Of a stretch of DNA of 64,000 bases, positions 1-64,000 are shown piece after piece. Origin of the DNA: Phallusia mammillata (Eukaryota); the NCBI GenBank assembly GCA_965637545.1, contig OZ281496.1, forward strand, positions 27,900,001-27,964,000, written 5' to 3'. Below the pieces are notes generated by a model that was given only the letters and a program-made list of their open reading frames with translations, was not told the DNA's origin and made no database searches. Position numbers and translations under genes: made by a program. The first letter of the stretch is position 1. Each line of letters begins with the position of its first letter.

Positions 1-1060
1 GCCTAGCCGAAAAAACGAGTTGTAGGACTTCGATACGCTATGCTTTTTATAACTACGTTTTGTTACAGTTTTCAAAACCGTAAAATGAACACTTATAAAT
101 TTAGCGATTGTCTTTGGAAAACGCCCCACTGACTTAACTTGATTTAAAAAAAACATTAAAAGGAGAATGTACACAGCAGACTAATTCACATTCATAATTT
201 TAAAAATATAAGGCTTAAGCCTGCATGGGTGGCGTATTTCCGTTTAATTCAAAGTTCCCACGATCGCTCTATGCTTGAATAACAAAGTAAACATCACAGG
301 CGTCGGCAAGGACTATTATGTCCTTTCCAAAAAGGAAGCAAATCTATTTTTCGACCAACTGGTATTTGCACCAAAGGTTGTGTGTATATAGTACTTGGAA
401 ATTTCGAAAACCATTACCTATGTATTGTTTAGGAGTAAGAACAAACTGAATGAGGTCCCGAATATCACTATTTGGAAGTCTTGATCCATGACTAATAAAT
501 ATTCACGCCTGTGGGTTATCGTCATAGCAGTATCGTTGTGTTTAGACATATCGCATCTTGCACTATGACGTTTAATAAAACACTTGCCGTTTGTTTTAGA
601 TTGTCCAGACAATTGGTTTGATGGAAATACATTAGGTTTTAAGAACTTTACTGATTAATTTTGTCACGCAGTAAGTTATACAACGAAATTTAGGTTTAAA
701 CCTTCAGAAAAACTTAAAAATATTTCAGAGGTTGGTTCTATATCGGGACTTCGTTTTATTGAGGGGTAGAATGGAGTAGAAACATCAAACATGCGATGTG
801 TAAACCTCGTTTTCTGGATCAACAAGTAAAGTTTAAACCTTTTCAAAGTGTTAACACAAGTTCAGTGTTACCGCGTAAAGACGTTTGTTGCATCAAGCTG
901 AAATGTCATGTTGTGTTACATAATCAACGAACTTTCAACATTACGTCTGGCTTTGCAGAAAAAATGTCTAACCGTTGAAGATTTGAGTTACACCAAATGC
1001 AAATATTACGGCGTTTTTATTTACCTTACAAACACTGCTAATGTTGAATTCACTGGTAAG

Positions 1061-2866
1061 TTATACAAGTGACAAATATTTTATCTTGCAAAAGACTTGT
1101 CGTATTATCACCTCACCTACGCCCATCCTTGAAGCATGCCTTCGTCTCGTGGCAGTTGTGTCGTTATCTTCGCTTCGCCAACAGATGCCTCCGTGTCTAC
1201 AATTCAATGACTGGTCGCATGGCTTGTCAGCGTCGAAGCTCGTGACAGGCATACTCGGATCACTAGCACAACCGAGGCTTCCATCGAAGTAGGCACTCAT
1301 CTCTGTGAAGACATACGCATGAATGTAGGGCCTAGAATTTATGTTGAAAGTTTGTGTGCGTATGTTGGCGGATCAGTGACTAAGGAGACCGGAATGCGTG
1401 AAGTCCCAATGTTTGTGATTGTATTCGAAATGGAATTTTTATGAACTTTCCAAGTCAGCCAAAGACAAGCACGGTTTAATTAAGCGATTTTTCAGTTTAT
1501 TTTCCTTACTAACTTTGCACAAAATTAAATAAAAAGCTAATCCTTTCCAACATGAGTGCTTTGGTTTGTGAAATTTTAAAAATTACATATTATTTTGCTC
1601 ATTACGACTTTTCCAGTTTTTTGTCATACACAAAACACATTGCAGCTGCATAAGTTTATTATATGTTCTGTTTCGCCAATAAGGGTCAATTTTGAAAATA
1701 ATCAATTTACCAACGCGATCTGTATTCAATTAAATTGAGATAAACAAACGAATCAATCCCCATGAGCTATTAACATTGACAGAGGGAATTATTCTCACAC
1801 GTCACACCGAGGCAGCTCCAACGAAAAACATGTTTTTGGGCAGTCGAATCGGGCCTGAAAGTTTAACACGGTGGTCTTATCATGTCAGTCTTCATTTTGA
1901 CGAGGCCAATAACGATAGAAGTCTTAAAACTTCCTGACAGGCATCGGGTGTCGATAGCGCGAATTAACTGCGTCAAAACACCACTGAACTGTTTCCACAA
2001 AGCGTTCTTATGGGAGTTCGAGAATTTAATTTGAATTATGTTTTGTATAGGCCAGTGGTCCCAGCTTGAATCAGCCTTGACGCATGAACTTATACAACGT
2101 AAATTCACTTAATGATGTCATTTGATGAAGTGAATTCTTATTGCGGCATAGCACTCCAAAATGCTTTTATAAAACGTCATGGGCGCCCTTCTCTTTGGTC
2201 CAGGATTTGTTTTTATACTGCAACAGCCAAATAACCATTTTAAAGTAGCTAATTTGATTAAAATCCAAACACCTTGACGCCTTTCGAAACCGCACAGCGT
2301 AACCTGGAAAGCCTTGACGTAAGTTCTAGTCAGGTGATATTAGTCTTGTCGACACGATTTAAGTTACTAAACATTGCGGTTTTTGCTCCTCAATTCCAGA
2401 TAGGCTTATGTTACTTTACTTCAATCGCAAATACATGTAAGCCAACATAAAAATTCTCTGTGTTGATTGTGTTTGTTGTTAAACGCAATGTTGTAACATT
2501 TTCTGTCATTGGAGAGATATGGCTACTTGGTTGGGTGGAATACGTTTAAGTAGCATTAGGACAAACTCGGATGAACTTAACACGCTTTGTGGGCATACGG
2601 CTGACAGACAGCACTTCAAACTGTTTAACACGGCGATTGGTGACATCTACAACACGCAGGTCGTCTTGCCTATTCAGTCATTACATCGGTGAATATTTGG
2701 TGTCCTATTAGTCCGTTAGTTAGTGTTTATTGCGCCCGCATTTCTCTGCAAATGTAATTGACATTACGACCAATTGAACGACGCTTTTAGACTTACCTTC
2801 ACCGGAACGTACACACTGGCCACTGAGGATCAACGCTACAGCCACCAAGGCCACCGTTGTTGACAT
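1061..2866 (-). CDS. Probable spliced gene for a secreted protein, structure only partly resolved
   Basis: Exon 2866-2797 encodes the signal-peptide-like MSTTVALVAVALILSGQCVRSGE and ends at a strong GTAAGT donor. A candidate exon starts at acceptor TTCTAG (first base 1331) and reads PYIHAYVFTEMSAYFDGSLGCASD...PCDQSLNCRHGGICW. The splice phases need at least one more exon that I could not place. Confidence 0.35.
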
Positions 2867-5800
2867 TGCGTTGTTGGTTTCACGCAGCAACATACCAGAA
2901 TTGATGTTGAGCAACAGGAAAATGTGCACAGTCAGTCCTATGCAAATATTCAACTTATTTGTACACATAAATCTCCTGTACAGAAATACACAATGTTTGC
3001 CGGTGATAAGGATAGGCGTTGACAATGTGATTCCTTTCTCCAAACTATGCCACGCATCATGTATAAGATCTCAAATAGGTTAAAATAGCTCAAGTGCCGC
3101 GTTTGATTCGTTTACCGGCCCAGCGCGTTCCGAGAGCCAAGCTAAGCAATGCATGACCACGTCAACCGCTTTCTAAGCACTTGCACGTTTCATAAGCCTA
3201 TCTAGTATCCCGTGTGGTTTAGTCTGAAGTGACACACAAAAGTACAAAGCAAATAGTCGGACAATGTCATGTTTCTCACTTTGGTAATATGAAGGTAATC
3301 CGTCAAGCTAAGTTGTATTGACTGCAATATAAAACTCTCCAGAGATATTCCCTCGCAGAAAAAACACTGAGATTGCTTATCACTATACGTAAGTTATAAC
3401 AAAGCTTCACTGTACATACACTAGGGCATAGCGGGCACTAAACAGCTCCATGCAAACTATGTTGTTATTGACTACTTAACTAGCTGCGTCTTAGCAATCT
3501 CACACTAACGCAGATTACTAATGGACAACTAAACTCCTGCTCCCAACGCTCATTGCGCTTGACCCTGCATTTCGGAGAAATCGTTTCTGGAGAAGCAAAG
3601 CGTACTGCTCGGCGGGCGCAAGGCGTCTTGTGCGAAAGGAGGCATGCGACGCGCACAGCACAACTGCCGAAAAATACTTTTCTCATTTACACGAACTCGC
3701 TACTTACGTTTGGCTGGTGACAGAAGGCTACTGTCGGGTTCACACGACTCACAATAAGCAATGCGACCCTTCGACGCAATGCGAAGACAATACCAAATGA
3801 GTAAAGTACTAATAGAAGGCGGCAAATGTCGTGACGGCGTTGACAAGGGATTCTGTTGTAAGCTCATGTTTCGTCGCAACGAGAACGATGTAGCAGTTAA
3901 ACATTAATTCGCTACAAGACCGGTGAGCGACCGATAGGTCCTTTGTCGGCTCTTTATTAAGCCTGAACTCTCTTTCCTGTAATCTAGTGCAGCGTGGCCA
4001 GTTCGTGCGCGACTTTGACTGAATTAAGCCTTGCCCAAAACAAACGCATTGCCTTGAGCGCTTGTGTACAGCTATGGAGCGGTAAACAGTGCGCAGCTCT
4101 AAGAGTCGGTCATCATCATCACACGCGGCCCTAATAAGGCGTTCAGATCAAGATGTGCTCGCAGATATTAGTCGAGCTATCCGTTTACGAACAGAATTGA
4201 TGCTAACCGCACGGAGACGAAAAGAAACAGAGTCGATTTCGAGGTGCCAACTCTCCATGCTTGTTTGCGCGAAAGGCCACAGAGTACGTCTTCCAGCCTT
4301 AAGCAGTCTCTTCTCCCCGGAAGTCTGAGTCTGTATCTGTTACTGATGTTGTTCATGTGGTGGACTTTCCCACTGTTACAAATTTACTACTCACTCAATC
4401 TACAATCTTGGATTGACTGATTTGCTTCAGGCTTATACTATTCAAAACAAAACAAATTTAAAACACATACTTAATGAACATAAAAAAACAATCTTATTCT
4501 GTTACAGTCAAGTTTAAACCAAGGTTATGATCTGCTAGAAAGCATGCATCCACAACGAAAGAAAAAATGGACTTGTATAACACGGCAAATATCAAACATT
4601 GAGCGCTAATATGCTACTAAAGAAAACCATGCTGCATGCTCTTGTTTGCTGCACACGGCTGAATAACCCAGCCGTAAAACCGACAATCGAAAAGAGTAAA
4701 TTGTATATTTCGGTTAAGAGTAAAACAGGGTTTAAATATATATCATAACGTCCTATTTCGATCATTTGTACCTTATACCCTCTTCTTAGGAAAACCTTAC
4801 ACAATACCTATAGCACACACAAACATGGCATTAAATTTTCATTGTTTTACAAAATACAACACCGTCTAAATACAACAGATTCCTGATATACTAATATGTG
4901 TTATTGTAGCAATACTTTCGTCTGCTAAAATGTAGCGTAATTGCTTTTTACATGACCTTTCGACTCGTCCGAAGTTACACACATAATGAGCACCTATATG
5001 GAAAAACCAGTAATCTCCTTTTCAATCGTCCATAGCTTAAAGGGATTATGTTCTGACAAATCTGTTAATTATATACATTGATTTTTCCGAGGTACGACCT
5101 GAACGAGTCAACTGAAAAACGTGTTACACTCATTAAAAATACATTGCACTAATTTTTACAAAATAAACACACACAAACACAATCAACTAGCATTTTAGCA
5201 ATCATATGAAAAGTAACGTGCAGTAAGGGTAATCATTAAAATACTCGCTTTACTGGGAAAGACAAAACTTGTATGCGACTGCCTGTTTTAAATGCAGACA
5301 TTAAGTTCGTGTTCAAAATATTCGAACCAAACAACCACAGTTCTATGCAACGAATAACCAAATACTTATCTGTCATGTTTGAAAAATCTAACGGCCAAAT
5401 GGGTGCAACATGTAAGTAATGTGTAACTAAATTTCAAGCCAACGTAATATCCAATAATCAAGCTTTAGCAAGATGCCTGAACTCAAAAGACTGCTTTATA
5501 ATTCAAAAAACACGTCTACCTTTTTACATGCAACAAAACGATGCCGTAAAAATCGCAATGATCTTACATCATGCCCAGGGCACGAGTTGCCTGTGCCACT
5601 TTTTTAACTTCACGCGAAGTGAAATCTGAAATTTTTCGTGCTTGAGATAAGATCTTGATTAGCATTCCAGTGGTAGACCGCGGAAAGAGCGTGACGGAAA
5701 CATGGTGAACAAACATGCATTTCCGTAAAAAAATTAACCCGACTAATTTACTAGCCTGTGTTTTGTCACATGTCAATAATAATGTGGAAAAAAACTGCTA

Positions 5801-6859
5801 TGATATTTTGACGATTTGCAAACATAATGTAACTAATACGGTGATTGCCTTTGCTGACGATGCCAAATGTTCTAAACTGAAACATAAAACTAAACAACGA
5901 CATATGACAGATACAACAAAACGTGAAAATTTTCCAGTAAAATAATCTTCGTTCTATTAACCAACTAGTCCATTGCTTATAGGTAATAAACTTGCATACT
6001 GACAAAAGCTAGAAACGTATTTTATAACTTTTCGGCCTTACAATCTATATTCTGAATGCTTCCTATCGTTTCTAGTTCGGTTTAAACATGCCATCAAAAC
6101 ATGCTTTTAGATTATATGTAACTTTCACATCAACTTTGGCCTAGCTAGCATAGAGTCGCAGCACATGTGCAAAGAAAAAACATTTACTCTATTAGCAAGT
6201 GGGGATTAAAACTTGGGTGGTCTGCTGGTCTCTACGGGGTTTCTGTGACTAACCTTTAAGCTTTAGTCTTGGGTGGCAATGTGATGGCTATCAAGCCAAT
6301 TTGCCGAGTAAACATAGCCTATAAAAAATTAAAATACGAAAACTATAGATCAGTTGCAAAAAACTGTTTGGCTCAGCTTTTCGTTTAGCTGACAGTTTTT
6401 ATCATAATAGTTTACAAATCACCAAATCTAATTGTATTTCCTCAAAGTAGCAAAATCCAACACTTTGGTGAACAGCTTAAATTAAAAACTGCAAGATTTC
6501 TACTCTTATCTTTCATGTCAACCAAAATCGATGGCGGTTATCAAGCAATCATCGATTACTTTGGGCTGCTAATCATCATGGAAGCTCGTTGACATCCGCA
6601 CCATCAGAGTTTGCAAGTTTCGCATGCTGCACCGTACAGTATGACAAGAATATTTTTGCAAAATACATCGTGAACTTATAATTGTGAGAGCGTAAAACAT
6701 TTAGGAATGATTATATTTGTTCAAAATTAACTTATCTTTGCTTTTTTGTGTGTTAAATTTGTTAAACAGTGGTAAAATGTCGTTTTTTGTCGCTGAAGTA
6801 CATTGGTTCCAATCAGCCAGGGATTAAACGTTTTAAAACGCACAACTACGAAATCTGAA

Positions 6860-9800
6860 ATGTCCCTTACAATAGAAGTATATGACAGTGGCCCTGAAGA
6901 GGAAACTTGTTCCGAGAAAAAAGTAACTCCTTCAGCAAATATTGTGGAGGTATTACAAATAAATGTTCCATAGCTTTTATTAATGTGAAAAGTTTACAAC
7001 CAGTTTTTGTTTTCTAGTATTTTGTCTCAAAAGAAGAAGCTGAGAGAGCTATTAATGAGTTTGAACTTTCAACATCCACCAAGTTTATCAAACTGTTTCG
7101 GCACAAATATGGTAAATGCAAATGCCACTGCAACTGTTTTGTGATTGTTTTTTTTTTATTGCCCCACTGGACATTTTGGTGCACAGTCATAGTTTGTCTA
7201 AAGCAGTGCTCCGCAACCTTTTTCACGCACGTCACACCATACATGCTTTAAATGTTCGGCGGCACACCCGAACCAAAAAAATTCGATTTGAATTTTTGAA
7301 AGCCTAAAAAAGCATTAAGCCAGGGGTCTTAAACTTCTTTGAGGGACAAAAACATTTTTTTACGTTGGTAAAGGGCCGTACTATTGGAACTTTTTTTGTA
7401 AAAGTAATATGAACAAAAAATATTATGTCCTTGAAAGTGTTGTGCGTTTGTGCCATATAATGTACATAAAGCATTTGTAATGCAATAAACAAGAAACAAT
7501 GCGGTGTAGCAAAGTAAAAATACCAAGTGCAATAAACTACTATGTATGAAAACAATGGCATACAAAAAAACAATGGCACGCCGAAACAATTGAAAAATTT
7601 GACGCAACAATTGGAATTGCTGATTTTTAATAGGAGAAACTATTTCCATTTCTAGCCATTACTGATAAAGAATGTTTGTTTCTTAAAATCAGTGGTCTGA
7701 CAGGGCATTCCACTTGAGGTAAACACCTAAAGTTAGTTCGCAGGCGGCACAAAAACCTTCATGGGTCCACACCTGACCCTGCATTAAGCCGCTGTAAAGT
7801 ATATTATGACGTAATAAAACACGAATGTGTAGTGAGTAGTGTAGCTTTAGTTTGGTGTTGTGAACTGTATCATTTGCTATAATGTTAAAATACACAAAAA
7901 CAAATTTAAAACAAAAAGTGGCGGCACACCCAGCATGTCTTGCGGCACACCGGTTGCGGAGCACTGGTCTAAAGAATTCCAAAATTGATTTTTAATTTGA
8001 ATCTTTATCTGTGAAATTTTCAATGACAATATTTGTTTGTACTTAAATTTGGTAACTTTTGATAACAGATCCAACCAGAAGTCGTATTCGATGGGACCCA
8101 AACACCAGGATACCCTTCACTATTGACCAAAGTGCAAAACTTGAATGTCAGCATGGTCGTGATAGAGATTATGAAAGAAAGGAAAAAAGAAAATCCCTCA
8201 AGAATGGGGTATATATACAACAGATATTAATAGAAACAAAAGTGCTCTACTTAAATAAAACAACTTTTGCAGGTTTTAACCCATGGTGGAAAAAGGAAAT
8301 ACCTCAGGGTTGAAGGATCAATTAAGAAAAACTGCAGGGCTTGTATAAGTGTTTTAGAGATATGGACATACCCCGAATATGAGGTAAATTCACCTTCTGT
8401 GTATGTACAATACTAAAACGCATCAAATTATCTATGTTTAAGTCCTTGTTTTTATCCCTGTAAACTCATTCCAATAATAAATTCAGATTGATGAGCTGAT
8501 AAAATCCAAGCAGACTGAGGGGAGTAAAAAGTTGAGGGAACTGCTCAATGGCAACCAATCAAACTTGTTGAAAGAATATGGTTGCTGGGTAACATTTCCA
8601 TCAAGCAATGCCCACTCAGGACATGTGGTTGGAGAGGTATTTAATTTTGGTGCTGCAGTTAAAACTAATCTGCATACATACTCTTTAATGCAAGTTAGTG
8701 TATGTATACATACTAACCTAGCTGTGAAACAAAATTTCCCACTTTGAGCCAAAATTGTTTTCATTGTCTTATGATTGTAAGAGAACAAATAAATAATCTT
8801 TAATGTGCTAAATTATATAAATGTATAAATGTGTTAAAATTAATATAATTGACATGAATACTCACTTGTTTTATATATATATAATACTTTTGAGACCCTT
8901 GAGATAGGTCCATTTATTTAAAAAAAATCTGTAAAATCAAGAGAATACTTGCATGTCATATGTTTTTTAGGCTGTTGAAGTAACTCAACCAGTGGACCCT
9001 CGTTTAATCACAAAAATTAACAGTTTAGTTGATGAAGGGGTTTTCTCAGCCCAGGAAATTAAAGAACGATTATCTTCTTATGTCAACAATGAGCTTTTTC
9101 GTGACACCAAACCTCCACCCTTGTCAAACAAAAGGTTTCATCCCACACTGAAAGTCATACGCAATCATTATTTCAGAGCGTTTATTGACAAGAAACTTGA
9201 TGGGAATGAAACACCTTTAAACATGAAAGTTCTTATGACACTTGACCCATTGGTTGTTGAAAAGATTGCCAACCAGAAGATAGCAATGAGCGCCAAGGCT
9301 GTAAGGCCTGACCCAAGAAATCAAATTTCAGGCATTATAAATCGGATTCGAAATAACATACAAGGTGTAACATCTGAAGCGGACCTGGTTAAAGCCCGCG
9401 ACGAACTGACAAGCATTCTTCAAGATATACACCATGCGTCTGACTACAGTGAAGATATCGACCTTGTAGGCAGTAGCTTGTTTGAGGTTTCAAAGTCAGA
9501 CCCTAACTTGCCTGTTGAAGCGACTGAAGAGGTAACGGTGCTTGAACCGTTCTACCAAGTGGCTTTGGACAATTCAAGCTTTCCCGCAACCTACGCGGTA
9601 GAGGAGAACGTGTCAGGCATTGGAACAACAGAGTTACAGATCAATCTCCAACCCCAGTTTACGCCGAGTATAAAACAAGTAACGCAGAACTCATTGGAAC
9701 AACTTCTGCTCAAAAACGGCCCCCACTACCTCTCGTTGGTCCAATTAAAGTGCCTTGAACCTGAACTTGATTTAGAAGAGCGACAGTTAGTCTTGCTCTC

Positions 9801-10329
9801 GGATAAGAACTTTAAGGAAGGGTGGCTAGTGGACGACGTTCTTAACAGCTACCTATGGTCCTTATGTCAAGAGTACAAACATGTATTATACGCCTCTTCG
9901 GAGCATTCGAGTTTGTTGCAACAGGATATGGCCGTGCCTGAGCTATGGCAGGATGAAACCATTAATGGGAAAAAGTACATATTTGTCCCATGGAACCCAA
10001 CAGGAGCTCACTGGATACTTCTAGCTGTTGACGTTGTCAAACGAACGCTGATGTATTTAGACCCAATGCAGTTGTCATTAGACATCAACGACGTACTTGT
10101 CAAAATGGCGAAGGACTTCATGACAAAGTTAATGAAGGATAAGTTTGACATAAAAATCGTGGCGTTAGAAACCAAAAACCGAACACTGCAGGAAGATGTA
10201 TTGGGTTGTGGAGTGCTTGTTTGCATGTACGCACGGTGGTTAGCATCTAATCAACCTCTTCTTAACTCCGGTTCAGACTATGCGTACAGAAAAGAAATTT
10301 TCGACTGTATCTCTGGAAGTTTGTTTTAG
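6860..10329 (+). CDS. CaRF-like (ALS2CR8-type) N-terminal domain fused to a C-terminal Ulp1/Peptidase C48 protease, about 647 aa
   Basis: Six phase-consistent GT-AG exons: 6860-6949, 7018-7111, 8069-8208, 8273-8383, 8487-8636, 8971-10329. CaRF-like motifs: IPF..AKLECQHG, GSIKKNCRACISV..YPEY, FPSSNAHSGH, QPVDPRLITKINSLVDEGV...KRFHPTLKVIRNHY. C48 motifs: WLVDDVLNSYL, FVPWNPTGAHWILL, YLDP, QEDVLGCGV. Confidence 0.8.
7204..7966. mobile_element. hAT-type MITE in intron 2 of the CaRF-Ulp1 gene
   Basis: TIR CAGTGCTCCGCAACC / GGTTGCGGAGCACTG; 8-bp TSD GTCTAAAG at 7196-7203 and 7967-7974; repeated subterminal GCGGCACACC motifs. Confidence 0.9.
7321..7781. mobile_element. hAT-type MITE nested inside the 7204-7966 MITE
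   Basis: Ends CAGGGGTC / TGACCCTG; 8-bp TSD CATTAAGC at 7313-7320 and 7782-7789. Confidence 0.8.
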
Positions 10330-11038
10330 TGGCCTTTTTCTTGTTTTTGTTCCGATTGTGTTGCATTTTATGCGAAGTAGAACACGCCATAATAAAAACT
10401 AGGGCTTATGTTGTCCGACAGAAGCCAATAATGGCAAATAAATCCACAAATACTTACCGCTGTGTGTTCTTTTCGTGCGTGACAAGATCTTTTGTTGGTC
10501 AGAAAAAAGGAATCAGAACGTAGAATGTCCGATTATATGGTAGTTGTTATATGGAAGCTAGTTGAAGTACAAATCGCGTCGATCGGTACAACAATTGAAA
10601 TTGCGAAAAGTCAGTGGGAACCTGTGGGCTTTCGTGTCAACGAATTTCAATTTACACAGCCAGTGGCAAATTTTGAGAAGCCACATTTTTAGGAGAATGG
10701 GTGGACAAAATGTTGTGACTCTCACAAAAACTAGTTTAAAACGCCAAGTTATAGAATCGAAAATGTAGACGTAGAAACGTTTTTGGAATTGGGTTAACAA
10801 TTTAACATGTACTGCTTGGCCGGGCAATGCTTGTTCACCCTATTTTTTACTCTGGTTGAAGAGAAGTCTCTGGTTGAAGAGAAGTCAAGGAAAAAAGACG
10901 CAGGATAAAGTTCGCTATTGGTTACGCGACGCTGCACGAAGAGTTTGTTTTGATTTCACAAGCGCATTTTTAAAAGAAGTTTGCGTCGTTTTTTTGCTTG
11001 TAATTAATAATGACAATGACAAACGGGTAACAATAATT

Positions 11039-12679
11039 ATGTCAAGTCGAAAACCTTTACCTGATCTCGTTGCTGTTTGGGAAATAGCATTGAGTGATGG
11101 AGTGCACAAAGTGGAATTTGAACATGGCACCACAACAGGAAAAAGAGCAATATATGTTGATGACCAAGTAAAATGTTTATAAATGGATTAGGGATAAAAT
11201 AAATCATTATTGATCCTGATATTATGTTCCGTTAAGGAAATATTTCGCAAGGAATGGATGTTTAAACTGGTAGGAAAGGAAGATTTTGCAATTGGGAAAC
11301 AAAAAGTTAAAGGTATGTGCACTGTGCAGTTGTATTTGTAACTTTTAGTAACTGCTACATGTTTAGGCACCATAAACATTGATGCCTGTAGTGGATTTGC
11401 ATATGAATACACACTAGAAGTGCAGGGAAAAAGCTTAAAAAAGTTTATTGAGAACAAGAACAAAACCAGCAAGGCTTGGACATTGGTTCTGAGTGGTCGA
11501 GATACAAGAATAGTCTTGGGTAAATACAGAATAAAAAACACAATTTAATAGTCCATATTATTTTTGTTATTGATGTCTTTTTAGAAAAAGATACAATGGA
11601 CATTTGGTGCAATGGTGAAAAGATGGAAACTGCAGTAAGAATATAAACTAGTATTTAATTATTTATACCAGGGCTACTCAATTAGTTTCGTCAAAAGTCC
11701 AGATAGAAAAGGTAAAAATTACCAAAGGTCCGGACACTTCTGTCAGATATGCAAATGTAACATGTCTTAGCCTATTTGGTTATAGCTAATGTGGACAATC
11801 GCTGTCAAAATTGAAATCTTGAACTGATATGCACCAAACGTGATTTTATTCCTTGTGAGAGTGTATTGGTACAACGTCATAAAGAATACATTTTATCTGC
11901 TTTTACAGGATTACTTTGTAAGGTAATGATTTAAAATTCAGTTTATTAAATCACAGATACAATTATGTGCAAACAACCGCCGCTTTGTTAAATGTATAGT
12001 GAAATAATCGACCATTTTTTCATCATAGTTGGACAATCTGAACTCACATAAGATTTTGGCAGGACTTTAGGCTCCTCGCAGACTGCCGATCAATCGTTAT
12101 GCCGACCCCAGTTTAAAAAGTGCCTCTACATAGCATTGTTTAGTTAATTAACACACAAATGTTGCCGTAATCAAAAGACCGTCAAGGTCCACATCGAACA
12201 CCTCAAAGGTCCGGATATGGACCGCGGTCAGCCATTTGAGTAGCCCTGATTTATACCTTTACCTTTGTTTGGTTGTGAAGAAAATTTATCTGTAACTTGA
12301 CAAACTTGTATACTTCTTTTTCACCTTCACAAATTTGACATCACATGTCAAATATTTTCATAGGACAAGTTTGCTACATTTGTCTTCCATTGCAGCTTGA
12401 TTTCATTTTGTTTTTGAAATAAATTAACATCTTCTGCTTTAGAGGTTTTATTGTAAATGTTTTACACTAAAGTGGTGCTTTTTGCCTGTATTTGTGCATT
12501 TTGGGACAATTCGTCATCTGATTTACTAAACCCCACAGGGCGAATTTACTGACGAAGGGACAGAAACACACTTTGAAGTGGGTGACCATTCCTGTTATGT
12601 CAAAGCAATATCAAGTGGCAACCGAAAATCTGGAATTATTCACACCCTATATGTTGATGACCGACTGATACCTGATTAA
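11039..12679 (+). CDS. FAIM: Fas apoptotic inhibitory molecule 1
   Basis: Exons 11039-11167, 11237-11312, 11367-11519, 11585-11634, 12539-12679. They give DLVAVWEIALSDGVHKVEFEHGTTTGKR...RKEWMFKLVGKE...FAYEYTLEV...EKDTMDIWCNG...GEFTDEGTETHF...GIIHTL, matching recalled vertebrate FAIM1 along its whole length. Confidence 0.95.
11669..12248. mobile_element. hAT-type MITE in the last FAIM intron
   Basis: TIR CAGGGCTACTCAA / TTGAGTAGCCCTG; 8-bp TSD ATTTATAC at 11661-11668 and 12249-12256. Confidence 0.9.
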
Positions 12680-13342
12680 CTGTTTTTAAATTCCGAAAGT
12701 GACCATTATTGCTTTAGTTTATGTTGTACAGTATTATATTACCTTATTCTACAGAGTTGGCAAAAACAGGTTGCATTTTTACTTTGACTTCTTTACGTCA
12801 GTGGTGCTATTCATTCATTGCCAAGAAAACAAAATTACTGTTCTTGTTCGAACTTTTATGCATTTCTTCTTGGTACTATGCATTTTTGATGAAATAAAAT
12901 TCCAAGCAACTTGCACATTCAATAATCTGTATTATGGCAAACTGTAGAGCTTTTTATTTTATGAATTTAACTGTAATTATTTCATTTGCAAAGTTAAATG
13001 ACTCTATTTGTGTAATAAAATACTTTTCAACAAATTCTGTAAAACAATAATACTTTGCTATTTTATATGTAATCAAATGTTAAAAAGCATTATATTCCCC
13101 ACTTTGCTGCAAAAAAACAAGACTTTATATTTGTTCATTTTTTGTGATGCTGATGCAATAAATTTGCATGAAACATGTATCCAATTTTATGTTATATTAG
13201 GTGCAGATGGGCTGGTCCAAGTTTTGTAACCAAACAAACTTTTTTTGAATAAAAGTAGGAAAACATTTCACAACTGCACAAGTATTTAACTATAAAACTG
13301 GAGAATGTTTTAATGTAACAGCTTCTAAAACTAATTTAAAGC

Positions 13343-13421
13343 CCTCAGTTTGAGTATAGGGACAATTATGGAATACTTTGAATAGTGTAAGTTGTTACTT
13401 TATTTCCCTTCACATCATTAG
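13343..13421 (-). ncRNA. Candidate box C/D snoRNA with a guide against LSU rRNA
   Basis: The minus strand has a C-like box ATGATGT (13418-13412) and a D box CTGA (13348-13345). The 17 nt before box D pair with the conserved LSU segment UUUGGGUAUAGGGGCGA (yeast sequence, from memory) through 14 Watson-Crick and 3 G-U pairs. The terminal stem is weak. Confidence 0.45.
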
Positions 13422-13899
13422 AAACACAAATCAAATAAAGTTTAGTTATCATAGTGCTTTTGGTATTATTCATACAGAGATTAGCATTTGAACTAAATCA
13501 AGTTGATGAATGTGGAAATTTTATATGGTTCAGGTGTCCAGATAAAATCCATTTAAAATTAAATGCTATACAAACTACATGAACAATAAAAAAGCAAAAA
13601 ATATGAAAAGATAGTAGTGCTATTTTTTTATATTATTAATGTTTTTCATTATCATGTAGTTATTTAAAGTTTTATTTGGGTATACATATTTCCTTCACAC
13701 TGTTCACAGCCCACTACCCGCCAAAAACACACCAACCGTGGATATGCTGGTGATTTCACTCCCTCGTCGCAAACTTTTGTTCAACGATATTTTTTCATAT
13801 TAATACAAAATAGCTTTAAAATAACAAATAATGTTAAACCAATTTGAATTGTGGTAATACAAGCTCATTATTACAAGCAAACGTCAACAGTTGCATTAA

Positions 13900-14300
13900 A
13901 AATGCGCGAATTTGCGAATAAATATTCGGGAGTGAAATCAGACAAAGAATGGCGCCGACCAATCAGAGGCGCGCTTTGAGTGAGATCACGAGGACCAGGC
14001 AGTCTCGCTGCGAACGTTTTCATGTCGCCATTATTGGACTGTCTGGTGTGCGCGCAGAAAGGGTTCGTTTTGCTTCGAAGTTTTGAGGCTAAAAGCAAAG
14101 TTGTAGTTGTTTGTTAGGTGCCATTCGAAGACTTTCTGATTTGTTAACGATAATGAGGTAAAGTTGCAGTGGTTTTAGGTGCTAAATCGACAAAACGAGG
14201 CTAAAATGTAGAGTGGACGCGGGGTGTTGGCCCGCACGAGACGTGGCTCGCATAGTGAGCTGATCACGTGACCTCTCTCGCTCGGAGAGAGGGCGCTAAT
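13900..14300. promoter_or_regulatory. Probable promoter region upstream of KANSL1, possibly bidirectional
   Basis: CpG-richer island in AT-rich DNA, with a CCAAT box (13959-13963) and an adjacent ATGGCG YY1-like word. No transcript evidence. Confidence 0.3.
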
Positions 14301-16175
14301 GCAACAGGTCACTCCAAACAATAAGCATGTGCTTTTTATCCTTTTCGTAGTGTTGTGCTGAGTCAGGCTGATCGGAGAACATGAGTGTTTATTTATAATG
14401 ATAAGATTGATGTTGTACTTCATAAATTGGATCTAAAATCTAAGACATCAGGTAGTATAATAGATAAAACGATTGGTAAACAGTGGAATAAAACTGGCGT
14501 TAGTATAAGCACGCTGCTTTGTTGTTTTGGTTCATTTGCATGAAAGCATAAATTATATGTTGATAGTCATGGTTGTGCTTTTTTAGAGGAGCTATGTGCG
14601 TATTTGGGGAATAAAGCCAGTGTTATGTAAAGTAATTTATGATGCGTATGCGTACGTGTTTGTTAGACCTTGTTAGGTCAGGCTTCGTATGTAATGAACT
14701 AACTAAACCTAAACACACAAACAGTTCAACGACCTTTTTCTGACTGAACTTGTTCAAGCCTTATGTGCTTGTGTTGTCCGGAAATGCCAATTTAGTCCAG
14801 TTATCTGTTAACTTGAATTTGGAAGCATCGTTTGTACCTAACACAGGGCGCTTAATGTCAGGCTGCAATTAGAGCTTGTTTTCATTTACAAGCAGTTAAT
14901 CATTTTCGTCGAGAATTATCTAGAGTTGTTAGATGCGAAAATTTGTTCTAATGATGTGCATTTTGCAAGCTTGAACTAACCAGTTATTTCCGACTTGTAG
15001 AAAATTGGAAACTAGCAAGTAGCAATCGTATTCACCACGTGTTGCGAATGCTTTAAGATTGTAAAGGCAGGGCTTGATGGTATTGCGCCACGCTTGCGTG
15101 TGCGACAGTCCTCACTCATTATAGTATATACCTCAATGACCATTTCTGCTTGAAAGTCGATTTACTCCCTACATTGCGCTTTGGCATTTTTGGCGCTTTG
15201 ATGGGACTTGTTTTGCATATGGCGCTCAACACTCTTAACGGTTTGAGAGTTTCAAGGTCAACATAGAGTGCGTATGTCGCATTGCAGGTGTCCTTGGCGA
15301 ATCAGATTGCTGAATTATTCAAGCGTTTATCGTGTCAGCGTATTTGTGTGTAGTGGGTGCACCTCAAATAAACATTATGCCGGTGATGTGCGTTACACCA
15401 TATTATCATCGCCATTCGGCACATACGTGCGAAAAAGACTTCAAACCGCTTTTTCTAATGTTGACTAGTCAGGCGGCTTAATAGAGTTGCAAATGCTTCA
15501 TACAATATATTCCTCCTTTGCGTTGTGCGTTTTCTGTCTTGCGTTTAATACCCGCGCAAATTGTGCCATTGCCTCGGTCCTGAAGGCTGCAATTACCCTC
15601 TAAGGCAGATCAACGTGAAATTACCGATAAATTACGCTGTTATTTTCAATGTGTGGGCTCAGATTTGCCCTCTCTATATATATAGGTCGCAATTGTCATG
15701 TGTGTGTGAAGCCATGTTGTGTGATACTGCTGCTAAATTCCGTTTTGAATTTTTAACTTCCTTTTCTGGAGAATCTGCATGTTTAACTAAATACATCAGC
15801 ATCGTTTCACGAAAAAAATATTGTTGTTCCACTGAACAGTGAAAAAATATTTATTTGTTGTGTTTACATTATCTTTTTATTCTCCAGAAACTATGAGAAT
15901 GTTAGATTTTTACACTCAACTTTAAAAAAAACTGTACAAAACTGAAACTGTATCGCAACTGAGTATTTATTTACAACAAAAATCATTTTTGGCATGACAA
16001 ATCTTCGGTAAACTATCAGGTATGTATACTAAGATTAAGACTGTTTTTCATGATAATATCAGTGATGTTTAAAATTTTTGAATGGCCCTGATGTTTCTGA
16101 ATTTAGTGTTTGTCTTTCATTTTCCACTTGGCTTTTTTACATGCAGGAAATGCTGCTAGTTTTGTGATATGACGA

Positions 16176-19100
16176 ATGGACAAAAGTTTTGATGATAGTA
16201 TGGCTCCGGCCTTGCACACAAGTAACCACGATAACAACAGTGCTGCTATCAAGTATCTTCAACTTCCCCCAAATTCACCACAGACTAACATAACTGAAAA
16301 CAACACCATTTATGAACAGGTATTGTTACTGCAAAGGTGATTTGTTGCATCTAATAAGTACATGGTTCATTGTTTGTTTCATCATTACCACTTTCAATCT
16401 AGATGAACGGGGGACACAGCATTGATGATGCTGAGTCTGCAGCAAAATTGATACGTCAAGATGAAAATGAACTCCAACCAATGAAAGAATGCACAAACCA
16501 TGTGAATACGATTGATAACAAGGTTGTACAGTCAAATCGCTTGCTAGAACTCCCACCAAATGGAGGATCTGGTGATTATGTGTCTTCAATAACCATTCTA
16601 CAGCAAGGTAACAATGGCTTCCTGTACTTTATGTTCGATTATTTCACTGATAATAACAATAGCTTTTGTTGAAGCATTTGTGTATAAAGTGACTAGTATG
16701 ACTACGTATTAGGTGTTGAGCAATTTTGATAAATAAATTGTTATAGTTTGTTGTTAAGTTGATGTTATGTTATTATGTTAAAAGTTAATTTTTGTTTTGC
16801 GATTTCAGACTTAAAAAAGGCAATACAAAGTAAAAGCACCAAAAAGTTAGTAACATCTGAGGAGGTTAACGGAAGTGGCGATTCTGCCCATGAAGTTCAC
16901 AAGTCAAATGGATGGCGTTCTGACCATCAGGTGGACAGTGATAAATTTCACACAGGACAAACATCACCAACCACTGGACAACCTATACCAGAAACTACCT
17001 CGACAAAAACAGACTTTAATACAGACTCTTTAAAAGCTGTCTGTCATAAACCTTTGACTGCCAGTTTAATAACAAACTGCCACAAATCTGAAGAAGTAGA
17101 TAAAAAGTCTTTAGAAAACCAGGATAATATGGAAAATAAACATCTGGAAGACTTGGATCGTATTCAAATGGATATAAATTTAAATAGTACTCTTTGTGAA
17201 ACTAAATCATCTACACAACCGCTGTCTGTGATATCATCAACAAGTACAACAGATATAGTAGATACAAACTTGTCTTCAACATCAGGGAGGTTATTACCCA
17301 CTGTGTCAAACGAACCCTTGGTATCCCAATGCCAAGAACAAACTAATGTGACCACTGCATCTGGGACTGTACTGGATGTCATGGGTGTCTTGAGCGATAT
17401 ATGTGATTCTGTTGTAAGAATCAACAGTGACTCATCTGGTACTGCTGCTTCTCGTGATGGCTTGTGTAATAGTGCTTATGTCGCTGAACTGGAAGCTTTG
17501 AATATAAAGGAGACGTGTTTGACTGACCCAGACTCCATGGTTTCTTCAAATCTAAACAGTGTGCCTGGTATGCAAGGCTTGGCTCAAAGTCTCATTACTG
17601 GTAACCATATGCAAAATTTGCCGTTAAAACTAACAAACACTCTGCATGAGCTAGCAGCATCTCTTACTAGAGCACAGGGTTTGCCAATTGATAACAGTGC
17701 GCAAAAGGGTTCTGTAAAATCAAAGCGCAGGTCTTCCTCTTCTGCCAAAAGCCTAAATTTTGAAGAAACTGAAGAAGTTTCTGTAAGCAGGATTTCCAAT
17801 TTGGATAAAATTCATGCAACACAAACACAGCAATTCAAAGAAGTACTACGGCGGTACACTACCCAAAAGCACGACCTTACGGTTTTGCAAACACGTTTAA
17901 ATAAAATTAGGTGTGCTGCCGTAAATGTGAAAGTAAGAAATCAGTTACAGGAAGTGGCAACATGCTGTGATTCAAAGGCCACTGAAACCAGTGACAGTAA
18001 AACAAATAAAAACACAAAACCTGGACAGTTGTCAGACCAAGCAAGGTTTTTTTGGAGGGCAAAATTGCAAAGACGGAAACACCACCGGAAATATTCTTTT
18101 GATGGTTTGGATGGACATGCAAAACCAGGCAATGACCATGTGGACAGTTTAAACACTCACCTGGATAAATCTGAACAAATGTGCCATAAAACTGCTGAGT
18201 CACAATCAGGTATGTTACAATTTAAGCTAAGGGTTACATGTTGATATTACTCTATGTGCAAATACAATGTTGTTGAAGGTTTTATGCAGATACATTTTAT
18301 CATTTGTTTGTCCTTGAAATGAGATATATATTTACCTTTCTTTACACAAATTTTAGGATTATTGCGGAAAGAAGTACGTTTTGTGCAGTCATCTTTTGAC
18401 CCAGAACTTACTGATAGCAGTTCGGATGAAGATATACCTGAACGTGTTTACAAGTCTGGAGAAGGATACATACCCAGTCGTAAAACATTAAAACACAAAT
18501 CTACCCAACATCATCAGCCTGACCAGCATAAACGCAGGTAAAGATATTGCATATTTTTGTTATCCATGCACGATTTTTTATTTCCGGTATATATATATAT
18601 ATTTTCTGTATATATTTCCTGTAAAGTGTGTGAAGCCCATCACTTTATTAAATTTTGCAACCTTTAAAATGGTGACAAAATTAACCTTTTTCTGATCCAC
18701 AATCTGCCATTGTGCAATTGTGACAACTGTTTTGTGTCATGTTTTGGGGGCCAAATGAATGCAATGTGTAATGGTAAAACAATACATGTTGTGGCATATT
18801 ACTTTTTCCTTTAGATCTCCATCTGCACAACAAGTTTGGTTACAGCAAAGGTTATCAGTTGCTAAGCGATGGACTTGGCTTCAAGCACAAGTGTCTGATC
18901 TTGAGTTTAAAATTCGTTCCCACAACGAGTTGTATAGACAACTTCGATCAAGCAAGGTATGTTAAGTTTATTATTAGGGATGTGCCAAAACTGCAAATGT
19001 TCTGTTTGGTCGAGCACCGAGCATCTTACATTAATGCTCGGTGCTCGGCCGAGCACGCTCGGTGCATTGTGACGTCACAAAAAATCCCCTTTCTACGTTT

Positions 19101-22100
19101 AAGCTCTACAAGGTTTCTTACGTCATCAGCGGTGTATCAAGCTGCACATGCCCATGAAGTACGCGTTTTTTCCACCATCTAATATATTTGAAAAATCATT
19201 CGTTTTTGTTCATAGAAACCATTTCGAACACTAGTTACATATGTTAGCAGGGCATGAATACGCAAATTTACAGCTCGGGTCAGATTGTGCAACTGCTCGG
19301 CCGAGCACCCGAGTACTCGGGTTCTGGCTCGGCTCGGACCATCCCTATTTATTATACCACAGTCAAGATATTGCTTGAAATTGAAACATTTTGATTTTGT
19401 CCCAAAGCATTATGTTAAATGTCTTCTTAATTTTTTTTGCATATTTTTTTACTTTGTTTACTGTTGTTGGTACAATATGAAAATAACTGTTTGTTGTATT
19501 TTTGCTACCGAATTATTAGTTTTACATTTAAATGAGTGTTGGTTATTATGTTGCTACCAGGTTTAGTGCAATTATGTTGTACACAGGGTGAAGTTTTACT
19601 TGGTCATCAACAAGTATCAACATCATTTGTTGAAGGAAACCAAGAGGTAGGCAAAATTTTCGCGCACAGCAACACTTAACTAATAGCAATGTAGCTTTTA
19701 TGTTACACAAATTGTGTAAAACCACTTCAAAGTCAATACTTACTTTTCAGGCTTCTACTTTGGAATCAAACCACACTCCTTTGAAACTGACGTCAGCAAC
19801 TTCATCACCGTGTAGTGTTAGCAAGATGGTGCAAAACATTAATAAGCAAACTACTAAGTATGTTTTATTGCCTAAGCAATTTCTTTATTATGTGTATACT
19901 AGGTTAAGGTTGTTGTGATGGAAAAGAGATCAAATTGCAAGCATTGACATTAAGGGATTATTACTGGTTATGCAATTTACCCCACAAGGGGATTTATAGT
20001 TTTATGTAAGAGCTGTAAATCTCAAGACTACTTGGTTTCCTCATTTCTTACTTCTTTAGCAAAGTGAATTGATAGAAACACACAAGTGTGAATAAAAACT
20101 GTTATTTGCGTAACTAGTGTTACTTTCTCTGTTTACAAATATATATTTATGGTGTATGATCATTATCTGTTCTTCATATCTGGTGTTTAGCCCTTGTGAT
20201 TTTGTTGTGACTTGTTTAGTTAAAATGTCTATTGTTTTATTTAGTTTACTGGACAATCTGTCTCCTGTATCTGTGAGTGCTCAATCTCCAATGCCCTCAA
20301 CAGAGACATTTAGCAGGTAAAAATTTATAACCTTTACCTATGAAACCACAAATTCTTATTAGCTATTGCATGTGCAAAGCTTGCTATTTCAGTTATGACA
20401 TATTTTTCCTGTGACTGATTTGTCAGGTTTTACGGTTGTTAAACATTATACTTGTTTCAATGTTTTTTTGTGTAGAGTCAGTTTGTCAACATACATCAAT
20501 TCGTAACTCAACGCATTTCTTGTTTTAGGTCTCAGACGGATTCCATGCCAGTTTGCTCATTGCCTGTTGACTCTACATGTGTGGCAGCAAGAACACGACC
20601 ACTAAGTCAATCAGTAAAGTCTCGACCGTTGGTAAAAGCCAGAGACATTTTGCTAGCTTCTAGCAAGGTAAGTCCCTTTAACACCGTTGTTAGCCTCATT
20701 TTGTTCTTAATAGCAAATAAACTGATTTTACAATTAACCTTCTCCTAGGAATGTGTTTGATGTGGTTACATAGTAAAATTTGTTGGCTGTGTTTGCTGTT
20801 TAAGGTTTTACAACAAGAGATTTTCAATGTTGCACCCTAGGACAGTGGTGGGTCGCGCTGCAGTGAAAATGGGTCGCGCTGCAGTGATTCAATTCTGCCC
20901 AAACGAACTATTACTGTATTAAGTAAACATAAACGAATTTTCTTAATGTAGTAGTAAAGTCACCTCATTTGACACGTTGTACACTAAATGAACCAATCAT
21001 TACAACATACCGACAATGGCCTTCCAATTTTACTGTTACTCGCACAGCGATTGTAACGTCATAGCACGGGGAATAATAGGACAAGGTAATCTTGCGAAAC
21101 TAGACGTGGAGATGTAACAGTAAGCGTTTAAGGATGAGTAAGTATTCATACAAGAAAGCTTTTTAGATTTGGGATTCACTTCTATCAATGATCATGGTGC
21201 TGCAAAGCCACAATGTGTGTTTTTTTATGCAGTGTTGTCAAACGAATCGACCTCGTTAAGCCTGCAGCCATTTAGACCTGTGCAGACTCCTATGCGGCGA
21301 CGGCGTGGCCTCGAAATTGCAGTTCGTCTCGTTAATAATAATATTTAAATATTTTGATGTTTAAGGCTTGGGTCGTGAGATATTCATAATACTCAGATTT
21401 GGGTCGCGGTCAAAAAAGTTTGAGAACCACTGCCCTAGGAGGATGTACAACTTTCAAACTTTGTTTTCAGTTGTATTTTCCCAACCATTCTATTTACAAT
21501 ACAACATGTTGGTCGCGCTTAAAATAGAATTTCACTGGGCAATCACTTGATGGACTGAAAAGGATGTGTGCCTGGTCGACCCGAACGCTATTATGACGCA
21601 CTGCTTACGTCACAATTGTTTTTCTTTCTCAGTCGCTGGCTCCGTCTACAGTGGGCAACGACAGTCGCTTAATGGGCCACGATTTTGTACGCCGAACGCC
21701 TTTCCATCGCGGTGACGGTAAGCCTCTGGAAATTGCTCAGGATTCCATTCAGTCAAAGGCAGCAATACACGATCATTCGTACCACAAGATGCTTTCAACC
21801 GAAGAAGGTAAGGGCGTTAAGTTGCAAGGACAAACTTTTCCGTTTTTGACGGTTGCTTTTCATAAAATGTCCTACCAGCGTAGAGAACATACACACGATT
21901 TTTTAACTGTTTGGGTGTTACAATGTTTCTTTGACTTCGGAATTGGTTTACATAAACATGACCATTACTGTTATCTTGTGGTAACCTTGAATGCACCTGA
22001 CTTGTCTTCCAATGTTTTCTTTTTCGTGTAACTTAAAACGGCTACTTAAATTACGCACAAATGACCAACATCCAAACCTGCTTTCTTGTTTTCTCTGACA

Positions 22101-25100
22101 AGTGACCTATTTACGTTAACGGCCCAGCATTTTCGTTGCCATTTGGATTGCAATGCGTGTGTCAGACAACGAATTAAAAAAAAAGTTAGTATACGAGTCA
22201 ACCTGCTATTTTATGACTAACGCGAGTTTTGTTTAACGCAGATATACCTCTGTCCTTGCGACTTGGGTCGTTTATGAAAAGCAGTCACAAGTGGTACAAC
22301 GAAAAGATGACGAAACGCGAAAGACGACATGAGAAAAAGTAAGTCCAGTAACCAATAAAGAATTCCGGCGCATTTGCCGCTTGTGTTATATATAGACCTA
22401 TTGATATAAATTAACATCAAACGTATCTCATCAATTACTATTCCCTTTTGGTGGTACTTACAGCAGGACGGTATCATAGTGGTCGTAACTGTCACAAACG
22501 TATGGAAAGAACTTCTGGCAAATGTATTTTGCTCTATAAACTCTTTCAACTTGATATTAGCCTGGCAGTAATAGCTTATATATGTATGGAAAGAACAACT
22601 AACTGTCGTGAACTAAAAACCGATCAAGAATCCCGGCGCATTTGCCAACGTCATATGTCGGACTCGGACATACCGTATTGATTAGGAAATATATTTTTCC
22701 AGTTTCTGTCCCCTTTCGGTGTACGTTACTAACGCTACTTACAGCAAGATATAGTCAATAGTTGTACACTGAACTTTAAATATGAGTTTGGTATGTCCAA
22801 ATTCTAACCCCTACTTATTCATTGAATGCGCGTCACTAGCAGCTGTTTTGGTTATAAATGCGACTGAGGTTTTCAATTGCTTCCACGTCAGCATATGCTA
22901 ATCCATACATTTCTTCCTCATTTGAAATCACAACCTTCAATGCAACGAATTGCATAGGGTTACTAGGGAATTAAAACCATTTGTCCCTTTATAGTTAACA
23001 TGGTAATTTAGTGCATTTGACCGACAACAACAAATGTAAAAATTCAAGCCTTTTGTCTTTTTGGCAAATTCGGATTCGGTTACGTAACTTCTTTTCTTTT
23101 TCGCGCTGTGGAAAAACTCCTACCACCGCAGTAACATAACATTTCTAGTTACACCCACTTAACCATACATCGCGTAACACATTTGCCAAAATATCCTTTC
23201 TCTTTACGTTGATAAGGACTTTTCAGTAACTCAGTCTGAATGACCTGTCTCTTAACTCAGGAACAAACGTAAAAATTCGAAGAACAAAGCTGAAAGTCTG
23301 GCCGAAAAGATTAAGACCAGGTCGCGGTCGGCTACGGTTGTTTTGGAGAGAATCAAGTCGGTAAACTCGATGCAGAGACTGAGTTCGGGCGATTCTTTTA
23401 CCGCTGACAGCCACAAGCGACGTGGTAGCATTCAGGTAAGCATAGAAACTGTAAAGTTTCATCATGCTATCCCGAATCAAGCTCCAAAATCAATGTGGTA
23501 ACTAATTACATAGATAGGCATAACTTTAATCATAAACATAACTGCCAAGGAACTGCTGTGTTATATAGAACACATCATGTAGACGTATATACACCAGTTC
23601 CTTGGCAGTTGTGAATAAATTACTTTTCAAGTCCGTGTATGGTGTTCCTAGGCATAACTTTGATTTGGTTAAATTATTTTTTTCTGGTTACCAACACTAT
23701 GTACAATTATCTGTTTTGCTGTAATTGTTCGTTTTGTTATTTAGACAATGGCCGATTATCACAAGAGACAAAGGATGAATTCGGTTGATTCGGATCTTGA
23801 GAATTTCCAGTTACGTAGTGGAGCGAATACCCCGACACAAGACACCCATTCCAACCTGCAAGTACAGGTATATATTCGACCAAATCATGAAATGATTTTG
23901 GGCCTTGAGCGTTCTTGCAAACCAACAAAAACTACAACCGTATGAGTAAACCATGCCCACAAGAGCTTCTTTTATCAGTGGAGTGCTGTAATGGTTAAAA
24001 TACTACAGAACGGTTAATTTTTTTGACCTGACTTGGTTTTAGGTTGCGTGAGGACTTTTTACAGGGACTGCAGCAAGCCAGTGATCCTTGGAATTATTGA
24101 TGCGACTTTGCATAAATTCGAATTAGGGTTAACGTTACTTACAATATTTGAATCCCCACCTAGAGTTGTACGTCGGGTCTGACTTTTTTAAGATTTGGGC
24201 ATCAGTTAGGAAAAACGGACTTTAAACGGACCCGACATCACCCAAGGCTGCATTTGTATCGTAATTTTCCCTTGGTAAATCTTAACTTTCGGGCTTTTTG
24301 TCAAATTTGTGTTCTAGCCGGGTTTCGGACTTGTTTTTTGTGTGGACTCTGGTCCAAATTTCGAAAACCGCCTGCAAATCAGAATCTGATCCTATGGACA
24401 TATTCAATTGTTAAGAGTATGTCATGCACGTAATATTGCGAATCTGCTTGAGGCAAAACAGCAGAACGTTCTGACCACTAATCATTTGGCAAAATTACGC
24501 TGTGTAAAGGTTTCAAAAAAGTTTGCACTGCGCAGGCCTACAATGTGCCCGCTTATCATATTTCAAAGTATGCCGAAAATCCATACCTTGCTTCGAATTT
24601 GGTCACAGCTTTAGCCTTAGATATGCTAAGTTTGCATAGAAATGATGCCATTTACTGTTTAAGTTGGCGATTATAGTAACAGTTGTATGTATTTCTGCTA
24701 CCAAGTTTTTAAAAGGCAGATGTGGTCCGTTCCTTAGCGTTGTTGTCGGGAGTCGAATTTGTTTGTTTATTTTTTCAACTTCCCCTAATTTTCGTGACAC
24801 GCTACGTTTCATAATTAAGCGCCATTAATCACAACACTCACTAGCATGGACACTACTTGCTTAAATCTGTCCTAAATCTGTGAGGACATTGGCTATTTTC
24901 TACACGCAGCTTCGATACAAGTCGCCAGACATACCCTGAAAGTAACTTTCACCAGCGATACCGACAAATATTGTGTGCAAAAAGTGTTCAGTTAAAATAG
25001 CCACTATTTCTATTGCTATCTTCGTTTGAACGCAATGGTATGATTTGGAAAGAGGCGTTTGCGGCTTACTTCGATCTTCACATTTGTTTATGCCGTCTAC

Positions 25101-28100
25101 CAGGGTCGCCTATTAAAAAGTGTCAATTGTTTTTGCCTCTAGGCTTGCGAAATTTGACTAGGACTTTGTTTACGCTTCGACGTAACGCCCGTTTAACCAG
25201 TTTCGTGTCAGACCACGTTTGTTTGTCAACCTAATCCTTGACTGCTTTGAAACAAAGCGTTTCGTTCTTTAGTAAAACCCTTCATATCTCTACTGCTTTT
25301 GCATAGAACCATGGAGTATCAGCAACTGTTTTTTGTTTCTTGCGCAACTAACGATAACTTCACATGGTGTTAGAGCTAGTGTTTTAGTGGTTAAGCAGTA
25401 CGAAATTTTAGTGGTTACGCAGTACTACATACGAATGTCTAGTTGGATTTGTTGCGTATTGCGTGTTCTGTATATCTGTAATACATTTTTCCCCTTTCAA
25501 CTGTTATTCTTTTTAGCCTTACGATGCATTTGCCGATAGTTCTCTTCATACAATGGTAGTTACTATGTATGTCAATACAATAGCCTTTAAAAATCAATCA
25601 GGCTCGATTTCAGTAGGTTACTGCTTACATTCAATCAATCAGAGTTTTCACCATGACATTGCGCAATTTTTCAGGCTTTCTTGAAACGCAAACGGCAGAC
25701 GGACCAAGCATACGACATTAATAATATCGTCATCCCACACGGATTAACAACAACCCGAATTGAAAAGCTTCAGTACAAGGAAATACTTACACCTGGGTAT
25801 GTTTTTACATAAATTCGGTTTCTTTGTTCAAGGCATAACCTGGGATATGGACACCTATTCCTACGAAAATCAATAGCGTTAAGGAATGGCCACAAGAAAA
25901 ATGTTAAAATCACTACTAAAGCTAACAATTGTGCAAGGTCATTTCAGGCGTCAATAACCGCATGTAAAGTTGTGGAAATGACATATCATGCTAAAACGTC
26001 ATCTCTTGTTTTATGCTGTTCTATCTCCTTTAAAGCAGGGCCTTGGATTAAAAACTTTCTGTCTGTGAACGCCCAGAAACAGTAGTAGCTTGGCCGAAGT
26101 TTCACATCTAGTGCCAACTACGCTTGTTTGAACAACGCAAAGTGGGCAATAAAACCTTTGTATGACGGCATGGTGAATTGCGGGGTGGTACAAAGCACCG
26201 CATGTTGCCACGTGGTAACGAAGTTTTAATAAGTGAGAAATGTACTCCATGCGCAATTTATAATTTGCCGACGGTTAAGGCTATTGGGGTAGGGGTATAG
26301 GTTTGTAATACTAATATAGTTTGATCGCTTGCCTTATACCCTTTGGGGAGCTTACATGCTTTCATTAACGCATTTAACGACTTTCATTAACGCACACATT
26401 TATTTGGTCCTAACTCTGTGACTCTTTGTTTGGTTTAAAGGTATTGAACTTTAACATATATGTACAGTGCAAAGTGCAATACAAGTAGAAACATTTTTCT
26501 ATGGGCGCCAACGGGGCGCCTAAAAAATGTTTTTCGTAATATGTGTGTATGAGGCTATTACATTACGTAAGGTGAATTTCTCCATGTATTACAAGCACTG
26601 CATATAGAACCACCCTAAAATGAAAATTGCGTTACATAACCGTGTTTTTTTTTTGTTTTATTAGTTGGAGACCAGCCGCCGACGAAAAACAACAGGCCGA
26701 TTCATCGGGCAAAGGTAATATAGCATCCCACGCTCTTGTATCCGGCAGTTAATATTCCCAGCACTGTGCGCGTGCAATATGCTGCCGTTATTGGCTCATG
26801 TTGTATTTGCAAACACTAAATAAAATCCTGTACCAGTCAGCTAGCCCTTCAACGTGCTGTATTTTAATCCAGCTTGCTTGGTAAAATTGCATGGAACGAC
26901 CACATTTTCTACTTTTTGAATTGCATTAAGGGTAAAATTATATTAAAAACGAAATTTTCTCACTTATTTGCCAAGCTGACCGGAACGCGTGGCACGGTTT
27001 AACGTTTTTTCTTACGTAGCCATTCTACAGCTGTCACAAACCTATTTTTAGTACAGACCCATTGGGCTTACATCACATAGCATGCTGCAAAACGTTTCAA
27101 ATTTTAAGTTTATGTCCTCCGTATTCCCCCAAACACTAGTAAATACTACACACTATATTTATCCACAGTAAAATGCTGGTTAATCTTCCAAATTCCGGTG
27201 TTGTTTATTTTCTGGCCATAAATAGTGGAATGTAATGTTTTATGACCAGTATAATCGAAAGCGTTTTATTCAAAGAACTGTGTACCTTTCATGCCTCACA
27301 TTCAATCTAGTAATGTAGAAACGCCAAAAAAGCCACAAAGGACTGCTGCACCTGGTTAAGACAAAACATTAATTTAACAAACCAGCACATTGCCAATTAG
27401 AAGAAAGTGTGTAGGATTTCAGTTTTTCTTTGGATTACTACAGTAGTGTGCCCATATAAACTTACACACATCATCTGTGCATGCATTTTGGCCAGTTATG
27501 TTGAAGTACTACGCTATGCTTTGTTTGGTGCGACATGTAAGATTTTAGTGGTTGTATTGTGTCAGTTAAACTTTGCTAAACAACAATGTAAAACCAGCTT
27601 AAATATTAAAGTTAATTGTTCTTGTGCAGCTAACAGCGACGTTGAAGAACTGACCGACGCTGAATTTCGTGTCAGGCATGATCACTATGAGATTATGGAG
27701 AAGAAAAAGTACATGGCTTATATGGAATGGAGCATGAACAAAAAGAACGGCACAAGGTACAGAAAATCATATCTACATGTGTATGTATTGGACAGCATAC
27801 AAACTAACGCCAATTGTTATTGAATTGTCGCCTTTTTAGGTCAATGAGTCGGGCCAATATGTTGTCGGACGCTGCCCACTCTTTCCATTTTCCTCCGTCG
27901 ATTCGTTCCAGTCCATTGACTCACGTGACGTCACCGGATCCGAGCTCTCCTGGAAGTCCAGAACTTAACCCGTCAATGATAGCTGGTGGGTTACCCAATG
28001 GCCAACAATGTGTCATGAAGTTGAACGTACTGAAAGGGTCCGAACTGCAATCCCCGTGTTATCGATCGGCTTATTGCGTTGCGTGCCCCGACTATTAACA

Positions 28101-29173
28101 CATTACAACAAATTGCTTGCATTTTTTACTCGTTTTTGCTGGTAGGGTATTTGACACCCTGCTATTTGAAGAACTTAAATGAACAAACGTAACTGCAACA
28201 CAAATTTATTGCCGAACTATGCTGACATTTTTCAGTTTGTGGTCAAAGACATTGTTTTCTATTTGCCTATGCGTCGTTTAACATATTATTGGTGGAACAC
28301 CGTTTGACTACCTTATCTTGGTCTATCTAGTTGTTATTAGAGCAATAAAACTGTTTTATTTCTTAATTATCGGCATTTTAACTACAAATCTCGTTGAAAT
28401 TAGGCATCCGAACTCGACGAACATCATCGGACCAGTTTCGACCACCGAGTTTTGACAGCACGACGACTTCGCCTTCCGCCATCGTGACACCCCGTGAGCG
28501 ACACGCATCGTCCGCTGACGAAGGAGCCTCGTCCTCCCGTCAAAGCGGCGAGTGGCATCCGATCTGGGAGCCTCGCAACTTTCCTCTTAACGACGTTGAC
28601 TACGAGGAGCTGATGAAGAAACCCGTAGTCCCGGATGTACAACCTCCAAGGCCGCAACACGATGGGGAATCACCGGAGACGCGGTTCCGCCCCATTAGTC
28701 ACCACTCAAGCGTGGACACTAACACCGCGCCGAGGCACCGCGGTTCGTCCAAGCACGAAAGCGGTTCGACGCGCAAACGCCCGCGTACTTCGTCGTTGCT
28801 TTCGCGCGATGAAGAACGCTACAGCGACGAATCCGTATCGTCGTCGCATTCGTACCGGCGTCAAGCGCATCCCCAAACTCGCAAAGACGAACTACACATC
28901 GCGGGTTCGAATCCCACACCGGTCGCCGCCGCTCTGCCAAAAAGGCACAAGCCTAACCTGAAAGATGATTTCTATTTTTACAGCGATTTAGATTCGGACA
29001 TTGGTAGTGAAACAGAATCGGTAGCCAGCGATGACGAAGACGCCGTATTGATTTCGGACGGTGAGATGCCCAGTCAGTGGACCGGCTGTCCCGTGGTTCT
29101 GCCAAGTTTGGGTCCAAAAGACCACCAAGATAACGTCAAAGTCCCTTTGGTCATGACGTTCCGAAGAAAGTAG
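16176..29173 (+). CDS. KANSL1: KAT8 regulatory NSL complex subunit 1 (MSL1v1)
   Basis: Exons placed: 16176-16319, 16403-16607, 16809-18209, 18357-18537, 18815-18956, 19587-19646, 19751-19857, 20245-20316, 20529-20667, 21633-21807, 25675-25796, 26665-26714, 27630-27756, 27840-27985, 28404-29173. One or more exons between 21808 and 25674 are unresolved. Diagnostic motifs: [52 protein letters not shown]...[20 protein letters not shown]-like [21 protein letters not shown]. Confidence 0.93.
18975..19347. mobile_element. hAT-type MITE with TAGGGATG ends
   Basis: TIR TAGGGATG / CATCCCTA; 8-bp TSD TTTATTAT at 18967-18974 and 19348-19355; repeated internal CCGAGCAC/GCTCGG motifs. Confidence 0.85.
20843..21432 (+). 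mobile_element. Deleted Charlie/Buster-type hAT derivative with a transposase N-terminal remnant
   Basis: 8-bp TSD CCCTAGGA at 20835-20842 and 21433-21440. The right TIR TTTGAGAACCACTG is intact; the left is cut to CAGTGGT. Internal remnant [27 protein letters not shown] resembles the BED-finger start of Charlie-like transposases. Confidence 0.8.
23528..23648. mobile_element. Short fold-back insertion, relative of the hammerhead element at 50227-50356
   Basis: Inverted arms ACTGCCAAGGAACTG / CAGTTCCTTGGCAGT; 13-bp TSD TAGGCATAACTTT at 23515-23527 and 23649-23661; both arms align to 50227-50315. Confidence 0.75.
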
Positions 29174-30419
29174 TTGCTTCGCATTTTTCAGGTGGTTCTT
29201 TTTCAACAGTTCCTCTTGTCTGTTCATCTGCGAGGAACCACCTGCCACGTCACTGCCACATGAGGCGCAAGAGAGCGAAAACCTGACAGAAAGCTGTATA
29301 TTGTAAAAGTCCCGGGATATATATGTGTGTGCTGCCTTTATGAATAAGTTTGGTTTCTGTACGAGAGGATCGTTAGTTACCTTACAATCACCCCCTCTCC
29401 GGGGAAAATTCATCTTCAAAGCGTTTTCTATAGGGTCATTTAGGCGTAGCACCGTGTGTTGTATATGAACAGGTAGCTGCGATAAAGTGTTCGGGCCGCG
29501 TTCGGTTGTTTCGCCTTACACTTGGCTGCCGTGCGTTCGCCTACTTGTGTTTTTCTCTTCTGGCTTCTCTCCCTATTTTTTCACGTTTCAATAAACAAGC
29601 AGCTTGTTCGTTGCATCTTTTCACCCGCCGTTCGCTCAATTTTATATCACATTGCAGAATGTACTGTTCAGGTTTTTATTTGCAAGATGCTGAAAGCCTA
29701 AAGTGAGAAGCAGAGGTTTGAGGATGGTACAACGACCAATATTTTGACGTGCTCATACAGCTTACAAAAAAACCTTCGCGGATCAGTGTATGTTACCCAA
29801 CTGCGCACATCTAATTTTGCTCCAACCGGTTTGTCCCTTGTACTACTGCAGTTGAAGCAGCCGAATGTAGTGGAACATATCAGAGAATAGGATTAATGCC
29901 AATAGAAAACATGGTATTCTGCACGAATTTTTCATTTCAATCTCCCGATAATTCAGCTTACTTGTGTCTGTTACCATTCAAACGCAAGTACCTGGATAAT
30001 TTAGTAGCCAACATCTGATCTACATTAAACATTTATTGGTTTACAACAGTTGATTTGTTGACTGAAGATGAGATTTGTTGATCTCTCACAATTCGTTATG
30101 TTATGTGTGATAACACCTAGGATTCCATTATGAAACAGAAGCAAGTGTGGAAAAAGGCTTGAAGAGTTGGATTTAATATAGTGACTTGAAACTGATGTTG
30201 TTCAAGTAGAATTCATGTAATTTGTTTTGACCAATCTAATCCGCACCGAGCACCATCACTAAACTAATAATCGATTGGTCACACGACGCCCACCTTAAAA
30301 TAACTGAAGCAAGAGTTTATTGTTTACTTGTAACGTAATGATTCCGGTCCAAACACTACAAACCAACACACATAAGGAACCTGTCTTTACAATATACCGG
30401 AACAGTGGGACAGTCGAGA

Positions 30420-33400
30420 ATGCCAGGTTTTTATCTTTTTGTAACGGTGTTAGTGACCTTGGCTTTGTGTCTGGCTGGTTGTACAGCAGAAGGTAGGAAA
30501 CTAGCAAAACTTGAAGGTGCGAAATAATGCTTCTAAGATACGTTTTTTTTGCTCTCAGAGCCTGTCACACTTACTATAAACATTACGGATTATGGCGGCC
30601 TTTCACTGGAAGACATCATGAAAATTCTAGTTGAACATTTCTCTGGGGTGAATACGAGCTTCGTGGTAACTGGTAAGTTCCAAGTAATCACCAAATTTGC
30701 CACTAAACGTGTCAACACCATATTCTACATTTCTTAGATGTTGATGAATGTTCAGAAGACTCGCTCAATAACTGTCACATGGATGCCCAGTGTAATAACT
30801 CCCCCGGATCGTATCAGTGTAGTTGCCAAGCTGGCTTTACTGGCGACGGTGTAAATTGCAGTGCATTCTATTCAGGTATGAAATGACTATTGGTCCGAGT
30901 TTTTGATGGCTTTGTTGAAGTATTTCAAATCTGTATGCATGTTTTTGGGGGTTGAGATCAGTTTGCTTCGGATAGTTATGGCATAAGCTTGGATTTGGTT
31001 TCTGACTTAATTAAAAGTTGGCATTTGCTTTCAACACACAATAGACAACATTTTTGATCCATAGAACCAACAACTGATGAAGCGATTACTTTTTCCGAAT
31101 CCATGACAACTTCTTCTGCAATGGAAGAAACCACATCAATGACTTTCGTCCATACAGAACACACTGAAGATTCTTCCACAGAATCCGTTATAATGCAGTC
31201 AGATTCTACACCCTTGGACGACACAAGCACTATAGACATGATAAGTGACACTGATAGTATGACGACTAACCTACCATCAGCCACTGAATCGATTGAACAT
31301 GTTTCTGTTGCAACACTATACGACGGCACAACAGAAGGTACAACACTTAATGCCACATCAAACCCAATTGAACCATTGATTATTGTAGAAGCAACAAGTG
31401 AACACTCTGTCGTTGACCATGCCTCTTTAATGTCTTTCCCACCCGAAACAAGTGACGGAACCTTTAACAATGAGTCCAGTGGTACAGAACCATTCAGTAC
31501 CACACCCATTGACAATGAACTCACAACTATTGAAGACACAAGTCACTCTACGGCAGACCGGGTCGAGATAACCGAAATTCCGCCTGTTGCTACTGCGAAC
31601 GTTGAAGAAGAAAGCGGGTTTACAACAACGATTTTTGAAAGCGAAAGTAAAGCAACGATTGAGGAAACAGAAGGCACATATGCAGCCACTGGTATAGGGG
31701 AATTTGCAATCACAGTTAAAGACTCTGATGTTACAATGACTACAGATGCGTCGGATACAATTTCCACTGACATTACCACAGAAAGTTTGGTAAAAACAAT
31801 CTTACCAGAAGAAAATCAAAGTACTTTACAAGATGCATCCTTAACCACAGAACGCTTGTCTGGCTTAACCGATACGGTCACTTCAAACCCCGAAACTGTA
31901 GGGTATGTTGTCACAATGGCAGAAGAGCTTACTCCCAACACGAATATGCGTGCAGAGGTATCAGTTGGTTCTGAGGAACAAACAACATTACTAGATGGCG
32001 GTACAACACTGGTTACGGCGAGTGTGGATACAGTTGGCACGATAACAAATACAGAAAACTATCCAACAGATGAAACGCATACAAGCGGTGTTACAAATAC
32101 TGATGCTTTAGATATAGATTCATTGGATGTAGTAAGTAGTGATCCAAGTTGTGCAACTTTAATCGAAGAAGCGTTGACCCAAACGAAAGATTCTACATCA
32201 ATGGATTCTGTTGCAGTTACTTCTGTCACTGAATCGATAACTTCCGAAGTCCATACGGCAACGCCAATGGTAGGGGCATCTTCTGTGACAAACGTAGAAA
32301 GCATAATGACAACAGAAAACCCAGAGATTTTAATTTCCGATGAAACATCAACTACAGACACCAGTTTAAACTCAGCCGAAAGTGTTACAACCGAGAACAC
32401 CATGGTCGTTGCAACAGATTTAGCCACGGATGAATCAGTATCATCAACTAGCGAAGGAGCGACTGTTTTTGCAACTAGTGAAAATATGACAAGAGACAGA
32501 GTTGATGACTTTGCTGTTGACATGACTACAGAACCATTTGGGGAAGTAGTAACAGATACGATTGCACCTGCTACCGTTTTAAATTCAAAATCAATTACTG
32601 ATTCGGTATTTACAGGAAGTATGGAAGATGTTTCTTCAGCGGAACTTACTTCTACAATAATATCTTCTTCTGCAAATACGGAAACATATTCGATGGCGGA
32701 TGAACGCACTGTTTCCTCCACTGAGTCAGACATCAGTGTTATTACAGTAAGTGTCGAGGACCCAAGCGTATCTTTCCTTAACGACGTGGCAACCAGTGCC
32801 TCCGCGATAGACCTAAAAACAAACAATGCAACTCCACCTACAACTGCAATGGAAGACAACAAAATTGAAGCAACTAATGCATCAGTATTAGAGGATGCAA
32901 CTGTAAACCCGAACACAACAAGTTTGGGGATTGTTTTGGAGGCTGAAACTGAAGCCAATACAATGGCTGACATTGATGGGCTTGCCACAGAGAAAACTTC
33001 CACTTTGGTGGATTTCGAAAGCACCACTGCAACAGTTTATACCCATGACTTGAATACTGATTTTGTGGACATGGTTTCGACGAATATACCGAGCTTAACA
33101 GAAACTGCACCCGGTTCTGATCAAGAAACTACTTCTGTGGCAAAGGAAATAACTTCTGACACTGACATGCCTGTCGTCCTTGCTGACACCGACACGACAC
33201 CTGGAACTGAGAAACACGCAGGGACAGTTGACACCTTAGCGGCTGACAACGGCACTGCTAGGGCAACTACATATTCAAATATACATTACGCTTCTGACAC
33301 TACTACTTTGACTTATGCAAATGAGGATGAATACACACGTGTTACAGAAACTTCAGTCTTTGAATCGGACATGAACCCAAGTACATATGCCGACGAAATA

Positions 33401-33877
33401 ACAGAGGGAGTGACTGGAAAAGATGTCTCTTCTACTTCTGTGCAATCTGAAACCGAAGTTGATTTAACAACTGAAGGTCAATCTAACATCGAAACCAGCC
33501 AGGCATCCTCTTTCGGTGTACTTATTTCCACTATAATCGCACATTCTGCGTCTGCACATACTTCAAGCGTGGCACCAAGTGTTGCCAATATAACATCAAT
33601 GGAATCAAACACAGATAACATCACCATGTCGTCTTTGAATACCACAAGCTCCATGTCCCAACCTACACCCGCTGCCGATACTGGTTTACATCCGGGATAC
33701 ATTGTTACCATAGTACTTGCCGTTGTAATCGCTGGCATGTCTGGTGTAATGTTCTATCGCTATTGGCAAGCCAGAAAACTGTTAAGAAGGGGAGCTTATG
33801 ATGTAACGTCAAGTATTAATGTTTTTGATCCAGCTCAAGGGGTGACAGGAACGAATGCAAACAAATTTCTTCGTTAA
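30420..33877 (+). CDS. Type-I membrane protein with signal peptide, one calcium-binding EGF domain, long acidic Ser/Thr mucin-like stalk, TM helix and short tail; about 1045 aa
   Basis: Phase-1 exons 30420-30492 ([24 protein letters not shown]), 30559-30672, 30738-30875 ([41 protein letters not shown]) and 31065-33877, which ends in [22 protein letters not shown] and a 39-aa tail. Confidence 0.88.
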
Positions 33878-34347
33878 CTTGTAACTGTTTGTGGAGACAT
33901 GTGTTGATTAATCTACTTGTACTCTTATATATCAATACGCCAATTCTGCTAATTTGAATGCTTTGTATTGATTTTCCGCTCAAAGTATTTATTGCCTTGA
34001 ATCATTCATTTCTTTTGTGATTTTACACTTCTTTTGTGATTCTGAACACGTCTGTCTGTTGAAGAATGTTTGTCATTAACTATTACTTCTCAGGAGATAC
34101 ATCCTTAAATACTAATTTTTTTAAAATTCGAAAATAACATCAGCTAAACCAGCAAAGATAACAACGTAGTCAGTTTTACTCATGATTTGTAATCATATAG
34201 CAGAAGTAAATCGTTTTTCAAGAGCATGTGAAGATACAAGCAACAAAAGTGGCATGAAATCATAAAAGCCCTCTTTATCACAAAATAATTGCACAGCGAG
34301 CGAATAATCACAGTGGCTACAAAAAACACAACACTTGATTTACAGAA

Positions 34348-35750
34348 TCACGTCTTGACTTCGTAAACGTAATTTGGGTTGTCGACTCCTTTGACTTTAC
34401 TTGCCTCGATTTTGTCAGTCCTGTGAGCAATCAGAGATGCAGCAACCACCAGAAGAACACTTAGACCCATTGATACCCAACCAATAATAAACGAATACCC
34501 CGGCTTTCCAACGTATATGTGAGTTTTTGCGGTATAAACAGCCATTCCGACTGTTTGGCAAAGCGCTGTAAAAAACACCAAAATGAAATGTATTAGGTTT
34601 TTCAGTCATATTACAACTTAAGCTTCAGTAAAGACAAGGGCTTGATGAAGTTTGCCCCGGTGTGTCATTAACAGACAACTTGGGGATGCGTAACTATGCA
34701 TTCAACGTGTGCAAGTTTTCCGTCGATAATATGCGTGGTTAAGCTGACATGCATCAGTGTATATAGGTAATGTAAAACTGATGTATTTTCGCAGAGAAGG
34801 CGTTTCAACTTAATGGTATACTGCTGTCTATGTTTATTTGCTTAGTTTTTTTCTTATTCAGATCCCCCTAAACAGTAATGAACAGCATTTGCAAAACAAA
34901 TAAGTCACTGCATACGGCAACTTGCTTGTGAAGTGTTTATTGGGATATTTTAGCCCTTGACCCTGTAAGTTATGCGCCAACATTTAACAAAACGACACAT
35001 AGGTAATTTTCTGTGTTACAAAGTATTGAAGCCATTGTTTTGGACACAGCATATTTTAAATAACCTCCTTGAACATCAAGGCCCAAAATCAACGCATAAG
35101 CTTACCTGCTATGGCAAATGAAGATGCTGCAGCTTTCATTGTCCGCGTGATGGCGTAACTGCACATAAAAAGTAAACAACACAAAACTGCAACACCCAAT
35201 AACGCCGCCCCTCCCGCAAGCAGTACCTTCACAGTACAGTAAGTTTGGTTTTCTGCGCAAAAAGATAGAACAAGTTAAAAAACGGTAATGTAGGGACTTT
35301 AACGTTGTCAACTAAGCTTAGCCCATGAAATCAGCAGAATAGGATAAATATTAGTTTTTGTTGTGGCCCGCAATACTAAGACATTCATGATGTGATTATT
35401 GCCACATTCAATTTACAAAGGGTATATGTTATCTCAGATGTACATCAAAAGGAATGGTACTCCAAATGTCGCAGTCCATTTACATTGTAACAGTTATGAT
35501 GAACGGATAGTTATTATGGCATTTGTTCAATTATAATGAGAACAAACTGGTAAAAATAAATAGGGAAAACTGACTGCTAAAAGTATTGCTTTGGTTGCGT
35601 AAAAGTTTTTTTGGTTGCTAACTCACCTGTGCATGGCTGTAAAACTCCACTGTCAGCAAACTTTATCCATTCATGAGTAAGCAAAGCAATTAAACTGAGG
35701 GCCAAGTTGGCAATGGCGAAACTGCCAATACACAACCCCAGCAGTTGCAT
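34348..35750 (-). CDS. PMP22/EMP/claudin-superfamily tetraspan protein, copy A (162 aa)
   Basis: Exons 35750-35627, 35252-35106, 34565-34348, both introns phase 1. Four hydrophobic segments; the first loop is W..FADSGVLQPC...C and TM4 is preceded by GYSFIIGW. Confidence 0.85.
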
Positions 35751-36057
35751 TGCTTCGACGTTCCTTTAGTTATTTGACCCTACAACGCTACAACACTATC
35801 GGTTTGACTGTAAAGCACCTGGGATAAGTATTGAATAGACATGTCAATTATCATAACACCCCGCATGTAAAAGCTTATGACTGAAACTTATATTTTTTAT
35901 GTGTTGGCTTTAGTGACCTTTTATACTGACATTAGCTGTGTCAAAAAATAAACCTGCAAACCCAGTAAGTGTACTGGATTTGACAAAGCCGCAAACCCAA
36001 ACGAACCCACTAAGTGCATATCTTACATCTAAAACCATATATATAGCTATCACACTT

Positions 36058-36324
36058 GTATGGTGGCCTATGAGTGCCACCTAAAAAACATGACATTAAA
36101 ATAGAAAATTAACTTAAAATAGCGAAGTAATTTGAAAACTCAAATGAAAATTCAAATAAAATTGATTTGTAAAACGAAAAGTGATTTGAAAATAAAAATC
36201 ACTTTTAATTCACAAATCAATTTTATTTGAATTTTCATTTGAGTTTTCAAATTACTTCGCTATTTTAAGTTAATTTTCTATTTTAATGTCATGTTTTTTA
36301 GGTGGCACTCATAGGCCACCATAC
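36058..36324. repeat. Near-perfect 267-bp palindrome, MITE-like
   Basis: Arms begin GTATGGTGGCCTATGAGTGCCACCTAAAAAACATGAC and match for about 115 bp; flanked by ACTT on both sides (possible 4-bp TSD). Confidence 0.85.
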
Positions 36325-36609
36325 ACTTGCTAACTTTGAAACCTAAGCTCAGAGTGGACGTATGATTTCTAGTCATGTCGAGTTAGTACTTTCGTGATGT
36401 CATTAAAAAGAAAGTCTTTCGAGAGAACTGCTTCTTATGTTCGTGCGTTTAGTCGCAATAACTTTATTCGGTTTAAGTTTTCGGTTACGTCAGCACGCAC
36501 AAACGAAACCATAACAACTTGCATGCAGTTTTCGGCCACAATTGGTCATGATTTTTTCTGCTAAAATCCTGATGGAAATAACTGTATGGACTCTTGCTAT
36601 AGCCTCACG

Positions 36610-36924
36610 CAGTGTTTTTTTAAAGGTGTTTTGGGGGACCGAAACGGTCCCCCAAATTTCTCCAGCGGTTTCCCAAAATTTGCCAGTAGCCTAATAAATA
36701 ATTCGTTTAAGCAAATATGGCTATTTTTTGGTATTTAAATGAAACACTTGCGGTCTCTTAAAACTACTTAGCGGTCACCCAAACCAAACTTGGCCGAATG
36801 GTCCGGCGCGCCTGACCCATATACAGACATAAAAAACCTGATCGGGATTCGGCCCCGGGAGAGTCCTGGGTTCGAACCCCGTGAAAAAAAAAAAAAAAAA
36901 AAAAAAAAAACTTAAAAAACCCTG
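36610..36924. mobile_element. hAT-type MITE interrupted by a SINE
   Basis: Ends CAGTGTTTTTTTAA / TTAAAAAACCCTG; TSD GCCTCACG (36602-36609) versus GCCTCACC (36925-36932). Confidence 0.7.
36790..36910 (+). mobile_element. tRNA-derived SINE with poly(A) tail
   Basis: A box TGGCCGAATGG, B box GGTTCGAACCC, 27-nt A tail; second copy at 50452-50564 on the minus strand. Confidence 0.8.
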
Positions 36925-37689
36925 GCCTCACCAATGTCACCGAAACTATTGGATCTATATACAGATTTCTGTTTCGCTCTAAAGATGTACATGTTTAAAG
37001 ACTTATCGGGCCAGTATTTTAGCGATACCATTCAATAAGAAATCTTCCCAAAAACTGCTGATCAGTTTTGACATTAAGTGTAACTTTAAACTTTCCAGAT
37101 TAATTAGAATCCCTGACTGAAATAACTGTAACTGTATGACTCATAAATTTTTAGTGCGAACTATTTGTAGTTTAGTCACCGTATGTGCAAGCCATATGTC
37201 ATCTACATTTCATATTTGTACAAATAAGTTCACAATCTGCAACTAAACTTAACCCATCGGTAGGTTACAAACTGCACAAAAGCTTGACAACACATACCAT
37301 CAAACGTTTGGTGCTGTACAATTCTCTGTTTTGTACTAAACCACAAATGCATTCAGTAACGACAGTCGCCTTTATCGTATTAGTTAAACATTGTCCGATG
37401 TTAAATGCCTAAAAACCTGCAAGCGTAAACACAATGACGCGGAAACAAACACAAAAGCCATTGTAAAGCAACTGGGAGATCATATGACTTGAGTCCAATG
37501 CATTGGCAGTACGGGGCGCGATTTTTATCACACGTGACCAGTTGTGCTTCTTACGTGTGAAATAACGAAGTTGTCTAAAACTCACTTTTGAACGAGCTTT
37601 ATGCATTCGAACATATTTCTTACTGAGAATGGAAAATCTACTTTAAATGAGAGAATCAGTTACTAAATATGTTTGTTTTTCAATTTATT

Positions 37690-37860
37690 TCGCTTGGTGA
37701 AAGAAAACATAGCAACACAGTTGCACCCAAACAATCACCAAGCCGGAAATATCTGTGCAACGTTTAGAAACGTTATGTAGCGCCAAAAAGTGATTGGCAC
37801 AATTGGTGGATACACTAGCTAGCTAAACGCCCTGCAGCTACACTGTGTTATAAAGCGATA
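37690..37860. repeat. Dispersed repeat, inverted copy of about 46330-46490
   Basis: Shared core CACCAAGCCGGAAATA(T/G)CTG(T/C)GCAACGTT...CAATTGGTGGA...AAACGC(C/G)CTG(C/T)AGCTACAC. Confidence 0.6.
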
Positions 37861-38666
37861 TATGGAACATAGCCTATATTTGTTTTCAATCCCAGTTATT
37901 TGTTCAACTTCAGCTTTTGAATTTGTGTTTTGATATACTTGATCACTGATGACATAGATTCTTGGACAGTTGCGATCGTTAATCGTGTGGTGACTTGGTC
38001 AACGAAATTAAAATTTCCACTCTCAATTCGAAATCGTCGCAAGCGCATTATGAAATCCACGGTCCAAAATTCCAGCAAACGTCATCCACGTAGCATGACT
38101 CATCAGGAACGTGTAAAGACGGAACTGTGATGTTAAGAATTTTCCTGGCCAAATTTGCTCGCTTTGTTTTGTTCAATTTTAGCTGTACATGATCACAAAC
38201 TTATGGGTTTGTTTATTACAATATATAGCAAGAGCAAAAACGCCAACTTTGGCAGTGAAATGCATGAAGAAAATACACACTTTGTTGCATTTTATAATAC
38301 AACAGCATGAAATAAAAAAAAATCTGAAAACAATTCAACACAACGGTTTTATGGCACAAAAACAGATATTAGGCTATATCGGCCATGAATTCCACCTAAT
38401 GTAGTCTCTTGTAAAATACTGTCAAAATTAAGCAAAATTGCATTGAAATCAACCTATACTGTTACAACATCAATTATTTACAATTATTTATCCTGTTTGC
38501 ATTCGGTCGAAGATACTGACGATGTCAGAAACCATTGGTGAAATATGTATTATGGGGGGGAAATTATGTATACTGTATCAGTATCTGCTTGAAACAAAGC
38601 TATTGTACAATAAGTAAGCTTAAAACAAAGGCAATGGTCTCATAACACACAGAAATGTTTTTATCA

Positions 38667-40269
38667 TTATGCGATTTTTTGATGCACCAGTCTGTAGCAT
38701 ACACCAAGCATTAACGCTATTGGCACCACGACCCAGCTCAGTGCGAAGGAATAACCCCAATCTTCAAACACCGTCTTTGTGTACTCCCCCGTAAACACGG
38801 CCATTCCAATAAGTTGAAACAGAGCTGATAAAAAAACATAGTTTAGAATTTCTCTGTGGCACAATTGCAATAACTATAATACTAATTATGGAAACAGGTT
38901 TCCAGAGAAACAGAATCAGTCGTTAAAGGTTTAAGAATATATATTTCGCCTATTGGCATCGTCAGTTCTGTAAAAGCGAGAAAAAAGCAACAATAAAATG
39001 AAGATAAAACATCAACAGGCTAAAAACCAACACCCAAACCACTTCACAGGTGGAAAGGCGCTAACTGTACGCGTATATGGGTCTGGCAAGCAATGACGCC
39101 CAAACTTAGAGTTGTACTTGGACAATAACAGTGATCGTCGTTAAGTATGTTGCCTGTCAGAGGGTCAGATACTGCTCAATCAATTGATTCTAAATAACTA
39201 TAATAAGTTTGACTTTTTATTTGAAAATTTGGTTTGTCCTGATGAAACGTCCAATAAAATCAAAAGCTGGGAAAAAATTGACATAGCCTATTTTCTACTG
39301 ACTATAGCTAGAAATTTCGGAATTTGTGCACCAAACAATATAACATTGAAAGAATAAGAATCAAGTTATAAGAGGGCCCAAACCCATATTTTTTCCAAAA
39401 ACAAAGACCAAATAAGGCATGAAAGTAGAATTGCAGCACAAATAAGACTGATAGTAAAAACAGTCCCGAATCAAGCCCCTTTTATTCCAACTTTTTCTAA
39501 ACCAGACCCGAACAGCCTTCCTTGATTTCTGGCTTTAATAGTCATAACTAATGTTTACATAGAACTTTCCATGTTTGACTTGGGGTAAACTTTCTTAACT
39601 TATTCAGTAAAAAATCATAATGTGCGTTGGCTACCTGCTGTAAGAAATAGATTGGAGGCGACTTTGCACATCCTCGCCATCGACATCCCAACGACCGACA
39701 CGAACCCACACAAACAAGCGACGAACTTTACTAGAAGGGCAGCGATGATGAACATACGAGTAGCCCACACGTAGCCTGCCACTGCACATAGAAATAGTTG
39801 CAATGAAGATTAACATAGCCATAAAACGATATCTCTGGTTCAGAAATTTACAGATGTGTGTTCTTTATAACATTATAACAAGTGTTACAAAAATTATAAC
39901 AAGTGTAAGTGGAAATGCCACAACAGACGACAGGAATCAGCCTGTATAACAGGGTGGTGACTGACGGATCTGTCTTTACTTATTAAACATATCAAATTGC
40001 TTTAGAAGAGTGACAGATCATCAGCGTTAGTGCAATCTTTCTTTTCTTTAAACCATAAAAAATGGGATTCATGTCTCATTAAAGATTCTATTCCACCTAC
40101 CGTTCTGTTTGTAATGCAGACAGATGGGCTGACAACGTTCCCACAATCCAGTAGAAAAGGAAGGATCCACAGATAGTTGTACCCAGTGCACTGTTGCCAA
40201 GGAAACAGCGTTCATTATCACGCCTCCAAGGCCAATGGCAGCCAATAATGCCAAGGCAGCTTTTAACAT
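38667..40269 (-). CDS. PMP22/claudin-superfamily protein, copy B (157 aa)
   Basis: Exons 40269-40101, 39781-39635, 38824-38667; first loop W...STGLWERCQPIC; TM4 preceded by WGYSFALSW. Confidence 0.9.
38930..38975 (-). ncRNA. Minimal type-I hammerhead ribozyme, sense to claudin-like copy B in intron 2
   Basis: Minus strand: AGAA-CTGACGA-T-GCC-AATA-GGC-GAAA-T-AT-A-TA/TTCT. Stem I is AGAA/TTCT, extendable by TTTA/TAAA; stem II is GCC/GGC; helix III is palindromic; predicted cut after AUA, between 38938 and 38937. Confidence 0.65.
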
Positions 40270-40808
40270 GATGGTTGTGGGAAAAGTTTCAGTTCAACAA
40301 AATCCAAAATCCTTATTCTGAGTTTTAGTAAACAACTACAAAAAAGCATAATAGTGACTGCAGCTTGGCTAAAAATGCTTTTCAATTCCTTTGCTTTATG
40401 AATGCGTAATATGACTTTTGCTTCTTTCGTGGACTTCTGTCTTTAAAAATGTCGATTTACAATTAAAGTCCAGTTTACTTATCAAGCACGTAATCAGCTT
40501 TAAATGTTTGTTTTCTATTTTACTGAACACTGCTAAATATAACTTGGAGTTGTTGATGGGAGTTTCGTACGAAAATGCACGCTATTGTCAGACTGAACGT
40601 ATTCAGTCTTTTCTGACATGGCTCGATTTCTCAGGTCCTTTCAATACTTCACGGTTATTGTTTTAAAGAAATTTTCTTCTACGTAACTTCCCCTGTATAA
40701 AGTGCGACAGACCACTTAAAAAGGACATCTACTGCGCAGAACACCACAATGTTTAACCTTGATTGTGTTCAGGATCCAAGTCTTCATGCATTAAATGTTC
40801 ATCTAAAG

Positions 40809-41110
40809 CAGGGGTGGGCAACCTTTGTTACTGTGGGGCCAATTACAAATGTCAAAGTTGGATCGCGGGCCGCACCTGTGTATAACACAAAGTAATTTTG
40901 CTTTGTTGCTTACCAAATATGCTAAACTACAAGTATAATTCGTATTTGATTCCAGCCACATTTTGCCAGGTCGCAGAAAACTAGCATCAGGCGCATTAAT
41001 GAGTTTAAAAATATGTAATAATTGGGACTCGTTTGACAGTATTTTTGAAATCCAAGCGTCTCTGCGGGCCGCACAACCTTTAAAGAAGGGCCGCAGGTTG
41101 CCCACCCCTG
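40809..41110. mobile_element. hAT-type MITE
   Basis: TIR CAGGGGTGGGCAAC / GTTGCCCACCCCTG; TSD ATCTAAAG at 40801-40808 and 41111-41118. Confidence 0.92.
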
Positions 41111-41779
41111 ATCTAAAGCGTTTGTATTCGCTAACTGCAATGTACAAGTTATTTAAACTTGAAACTAAAATCTTCCATGCTTATTGATTCAAATTAATAA
41201 AAACATGAAATCATTTATCTTTACATGACCGCACAGGCGAAAATATGTTTATCTTGAATTCATAAGGATGAATGACGTCGTGTTTTTATAAATTTGAATC
41301 TGCAAAGTACATTTTCGGTAAATTCTGTTAAACCTCCTAATACCTCCACGCCAATGTAAGTGAATAATTTCCACATCGCAAACAAAGCATTGTTATTTTC
41401 GTATGACTCAAATCTTTCATGTGACTTTGTATTGAAAATGCAGCACAGTAAAGGCTTACTCAGCCCGTAGAGGAAATAACTTTTGCGTTCCTTTTCGTTG
41501 GCACCACACGAAAGACGGAAGTATAGCGGAGCCAACGTTCGAATGCGATGCGCTAACAGAAAGATAAACATGGGAATCTCGTTTGATTCATCTATCATTT
41601 GTTGTTTAAGTTCTCAATACGATCGGTTCTTTTAAGAACGTATAATGGCTTTGCGTTTCTATAAACTTTGTTTCATACTAAAAGTCAGTGGAACTGTTTT
41701 TGGCTTTCAAAATTTATCAAAGCATTGAAGAATTAAGGTTAACCTAAAATCAAAACTGTTGTCAGCCTTGATCCGTTCA

Positions 41780-41930
41780 TACAGACGCGCGAGTCTCGGA
41801 AAGACTCCGGTCGTGGGTTCGAATCTCACCGCAGGCTTGGTTTTTCTAGCCTACGCCCTACCATATGGGAATGATTGGCGACCGGTTGATTCGGTACAAC
41901 ACCATCTAATGGGCCTGGCTAACTATACTT
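41780..41930 (+). mobile_element. tRNA-derived SINE of a second family
   Basis: B box GGTTCGAATCTC followed by a body (CCATATGGGAATG...GATTCGGTAC...GGCCTGGC) that recurs, inverted, near 44260-44320, 48620-48710 and 54169-54323. Confidence 0.6.
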
Positions 41931-42677
41931 TGAAAATTGTACATTTAAAACCCAGAAAAGGGTTAAAGGTAACATTCACATTTCTTTGACACAAGGACGG
42001 TCGGAAAACTTCGTTATCGTGAGTCGCTTTTTGTCAGGTACGACAAACATTATTTTATTATTTCTAGTAAGTCGTTCTGCGTGTGGTGAGACCGTTAACT
42101 TGTTTAATCGTTCCTTAACCCATAGCAACCTCGGCCTGTTTGCTAGGCTTGTATACATTATCCTTTTGAGGTTGGACGGTGAAGGTTTTATTTGTCACAA
42201 TAAAAATTAAGTGTGTTGTTAGGGCTGTGATTCTACTACGGTTTTAGTTTAATTTTTTATCAACTCGAAAACATGGCGGTCGTTGCGAGCCGACTTTATT
42301 ACCATTTAGAAGAAATGGTGGAGCTTATGTTTGAAGATAAATGCCGTTTAAACAAGTTTTTATGACCGTTTAACTTTTGTGTTTAAATCCAACCACTGAA
42401 AAGGATGTGGCCCATTTAAATTTTCATTACAACATTCGGTGTTTAACGATGTACCTATTAACGACATATGTAGTATAAAGGCACTTCAAGCTTCTTTTCG
42501 GCAATATTAACTGACAAATTAAAAATTTATTCGCATATATCTTCAACTGAAACAAAAAAATCGCATACAGATTTTAAATTTGTATTGCAAAAAAAATTAA
42601 TTCAAATTTATGAATAACGTAAAAAACTACATGCTGATTTATGTAAGAAAACACAAGCTTATGCAGGTGATTATGTT

Positions 42678-45163
42678 TTAGAGCGGGAGGATAGCGTTAA
42701 TTTGTTTTGTAAGTCCAGAGCCAATTGCAAGGAAAATACACATAACCGCTGACAACCAGCCAAGAATGTAGGAATACCCATAGAATATATCCAGAATTGG
42801 ATCCACGTTTGATGTGAAAAAGGACAAGGCGATAATCTCCATGATAGCTGAAAAAACAAGAAGTTTACGATTGCGTTTTTTGTCTTGTACTGTCAAAAAT
42901 TCAATGAAGTTAAATAAAAATGAAAGTGAACAGATGTGTTGAACACCATGAGTAGATAAATATGCTATTGCGACCAGGCATACTATCAAGTTTTTAGATC
43001 TCTTCTGGAAAATGTATTTTTATTTCCATGTTTCGACGTCCTAGTCGCATTCAGTGTTATTTACCCTGATGATGACGACCTGTATAGGACGTCGAAACGT
43101 CTGAATAAAAGTACATTTGCCAGAAGAGCTCTATAAACTTGACCATGAGTCGATATGGACTTGATCGGTTCAAACCAGTTTTACAAACATGTATCTCGAA
43201 ATTTCTTACCAACTAGCAACAGTTAAGGCCTGAGGTAATAATTTTATATCTGTCACCTAAAGTTTTGAAACTTCTCTATAGTCTAGAATCTTGCATGGAC
43301 GTCCGGTATTTAAATATACTTATGAACACAAATGATTATCCTAGAATATTTGTACTGATAAGACATTCGAGGTATTGTGTCTAACATTAACTTCCGTATA
43401 GCATGGGTGCCATGGTTTCGATAGCAAAACATACGTTTTTATGACCAAGTATTGCTCATCCAGCAGTTTTATTGTAAACAATCGACGTTTCGACGTCCTA
43501 TACAAGTTTTTTATGTTCCGTTGCCATGAAAACATTCAGAGCGTGACCAATTAAAGTGCCAATTTACTTTAACAATGTTTGACCTACAAAACTCTCATTT
43601 TCGAGAAAACCCGTAAAATATTTAGTAGACGACACACAATTCAACAATGTCACTGTTTGTTTTCGAGGTTAAGGCACTACGTCCGGTTTTGCTATGCGAC
43701 GCTGACTGCATTGAGTTTAAATATAGTTAAAAGCAAGTGACTTTATGTCATTTATTCTACTATTAAACCTCCATGCGACATAGACTTGCCTAACAAAGTT
43801 AAAGCAAACACCCACTTTATTACACAGCGTCAAAAGTCCAGTAGTGAGATTCAGCCGTTTCGCACCTGTTTTATAGAACCATCTCACAAAATTTTATGAG
43901 ATCAGCGAACCAGTTAGCATTACTGATTACTGTCAATGGACTTTTTGTAACAGAATCCGCTAAAAAATATAACTTTTGTAAAAAAAAATTGAATCCCACC
44001 ACTGCAACAGTCATCTATGGTAAACACAGGTTGATACCGGAATGTCAGGTAAAAGCCCATTTGCATGGCGTATAAGAAAGCAAGTTGTTGAACTTTTCAA
44101 CATCGAAACTTAAGTTTTTTCGGCAAATGCTTCTGACATCTAAAAAACATCTACGTGCCTTTATGTAAACTTTTATGTAATTAAATTGTCATTTTTACCA
44201 CAAGCTAAAATCTTTAAGACCACGTGATGGTTTACAGTGGTATTTTATACTAGTATTTTAAGCGAATCAAGCTTGTCTCCCAAGCATTTCTATAAATTAA
44301 GGCACAGGCTAGAAAACGTACTATATGATATATAAATGAGCTTTAAGGTCCATCCCAATGTGTTTGTATGTTCATTTTAAACCAGTAGGCTTATATTTTT
44401 TACAACAGCTATGGACAGATGTTGGTCAAGTGTCCTAAGTTGAAACTCTTTTTATTTTTAATACCTGCCAAAGCAAAGCTCCCTGGCAATCCTTTCGCAG
44501 TAATCCAAGCATCCAGAGAATAATTTAGAAACAAAACCCGGAAACAGTGGATTACGGCAATCAACAGTAATATGGTGGCAATTATAGCAAATATCCTTGT
44601 GGGCCAATGAAACCACTCTTCTTGGAAAGCTACATAGAAAAGTATAATTGTTGTATTTAACTGTAAGTCCACCATAACCAAATAGGTTGACCACTTTGTG
44701 GTACAGGAAAACATCAAAAAGTTACAACTAACAATACAAGTATAAAATATAACCGAAAAGCATAAACTTGACTCATGCAAAATCAAAGATTTTTGGGAGA
44801 AAATAAGCAGGTAGCAAGATTTGACTTAGTTTGTTCTGTATTAAATGATTTACATGAAACTGCACGTTTACATTCCATTCAAACTTGTTTACAAGCTAAT
44901 GTAAAAGGTTTTATTCATAGTCGTGTGCGGCAGTATTGTTACACATTCCATTAAAATATTCCTTTACTTGCATTTTTAAATCTAACAAAACCAATATACT
45001 TACTTCCGATAAACGATGAACAAAAACCAGCAAAGCAATACTCCCATAAACCTTTAGAGTCAAGTGGCGACCAGACCCAGACAGCCGTTGTCAGGGATAT
45101 TATTTCAAACAGAAGAGCCACGGAAGCAAAGAATGTCAAAGTTTTGAAACCACAATTCAGCAT
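42678..45163 (-). CDS. PMP22/claudin-superfamily protein, copy C (164 aa)
   Basis: Exons 45163-45004, 44629-44465, 42847-42678; W..SPLDSKGLWEYCFAGFC; WPTRIF; YGYSYILGW. Confidence 0.9.
42959..43141. mobile_element. Hammerhead-bearing fold-back insertion (Penelope-like or retrozyme-like), internally deleted
   Basis: 14-bp TSD ACCATGAGT(A/C)GATA at 42945-42958 and 43142-43155; same left end as the 51813 element; complete hammerhead core on the plus strand. Confidence 0.75.
43057..43110 (+). ncRNA. Minimal type-I hammerhead ribozyme
   Basis: TTATTTACC-CTGATGA-T-GACG-A-CCT-GTAT-AGG-A-CGTC-GAAA-C-GTC/TGAATAAAA. Predicted cut after GUC at 43101. A G-to-T change weakens the first stem I pair. Confidence 0.6.
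43839..44004. mobile_element. hAT-type MITE, same family as 47013-47193
   Basis: Ends CAGTAGTGAGATTC / GAATCCCACCACTG; TSD CAAAAGTC versus CAACAGTC. Confidence 0.75.
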
Positions 45164-47012
45164 TCTGTCTTGTATTCAATTCTGATTCTTTTTAATATAG
45201 GCAACACAACTGTTGTTTAAGAAGATCTTTGATTGAACAAATTCAAGTAAATGTTAGACTTTTTTATATGCTAGGTCTCTTTCTGCGTTTGTAGTTTCAA
45301 TTTTACTTGACTACGTTCGTATTTTAATGTGTCTACCTATAATATTCAAATCGCTGCTAACTTTGGGAAATTGGATTGTATATTGCAATTCTTTCCACAA
45401 TAACGCCTTAAACTTAAAGTTACGATGACGCAAACATGTGTAAAATTCAATTGTTTTACCAAATTTAAATAAACTTAAGCTTAGAAGTAATATTTTTTTT
45501 ATTACGATGCTTCTTTAAAAATGTCCTGAAGTCGTTGGCTGAATTAATTTTCAACTGATCATAATTCGCCTACGGACTCAGTATTTAACAAGTACCCCGT
45601 TTACATTGTGAACGATCGTAGGACGTGTTAATATTGTTTGCACATTCTAAGTTACGATTCCTGGGCACCGTTCCCTTGGAAACAGTTTCGACTGGTAAAG
45701 TTCTTTAGTATGTCGTGTATTGTAAAATGCATTGAGTACGCAAAGTTTTGGGGCAAAATTATTTTTTTAAATATCCGTAATTGGTCAAAACGATACTAAA
45801 GGATTTGGGATATTATTGCTTAAAATGTGGCAAATGTACAAATCAGAGACAAAAGATTACATTTAGAAATGTATTGCACGTATTCATGTTACGACATTAC
45901 ACACAGTATTTCAAAAACTGTCAAAAACGCCATATGCTGTTGTGATAAAAATAATGCTCCTATATCTATCCTCCTACATACTCCAAATCACACGATTCTA
46001 TGGACGCATTGATCTGTTTATTTTTTTTTCAATTAATTACTTTTTTGTGGCGTTTTTATTTCCTTTTTTATTTTTATTTTTTATGTTGTACAACTGTCAC
46101 GTTATATCGTCACTGTGTTTGTGTTGCACCCTGGCTTCTGGCGCCGGAAACTATCCAACAGGGTTTCTTTTGCTGGTTTCTTTTCCTGTTGAACCCCACC
46201 CTCGTTCCCTAACACGGGTGGTTAGCTGTTAGGTCCCAACTTGACTGGTCCCACGAACGTTGCCGCCCCAGTCTTGATATCCCAATGCGCCAACCCCACC
46301 CTCTATAATGTGAGTCCCTGCCACATAACGCCTTTAGTAACGGTGTAGCTACAGCGCGTTTATCATCTTTCCACCAATTGTCGCGCTTTATAACGTCCCA
46401 ACGTTGCGCAGCTATTTCCGGCTTGGTGAATATTTTAGCGCAATTGTGCTGCTATGATTGTATCACCGGCGAAATAAACTCAACTCAACTCAATAAAATA
46501 TCGACGTGTTATTCGACGAATGGTTGGGTTAGGTTATAACTCGCCACAAACGAAACTACACCTGTTTAGAGCTTTATCGACCCCTAACGGTAATGTTGTT
46601 GAAATTGTTTGCAAATCGATTACATTTATTGTTAGGGTACTATTTTCAATCTTTGAAAAAACAGGTTACCGTCATAAAAATCTTTCCGTTATTCTTTTTT
46701 ATGTCTATACCTGTCGGAAATGTCAGTATTTCTTTATTGAACAGCGAAATTATATTATCTTACTGTTGAAAATAAAGTATAAGAAAAACAAACACGGAAA
46801 TCACAGATTGGCATTAGAACATTTGAACAAGTACACTTTGGAACAAAATTAGGCGCAAAATCGTTTAACAAACAAATGCAATAACAGCCCAGTATTGCCC
46901 GTAAAAATACAGCAAACAGCAAACATTGCATTATAGTGTACAAAAGGTTTCATTGTTGGTTGTATTTGTGTTTAAATTTGTTTTTAAATTCAACCACCCA
47001 AAAGAGTGCAAC

Positions 47013-47193
47013 CAGTGGTGGGATTCAGTCGGTTCGCACCGGTTCTATAGAACCGTGTTGCTAAATTTTGTGAGTTCAGCGAATCGGTTAGCATTACTGG
47101 TTACTGTCAATGGACTTTTTGTAACAGAACCGACTGAAAAATATGACTTTTGTGATAGAACCGGTTGACAAAAAAATATGAATTCCACCACTG
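47013..47193. mobile_element. hAT-type MITE
   Basis: Ends CAGTGGTGGGATTC / GAATTCCACCACTG; degenerate TSD AGTGCAAC versus AGTGTAGC. Confidence 0.75.
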
Positions 47194-47437
47194 AGTGTAG
47201 CCCTTTTGAATTTGCATCAAACATTCGGTGTTCAACGATTTACCTATTAACGACTTATATAGTATATAATCAAGGCACGTCTTTTCGGCAATTTTAATTG
47301 ACAAATTGAATATTTATTCCCACATCTTAAAAGAAACGAAAAACAAATTTTAAATTCGTATTGCAAAGAATTTTTTATGAAAATCGTAAGGAATTGTATA
47401 CTACATTTGATTTTAAATTACTACGATCAGATGACGT

Positions 47438-49564
47438 TTATGTGCCGGAAACATTGCGTTGATTTTGAAATATTTTAATTATAGATGCTGAACTAAGGGC
47501 AAGGAAGACACACATAACCACTGCACACCAGCCAAGAATGTAGGAATAACCCCAGGTGACTCCGGTAACTAGATCGATGTTCGCAGTGTAAAAGCACAAG
47601 GACACTATCGCCATACTAGCTGTAAAACAAGAGGTTTAAAGTTACTTTTTTGTTTTGTAGCCTACTAACAAAAGCAACTAAAAATAAATAAAAATGAAAC
47701 TAAAACTTATGTCTTGAACACACGAGTTGGTTCAAACCAGTTTATACCAACCTGTATTTCGTGATTTTTTTTACGAACTCGCAACAGTTAATCTTGGTAT
47801 GCCCGAGTTAATAAATTAATATTTGTCTGCTAAAGTTTTGAATTTTCTCCATAGTCTCAAAGCATGCAAGGACGTCCGGTATTTAAATATAATTTTAAAC
47901 ACCAATGATCAACCTAGAATATTTGTACTGATAAGACATTCGAGGTATTGTGTCAAATATTAACTTCCGTGTAGTAGTAGGTGCCATGGTATTCGTTGGC
48001 ACAACTCAAGTTACAACCGTCTGATGGCATGACAACATTTATGAGCGTGATTAATTTACGCTCCAACCGATTAATCAATGTTTGAGGTACAATTTTTTTA
48101 TCGCACTTGCGAGAAAACCCGTGAAATATTTAGTAGACCGCACACAATACAACAAAGTTACTTGTTGTTTTCGAGCAAAAGGCACTACGTTCGTTTTAGC
48201 TGTATGACGCTTCCTGCATCGAGCGAAAGTGAAAATAATACCATGTAATCTTTAGTCATCTAAACTGCTATTAAAACTTCATGCGCCATGGACCTGCCTA
48301 ACAAAGTGGAAAACAAACCCATTTTACCCAAGTTCGTCAACACTTATCTATTACAAACACAGGGGCGTTAAAATCTAAATGGCGCAGGTGAAAGCCTATT
48401 TGTATCGCGTATTATAGGCCAAGTTATTAAACCTTTCAAATAGTAAAACCTAAGTTAATTTTTTTAGGCTAATGCCTCTGACATAAAAAAAACATCGACG
48501 TACCTTTATACGAACCTATATCTAATTAAATTGACATATTTTACCACAATCGATAGTCTTTCAAATTACACTATCATAGAAACAAACCAAGCACGTACTA
48601 TGGCATTTTATACCATCTTAGTACGCCAGGTCTATTAATGACGTTATACCGAATCAAGTCGGTCACACAAGCATTTCCCATGAGACAATATACAGGCTAG
48701 AAAACGTACTATGATTTAAAAATGGGTATACCGTGATTGCTGGTCTGCATAAACGCTTAAGGGCTGATCCCTGTACGTGTGTATGTTCACTTTTTACTAG
48801 TATATTTTTACACGAGGTCTATGGATGGATGTCGGCCCATTCTCCGGAGTTGAAACTGTTTCTATTTTTTATTGTTGTGCTGAGGTTAACTTTAATTTTG
48901 TCACATTACCTGCCGAAGTAAAGCTCCCTGGCAATCCTCTTCCAGTTGCCCAACCATCAAGAGGAATATTTTGAAACAAAATCCGCAGACAGTGGATTAC
49001 GGCCGCCAACAATGCTAAGGTGGAAATTATTGCAAAAATCCGTGTCGGCCATTGAAACCAAACGTCCAAAGAAGCTACATGGAAAGAGATTGAAGTATTT
49101 AAATGTAAGACCACCGTGTTGACCACTTTGTAGTACTTTAATACCATCAAAAAATACAACTAAGTTTATGAAATATTAACTAAAAACTACATTTGAATTG
49201 TGCATGAGAAAATACTTTTTGGGAGTAAATGGGAACCTCACTTTTATTCGGTAAGTTATCACTTGGTTTGCTCTTTCAAAAGCTCGTGTAACACGTTTTG
49301 TTTGTAGTCATATGTTAATGTAACAATGTTCAACATTCCATAAAAAGATCTATTCCTTAGCTAGCATGCATTTTTATGAAAGTTAACAAAACCAACATAC
49401 TTACTTCCGATAAACGATGAACAATAGCCCAAACTGCAATGTTCCCATGATCCTATATAATCCACTGAGGACACGAGTCAGGCAGCCGTTGCCAGAGATA
49501 TTATTTCAAGCACAAGGGCCACAAAAGCAAAGAATGTCAAAACTACCTAAGCAATTTTCTGCAT
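47438..49564 (-). pseudogene. PMP22/claudin-superfamily copy D, pseudogene
   Basis: Exons 49564-49405, 49074-48910, 47619-47438. Exon 1 has TAG at codon 6 (49549-49547; TTG in copy E), TGA replacing the conserved Trp at codon 29 (49480-49478), and GLW changed to GSW. Confidence 0.88.
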
Positions 49565-50226
49565 TTTGTCCTGTATTTAATACTGATTCTTTTTGATAGG
49601 CAACAAAACTATTGTTTGTAAAGATCCCTAATTGAACAAAGAAAAGTAAATGTTAAACTTTTTTTATGCTGTGTCTGTTTTTGCGTTTGTAGTTTGATAT
49701 TGATTTGACTACGTTCGTATTTTAATGTTTCTACCTACAACTTTCAAATGCGCTGCAAGTTTTGAAATAAAACTTTGGAATATTGACTTCCCCATTGATC
49801 ACTTGTTTTACGAAATTTAAATTTTTTAAAATTTAAAACTTTGGCTAAATTAATTTTCAACTGATACTTCGCCAACGGACTCCGTGTATTTAACAAGTAC
49901 CCCGTTTACATTGTGAACGATCAGAGGGCGTGTTACTATTGTTTGCACATTCTGAGTTAGTCACAATCCCTTGGAAATCATTTGGACTGGTAAAATTCTT
50001 TATGTATGTTGTAAAATGTATTGAGTACACAAAGTTTTTAACAAACGTTGAGGCACAAATTCAAAAATCTGGGTAACTGGTCTAAGGAGTTTGGGATATT
50101 ATCGCTTAATATGTGGCAAATGTATAAATCAGAGACAAAAGATTACATTTAGAAATACAATTGTACGTATTAATGTTACGGCATTACACACAATGTTTTA
50201 AAAACTGTCAAAACACGCCATATACC

Positions 50227-50356
50227 TAGAAACACTATGCACGGACTTGAAAAGTAGTTTAATCATAAACATTACTGCCAAGGTAGTGGTGTATATAGAA
50301 TACATCGTGTAGACGTTTCGACAATATCTGTTGTCATCATCAGTACAAACATGTAC
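50227..50356 (-). mobile_element. Hammerhead-bearing short insertion, second subfamily
   Basis: TSD TATACC at 50221-50226 and 50357-50362; the paralogous site near 45930 (GCCATATGCTGTTGTGA) is empty; shares sequence with 23528-23648. Confidence 0.7.
50304..50353 (-). ncRNA. Minimal type-I hammerhead ribozyme
   Basis: Minus strand: CATGTTTGTA-CTGATGA-T-GACAA-CAGATA-TTGTC-GAAA-C-GTC/TACACGATG. Stem II is a perfect 5 bp; stem I is TGTA/TACA plus CAT/ATG. Confidence 0.7.
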
Positions 50357-50451
50357 TATACCGTTGTGACAAAAAAAATATACCGTTGTGACAAAAATAA
50401 TAAAATATCGACGTGTTGTTCAACAAATTTTGTGTTAGGTTGAAATTGCCT

Positions 50452-50564
50452 GTTTTTTTGTTTTGTTTTTTCACGGGGTTCGAACAAGGTCACTCTCGGG
50501 GACGAATCCCGATCAGGTTTTTCAGTCTCTATTTGGGTCGGGCGCGCCAGGCCATTCGGCCACG
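50452..50564 (-). mobile_element. tRNA-derived SINE, same family as 36790-36910
   Basis: Minus strand TGGCCGAATGG...CCTGATCGGGATTCG...GTTCGAACCCCGTG followed by an A-rich tail. Confidence 0.8.
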
Positions 50565-51409
50565 TTCCTGCCCTGAAATTGTCTGTTAACCAAACGAAAC
50601 CTGCTTAGAGCTTTGTCGACCCCTAACGGTGATGTTGTGGACATTGTTTGCAAATCGATTACCTTTCTTGTTGGGTTACTATTTTCAATCTTAAAAGAAA
50701 CAGGTTATCTTTTTAGCAATCTTTCCGTTTTCATTTTTTATCCTTGTACCTGTCAGAAATGTCATTATTTATTTATTCATCACCGAAATTATATTTATTA
50801 TTCTACTGTTGAAAATACAGCATGAGAAAACCAAACACGTAAATCACAGATTGGAATTGGAACTTATAAATAATTACACTTTGGATCGAAATGAAACGCA
50901 AATTTGTTTAACAAACACATGCAAGAACCGCGCAATATTGCCCGAAAAAATACATACTATATAGCTAACAAGGCGTTGGAGTGTTAAAATGTTCCATAGA
51001 TTGCATATATACAATCAAGGCACGCCCAACGTCTTTTCGGCAATTTTAATTGACAAATTGAATATCTATTCACACATCTTAAAAGAAACGAAAAACAAAT
51101 TTTAAATTCGTATTGCAAAGATTTTTTTATGAAAAACGTAAGGAATTATATACTACATTTGATTTCGAATTATTACTACGAGCTGGTAACGTTTATGTGC
51201 CAGAAACATTGTGTTGATTTAATGTGAAACGCTGCAAAATTAACTTTAATTTACAACAAACCAAAACCGAATTATAACACTATTTGAAGACCGGGAACAT
51301 ATCTATTTCATTTTTGTCTTCTGTTATCATAAAATCAGCGTTCAAAAACTTTATCATTGAACTAAATAGCAGAACTGAATCATATGACATGGAATTTTCT
51401 TCGGTCACA

Positions 51410-54400
51410 TTAAGAAGTCACATGAAATCTTTTGATTACAAATCCAGAACCAATAGCAAGGAAGACACACATGACCACTGCGCACCAGCCAAGAATGTAT
51501 GAATAACCCCAGTTGACCCCGGGAACTAAATCAATGTTCGCTGTGTAAAAAGACAAGGCCACAACCTCCATGATCGCTGAAAAACAAGAAGTTTAAAATT
51601 ACTTTTTCTTGTTTTGTAGCATACTGACAAAAGCAACTAAAATTGGATGAAAATAAAACAGATATAACACCAGGGTTAGACAAAGACGTTGTCGGTTCGA
51701 ATCGGTTTATAGTTTATACGAACCTGTATTTTGGGATTTATCGAGTTTTACGAACTAGCAAAAGTTGTACCTGTACGGCTAAGCTTATTGTGCCCGAGTT
51801 AATAATTTAATAAATAAGCTGTTGCTGCCAGGCATAGTATCAAGTCTATAGAGCTCTTCTGGCAAAAGTATTTTTATTCCGACGTTTCGACGTCCTATAC
51901 AGGTCGTCTTCATCAGGGTAAATAACACTGAATGCGACTAGAACAGTGCACGATAAACAAAGGAAAAAAGAATGAAACGCAAGCACGTCACAACGCAACG
52001 AAAACACCGCGCGATAANNNNNNNNNNNNNNNNNNNNNNNNNNNNNNNNNNNNNNNNNNNNNNNNNNNNNNNNNNNNNNNNNNNNNNNNNNNNNNNNNNN
52101 NNNNNNNNNNNNNNNNNNNNNNNNNNNNNNNNNNNNNNNNNNNNNNNNNNNNNNNNNNNNNNNNNNNNNNNNNNNNNNNNNNNNNNNNNNNNNNNNNNNN
52201 NNNNNNNNNNNNNNNNNCGCATTCAGTGTTATTTACCCTGATGAAGACGACCTGTATAGGACGTCGAAACGTCGGAATAAAAATACTTTTGCCAGAAGAG
52301 CTCTATAGACTTAATAATTTAATATCTGTCAATAAGGTTTTGAATCTTCTCCATAGTCTCAACCCATACGGGCGTCCCGTAATTAAATACACTTATGACC
52401 GACGTGAAATATCTGGACTGATAAAACTAGATGAGGTATTGTATCAAATATTAACTTCCGTGTAGTAGATGCCATGGTTTTCGATAGCACAACTGAAGTT
52501 ATAACGTTTTAATGGCATTGAACACATTTGAAAGCGTGAATAATTTACGCGCCAACCTGATTTAACGATGTTTGATGTACAAAACTCTCATTTTCGAGAA
52601 AACCACAATTAAACTCACAATTCAACAATGCCACTGTTTGTTTTCGAGGTTAAGGCACTACGTCCGGTTTTGCTATGCGACGCTGACTGCATTGAGCTAT
52701 TAAAAGCATTGAGCTATTAACTGAATTCAAAAGCAAGTGACTTTTCGTCATTTATATTACTATTCATTTTACCCAACATTGTCAACACTCATCTATAGCA
52801 GTGCTCTTCAACCTTTTTAGTGACGCGGAACCCTTAAGGTATTTTGTCAAACTTTGCGGAACTCCCATAAAATAATTTTAATGAATGTAACACAAGTAGG
52901 CCACATCAAAGAAAAAAGATGCATACACATCCAAAGCACATCACAAAGGTTGACTTGAATTAAACGGTTAACTGAAACGCATTGCCGTGTTATTTGGATC
53001 GGTCGTTTCTACATTAATCTCGCAACTTGGCTAGAGTGTGACAAGGTTGTATTTATTACGTCACAATTGATCAATGGTGTAACAAAGGTTAACAATATTG
53101 CACAGGCGAGCATTGCTGTTCGAAACAATGATATTATGAATCGTTCATGTTCGAATTGCTACTCCCCCATAAAGTTCACGGAACCCCGGTTGAAGAGCTC
53201 TGATCTATAGCGAACACAGATGCGTAATTGATACTAAATGTCAAGTAAGTTCAGACATATTTATTACTATATTTTGTTTAAAAGCGCTGAAATAAAAACA
53301 ACCTGATAATTGATGTATCACATTTAATTATCAACTTTTGCCTATAGCAGTGGTTCCCAACCTTCCATGGACCGTGGCCCCCTAAAAGTGTCATTTTTGC
53401 CTGGTGGCCCCCTTCATGTAACCTTGTATGTCCTGTGGCCCCCTTAAAGTGTAAATGGCAAACTCGTGTGGAAATTGGATACTAATATCGGCTTTAAACG
53501 CAGGTCGAATAGAGTAAATAATAAGGGTCCGCATTCGTAAAAAGCCTCGATATAGACAAACAGTATGCAAAATAGTTGATTAAATTAGGGACTTTTTAGT
53601 GAATGTTTCTGGTAAATCTACACCTGTGGCCCCCTTGGGGGGCCATGGGCCCTGGTTGGGAACCACTGGCCTATAGTGTTGTTAGCAACTGGCGATTCCG
53701 TTAAAAAGCAGGCTAAAATCTTCCGAAACACATGTTTGATGGTTGTTCGTGCTTAAAACGGACCCCTTGCATTTTGAATTTTTTTTTCTGAGGTTATGTT
53801 TGGTCACATTACCTGCCGAAGTGAAGCTCCCTGGCAATCCTCTTGCAGTTGCCCAAGCATCCAGAGGATAATTTTGAAACAAAACCCGCAAACAGTGGCA
53901 TACGGCAGCCAACAGTGATAATGTGGAAGTTATTGCGAAAATCCGTGTCGGCCAATGAAACCAAACGTCCAAAGAAGCTACGTGGAAAAAAGATTGTTGT
54001 ATTTAAATTTATGAACACCAAAGCTACGGGTTGACCACTTTGAAGTACGTTAATAACATAAAACAATTACAAATAAGTTTATGAAATATTAACTAAAAAC
54101 TACATTTGAGATGCTAACATGAAGCGTCGATGCAGACCAGCGATCACGATAATACATATCGATAAATCATAGTACGCCAGGCCTATTAAAGGTGTGTACC
54201 GAATCAGCTGGTCTCCCAAGCATTCTCATATGGCAGGGCACAGACTAGAAATATCTAGCCACATGGGAATGCTTGGGAGACCAGCTGATTCGGTACACAC
54301 CTTTAATAGGCCTGGCGTACTATAATTGATGACACTTGAGATGTACATAATAAAATACTTTTTGGGAGAAAATGGGAACGTCAATTTTGTGAGATATCAC

Positions 54401-54695
54401 TTAGTTCGCTATATTATGAACTCTTTCAAAAGCTCTTGTAAAAGGTAGTCATATGTTAATGTAGCATTGTTCAACATTCTAAAAAAAGATTTACTCTTAG
54501 CTAGCATACAGTTAACGTAAAACCAATATACTTACTTCCGATAAACGATGAACAATAGCCGAAAATGCAATGTTCCCATAGTCCTATAGAGTCAACTGAT
54601 GATACGAGCCAGGCAGCCGTTGCCAGAGATATTATTTCAAGCACAAGAGCCACGAAAGCAAAGAACGTCAAAACGGCCAAAGCAATTTTCTGCAT
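51410..54695 (-). CDS. PMP22/claudin-superfamily protein, copy E (163 aa)
   Basis: Exons 54695-54536, 53977-53813, 51576-51410; W..SSVDSIGLWEHCIFGYC; WPTRIF; WGYSYILGW. Intron 2 contains the assembly gap, so the joining of exon 3 is assumed. Confidence 0.85.
51873..51925 (-). ncRNA. Minimal type-I hammerhead ribozyme, sense to claudin-like copy E in intron 2
   Basis: Minus strand: TTATTTACC-CTGATGA-A-GACG-A-CCT-GTAT-AGG-A-CGTC-GAAA-C-GTC/GGAATAAA. Confidence 0.7.
52018..52217. other. Assembly gap (200 N)
   Basis: N-run seen directly, centred in an inverted repeat. Confidence 1.
52229..52281 (+). ncRNA. Minimal type-I hammerhead ribozyme, inverted twin of 51873-51925
   Basis: TTATTTACC-CTGATGA-A-GACG-A-CCT-GTAT-AGG-A-CGTC-GAAA-C-GTC/GGAATAAA; predicted cut after 52273. 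Confidence 0.7.
52799..53202. mobile_element. hAT-type MITE
   Basis: TIR CAGTGCTCTTCAACC / GGTTGAAGAGCTCTG; TSD ATCTATAG at 52791-52798 and 53203-53210. Confidence 0.9.
53348..53668. mobile_element. hAT-type MITE
   Basis: TIR CAGTGGTTCCCAACC / GGTTGGGAACCACTG; TSD GCCTATAG at 53340-53347 and 53669-53676; repeated GTGGCCCC subterminal motifs. Confidence 0.92.
54169..54323. repeat. Fold-back (inverted duplication) of a SINE fragment
   Basis: About 60-bp arms ATAGTACGCCAGGCCTATTAAAGGTGTGTACCGAATCAGCTGGTCTCCCAAGCATT and its reverse complement. Paralogous introns in copies C and D carry this sequence only once. Confidence 0.85.
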
Positions 54696-56056
54696 TTTGT
54701 CCCGTATTTAATTCTGATTCTGTTTAGTTATGGGCAACAAAACTAATGTTTAAGATCTACTTGGTTGAACAATGAAAAGTAAATGTTAGACTATTTTGTA
54801 TACTGAGTCTGTTTCTGCGTTTGTAGTTTTAATTTGATTTGACTACGTTTGTATTTTAATGTTTCCACCTATAACTTTCAAATGCGCTGCAAATTTAGAA
54901 ATAAAACTTTGGCAAAATGACTTCCCTATTGATCACTTGTTGTACGAAATTTAATTTTTTTTTAATTTAAAACTTTGGCTAAATTAATTAAAAAAAAATT
55001 TTGCATCTTAATTACTATGCTTCTTTAAAAATAACTTGCCCTGCGGTCGTTGGCGGAATTAATTTTCAACTGATAATTCGCCAACGGACTCAGTGTATTT
55101 AACAAGCACCCTGTTTAGTGTGTATTTAACAAGCATTGTGAGCGATTATGGGGCGTGTTAATATTGTTTGCACATTCTGAGTGACTCACGTTCCCTTTTG
55201 GAAATAATTTCGACCATTAAAGTTATTTAGTGTGCAATTTTTTTTTGCGAATTTTTCGGTCAAGTTTTAAACTATCATATTTTTAGTCTCATTCTTGACT
55301 AAAACATTGTCTTGTGTTTTTAATACCCAGCAAGCAGATGATTAATCATTGAGCACGCATTTTGCTTTGGATGTTATACTTATTGAGCATATATATTGTT
55401 AAAATCATCGTGCATGCAAGTTTTAAATAAATGTTGGGAAATATTGAACTCCAAATTCTGCTAAGAGGTATAAAATGAAAGAAAATGTTAGAGAACCTTT
55501 GACTCGAAACACACATGTGACGAGAGTATAAATCAAAGAAGGATTTATTTAAAGGTGTAATGTCACGACATTACACAACATATTTGTGTCAATATACGCC
55601 ATATGCTTTTGCAATAAAATAACATAAAAATGACGTTGAATTCGACGGAATTACTTTCAAAATGAAACCCGTTCACCTTTTTAACGACCCCCAATAGCAA
55701 TATTGTTGGGATACTGTTTGCATATCTATTACATTTGTTGATTGGTTACTATTTTCATTCTAAACAAACAGGTAATCTGTATGGCGGCCTTTACGTTTTC
55801 TTTTATGTGTATACCTGTCACAAAATTCATTATTTTTCTACTTAACACCAAAATTTTTTTTCTACTCTTGAAAATCAAGCATAAGAAAAAAACACGTAAT
55901 TCGCAAATTGGCATTGGAACATTTGAACAATTACATTGAAAACAAAAGCATCACAAGTTCTTTTAACAAACAAATGCAAGAAAACACAATATTGCCCATA
56001 TAATACATAGGCCAACAAAGCATTTAAGTTTTAAAAGGTTCCATTATTTGTTGTAT

Positions 56057-57627
56057 TTATGCATCTTCTCGAAAAATTGCGATAATAATACAAGCTCCAA
56101 TTGCCAAAAAAATGCTTAGAATTGCCGAGCACCAACCCAGAATGTAGGAGTACCCCCATTCAAAAAACGATTCTGTGCTGTTGTCCAAAGCCTCATAGAC
56201 CGTGTAAAGGACCAGTGCCACAATTTGACAAATTCCTGAAAAATATGTGCATTCAGAGCATAGTTGTAAACGGTCCGAGTTCAAAATGACAAGCCCGAAT
56301 CTCGGTTTAAACCAGAATAAATAAGGTTGGCCCGAAAGCTTGGTTTACCCTAACTACGAACCTTGTACAAACCTTTTGTATGTAGGGGCGATCAACTAGA
56401 GGCTATTTCATATTTTAATAGCGTGGTCATATTTGTAAATGCTCTTTACTAACTTATATTTTAGTTTATGTTTTACAACAAGTTTTTTTTTGCCATGCGT
56501 GCAAACAACCGCAGGTAAACCGTTGGGAGAAAAGGGGTTTAATGACCGTCTTGGGTCCCCGAAAACTTGACCTTAACAATTTCCGTGTATTTCATTAAAC
56601 AAACTGTAGCATCCTACTTAACATGTTATACCTACATATAGCCTATTTTCTTGATACTATATTTGTTGTACCTACATATATTTTCTTTATGCAATTGTTG
56701 TGTCTATATGTATGAATTAGGATTTGCCCTCATTCTCGTACACATGATCGTTAACAGAATTATACATATTTCAAGAAACCTTTATAATCGATGTAGTTTA
56801 TTCACCTGCAGCCACATAACCTCCGGATAAACCCTTTGCAAAGCTGATCGGAATATTGCAAAACAAAACCACGAGACTGTAAATAACCATGGCAACCAGA
56901 ATCGATGTTGTTATTAATGCGAAACCCTGTGTGATCTTGTAAAACACAGGGACGGGATCTGTAAAAACAAAATATTAACTGGACTAATTATTCTGTTAAT
57001 GGCTTCTCGAAGAAAATATCTTGCGGGTTAAAATAGGGCAAAAAATGTAATAACTTAATCTAAAGAACATAAAAGCTGAAGACAAAAGTATTTGATTTTA
57101 AAACGGTTTTTTTTTCGGGTCGTTAAATTTACAAGTTCTTGGCGGCTATTAACATTTTTGAATAAGCCATTTTTATAAAAGAATTGCCAATAAATAATTC
57201 CTAAACTGCAAACAATACACACTGTTTTTACCTATATGGTCTCACCAGCACACAAACCAAAAATATAGGCCACATCCTACGGCACTCTAATAGTAACGGG
57301 CTGAAAAGCCATGCATCACTGATAAAACTTATCGCAGGTCGAAAAAGTGTTCACTGTCTGCAGCATATTTATCATTTTATGACTTAAAGCTTTATAAAAG
57401 TGATTCGCGTTTATTAATAATTAAATTACAGTCAAGAAATTGCAAATATTGCTAAAAAACTCACCAAACGATTCGCAGTCGTCAGGTGAACACGCTTCCC
57501 ACAAGCCGTATGAATAACCATTAAACTTCGCCAAGACACGCCACGCTGGTGTAGCTACTGACACCACATTGAAAATTAAGGCTGTTGCCCCGAAGAACGA
57601 CAGCAAAGCTAAAGAAATCTTTTGCAT
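56057..57627 (-). CDS. PMP22/claudin-superfamily protein, copy F (164 aa)
   Basis: Exons 57627-57465, 56958-56806, 56235-56057; W...GYSYGLWEACSPDDC; WGYSYILGW. Confidence 0.9.
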
Positions 57628-58694
57628 TTTGACACGTGTACAACGAGTTTACTGTTTTAAGTTCTAAATCTAGCTTTCTAAAAACAGAATGTGTTTTGTA
57701 TTTATACTTGCATATATTTAAAAGAATTCCGTTTTATGAAATAAATTCAATGTGAAATGCTAGCAGTTCTCAACAAAATCACTAAATTTCAAATTTGAAA
57801 CACACGTATCTTAGGTCAAAATGGAAGCCAATAACATCACAAAGGAACAAGCTTTAGAACACAACCCGATATATATGCTGAAGTCAAAATAAAAAGGGGC
57901 CTTTTTTTGGACGGTCATGTTTAAACAGTCATTTTTATAACACAAACATATGGAAACAATCTGGCGAAACATTTAAAGATGTGCGAAAAATACGATTGTG
58001 CACACATAAATGTCATTAATGGCACTAAATCGTCGTTTCTGAAATCAATACACCTCGATTTTGTCGTGTGGTGTTATTGCTTTTTGTCTTTTTGTTTCCA
58101 ATAGCAAAAACGCATTTAGACCACACTGATGGACGTATAACAATACAGCGTACAAAATAAGAACACTACATATGGAACTGCGCGTGATTCTTGTATAAAC
58201 TATACAAGTATAGTCAAATACGTACTGAATGGCAACAAAACACCTTGCAAACAGACATCAAACATAAGCATGATAAATTAACGTCATCCCAGAAATCTCG
58301 AGTTTGTCGCTTAAAAATGTTTAACAATCTGGGCCTTTGTTGCCACAGATACCCTTTAGGGGATTTTACGAAATGGAAACACTGCAACCAGTTTAGTTGA
58401 ATTACTTTTCGTATTTAGTAAGGTTGCCTTTGACTTTAACCTTTCACGGAGACTATTGAATCGGAATTGAGGTGACGAAACGGCGTTTGAACTTAAGAAA
58501 GTGTATATTTTCACTGGCCCTATCATTTGTTTAGCAATGTTTTAATGATTCGTCACTGATATGTAGCAACTTGTTGGGAGTTAAAGTTGTCTTTACCCAA
58601 CTTTCCCCCCCAAAAATACATTTGTATTGTTAACAATCCTTTAAAATATTAAAATATAAATTTGAAAAAATTGAACAAAAATAATTCATTTTGG

Positions 58695-59663
58695 TTACTC
58701 GTCTTCAAGTCCGTCCTCTTCTCTCAACGGCGACAGAATGACTTCTTCGACAATAGGAATAAACGAGACTCTTCTTCCTATTGCTCCCAAATAAACAGGG
58801 TCTTCAGATTGAACCTTCCCTGCATTCTTTTCAGGAGAAATGCTGTTTAACATTCCATGTGATATTCGTAAGTCTTGGAGTTTTTGCCGTTCGCGAGCTA
58901 AGGTTTGTTGGTCGTTGTTGTTTGCTTGGGAAGTCAAGCTCAACGCTGGGGCCGACTGTCGCCTGACTCTCTGTGAATTTCTGTTGGTTTGCGCAATGCC
59001 GTTGGGTGTCGTTGTGTGCTGCATTGAAACTCGGCGCTTTGGTTGGGCGGTGTCTCTACTGGCGGCATTTTGTCGATGTTCCTGTGACAAGAGATGCAAA
59101 ACATACATGCTTGATTCATAGCAAAGTTATAAGTAGAGTTCGTGACTGACTTTAAACGCGCTATATTTGCCGATTTGTTTTCAACTTTCAGGCTTGATTG
59201 GGGCTTTGTTTTACTTTAAACCGTGTTCGTTCCGGGTTATTTTTCGATTTGAATAAAGAACTCATAACGTTGGGTAAATGCATCAGCGGTGTACATCAAT
59301 TGGCACTAGACTGGGATCTGGCAACGGCCTGGGTAACAAGTCAAACAAATGAACTTCAATGGTAAAATTTCCTAAATCTTCAAAAACACCGTTCGTTTAA
59401 GATGTCTTACGTTTTAAACACAATTTGTTTAAAATATTAACACTAAAAAAGCGTACCTGTGCATATTTATTATCTATGTTGTTTAAATTTTAACTACTCC
59501 ATTGCTACGTAGTTTCGCAATTCATACATTTCGTATTCTACCTTGATATCCCTTGGATCTGCAATACGCCTCGGTCCCTTCTTTACAGCGGTTTTGCCGT
59601 TCGCTGTCGGGCGTCCGGTAGATCCAGATCGGCGTTGCGGGGCCGTTACTGGTTGCTGATGTC
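58695..59663 (-). CDS. Last two exons of an unknown, probably disordered protein; upstream exons not located
   Basis: Exon 59663-59542 (GHQQPVTAPQRRSGSTG...RRIADPRDIK) splices in frame to exon 59081-58695 (EHRQNAASRD...GRRVSFIPIVEEVILSPLREEDGLEDE*) at canonical sites. Confidence 0.65.
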
Positions 59664-62034
59664 CTGTGAATAAACAACGTTGGGTCAGTTGTCATTTGTC
59701 TCCACTTGTTCGTCGTTAATCACAAACTGGACAACCGTCGCATAAAAGGTTTCGCCATAAATTATGCCAAGATTAGAAAAATGTACGAATGTTTTATTTC
59801 ATAGTTTTTGGCTTTTATGCTGTGCACTTTGTGCGAATGCGACAAAAACTATTCTTTAAGTTGTAGAGTATATCTCTCTTTTTAATGTATGAAATCCTAA
59901 GAATTGACCTAAATAATAGGGTAGCTTACATCGTGTTTTTTCGAGTCCCTTAATGGCCCTTCGTATACTAAGGGCATGAAAGGAACTTTAAAAACTAAAC
60001 TAAAATACAACATTTTACTTGTTAGATAAACTTTTGAATGCTTGGTTTGTCATTGTCAGTGACTGGCAAAATTTGGACCGAACATATTACAAACCCACAC
60101 GTTGTAACAAATCAATCCAACAATGATTATTGTTCACTTTATTTGTGCGCGCGCCGCGATGTCCGAAACAATGTTGACCTAAAGCGTTGTAAACTCGATT
60201 TATGACTGATAGTTTGGCCCGTTTTAGAACTATGGACAAGCCTGTGGGCCGAGTGGTACAGGAAAGTTGTATCAAATCAGTAAATATTGAAAGCTCGGGT
60301 GTTGCTCATCAGTGTAAACACATCCGAGTGCTTGTTTAGGAAGCAAAACAAAGGATCTCCTTGTCACAGTAAACACGACATATTATATCGGGTGTGTGCA
60401 TATAGGTTCCAATTTAATTTTTCAATGTTACCTTTCAGCCATTTATGAATTTTTCAACTTGGTCTTGATGAATCGTGATCTTCGATTCGAAAGTACAATG
60501 GCTTTTTGTTCACAGCAAATAACAAATGTCACTAATATGTCTTTGAACATTCAACATATATCTATTTCAAGTAAACGATTTGTTCCCAGTTACGTGCTGA
60601 AATATAAAATGTGGCCCCTTTGCAGGCTCAGAATGCTTTTGAATGCAAGATAGTTTGAAAACATTCATGGATTTTTGACCTGTTTAAAATAGTCTTAACC
60701 TAAATGGTTTTATCAAGCAAATTTGTAACTTGAGGCCTCTTTAAATTTATCTTTTAAGACAAATCTTGCCATGCTTACCTCCGTTGTTTAGTCGAGGGTC
60801 ATTTACTGCCACTCTTCGTTGTTGTTTGTGCATCGTAGTCAACCAGTCCAATCACTTTCGAAATGTAGCTTCGTATTGCGGGAAGGTAAATAAAGTTCCC
60901 TTCATAAATCAAGCACAGTTTTATGTTTTGCTAGTTCCAAAAGCAAAGTAGGTTTTGCTTTAAAATCTGCTTTAAAATCAATGCTCTTTCCAGCAAATAT
61001 ACACCTACATAATAGTTCGGGAAGTGCTAAAACACAAACACAATTTGGGATGTAAAATAATCCGATGTAATGTTAGTGCTATATGTAAAACGTTTGCTGA
61101 TGGCAGAGGCTTGGCTGGAGTCATAAATAACGTCAGTTTATTTTCCCAACTCAGCGGTTTACCCTGAACAGCGGAAAGCCTTGTGTACCAATTTTGCGCC
61201 AGATGAAACGTTTTCATCTGTTGTTGGGCTCCTAGCAACTGACTTTGTGGCATTGACAACAAACTTGGCTAAAGTGATTTTATTAACGCTCTCATTTCAA
61301 AACACAAAGCATTTCCATGGGCGCAGACCCATATGACACAAGAATCATTTTGCTTCATTATAAATGCCTGTTGCTAATTTTGCTTGCTGTGATTTTATTA
61401 CTTTCCATTTATCAAAATTAAACAGACGTGACTGGCTACCACCTACTCAACCTTTGCTATCAGATATTGGAAAACTGTTTGCAAAGTCAATGTTGTTTTG
61501 CGATATCTTTATCCTTGCCTGTGGGAAAGCTGAGCGTTTAGGTTGTTAATGCACCTGAACATACAATAAATTGATCGAAAAATTAGCATACAAGATAATA
61601 CAATTAAATGAATGCGAACTGTGTGCTTTTGCGTTAAAATGTCACAAAACCTGTTCTAAAATTACCTGATTAAAATGTAACGAATTAAACTGAAACTGAG
61701 CTACGAATTTTACAAAAGAATAACTTCCAAATCTTTATTGCACCGTCGAAATTGTTAGAACAACTTGGTTAAGGACAAATACTTATGAAGTGCCAGACTT
61801 TGCTCTCATCAATCACTTTCATGTACGATGTACATAAGGAATGGTCGATACCTACGTCATACTACATATGCCCCAATGTATAGCTGCTCTCAGTTAATTT
61901 GTCTTCGGCCTACTTGTCAGAATACGTTTTCACACGATCTAACTTCAAGCCTTGCATGCATTTGGGTGCTAAAAGCATGCGAATCAATTTTGACTTCCAA
62001 TCTAGATACGGCTATGGACATTTTTGCTGAAAAA

Positions 62035-62318
62035 TATAAGATGTTGCTGCCAGGCATAATGTATAAATGAGTATTGCTCTTCCAGCAGTTTTTATGAGAA
62101 ATAATCGACCTTTCGACGTTGCGTACCAGACACTTTCATCAGAATAATGGCATATCTTGCAAGACAAAGACAGTCAAGGTTTTGTCTCGGAAGATAAGAT
62201 ATGACATTGTCCTAATGAAAGCCTTTTAATAGCCCGTCGAAAGGTCGAATATTTTTAATAAAAGCTGCTGGAGGAGCAATACTAGTTTGTACATTATGTC
62301 TGGCAGCAACAGCTTATT
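62035..62318. mobile_element. Fold-back element related to the hammerhead family, with degenerate cores
   Basis: Inverted arms GTTGCTGCCAGGCATAATGT...GTATTGCTC.TCCAGCAG share the terminus of the 51813 element. The left arm (minus) has CTGATGA...GAAAGGTC and the right arm has CTAATGA...GAAAGGTC. No clear TSD. Confidence 0.65.
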
Positions 62319-63579
62319 TTAAAAAAGCTGTGTTATTGGTCCTTCCTTGTAAAACTTAAGTGCCCTGACTCGCTGAAGACAATAATATATAGCACAGCCA
62401 GAAAACAAACACGACTCTCCAGCAATACGTGCCCAATTTATCGTTCCTTTTAGCGAATTGATCGATTCGAATATGATCGACTCGCAAACAATTAATGCCA
62501 ATTCAGCAAGCTTCCAATAGCTGCAACAAACTTTATTATATTTTTTTCTTCTAATACAAAACATTGTGGTTTAACGTATTATAAGTTCTATTTGCAATCA
62601 TTAGCGAGGTTCAGATATTGCCAACGCACGACATTTTCTGAAAATCATTATAACGCTATAGCGCATCACCTAGACATAACTGATAAGCACAGGCTTACTA
62701 GGTCATTTGATCTAGTGGCCGAATATGATTTTTACTACCATAGATTGACTTTCTTAACGATTGTTACAGTAGGCTGCAATGTTGTACGATTCACCTCGAT
62801 CTCCGGACGGTTCCATTCGAGTATTTATACCTTCCTGTTGACTTCGTCTTTTTACGGCCCCGCCGATAATGATGAAGTCATAGCGCAAACAAACAACAAG
62901 GGTATAAGCTTTTATTGAAAACTACATGTAGCCTAGCTAGGCCTACTCTTAAACGTAGAAAAAATTGTCAAAATTGTGATTCATAATATTCAGACACATT
63001 TTTTCTGTTTATGGTATGTTCAATTCGTTTGTTTTTGTTACAAATGATAATGTTTACAGGTTTATGGTACTTTTAACTCCTAGGTCCATTTTATTATCAC
63101 AAGAAAATTATTGGCTTTTGCCTCGACTTTTAGCAAAAGTCTGATTGTTTTAGGCTATATACCGTTTGACGTGCACATTTCGAAACGTACCCTTGACTTT
63201 GACACCATCACCTGATTACCAAATTGGCACACAATATTAATAGTGATTGGCAAAAAAGTCCGAAGGTCATTTTATAATCTGGATATGTTACAACTGCAGA
63301 CAAATTTATAGCGAAGCAAACATGCAGGTTTGTTAATCGTAAAACCCGCAGCGCTCAGGATTATTTGAAAATCACCTTGGTTACCAAATACGCAGCACCA
63401 CAGCGCGCTGCCTGTTCTGATCTAAAACAAGAATTTAGAAGCTTGTGTATTTATTTTTACGTGTTTCCCAGATTGGTTTGCAGTCAAAACTAGAAACAAA
63501 CATGCCTTTGGGTTATTTTGTTGTTTATTTGTGCAGTTTTAAGGTTGCAGGTGTTGAATTGTGTCTGTAATTGAAAATC

Positions 63580-63699
63580 ATGGGGTGTGCTTCATCGACG
63601 GCTGTTCAGGTACAGCCACGGTATCCATCTCAAACCGTAAATACTGTTAGAACTACAACACACCCACCGGTAGCAGTAACTGTAACACAACCAAATGTG
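63580..63699 (+). CDS. First coding exon of an unknown protein with an MGCxxS acylation signal; continues beyond the window
   Basis: AAAATCATGG start context; MGCASSTAVQVQPRYPSQTVNTVRTTTHPPVAVTVTQPNV; strong GTAAGA donor; upstream acceptor TTGCAG ending at 63550. Confidence 0.65.
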
Positions 63700-64000
63700 G
63701 TAAGATTGGATTAAAAACAGTCAATTGTACAAATAATTTGTTACCGTATGATAATAGCAATTAGCAATCAACCAATGCAATTTATTTTGAGCATTATTTT
63801 ATTAATTTCTGGTGAATTCATGATTAATCATACTTTTTCCAAACATGAAAACTTTTACTGACATTTATGTAATTGTACCTTGCAATTCTTTGGCAAATAT
63901 GCTCCTTCTTATAAGCCCTTTCCACCTATTTGATAATCAGATGTGTACTGGTTTTCAATGCATGAGACATTATTTTTTTTTCATTTCTGCTATTGTATTT

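What the first reader, a model, noticed from the sequence alone, without database searches (positions are those of the whole stretch)
6860..10329. CaRF-like DNA-binding domain fused to an intact Ulp1-type SUMO protease, with no transposase core
Seen: a six-exon, ~647-aa ORF with CaRF-like motifs at the N-terminus and a C48 protease with His, Asp, oxyanion Gln and Cys in canonical order. Established: Ulp1 domains are often captured by Mutator-like and other DNA transposons. From memory, CaRF-like domains also occur at the N-terminus of Mutator-like transposases. Inference: this is a domesticated or deletion-derived element, since no DDE or SWIM region and no flanking TIRs are visible. It could be a chromatin-targeted deSUMOylase. 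The intact spliced frame, despite nested MITEs in an intron, suggests selection.
Basis: partly seen in the sequence, partly recalled or inferred. Interest (0 to 1): 0.7.

Follow-up and report, generated by a model that had tools for sequence, protein, structure and literature searches.

The report
Transposase-derived DNA-binder fused to SUMO protease
This sea-squirt gene is a leftover of a Mutator-type jumping gene that kept the DNA-binding head and the SUMO-protease tail, lost the cutting enzyme in between, and has since been conserved and expressed like an ordinary host gene.

Summary
Window 6860-10329 (+) carries a six-exon, 647-aa gene of Phallusia mammillata. It matches a public 647-aa protein apart from one residue. 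All five GT-AG junctions appear in about 2.2-kb transcript contigs from four studies. Pfam finds a full ALS2CR8 (CaRF) domain (E 4e-35) and Peptidase_C48 (E 6e-11). His542, Asp559, Gln602 and Cys608 are in place, and the fold matches Ulp1/SENP.

The same genome holds a young Mutator-like transposon family: 7.4 kb, 96-bp inverted ends, 7-bp target duplications, about 20 copies. Its protein reads ALS2CR8, DDE core, SWIM, Ulp1, PHD. The window protein lines up with it on both sides of a missing stretch of about 470 aa (DDE plus SWIM). It shares at least four intron positions with it and also lacks the PHD finger.

The gene is single copy and has no inverted ends. An unnamed second species carries an ortholog with the same architecture. 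Synonymous sites between the two are saturated while pN is 0.15-0.35. That ortholog has lost the catalytic Cys, the oxyanion Gln and a tunnel Trp, so catalysis may not be the conserved function.

This is a domesticated transposase fragment, a new variant of a known kind. Earlier notes of this scan had already described the parent Mutator-Ulp1-PHD transposons elsewhere in this genome.

The parts
6752..10456 (+). Transcribed unit (mRNA of about 2.16-2.18 kb after splicing)
   Evidence: Contigs of runs X1, X4, X7 and X17 (four studies) start at 6752-6770 and end at 10434-10456. All skip the same five GT..AG introns.
6860..6949 (+). Exon 1 coding part (aa 1-30, acidic, no domain)
   Evidence: Sequence; equals P0001 residues 1-30; no Pfam hit.
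7018..7111 (+). Exon 2 (aa 31-61 plus the first base of codon 62); start of the DNA-binding domain (first strand and helix)
   Evidence: Conserved in the ortholog L037 (22 of 31 identical) and in transposon copies.
7193..7976 (.). ~780-bp dispersed repeat (MITE-like) inside intron 2
   Evidence: Inverted arms at 7194-7234 and 7936-7976. At least 57 copies in the genome at 77-86% identity.
8069..8208 (+). Exon 3 (aa 62-108); ALS2CR8 profile positions 7-49; putative zinc ligand Cys88 (8146-8148)
   Evidence: Pfam E 5e-06 on the exon alone. 35 of 46 residues identical in the ortholog. The Cys is nearly invariant in 70 homologs.
8273..8383 (+). Exon 4 (aa 109-145); ALS2CR8 profile positions 59-87; putative zinc ligand Cys129 (8333-8335)
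   Evidence: invariant Cys column.
8487..8636 (+). Exon 5 (aa 146-195); ALS2CR8 profile positions 97-140; His188 and His191 (8613-8615, 8622-8624) of the HxxH motif
   Evidence: both His invariant in 70 homologs.
8971..9198 (+). Exon 6, first part (aa 196-271): helical C-terminal part of ALS2CR8. This is the last stretch collinear with the transposase before the gap.
   Evidence: Pfam profile positions 165-228, E 1.4e-11. Aligns to L021 ORF 5084-5779 up to 'RAFIDKKL'.
9199..9321 (+). Deletion scar / linker (aa 272-312). It stands where the transposase has about 470 aa of DDE core and SWIM finger.
   Evidence: No alignment to the DDE/SWIM parts of P0012 or L021. Low model confidence.
9322..9465 (+). 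Conserved helix (aa ~313-360, '..IINRIRNNIQGVTSEADL..'). Homologous to the segment about 75 aa after SWIM in the transposase. Kept in all DDE-less relatives examined here except the recent copy L026.
   Evidence: Alignment to L021 ORF2 from residue 173. The same motif is visible in the Ciona, Clavelina and P0006 proteins. Predicted as a helix.
9658..10326 (+). Ulp1/SENP-type C48 protease domain (aa 425-647), with His542, Asp559, Gln602, Cys608 and tunnel Trp480 and Trp543
   Evidence: Pfam PF02902 at 43 bits against a cutoff of 20.7. SENP2/SENP1/Ulp1 sequence hits. Model pLDDT 95-98. Foldseek best hits Ulp1/SENP1, E 4e-09, TM 0.72. 65 of 81 homologs carry H-D-Q-C.
10327..10329 (+). Stop codon at the point where relatives continue into a PHD finger
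   Evidence: Transposon ORFs and the Ciona and Clavelina proteins carry a C-terminal PHD. No PHD remnant lies downstream of the stop.
10781..11179 (+). Start of the neighbouring FAIM gene (context only)
   Evidence: A separate transcript contig starts at 10781. FAIM1 Pfam E 1.8e-13 on 10856-11179.

Best explanation
The locus is a single-copy, expressed host gene of Phallusia mammillata. It arose from the transposase gene of a Mutator-like (MULE) DNA transposon whose protein reads ALS2CR8 DNA-binding domain, DDE/RNase-H core, SWIM finger, helix, Ulp1/SENP protease, PHD finger. An internal DNA deletion removed the DDE core and SWIM (about 470 aa), and the PHD finger was also lost. What remains is a zinc-dependent DNA-binding head of probable WRKY-GCM1 type, joined by a flexible linker and a conserved helix to a complete SENP-type cysteine isopeptidase.

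Shown here: the anatomy, the parent transposon family, single-copy status, absence of transposon ends, expression and splicing, an ortholog in a second species, and long-term purifying selection.

Inferred: the protein binds specific DNA sites through the ALS2CR8 head and brings a SUMO-type isopeptidase, or at least a SUMO-binding protease fold, to chromatin. There it would remove SUMO from bound factors or hold on to them. It cannot transpose.
For: Gene model and expression.

Parent element: L021 carries the ALS2CR8 C-terminal part and MULE/ZSWIM1-3 RNase-H-like in one ORF, and SWIM, C48 and PHD in the next. Copies are 95-99% identical, with internal-deletion derivatives. One copy at C3:17670371-17677756 is 7386 bp with 96-bp TIRs (95 of 96 identical). 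Three copies have 7-bp TSDs. The genome holds about 40 TIR hits.

Derivation: collinear alignment up to aa ~271 and from aa ~313. Intron positions are shared at aa 61/62, 108/109, 145/146 and 195/196. No DDE, SWIM or PHD remnant in window 4001-13000.

Host-gene behaviour: only one genomic match to the gene at the DNA level. No TIRs. In the C48 tree the window protein and P0002 are sisters (100/99) and lie outside the clade of this genome's transposon copies (98/100). Ortholog contigs L036-L039 have the same exons and introns, no DDE and no PHD, and L037 has no flanking TIRs. pS is 0.73-0.99 (saturated), against pN 0.15-0.26 in exons 2-5 and 0.31 in C48.

Protease: catalytic tetrad and both tunnel Trp are present. 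The fold matches Ulp1/SENP1-3,5 best.

DNA-binding head: conserved C, C, H, H. The only non-helical structural match is the Aft2-DNA complex, a WRKY-GCM1 fold, at Z 7.3 over model residues 20-189.
Against: The only clear ortholog comes from unnamed metagenome contigs, so the depth of conservation cannot be dated.

That ortholog has Trp for the oxyanion Gln, Ser for the catalytic Cys and His for tunnel Trp480. Protease activity is therefore not conserved across the two species.

No FAIM or other shared neighbour was found within 4-7 kb of the ortholog. Positional orthology is therefore unproven.

The relationship to the DDE-less Ciona (LOC100185158) and Clavelina proteins is unresolved. Their monophyly with the window gene is neither supported nor rejected (p-AU 0.31). 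The ALS tree places the Ciona protein elsewhere.

The Aft2 match at Z 7.3 lies in the range where chance folds also score.

No biochemical or DNA-binding data exist.
Confidence: 0.7

Rival explanations
1. Transposon-control factor. The DDE-less protein is retained because it recognises the ends or subterminal repeats of the still-young MULE family through the shared ALS2CR8 head. It would compete with or modify the transposase, in the way truncated repressors of other DNA transposons do. This still counts as domestication, but the target would be the transposon and not host promoters.
For: The parent family is young and partly intact in the same genome (copies 98-99% identical, intact SWIM-C48-PHD ORFs). 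The retained head is the same domain the transposase carries at its N-terminus, which presumably binds the element's ends. Several other DDE-less or ALS2CR8-only proteins are expressed in Phallusia (P0005, P0006, P0007, P0014).
Against: The window head is only about 32-48% identical to those of the resident transposon copies, so shared DNA specificity is not assured. The gene lineage predates the resident families in the C48 tree. No binding data exist.
Confidence: 0.15
2. Ordinary non-autonomous transposon copy. On this view it is an internally deleted MULE that happens to be transcribed, with no host function.
For: Internal-deletion derivatives of this superfamily are common in this genome, including a recent DDE-less copy (L026). 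No conserved synteny was found.
Against: No TIRs or TSD. No second copy at the DNA level. The best paralog is 42% identical at the protein level. An intact 647-codon frame with an intact counterpart in another species, despite saturated synonymous sites. A discrete spliced mRNA in four studies.
Confidence: 0.07
3. Pseudo-protease scaffold. The conserved role needs the C48 fold as a SUMO- or UBL-binding module and not as an enzyme. The intact active site in P. mammillata would be ancestral carry-over.
For: The ortholog keeps the fold (pN 0.31 with saturated pS) but has lost Cys, Gln and one tunnel Trp. Other DDE-less relatives (P0006 = L027) also have dead active sites yet are expressed.
Against: In the window gene all six diagnostic residues are intact, as in 65 of 81 homologs. 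Chance retention over this divergence is unlikely without selection on them in this lineage.
Confidence: 0.2
4. Reverse direction. An ancestral host gene (ALS2CR8 plus Ulp1) would have been captured by a MULE, so the window gene is the donor and not the derivative.
For: MULEs are known to capture host fragments, and Ulp1 domains in MULEs have been discussed as captures (PMC2836005, PMC6446971).
Against: ALS2CR8+DDE+SWIM proteins occur across molluscs, echinoderms, amphioxus and tunicates. DDE-less ALS2CR8+C48 proteins were seen only in tunicates. The DDE-SWIM block sits between the two parts in one reading frame, with introns shared on both sides. That fits a deletion much better than an insertion of a transposase into a host linker.
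Confidence: 0.04

Closest known systems
Mutator-like (MuDR/MULE) transposases with a C-terminal Ulp1 protease and PHD finger (reported for hydra, lancelet and plants; Bao, Kapitonov & Jurka 2010, PMC2836005)
   Same: The ALS2CR8 head, post-SWIM helix and C48 domain are homologous and collinear. Intron positions are shared. The parent family lives in the same genome.
   Different: No DDE core, SWIM, PHD, TIRs or TSD. Single copy and conserved in another species.
Domesticated MULE transposase genes (FHY3/FAR1 and MUSTANG in plants; ZSWIM1/3-type genes in animals)
   Same: A host gene derived from a MULE transposase that keeps the N-terminal zinc-finger DNA-binding domain.
   Different: Those genes keep the DDE-like core and SWIM. 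This one discards them and keeps the accessory protease instead.
Vertebrate CaRF (ALS2CR8), a calcium-responsive transcription factor
   Same: The same Pfam DNA-binding domain over nearly its full length (E 3.7e-35).
   Different: Not shown to be an ortholog. The window head groups with tunicate transposon-related sequences. CaRF has no protease domain (my own knowledge).
Ulp1/SENP SUMO proteases (SENP1, SENP2, yeast Ulp1)
   Same: Fold, catalytic His-Asp-Cys, oxyanion Gln and Gly-Gly tunnel Trp pair.
   Different: Only about 17-18% identical. The targeting region is a transposase-derived DNA-binding domain in place of the usual N-terminal localisation regions. Substrate is untested.
Ciona intestinalis LOC100185158 and Clavelina lepadiformis LOC143453306 (uncharacterised)
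   Same: ALS2CR8 plus C48 without a DDE core; active-site residues intact.
   Different: They retain the PHD finger. Clavelina lacks the helical end of ALS2CR8. Orthology with the window gene is unresolved.

Membership tests
Peptidase C48 (Ulp1/SENP) | Match to PF02902 above the curated cutoff | tested here: met
   43.1 bits against a cutoff of 20.7, E 5.5e-11.
Peptidase C48 (Ulp1/SENP) | Catalytic His, Asp and Cys with the oxyanion Gln six residues before Cys | tested here: met
   His542, Asp559, Gln602, Cys608. The same columns read H-D-Q-C in 65 of 81 homologs.
Peptidase C48 (Ulp1/SENP) | Ulp1-like fold | tested here: met
   Model pLDDT 95-98 over the domain. Foldseek top hits Ulp1, SENP1, SENP2, SENP3 and SENP5 at E 4e-09 to 1e-07, TM 0.6-0.73.
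Peptidase C48 (Ulp1/SENP) | Cleavage of SUMO (as against NEDD8 or ubiquitin) conjugates | not testable with these tools
   SENP/Ulp1 rank above NEDP1/Den1 in the fold search, which is only suggestive.
ALS2CR8 / CaRF DNA-binding domain | Match to PF15299 above the cutoff over most of the profile | tested here: met
   122.4 bits against 28.9; profile 2-228 of 235. The pieces lie in collinear order exon by exon.
ALS2CR8 / CaRF DNA-binding domain | Conserved Cys/Cys/His/His set | tested here: met
   Cys88, Cys129, His188 and His191 correspond to the nearly invariant or invariant columns of a 70-sequence alignment.
ALS2CR8 / CaRF DNA-binding domain | Orthology to vertebrate CaRF | not tested
   No vertebrate CaRF sequence was placed in a tree. 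The window head sits in a tunicate clade with transposon-linked sequences.
WRKY-GCM1 zinc-finger fold | Antiparallel sheet with a C-C-H-H zinc site, similar to solved members | tested here: inconclusive
   The Aft2-DNA complex 4lmg_A scores Z 7.3, rmsd 2.7, 74 residues, covering model residues 20-189. It is the only match to the sheet domain, but its Z lies in the grey zone. Foldseek found nothing.
Autonomous or non-autonomous MULE transposon | DDE/RNase-H core (PF10551) and SWIM finger | tested here: not met
   Absent from the protein and from six-frame searches of window 4001-13000.
Autonomous or non-autonomous MULE transposon | Terminal inverted repeats with a target-site duplication | tested here: not met
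   No flanking inverted pair. The family TIR is absent from the window. None of the genome's TIR hits lies near C3:27.9 Mb.
Autonomous or non-autonomous MULE transposon | Multiple near-identical copies | tested here: not met
   Only the locus itself matches at the DNA level. The other hits are the intron-2 repeat.
Domesticated transposase-derived host gene | Homology and collinearity with a transposon protein | tested here: met
Domesticated transposase-derived host gene | An ortholog in another species with an intact frame under purifying selection | tested here: met
   L036-L039 have the same exons. pS is saturated and pN is 0.15-0.35. Only one species, of unknown identity.
Domesticated transposase-derived host gene | Conserved genomic position (synteny) | tested here: inconclusive
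Domesticated transposase-derived host gene | Transcription as a discrete spliced mRNA | tested here: met

The most novel reading that the evidence does not exclude
The CaRF-type (ALS2CR8) DNA-binding domain may be the WRKY-GCM1-like N-terminal head of a metazoan-wide clade of Mutator transposases. If so, the vertebrate neuronal factor CaRF would itself be a domesticated MULE fragment. Tunicates would then have domesticated, at least once and perhaps several times, the same head together with the element's SUMO protease. The result would be a sequence-targeted deSUMOylase, an enzyme class not described among host proteins.
Probability: 0.3. Interest if true: 0.65.

Novelty: new variant of a known kind. 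Interest (0 to 1): 0.5.

Why it matters
Transposase domestication usually keeps the DNA-binding domain alone, or that domain with the catalytic core. Here the accessory SUMO-type protease, whose role in transposons has never been tested, was kept with the DNA-binding head, and the cutting enzyme was discarded.

The parent transposon, recent deletion copies and an old conserved derivative sit side by side in one genome. The experimental relative Ciona also carries a DDE-less gene of this kind. Together these make the function of transposon-borne Ulp1 domains directly testable.

The finding also ties the orphan CaRF/ALS2CR8 domain to Mutator transposases. I found no mention of this link in the searchable literature.

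Tried and rejected
- The word-indexed protein search, run twice, returned only the protein itself. The exhaustive representative search was needed to find relatives.
The Ciona and Clavelina loci, and their synteny with FAIM, could not be examined.
- Names for most close C48 relatives were unavailable because they come from unnamed ENA/JGI/Logan contigs. The host of the ortholog contigs stays unknown.
- tblastx of the ortholog flanks against the whole window gave only one weak, probably repeat-derived match.
- Foldseek against the PDB gave nothing for the ALS2CR8 model. Only the slower structural search gave the Aft2 match.
- The large 58-row careful tree did not finish, so the quick tree was used. 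A 22-row careful tree replaced it.
- Monophyly of the four DDE-less tunicate genes could be neither shown nor rejected.
- The claim of nested MITEs was not supported.
- I built no joined spliced protein. Exons were searched one by one by reference. Whole-protein work used the public protein P0001 by its id. dN/dS was computed per exon, and for exons 2-5 only the counts were pooled.
Full report
**What is at the locus.** I read window 6500-10700 and derived six exons by hand: 6860-6949, 7018-7111, 8069-8208, 8273-8383, 8487-8636 and 8971-10326, with the stop at 10327-10329. Every intron is GT..AG and the frame totals 647 codons. The word-indexed protein search returned one hit, a 647-aa UniRef/nr protein of Phallusia mammillata (P0001, named after Ciona LOC100185158). 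Its sequence follows the six-exon model residue for residue except for one Val/Ile difference, so it comes from an independent individual. The window is C3:27900001-27964000 of a 240-Mb assembly.

The exons were scanned one by one by reference, and whole-protein analyses used the public entry P0001 by its id.

**Domains.**
- Exon by exon, Pfam places ALS2CR8 profile positions 7-49, 59-87, 97-140 and 165-228 in exons 3, 4, 5 and 6, in collinear order. Peptidase_C48 falls in exon 6.
- On P0001, ALS2CR8 scores 122 bits (E 3.7e-35, profile 2-228 of 235). Peptidase_C48 scores 43 bits (E 5.5e-11). Nothing else is found: no MULE, SWIM or PHD.
- The protease has His542, Asp559, Gln602 and Cys608, with Gln at -6 from Cys as in Ulp1/SENP. 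It also has the two Trp (480, 543) that form the Gly-Gly tunnel in SENPs.
- A model of exon 6 has pLDDT 95-98 across the C48 domain. Its best PDB matches are Ulp1, SENP1, SENP2, SENP3 and SENP5 (E 4e-09 to 1e-07, TM up to 0.73), ahead of NEDP1/Den1.
- In a 70-sequence alignment of ALS2CR8 heads, one Cys and two His are invariant and a second Cys is nearly invariant. In the window protein these are Cys88, Cys129, His188 and His191.
- A model of a close Phallusia ALS2CR8-only paralog (P0005, pLDDT 81) shows a sheet with inserted helices, followed by a helical part. Foldseek found nothing. The exhaustive structural search gave helical hairpins for the tail. Its only match to the sheet domain was the Aft2-DNA complex, at Z 7.3 with 74 residues over model residues 20-189. 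From my own knowledge, Aft2 has a WRKY-GCM1 fold, which is the kind of head typical of MULE transposases. The score is in the grey zone, so I treat this as suggestive.

**Expression.** Twenty public runs from six studies hold the stretch. Most hold about 0.52-0.58 of its words, which is the exonic share. I laid contigs from four studies on window 6500-10900. Each gave one 2157-2179-nt contig running from 6752-6770 to 10434-10456, skipping exactly the five predicted introns. A separate contig starts at 10781 for the next gene. That neighbour is FAIM (Pfam FAIM1, E 1.8e-13). The run type is only guessed as RNA, but the spliced form is itself the evidence.

**Where it comes from.** A six-frame search of the genome with exon 6 gave 78 matches. 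Many come as pairs of an ALS2CR8 piece and a C48 piece about 2 kb apart on one strand, at 36-42% identity. I fetched 15 such loci. Their matches break at the same residues as the window gene (61/62, 145/146, 195/196), and they have a short intron at 108/109 as well.

In L021 the exon that carries the end of ALS2CR8 runs straight into a MULE / ZSWIM1-3 RNase-H-like core. The next long ORF carries SWIM, C48 and a C-terminal PHD finger. These loci are real transposons:
- Family A copies are 95-99% identical, with assorted internal deletions.
- The copy at C3:17670371-17677756 is 7386 bp, with 96-bp terminal inverted repeats (95 of 96 identical) and a 7-bp target duplication.
- Two more copies also have 7-bp duplications.
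- The TIR occurs about 40 times in the genome, and never near the window.

Earlier notes of this scan (s1-399164, s1-358930) describe decayed members of this Mutator-SWIM-Ulp1-PHD kind elsewhere in the genome. Bao et al. 2010 (PMC2836005) already record Ulp1 and PHD domains in Mutator transposases of hydra, lancelet and plants. The parent element is therefore a known kind.

**The deletion.** The window protein aligns with the transposase up to about residue 271, the end of ALS2CR8. It aligns again from about residue 313, at a conserved helix that in L021 lies some 75 residues after the SWIM finger. It then continues through the C48 domain. About 470 residues (DDE core and SWIM) are replaced by about 40. 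The protein stops where relatives continue into PHD. No DDE, SWIM or PHD remnant is detectable in window 4001-13000, introns included, or after the stop.

**Host gene or transposon copy.**
- At the DNA level the gene is unique in the genome. All other hits belong to a ~780-bp repeat in intron 2 (7193-7976, at least 57 copies).
- No inverted repeats flank it.
- The exhaustive protein search (873 hits) gave a 478-aa protein (P0002, 49% identical) that covers exon 6 collinearly, linker included.
- Its contigs (L036-L039, from three JGI samples, host unnamed) contain the same exons 2-6 with the same introns, no DDE and no PHD. L037, the one contig I checked for inverted repeats, has none flanking the gene.
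- In a careful C48 tree the two proteins are sisters (100/99) and lie outside the well-supported clade of this genome's transposon copies (98/100) (quick tree).
- Synonymous differences are saturated in every exon (pS 0.73-0.99). Non-synonymous differences are 0.15-0.26 in exons 2-5, 0.30 in the ALS2CR8 tail, 0.31 in C48 and 0.35-0.55 in the linkers.

Two intact frames with this pattern after such divergence indicate long purifying selection on a protein that cannot catalyse transposition.

**Caveats.**
- The ortholog's host is unknown. No shared neighbour (FAIM) was seen within 4-7 kb.
- Ciona LOC100185158 and Clavelina LOC143453306 are also ALS2CR8+C48 proteins without DDE, but they keep PHD. 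One clade of all four DDE-less genes is not rejected (p-AU 0.31) but is not supported either. The ALS2CR8 tree puts the Ciona protein with other sequences. One old domestication and several parallel ones remain equally open.
- The ortholog has Trp for Gln602, Ser for Cys608 and His for Trp480. Another expressed DDE-less Phallusia paralog (P0006 = L027) is also catalytically dead. Catalysis is thus plausible in P. mammillata, where all diagnostic residues are intact as in 65 of 81 homologs. It may not be the conserved function.

**Mechanism.** Shown here: a zinc-type DNA-binding head joined to a complete SENP-like domain, expressed, conserved and unable to transpose. Inferred: sequence-specific DNA binding by the head, delivering SUMO-type isopeptidase activity or SUMO binding to chromatin. 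One attractive variant is control of the resident MULE family through its ends (rival 1). A non-catalytic scaffold role is rival 3.

**Wider link.** ALS2CR8+DDE+SWIM proteins occur in Ciona, Pecten, Pinctada, Branchiostoma and Diadema. Full-text searches found no paper that connects ALS2CR8 or CaRF with transposases. Dupeyron et al. 2019 report little evidence of MULEs in chordates beyond one Ciona savignyi sequence (PMC6446971). That CaRF's domain is a MULE head is therefore a testable and possibly unreported point, but I did not place vertebrate CaRF in a tree.

**Verdict.** This is a domesticated, deletion-derived Mutator transposase gene of unusual composition: a new variant of a known kind, of moderate interest.

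Noticed in passing
window 7193-7976: The ~780-bp repeat in intron 2 has weak inverted arms (7194-7234 / 7936-7976) and at least 57 genomic copies at 77-86% identity. It behaves as a single unit, not as nested MITEs.
   Followed up: partly
G000:C3:17670371-17677756 (L015/L023); also L033, L031: A young Mutator-like element of 7386 bp with 96-bp TIRs starting CGGTAGAGCTACTAAC, subterminal ~129-bp tandem repeats and 7-bp target duplications in three copies. That is shorter than the 8-11 bp usually quoted for MULEs.
   Followed up: partly
L026 (G000:C6:23287000-23296999), about 6788-7679: A recent DDE-less deletion copy of transposon family B. The ALS2CR8 tail runs almost directly into C48-PHD, with breakpoints different from those of the window gene. 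It shows that such deletions arise repeatedly.
   Followed up: partly
L027 (G000:C3:24688000-24697999), ORF from 4695; protein P0006: A second expressed DDE-less Phallusia protein (751 aa) with ALS2CR8, a C48 fold whose active-site columns read D-D-P-S, and a PHD finger. It sits on a very long branch in the C48 tree.
   Followed up: partly
proteins P0155 and P0004 (Ciona intestinalis LOC100185158 isoforms X1 and X2): Isoform X2 lacks 49 residues that correspond exactly to exon 5 of the window gene. That exon carries the HxxH zinc ligands, so exon skipping would give a variant without a complete zinc site.
   Followed up: no
proteins P0055, P0099, P0121, P0131, P0148: ALS2CR8 + MULE DDE + SWIM proteins occur in Ciona, Pecten, Pinctada, Branchiostoma and Diadema. 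The CaRF-type domain is thus the head of a widespread animal Mutator clade. No paper in the library connects the two.
   Followed up: partly
proteins P0005, P0007, P0014, P0019, P0022, P0035 (Phallusia mammillata): Several expressed Phallusia proteins consist of an ALS2CR8 domain only (359-671 aa). P0005 is the closest head to the window gene (46% identical).
   Followed up: no
L021 134-3142: Non-LTR retrotransposon ORFs (endonuclease and reverse-transcriptase motifs) lie just upstream of the family B Mutator copy.
   Followed up: no
window 53324-53416 versus L037 1090-1182: The only other similarity between the window and the ortholog contig is a weak tblastx match (31 aa, 42%, E 1.6e-04). 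It is probably a shared repeat and not synteny.
   Followed up: no

What the first reader, a model, noticed from the sequence alone, without database searches (positions are those of the whole stretch)
42945..62318. Family of short hammerhead-ribozyme retroelements with asymmetric inverted arms and variable TSDs
Seen: five complete cores CTGA(T/C)GA-N-stemII-GAAA-short palindrome-UH, at 38930 (-), 43057 (+), 50304 (-), 51873 (-) and 52229 (+), plus degenerate or partial copies near 43445, 62105-62145 and 62205-62250. Stem II differs in sequence between subfamilies yet stays paired (GCC/GGC, GACAA/TTGTC, GACG.CCT/AGG.CGTC), which is natural covariation. Insertions have TSDs of 14, 14, 13 and 6 bp, unequal inverted arms, AATAAA just after the cut site in the main subfamily, and empty paralogous sites in neighbouring duplicates. 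Established: Penelope-like elements and non-autonomous retrozymes carry minimal type-I hammerheads with palindromic helix III thought to cleave as dimers, and PLEs often have inverted pseudo-LTRs. Inference: these are at least three subfamilies of non-autonomous ribozyme retroposons that mimic MITEs and would be misannotated as DNA transposons. All cores share one extra nucleotide after A9.
Basis: partly seen in the sequence, partly recalled or inferred. Interest (0 to 1): 0.85.

Follow-up and report, generated by a model that had tools for sequence, protein, structure and literature searches.

The report
Truncated Penelope-like retrotransposon copies with hammerheads
The short "hammerhead elements" are real, but they are ordinary broken-off tail ends of four Penelope-like jumping-gene families that still have full protein-coding copies in the same genome, inserted in the head-to-head way already described for this class.

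Summary
Hammerhead cores lie at 38944-38965(-), 43066-43097(+), 50316-50343(-), 51885-51916(-) and 52238-52269(+). Decayed or partial ones lie at 43440-43506 and 62036-62319. They are not chance: 12 pattern hits against 1.7 expected in the window, and 1,438 against 0 (reversed control) in the genome.

All four core types match the last 100-230 nt of four Penelope-like element (PLE) families. Each family has long copies elsewhere in this 240-Mb genome that encode reverse transcriptase plus a C-terminal GIY-YIG endonuclease. The window copies are 5'-truncated insertions:
- Their inner ends vary from copy to copy.
- They have 6-14 bp target duplications.
- In the clean inverted pairs, one arm carries an extra outer "tail" of about 27-82 nt.

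I found no dedicated non-autonomous lineage, no short tandem array and no symmetric MITE ends.

The N gap at 52018-52217 lies inside one such insertion and was not filled. Self-cleavage was not testable. This scan reached the same reading on other DNA of this genome (s1-361502).

The parts
38882..39105 (-). PLE38 family, tail-less arm: last 224 nt of the element with hammerhead core 38944-38965 (helix II GCC/GGC, helix III palindrome AUAUAU)
   Evidence: 99% identical to L039 reference positions 3043-3264; sequence read
39106..39193 (+). PLE38 family, second arm of the same insertion: 6 nt of the element end plus the 82-nt tail. Target duplication is 38869-38881 / 39193-39205.
   Evidence: Same letters as the tail of L039 minus arm; flank repeat read
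42958..43043 (-). PLE43 family, tail-bearing arm, truncated inside helix II (holds only the 3' half of the ribozyme)
   Evidence: Matches L014 reference 2439-2522; absent from paralogous units 2 and 3
43038..43142 (+). PLE43 family, tail-less arm with complete core 43066-43097; predicted cut after 43101. Target duplication is 42946-42957 / 43143-43154.
   Evidence: 95% to L014 reference 2392-2496; flanks
43440..43506 (-). PLE62-type tail-less fragment, 5'-truncated inside helix II, with an 8-bp flank repeat
   Evidence: 92.6% to L040 reference
50227..50356 (-). PLE50 family, single arm with 34-nt tail and core 50316-50343 (helix II GACAA/UUGUC). The 6-bp flank repeat is 50221-50226 / 50357-50362.
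   Evidence: 97% to L049 reference 3345-3442
51813..52017 (-). PLE43 family, tail-bearing arm with core 51885-51916; it runs into the assembly gap
   Evidence: 96.5% to L014 reference 2318-2522; the letters beside the gap are the element's 3' untranslated region
52018..52217 (.). Assembly gap inside the PLE43 insertion. The interior is unread and its length unknown; it was not filled.
   Evidence: Both gap edges are PLE43 in opposite orientation at different reference positions. One 14-bp target duplication encloses both sides.
52218..52310 (+). PLE43 family, tail-less arm with core 52238-52269. Target duplication is 51799-51812 / 52311-52324.
   Evidence: 95% to L014 reference 2400-2498; 99% complementary to 51838-51936
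62036..62168 (-). Old PLE62-related arm. The core 62111-62142 keeps CUGAUGA, but helix II and the helix III palindrome have decayed.
   Evidence: 81% to L040 reference
62196..62319 (+). Old PLE62-related arm with a mutated core (CTAATGA). Both arms of this pair carry tail-like ends, and there is no clear target duplication.
   Evidence: 80% to L040 reference
22548..22580 (+). Isolated PLE43 tail fragment, outside the finding's range
   Evidence: 94% to L014 reference 2490-2523; flanks
23520..23586 (-). Decayed PLE50-like 3' fragment, outside the finding's range
   Evidence: 85% to L049 reference 3376-3438

Best explanation
The window holds about eight insertions of four families of canonical, endonuclease-bearing Penelope-like retrotransposons. 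I label the families PLE43, PLE62, PLE50 and PLE38.

Shown here:
- Every family carries a minimal type-I hammerhead about 60-105 nt before its 3' end.
- The window copies are only the last roughly 70-230 nt of the element.
- Many insertions consist of two such pieces head to head, with 3' ends pointing outward. Their inner break points differ between copies.
- In the clean pairs, one arm has an extra outer tail.
- Insertions are flanked by 6-14 bp target duplications.

Inferred from the literature:
- The endonuclease makes a staggered cut, and the reverse transcriptase extends both DNA strands from the element RNA.
- Copying starts at either of two sites; the stretch between them is the tail.
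- Both copies abort early and are joined in the middle. This would give unequal inverted arms with one tail.
- The hammerhead, lacking a helix III hairpin, can only be completed by pairing its palindrome (ACGU or AUAUAU) with a second copy. It is thought to trim precursor RNA read through tandem copies.
- Whether it cuts in vivo is unknown.
For: Link to coding elements:
- L014 (PLE43) has inverted arms of 868 nt around frames that hit RVT_1 and GIY-YIG. It shows the same 3' end, a tail on the forward copy only, and a 14-bp target duplication.
- L040 (PLE62) has an uninterrupted 817-aa frame between two direct hammerheads 2,598 nt apart.
- L039 (PLE38) has a 647-aa frame with RVT_1 and GIY-YIG between outward-facing hammerheads.
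- L049 (PLE50) has a 748-aa frame, 30% identical to the PLE62 protein over RT and endonuclease.
- The endonuclease alignment keeps Y, C..C, Y.G.T, R, H, E and N invariant in all four families.
- 1,175 homologues (E<=1e-10) were found, and the named ones come from ticks, corals, fish and insects. Nearly all of the 120 listed carry RVT_1 in their precomputed domains, and a few also carry GIY-YIG.

Window copies: they match these 3' ends at 80-99% identity.

Truncation, not a fixed short element:
- In 11 sampled PLE43 loci plus the window, inner ends fall anywhere between reference positions 2286 and 2463.
- Outer ends fall into two classes, full or about 20-24 nt short.
- Every pair has one of each class.

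Orientation: 10 of 10 close opposite-strand pairs among the first 100 genome hits are minus-then-plus, that is, 3' ends outward.

Abundance and youth: 1,818, 675, 846 and 244 first-look candidates for the four 3' ends; 1,779 candidates for the protein, several frames being 99-100% identical and unbroken.

Published matches:
- PMC4209133: minimal hammerheads in PLE repeats, a long helix II, a short helix I, a nucleotide between 9 and 10.1, palindromic 15.2-16.2, opposite-strand pairs 100-700 bp apart, mostly truncated PLEs.
- PMC8557442: an inverted 5'-truncated copy, a 30-40 bp tail at one end, assembly trouble.
- PMC11167929: both strands cleaved and extended, and two start sites that define the tail.
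Against: - No cleavage evidence. The only runs available were contigs of guessed RNA kind, which cannot show molecule ends.
- Rfam does not recognise the motif.
- Covariation inside the 43/62 group is not better than shuffles.
- The GIY-YIG Pfam hits are all just below the curated cut-off (18.6-22.1 against 22.6 bits). The profile hit to the I-TevI nuclease domain is not significant (E 0.93).
- The old 62036-62319 pair has tail-like ends on both arms and no clear target duplication.
- The 6-bp repeat at the PLE50 copy is short enough to be chance. It sits beside an unexplained 16-18 nt tandem duplication.
- The interior of the 51813-52310 insertion is unread.
Confidence: 0.9

Rival explanations
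1. Some or all of the short copies belong to a dedicated non-autonomous, retrozyme-like or SINE-like lineage. It would borrow the PLE enzymes, be transcribed on its own, self-cleave as a dimer and perhaps circularise.
For: - Thousands of short copies against far fewer long ones.
- Some inner ends recur: reference 2373-2375 three times, 2391-2392 twice, 2296-2297 twice.
- Non-autonomous PLE derivatives are reported in other lineages (Chlamys, PMC8557442).
- One tandem array joins about 3 kb of foreign DNA to a PLE43 3' end.
Against: - Inner ends are spread over about 180 nt, and both arms of a pair break at different points.
- Every short copy is collinear with the 3' end of a coding element at 92-100% identity.
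- There are no same-strand hammerheads 150-1000 nt apart in the window or among the first 100 genome hits.
- The cargo of the tandem array exists at one locus only.
- No joints were seen in the contigs laid.
Confidence: 0.06
2. They are MITEs, that is, deletion derivatives of a DNA transposon with terminal inverted repeats that happen to contain a hammerhead-like motif.
For: Inverted arms of 58-105 nt at 86-99% complementarity, with flanking direct repeats.
Against: - Outer ends are asymmetric: a tail sits on one arm only in the clean pairs.
- Arm lengths differ within and between copies.
- Single-arm copies with target duplications are common (L002, L004, L008, L010).
- Flank repeats range from 6 to 14 bp.
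- The arms are the 3' end of RT/GIY-YIG elements.
- No transposase frame was seen in any long copy.
Confidence: 0.02
3. The sense-strand hammerheads are host-selected intronic ribozymes that regulate the triplicated host gene units at 42-56 kb.
For: Several copies lie inside a triplicated 4-5 kb unit. Another first-stage note reads these units as claudin-like genes (s1-394899); I did not test that.
Against: - Each insertion is present in only one of the three paralogous units and sits at a different site.
- Copies are 95-99% identical to thousands of others genome-wide.
- They lie on both strands.
Confidence: 0.02

Closest known systems
Canonical EN+ Penelope-like elements (Penelope/Poseidon, Neptune, Nematis clades) and their insertion architecture (Evgen'ev and Arkhipova 2005; Craig et al. 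2021, PMC8557442; PMC11167929)
   Same: - A single frame with RT followed by a GIY-YIG endonuclease.
- Heavy 5' truncation.
- Direct (L040) and inverted (L014, L039, L049) repeat arrangements.
- A tail on one side.
- Target duplications of variable length.
- A hammerhead in the repeat.
- Assembly breaks at such insertions.
   Different: - The PLE38 tail is 82 nt, against the 30-40 bp quoted.
- Clade placement was not determined. PLE38 has a CxxCxxCxH motif in the RT-EN linker, which would fit Neptune or Nematis; this is inference only.
- I found no paper in the library that combines the terms Penelope-like, ascidian and hammerhead.
Minimal hammerheads (min-HHR) of metazoan PLEs (Cervera and De la Pena 2014, PMC4209133)
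   Same: - CUGAUGA and GAAA boxes.
- G10.1-C11.1.
- One unpaired nucleotide between A9 and 10.1.
- A long helix II (5-8 bp in three families).
- A short helix I (about 4-5 bp).
- No helix III hairpin, but a palindrome at 15.2-16.2.
- Several consensus families per genome.
- Opposite-strand pairs 100-700 bp apart.
   Different: - PLE38 has only a 3-bp helix II and a 6-nt AU palindrome.
- Activity was not tested here.
Retrozymes and metazoan hammerhead circRNA repeats (Cervera and De la Pena 2020, PMC7229834, cited from the reference list of PMC8557442)
   Same: Type-I hammerheads with a weak helix III, associated with retroelement mobilisation.
   Different: Here single hammerheads sit at the 3' end of coding elements or their truncated copies, and neither short arrays nor back-joined reads were seen.
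MITEs and fold-back DNA transposons
   Same: Short, with inverted arms and flanking direct repeats.
   Different: The ends are asymmetric, arm lengths vary, flank repeats vary, and the arms derive from an RT-coding element.

Membership tests
Penelope-like element (canonical EN+) | Reverse transcriptase domain in the element's single frame | tested here: met
   RVT_1 scores above the curated cut-off in the L040 frame (31.1 against 29.6 bits) and the L049 frame (33.8 bits). It scores below the cut-off in L014 and L039. Frames are 27-63% identical between families.
Penelope-like element (canonical EN+) | GIY-YIG endonuclease C-terminal to the RT, with Cys/His zinc-finger residues | tested here: inconclusive
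   Pfam GIY-YIG is hit at the C-terminus of frames from three families, always just under the cut-off (18.6-22.1 against 22.6 bits; E 2e-4 to 2e-3). In all four families Y106, C110, C113, Y117, G119, T121, R128, H132, E178 and N190 are invariant. The second His is present in only 3 of 4. The PDB profile hit to I-TevI is not significant.
Penelope-like element (canonical EN+) | Pseudo-LTRs: partial tandem and/or inverted 5'-truncated upstream copy | tested here: met
   A direct arrangement occurs in L040 (hammerheads 2,598 nt apart on one strand). Inverted arrangements occur in L014, L039, L049, L041 and L042 and at window 38882-39193, 42958-43142 and 51813-52310.
Penelope-like element (canonical EN+) | [quoted passage not shown] | tested here: met
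   PLE43: each of the 7 pairs examined has one tailed and one tail-less arm. The same holds for PLE62 (L030), PLE50 (L018, L020) and PLE38 (L038, L039, L042, window). The exception is the old 62036-62319 pair.
Penelope-like element (canonical EN+) | RT phylogenetically within the PLE/telomerase-related clade | not tested
   No tree with reference PLE, LINE and TERT sequences was built. The homologues found carry no PLE names.
Hammerhead ribozyme, minimal type I (min-HHR of PLEs) | Conserved core: C3-A9 box, G12-A14, A15.1-U16.1 and H17 | tested here: met
   The core was read directly in four families. There are 1,438 genome matches against 0 for the reversed control.
Hammerhead ribozyme, minimal type I (min-HHR of PLEs) | Helix II closed by G10.1-C11.1 and preceded by one unpaired nucleotide | tested here: met
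   Nearly all variants (14 of 15), including all four family types, score best with an offset of 1. Stems are 3, 5 and 8 pairs, and 8 with one mismatch. G21-C40 is invariant in alignment A2.
Hammerhead ribozyme, minimal type I (min-HHR of PLEs) | Palindromic 15.2-16.2 in place of a helix III hairpin, allowing a dimer | tested here: met
   ACGU follows GAAA in PLE43, PLE62 and PLE50, and AUAUAU follows it in PLE38. Energy-based co-folding was uninformative about the tertiary fold.
Hammerhead ribozyme, minimal type I (min-HHR of PLEs) | Self-cleavage at the predicted site | not testable with these tools
   Only contigs were available, with no raw reads. No table of molecule ends was produced.
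Rfam Hammerhead_1 (RF00163) and other curated hammerhead models | Score at or above the gathering threshold | tested here: not met
   There was no hammerhead match at the gathering score in the whole window or at E<=10 in 36000-64000. I therefore do not file it as a canonical Rfam hammerhead.
Retrozyme / hammerhead circRNA repeat | Non-coding unit bounded by two same-strand hammerheads (often tandem), with no autonomous coding partner of the same sequence | tested here: not met
   No same-strand pairs lie 150-1000 nt apart. Each type has a coding partner.
MITE | Symmetric terminal inverted repeats and a target duplication of constant length | tested here: not met
   The tail is one-sided and arms are unequal. 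Single-arm copies exist, and flank repeats range from 6 to 14 bp.

The most novel reading that the evidence does not exclude
A subset of the thousands of short hammerhead-bearing 3' modules may be a self-standing non-autonomous lineage. It would be transcribed, cut by dimeric hammerheads and circularised, like a retrozyme. Alternatively, head-to-head copies transcribed within host introns may fold into 60-870 bp hairpins that feed small-RNA silencing of the PLEs. Neither reading was excluded, because no raw RNA reads were available.
Probability: 0.07. Interest if true: 0.55.

Novelty: new member of a known kind. Interest (0 to 1): 0.2.

Why it matters
It corrects the annotation. These fold-back-looking repeats should be masked as Penelope-like retrotransposon fragments, not as MITEs, novel ribozyme elements or host intronic ribozymes. 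The same correction explains the assembly gap at 52018-52217.

The genome holds young families: many frames are 99-100% identical and unbroken, and there are thousands of 3' fragments. In the clean pairs sampled, one arm is tailed and the other tail-less. That makes it a convenient natural data set for the two-start-site, both-strand priming model so far shown only in vitro for a lizard element (PMC11167929). That is useful, but it confirms known biology rather than changing it.

Tried and rejected
- Rfam, at the gathering score and at E<=10: no hammerhead hit. My inference is that the curated models need a helix III hairpin, so this does not count against the motif.
- Minimum-energy folding and co-folding of monomers and dimers. 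Helix II forms, but the predictions pair the conserved core with the ACGUC stretch. They say nothing reliable about the active fold, so I did not use them.
- Covariation count on eight variants of the 43/62 group. The register is specific (88.8% paired against 20-48% when slid) but no better than shuffles. I rely on the between-family comparison instead.
- Public runs. There were 20 holders in 6 studies, all Logan contigs of guessed RNA kind. They cover the PLE62 unit but show no joints and no end tables. This gives no verdict on transcription, cleavage or circles.
- PDB sequence search with the 817-aa frame found nothing. The endonuclease profile gave only a non-significant I-TevI hit.
- The tandem array in L013 was tested as a candidate non-autonomous element and rejected. 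Its about 3-kb cargo occurs only at that locus, and it has no PLE protein similarity.
- A search for the 16-nt leader reported by earlier agents found none in the window or in 50 loci.
I could therefore not make a wider census of hammerhead variants or target duplications.


Full report
**1. What is in the sequence**

A relaxed hammerhead pattern (CTGAYGA, 3-30 nt, GAAA) hits the window 12 times against 1.7 expected, and no shuffle reaches 12.
- CUGAYGA, then one unpaired nucleotide.
- A helix II of 3 (GCC/GGC), 5 (GACAA/UUGUC) or 8 pairs.
- GAAA, then a short palindrome (ACGU or AUAUAU) instead of a helix III hairpin.
- An H residue, then a 4-5 bp helix I closing onto the sequence just upstream.

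The partial copies are also real. 43440-43506 holds only the 3' half of a ribozyme. The pair at 62036-62168 / 62196-62319 is an old, roughly 80% identical relative with a degraded helix II, a broken palindrome and one CTAATGA box.

Rfam reports no hammerhead at its gathering scores or at E<=10. I attribute this to the lack of a helix III hairpin; that is my inference. In the whole 240-Mb genome, a stricter pattern ending in GTCGAAACGTC matches 1,438 times against 0 for the reversed control.

**2. What the copies belong to**

A 105-nt piece around the 43066 core has at least 1,818 first-look candidates in the genome at 94-97% identity. The other three types have 675, 846 and 244. Following hits that lay 2.6-5 kb apart led to long copies:
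- **L014 (PLE43).** Two 868-nt inverted arms surround frames that hit RVT_1 and GIY-YIG. The right arm ends with the hammerhead, about 70 nt, and a further 27-nt "tail". The left arm lacks the tail. A 14-bp target duplication flanks the whole.
- **L040 (PLE62).** An unbroken 817-aa frame with RVT_1 sits between two same-strand hammerheads 2,598 nt apart. This is the classic repeat-ORF-repeat form.
- **L039 (PLE38).** A 647-aa frame with RVT_1 and GIY-YIG sits between outward-facing hammerheads.
- **L049 (PLE50).** A 748-aa frame with RVT_1 is 30% identical to the PLE62 protein across RT and endonuclease. It also lies between outward-facing hammerheads.

The PLE43 and PLE62 proteins are 63% identical. 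PLE38 and PLE50 are about 27-30% identical to them.

The C-terminal domains of all four align with an invariant Y, C..C, Y.G.T, R, H, E and N. This is the GIY-YIG pattern with interleaved Cys/His residues, although each Pfam GIY-YIG hit falls just below the curated cut-off.

A database search found 1,175 homologues at E<=1e-10; the named ones come from ticks, corals, fish and insects. Nearly all of the 120 listed carry RVT_1 in their precomputed domains, and a few also carry GIY-YIG.

An RT followed by a GIY-YIG nuclease in one frame defines canonical Penelope-like elements (PMC8557442).

**3. Anatomy of the window copies**

BLAST of the four references against the window accounts for every item in the finding and adds two more (22548-22580 and 23520-23586). 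All are 3'-terminal pieces.

- **38882-39193.** This is one insertion. A 224-nt tail-less minus arm abuts a plus arm made of 6 nt of element end plus an 82-nt tail. A 13-bp duplication encloses it.
- **42958-43142.** A tailed minus arm is broken inside helix II. It joins a tail-less plus arm through a 3-nt overlap. A 12-bp duplication with one mismatch flanks it.
- **50227-50356.** A single tailed arm with a 6-bp flank repeat.
- **51813-52310.** A tailed minus arm and a tail-less plus arm lie inside a 14-bp duplication.

In 11 further PLE43 loci:
- Inner break points fall anywhere between reference positions 2286 and 2463.
- Outer ends fall into two classes, full length or 18-24 nt short of the reference end.
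- Every pair has one arm of each class.
- Single arms of either class occur.
- Flank repeats of 8-13 bp are found in 9 of 11.

Tails on one arm only are also seen in PLE62 (30 nt), PLE50 (34 nt) and PLE38 (82 nt). Among the first 100 genome hits, all 10 close opposite-strand pairs are minus-then-plus, so their 3' ends point outward.

The insertions at 42958 and 51813 are each absent from the two paralogous copies of the triplicated 4-5 kb unit. The 50227 insertion is absent from unit 1.

**4. The gap**

The letters left of 52018 are the PLE43 3' untranslated region on the minus strand, at reference position 2318. The letters right of 52217 are PLE43 on the plus strand, at reference position 2400. 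The two sides are therefore not continuous and in no common frame.

Both sides belong to one insertion bounded by one target duplication. What lies between is unread. It could be anything from a direct arm-to-arm junction to kilobases of element. Inverted PLE insertions are a published cause of assembly breaks (PMC8557442).

**5. How it most likely works**

Shown here: the link to coding PLEs, the 3'-terminal nature of the copies, variable inner ends, one tail per pair, outward orientation and the target duplications.

Taken from the literature:
- A purified lizard PLE protein cleaves and extends both strands of the target. It starts reverse transcription at two adjacent internal sites, and the interval between them is the tail (PMC11167929).
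- Two abortive cDNAs, primed from the two nicked strands and joined in the middle, would give exactly the unequal inverted arms with one tail seen here.
- The hammerhead sits in the repeat, so a read-through transcript of a tandem carries it upstream of the frame. In L040 the tail of one unit is directly followed by the next unit, which begins with ATG; I have not checked that this ATG is in frame.
- Without a helix III hairpin, the ribozyme can only be completed by pairing its palindrome with a second copy.
- Such motifs cleaved weakly in vitro, and only as dimers or with an engineered helix III (PMC4209133).
- The ribozyme was dispensable for insertion in vitro (PMC11167929).

In vivo cleavage here is therefore an inference, and I would put it at about even odds.

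**6. Tests of the rivals**

- **Non-autonomous lineage.** This predicts a fixed 5' end, or short same-strand arrays, and neither was found. The one tandem array that joins foreign DNA to a PLE43 end (L013) is confined to a single locus.
- **MITE.** This predicts symmetric ends and a constant duplication. The ends are asymmetric and the duplications range from 6 to 14 bp.
- **Host-selected ribozymes.** This is contradicted by presence in only one paralogue each and by near-identity to thousands of copies.

RNA evidence was not obtainable. The 20 holding runs are contigs of guessed kind. They cover the PLE62 unit but show no joints or molecule ends.

**7. Comparison with what is known**

Cervera and De la Pena (PMC4209133) describe minimal hammerheads in the repeats of metazoan PLEs with these features:
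- A helix II of 7-8 bp and a helix I of 4-5 bp.
- Conserved G10.1-C11.1 and palindromic 15.2-16.2.
- Several families per genome.
- Dual motifs 100-700 bp apart on opposite strands.
- Most motifs belonging to truncated PLEs.

Craig et al. (PMC8557442) describe the inverted 5'-truncated copy and the one-sided 30-40 bp tail.

Two things are particular here. The PLE38 tail is 82 nt. Also, I found no paper in the library combining the terms Penelope-like, ascidian and hammerhead. Earlier notes of this scan call the organism a sea squirt; I did not verify that.

**8. Earlier notes of this scan**

A follow-up on other DNA of this genome (s1-361502) reached the same conclusion for a 252-bp fold-back. 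Other agents report copies that begin with the spliced leader (s1-375378, s1-408599). No such leader occurs in this window or in my 50 loci.

However, contig loose ends beside the PLE62 hammerhead do contain the reverse complement of that 16-mer. I could not resolve the orientation and leave it as a side note.

**9. Verdict**

These are new members of a known kind, and interest is low (0.2).

Noticed in passing
L040:1215-1225 and 3813-3823 (contigs of runs X1, X5, X11): Loose ends of public contigs abut the PLE62 hammerhead within 6 nt of the predicted cut. They contain CTTATTCAAATAGAAT, the reverse complement of the 16-nt spliced leader named by earlier agents. The motif is absent from the window and from 50 loci, and I did not resolve the junction orientation.
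   Followed up: partly
L013:1-10000 (G000:C4:20951-20965 kb): There are at least four head-to-tail units of 3.26-3.28 kb, 100% alike. Each is about 3.0 kb of single-locus DNA without PLE protein similarity, plus a 233-nt PLE43 3' end with hammerhead and tail. This is either a local tandem duplication or a PLE-made partial tandem carrying foreign cargo.
   Followed up: partly
window 50357-50400: Beside the PLE50 insertion, the target sequence TATACCGTTGTGACAAAA is present twice in tandem, separated by a few A residues. Paralogous unit 1 has it once. This may be the trace of a complex or aborted integration.
   Followed up: partly
window 39112-39193; L039:1211-1292: The tail of the PLE38 family is 82 nt, about twice the 30-40 bp quoted for PLE tails.
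   Followed up: yes
window 36787-36902 and 50453-50566: A repeat with a tRNA-like GGTTCGAACCCCGTG box followed by an A-rich run. It is probably a tRNA-derived SINE.
   Followed up: no
window 36057-36325 and 54162-54330: Two near-perfect hairpins: 117-nt arms at 99% and 73-nt arms at 95% complementarity. The first gives only weak chance-level microRNA-model hits. They are MITE-like fold-backs unrelated to the PLE arms.
   Followed up: no
window 42400-56000: A 4-5 kb unit is present three times in tandem at 64-98% identity. Another first-stage note reads these units as claudin-like genes. The units have collected different PLE insertions since duplicating.
   Followed up: partly
window 38516-38543: A further CTGACGA...GAAA match on the plus strand has only a wobble-rich 5-pair stem. 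It is not matched by any of the four PLE references and is probably chance or a very old relic.
   Followed up: partly
L039:4921-5541: The PLE38 protein has a CxxCxxCxH motif in the linker before the endonuclease that the other three families lack. An extra zinc-finger-like linker motif is a published mark of the Neptune and Nematis clades.
   Followed up: no
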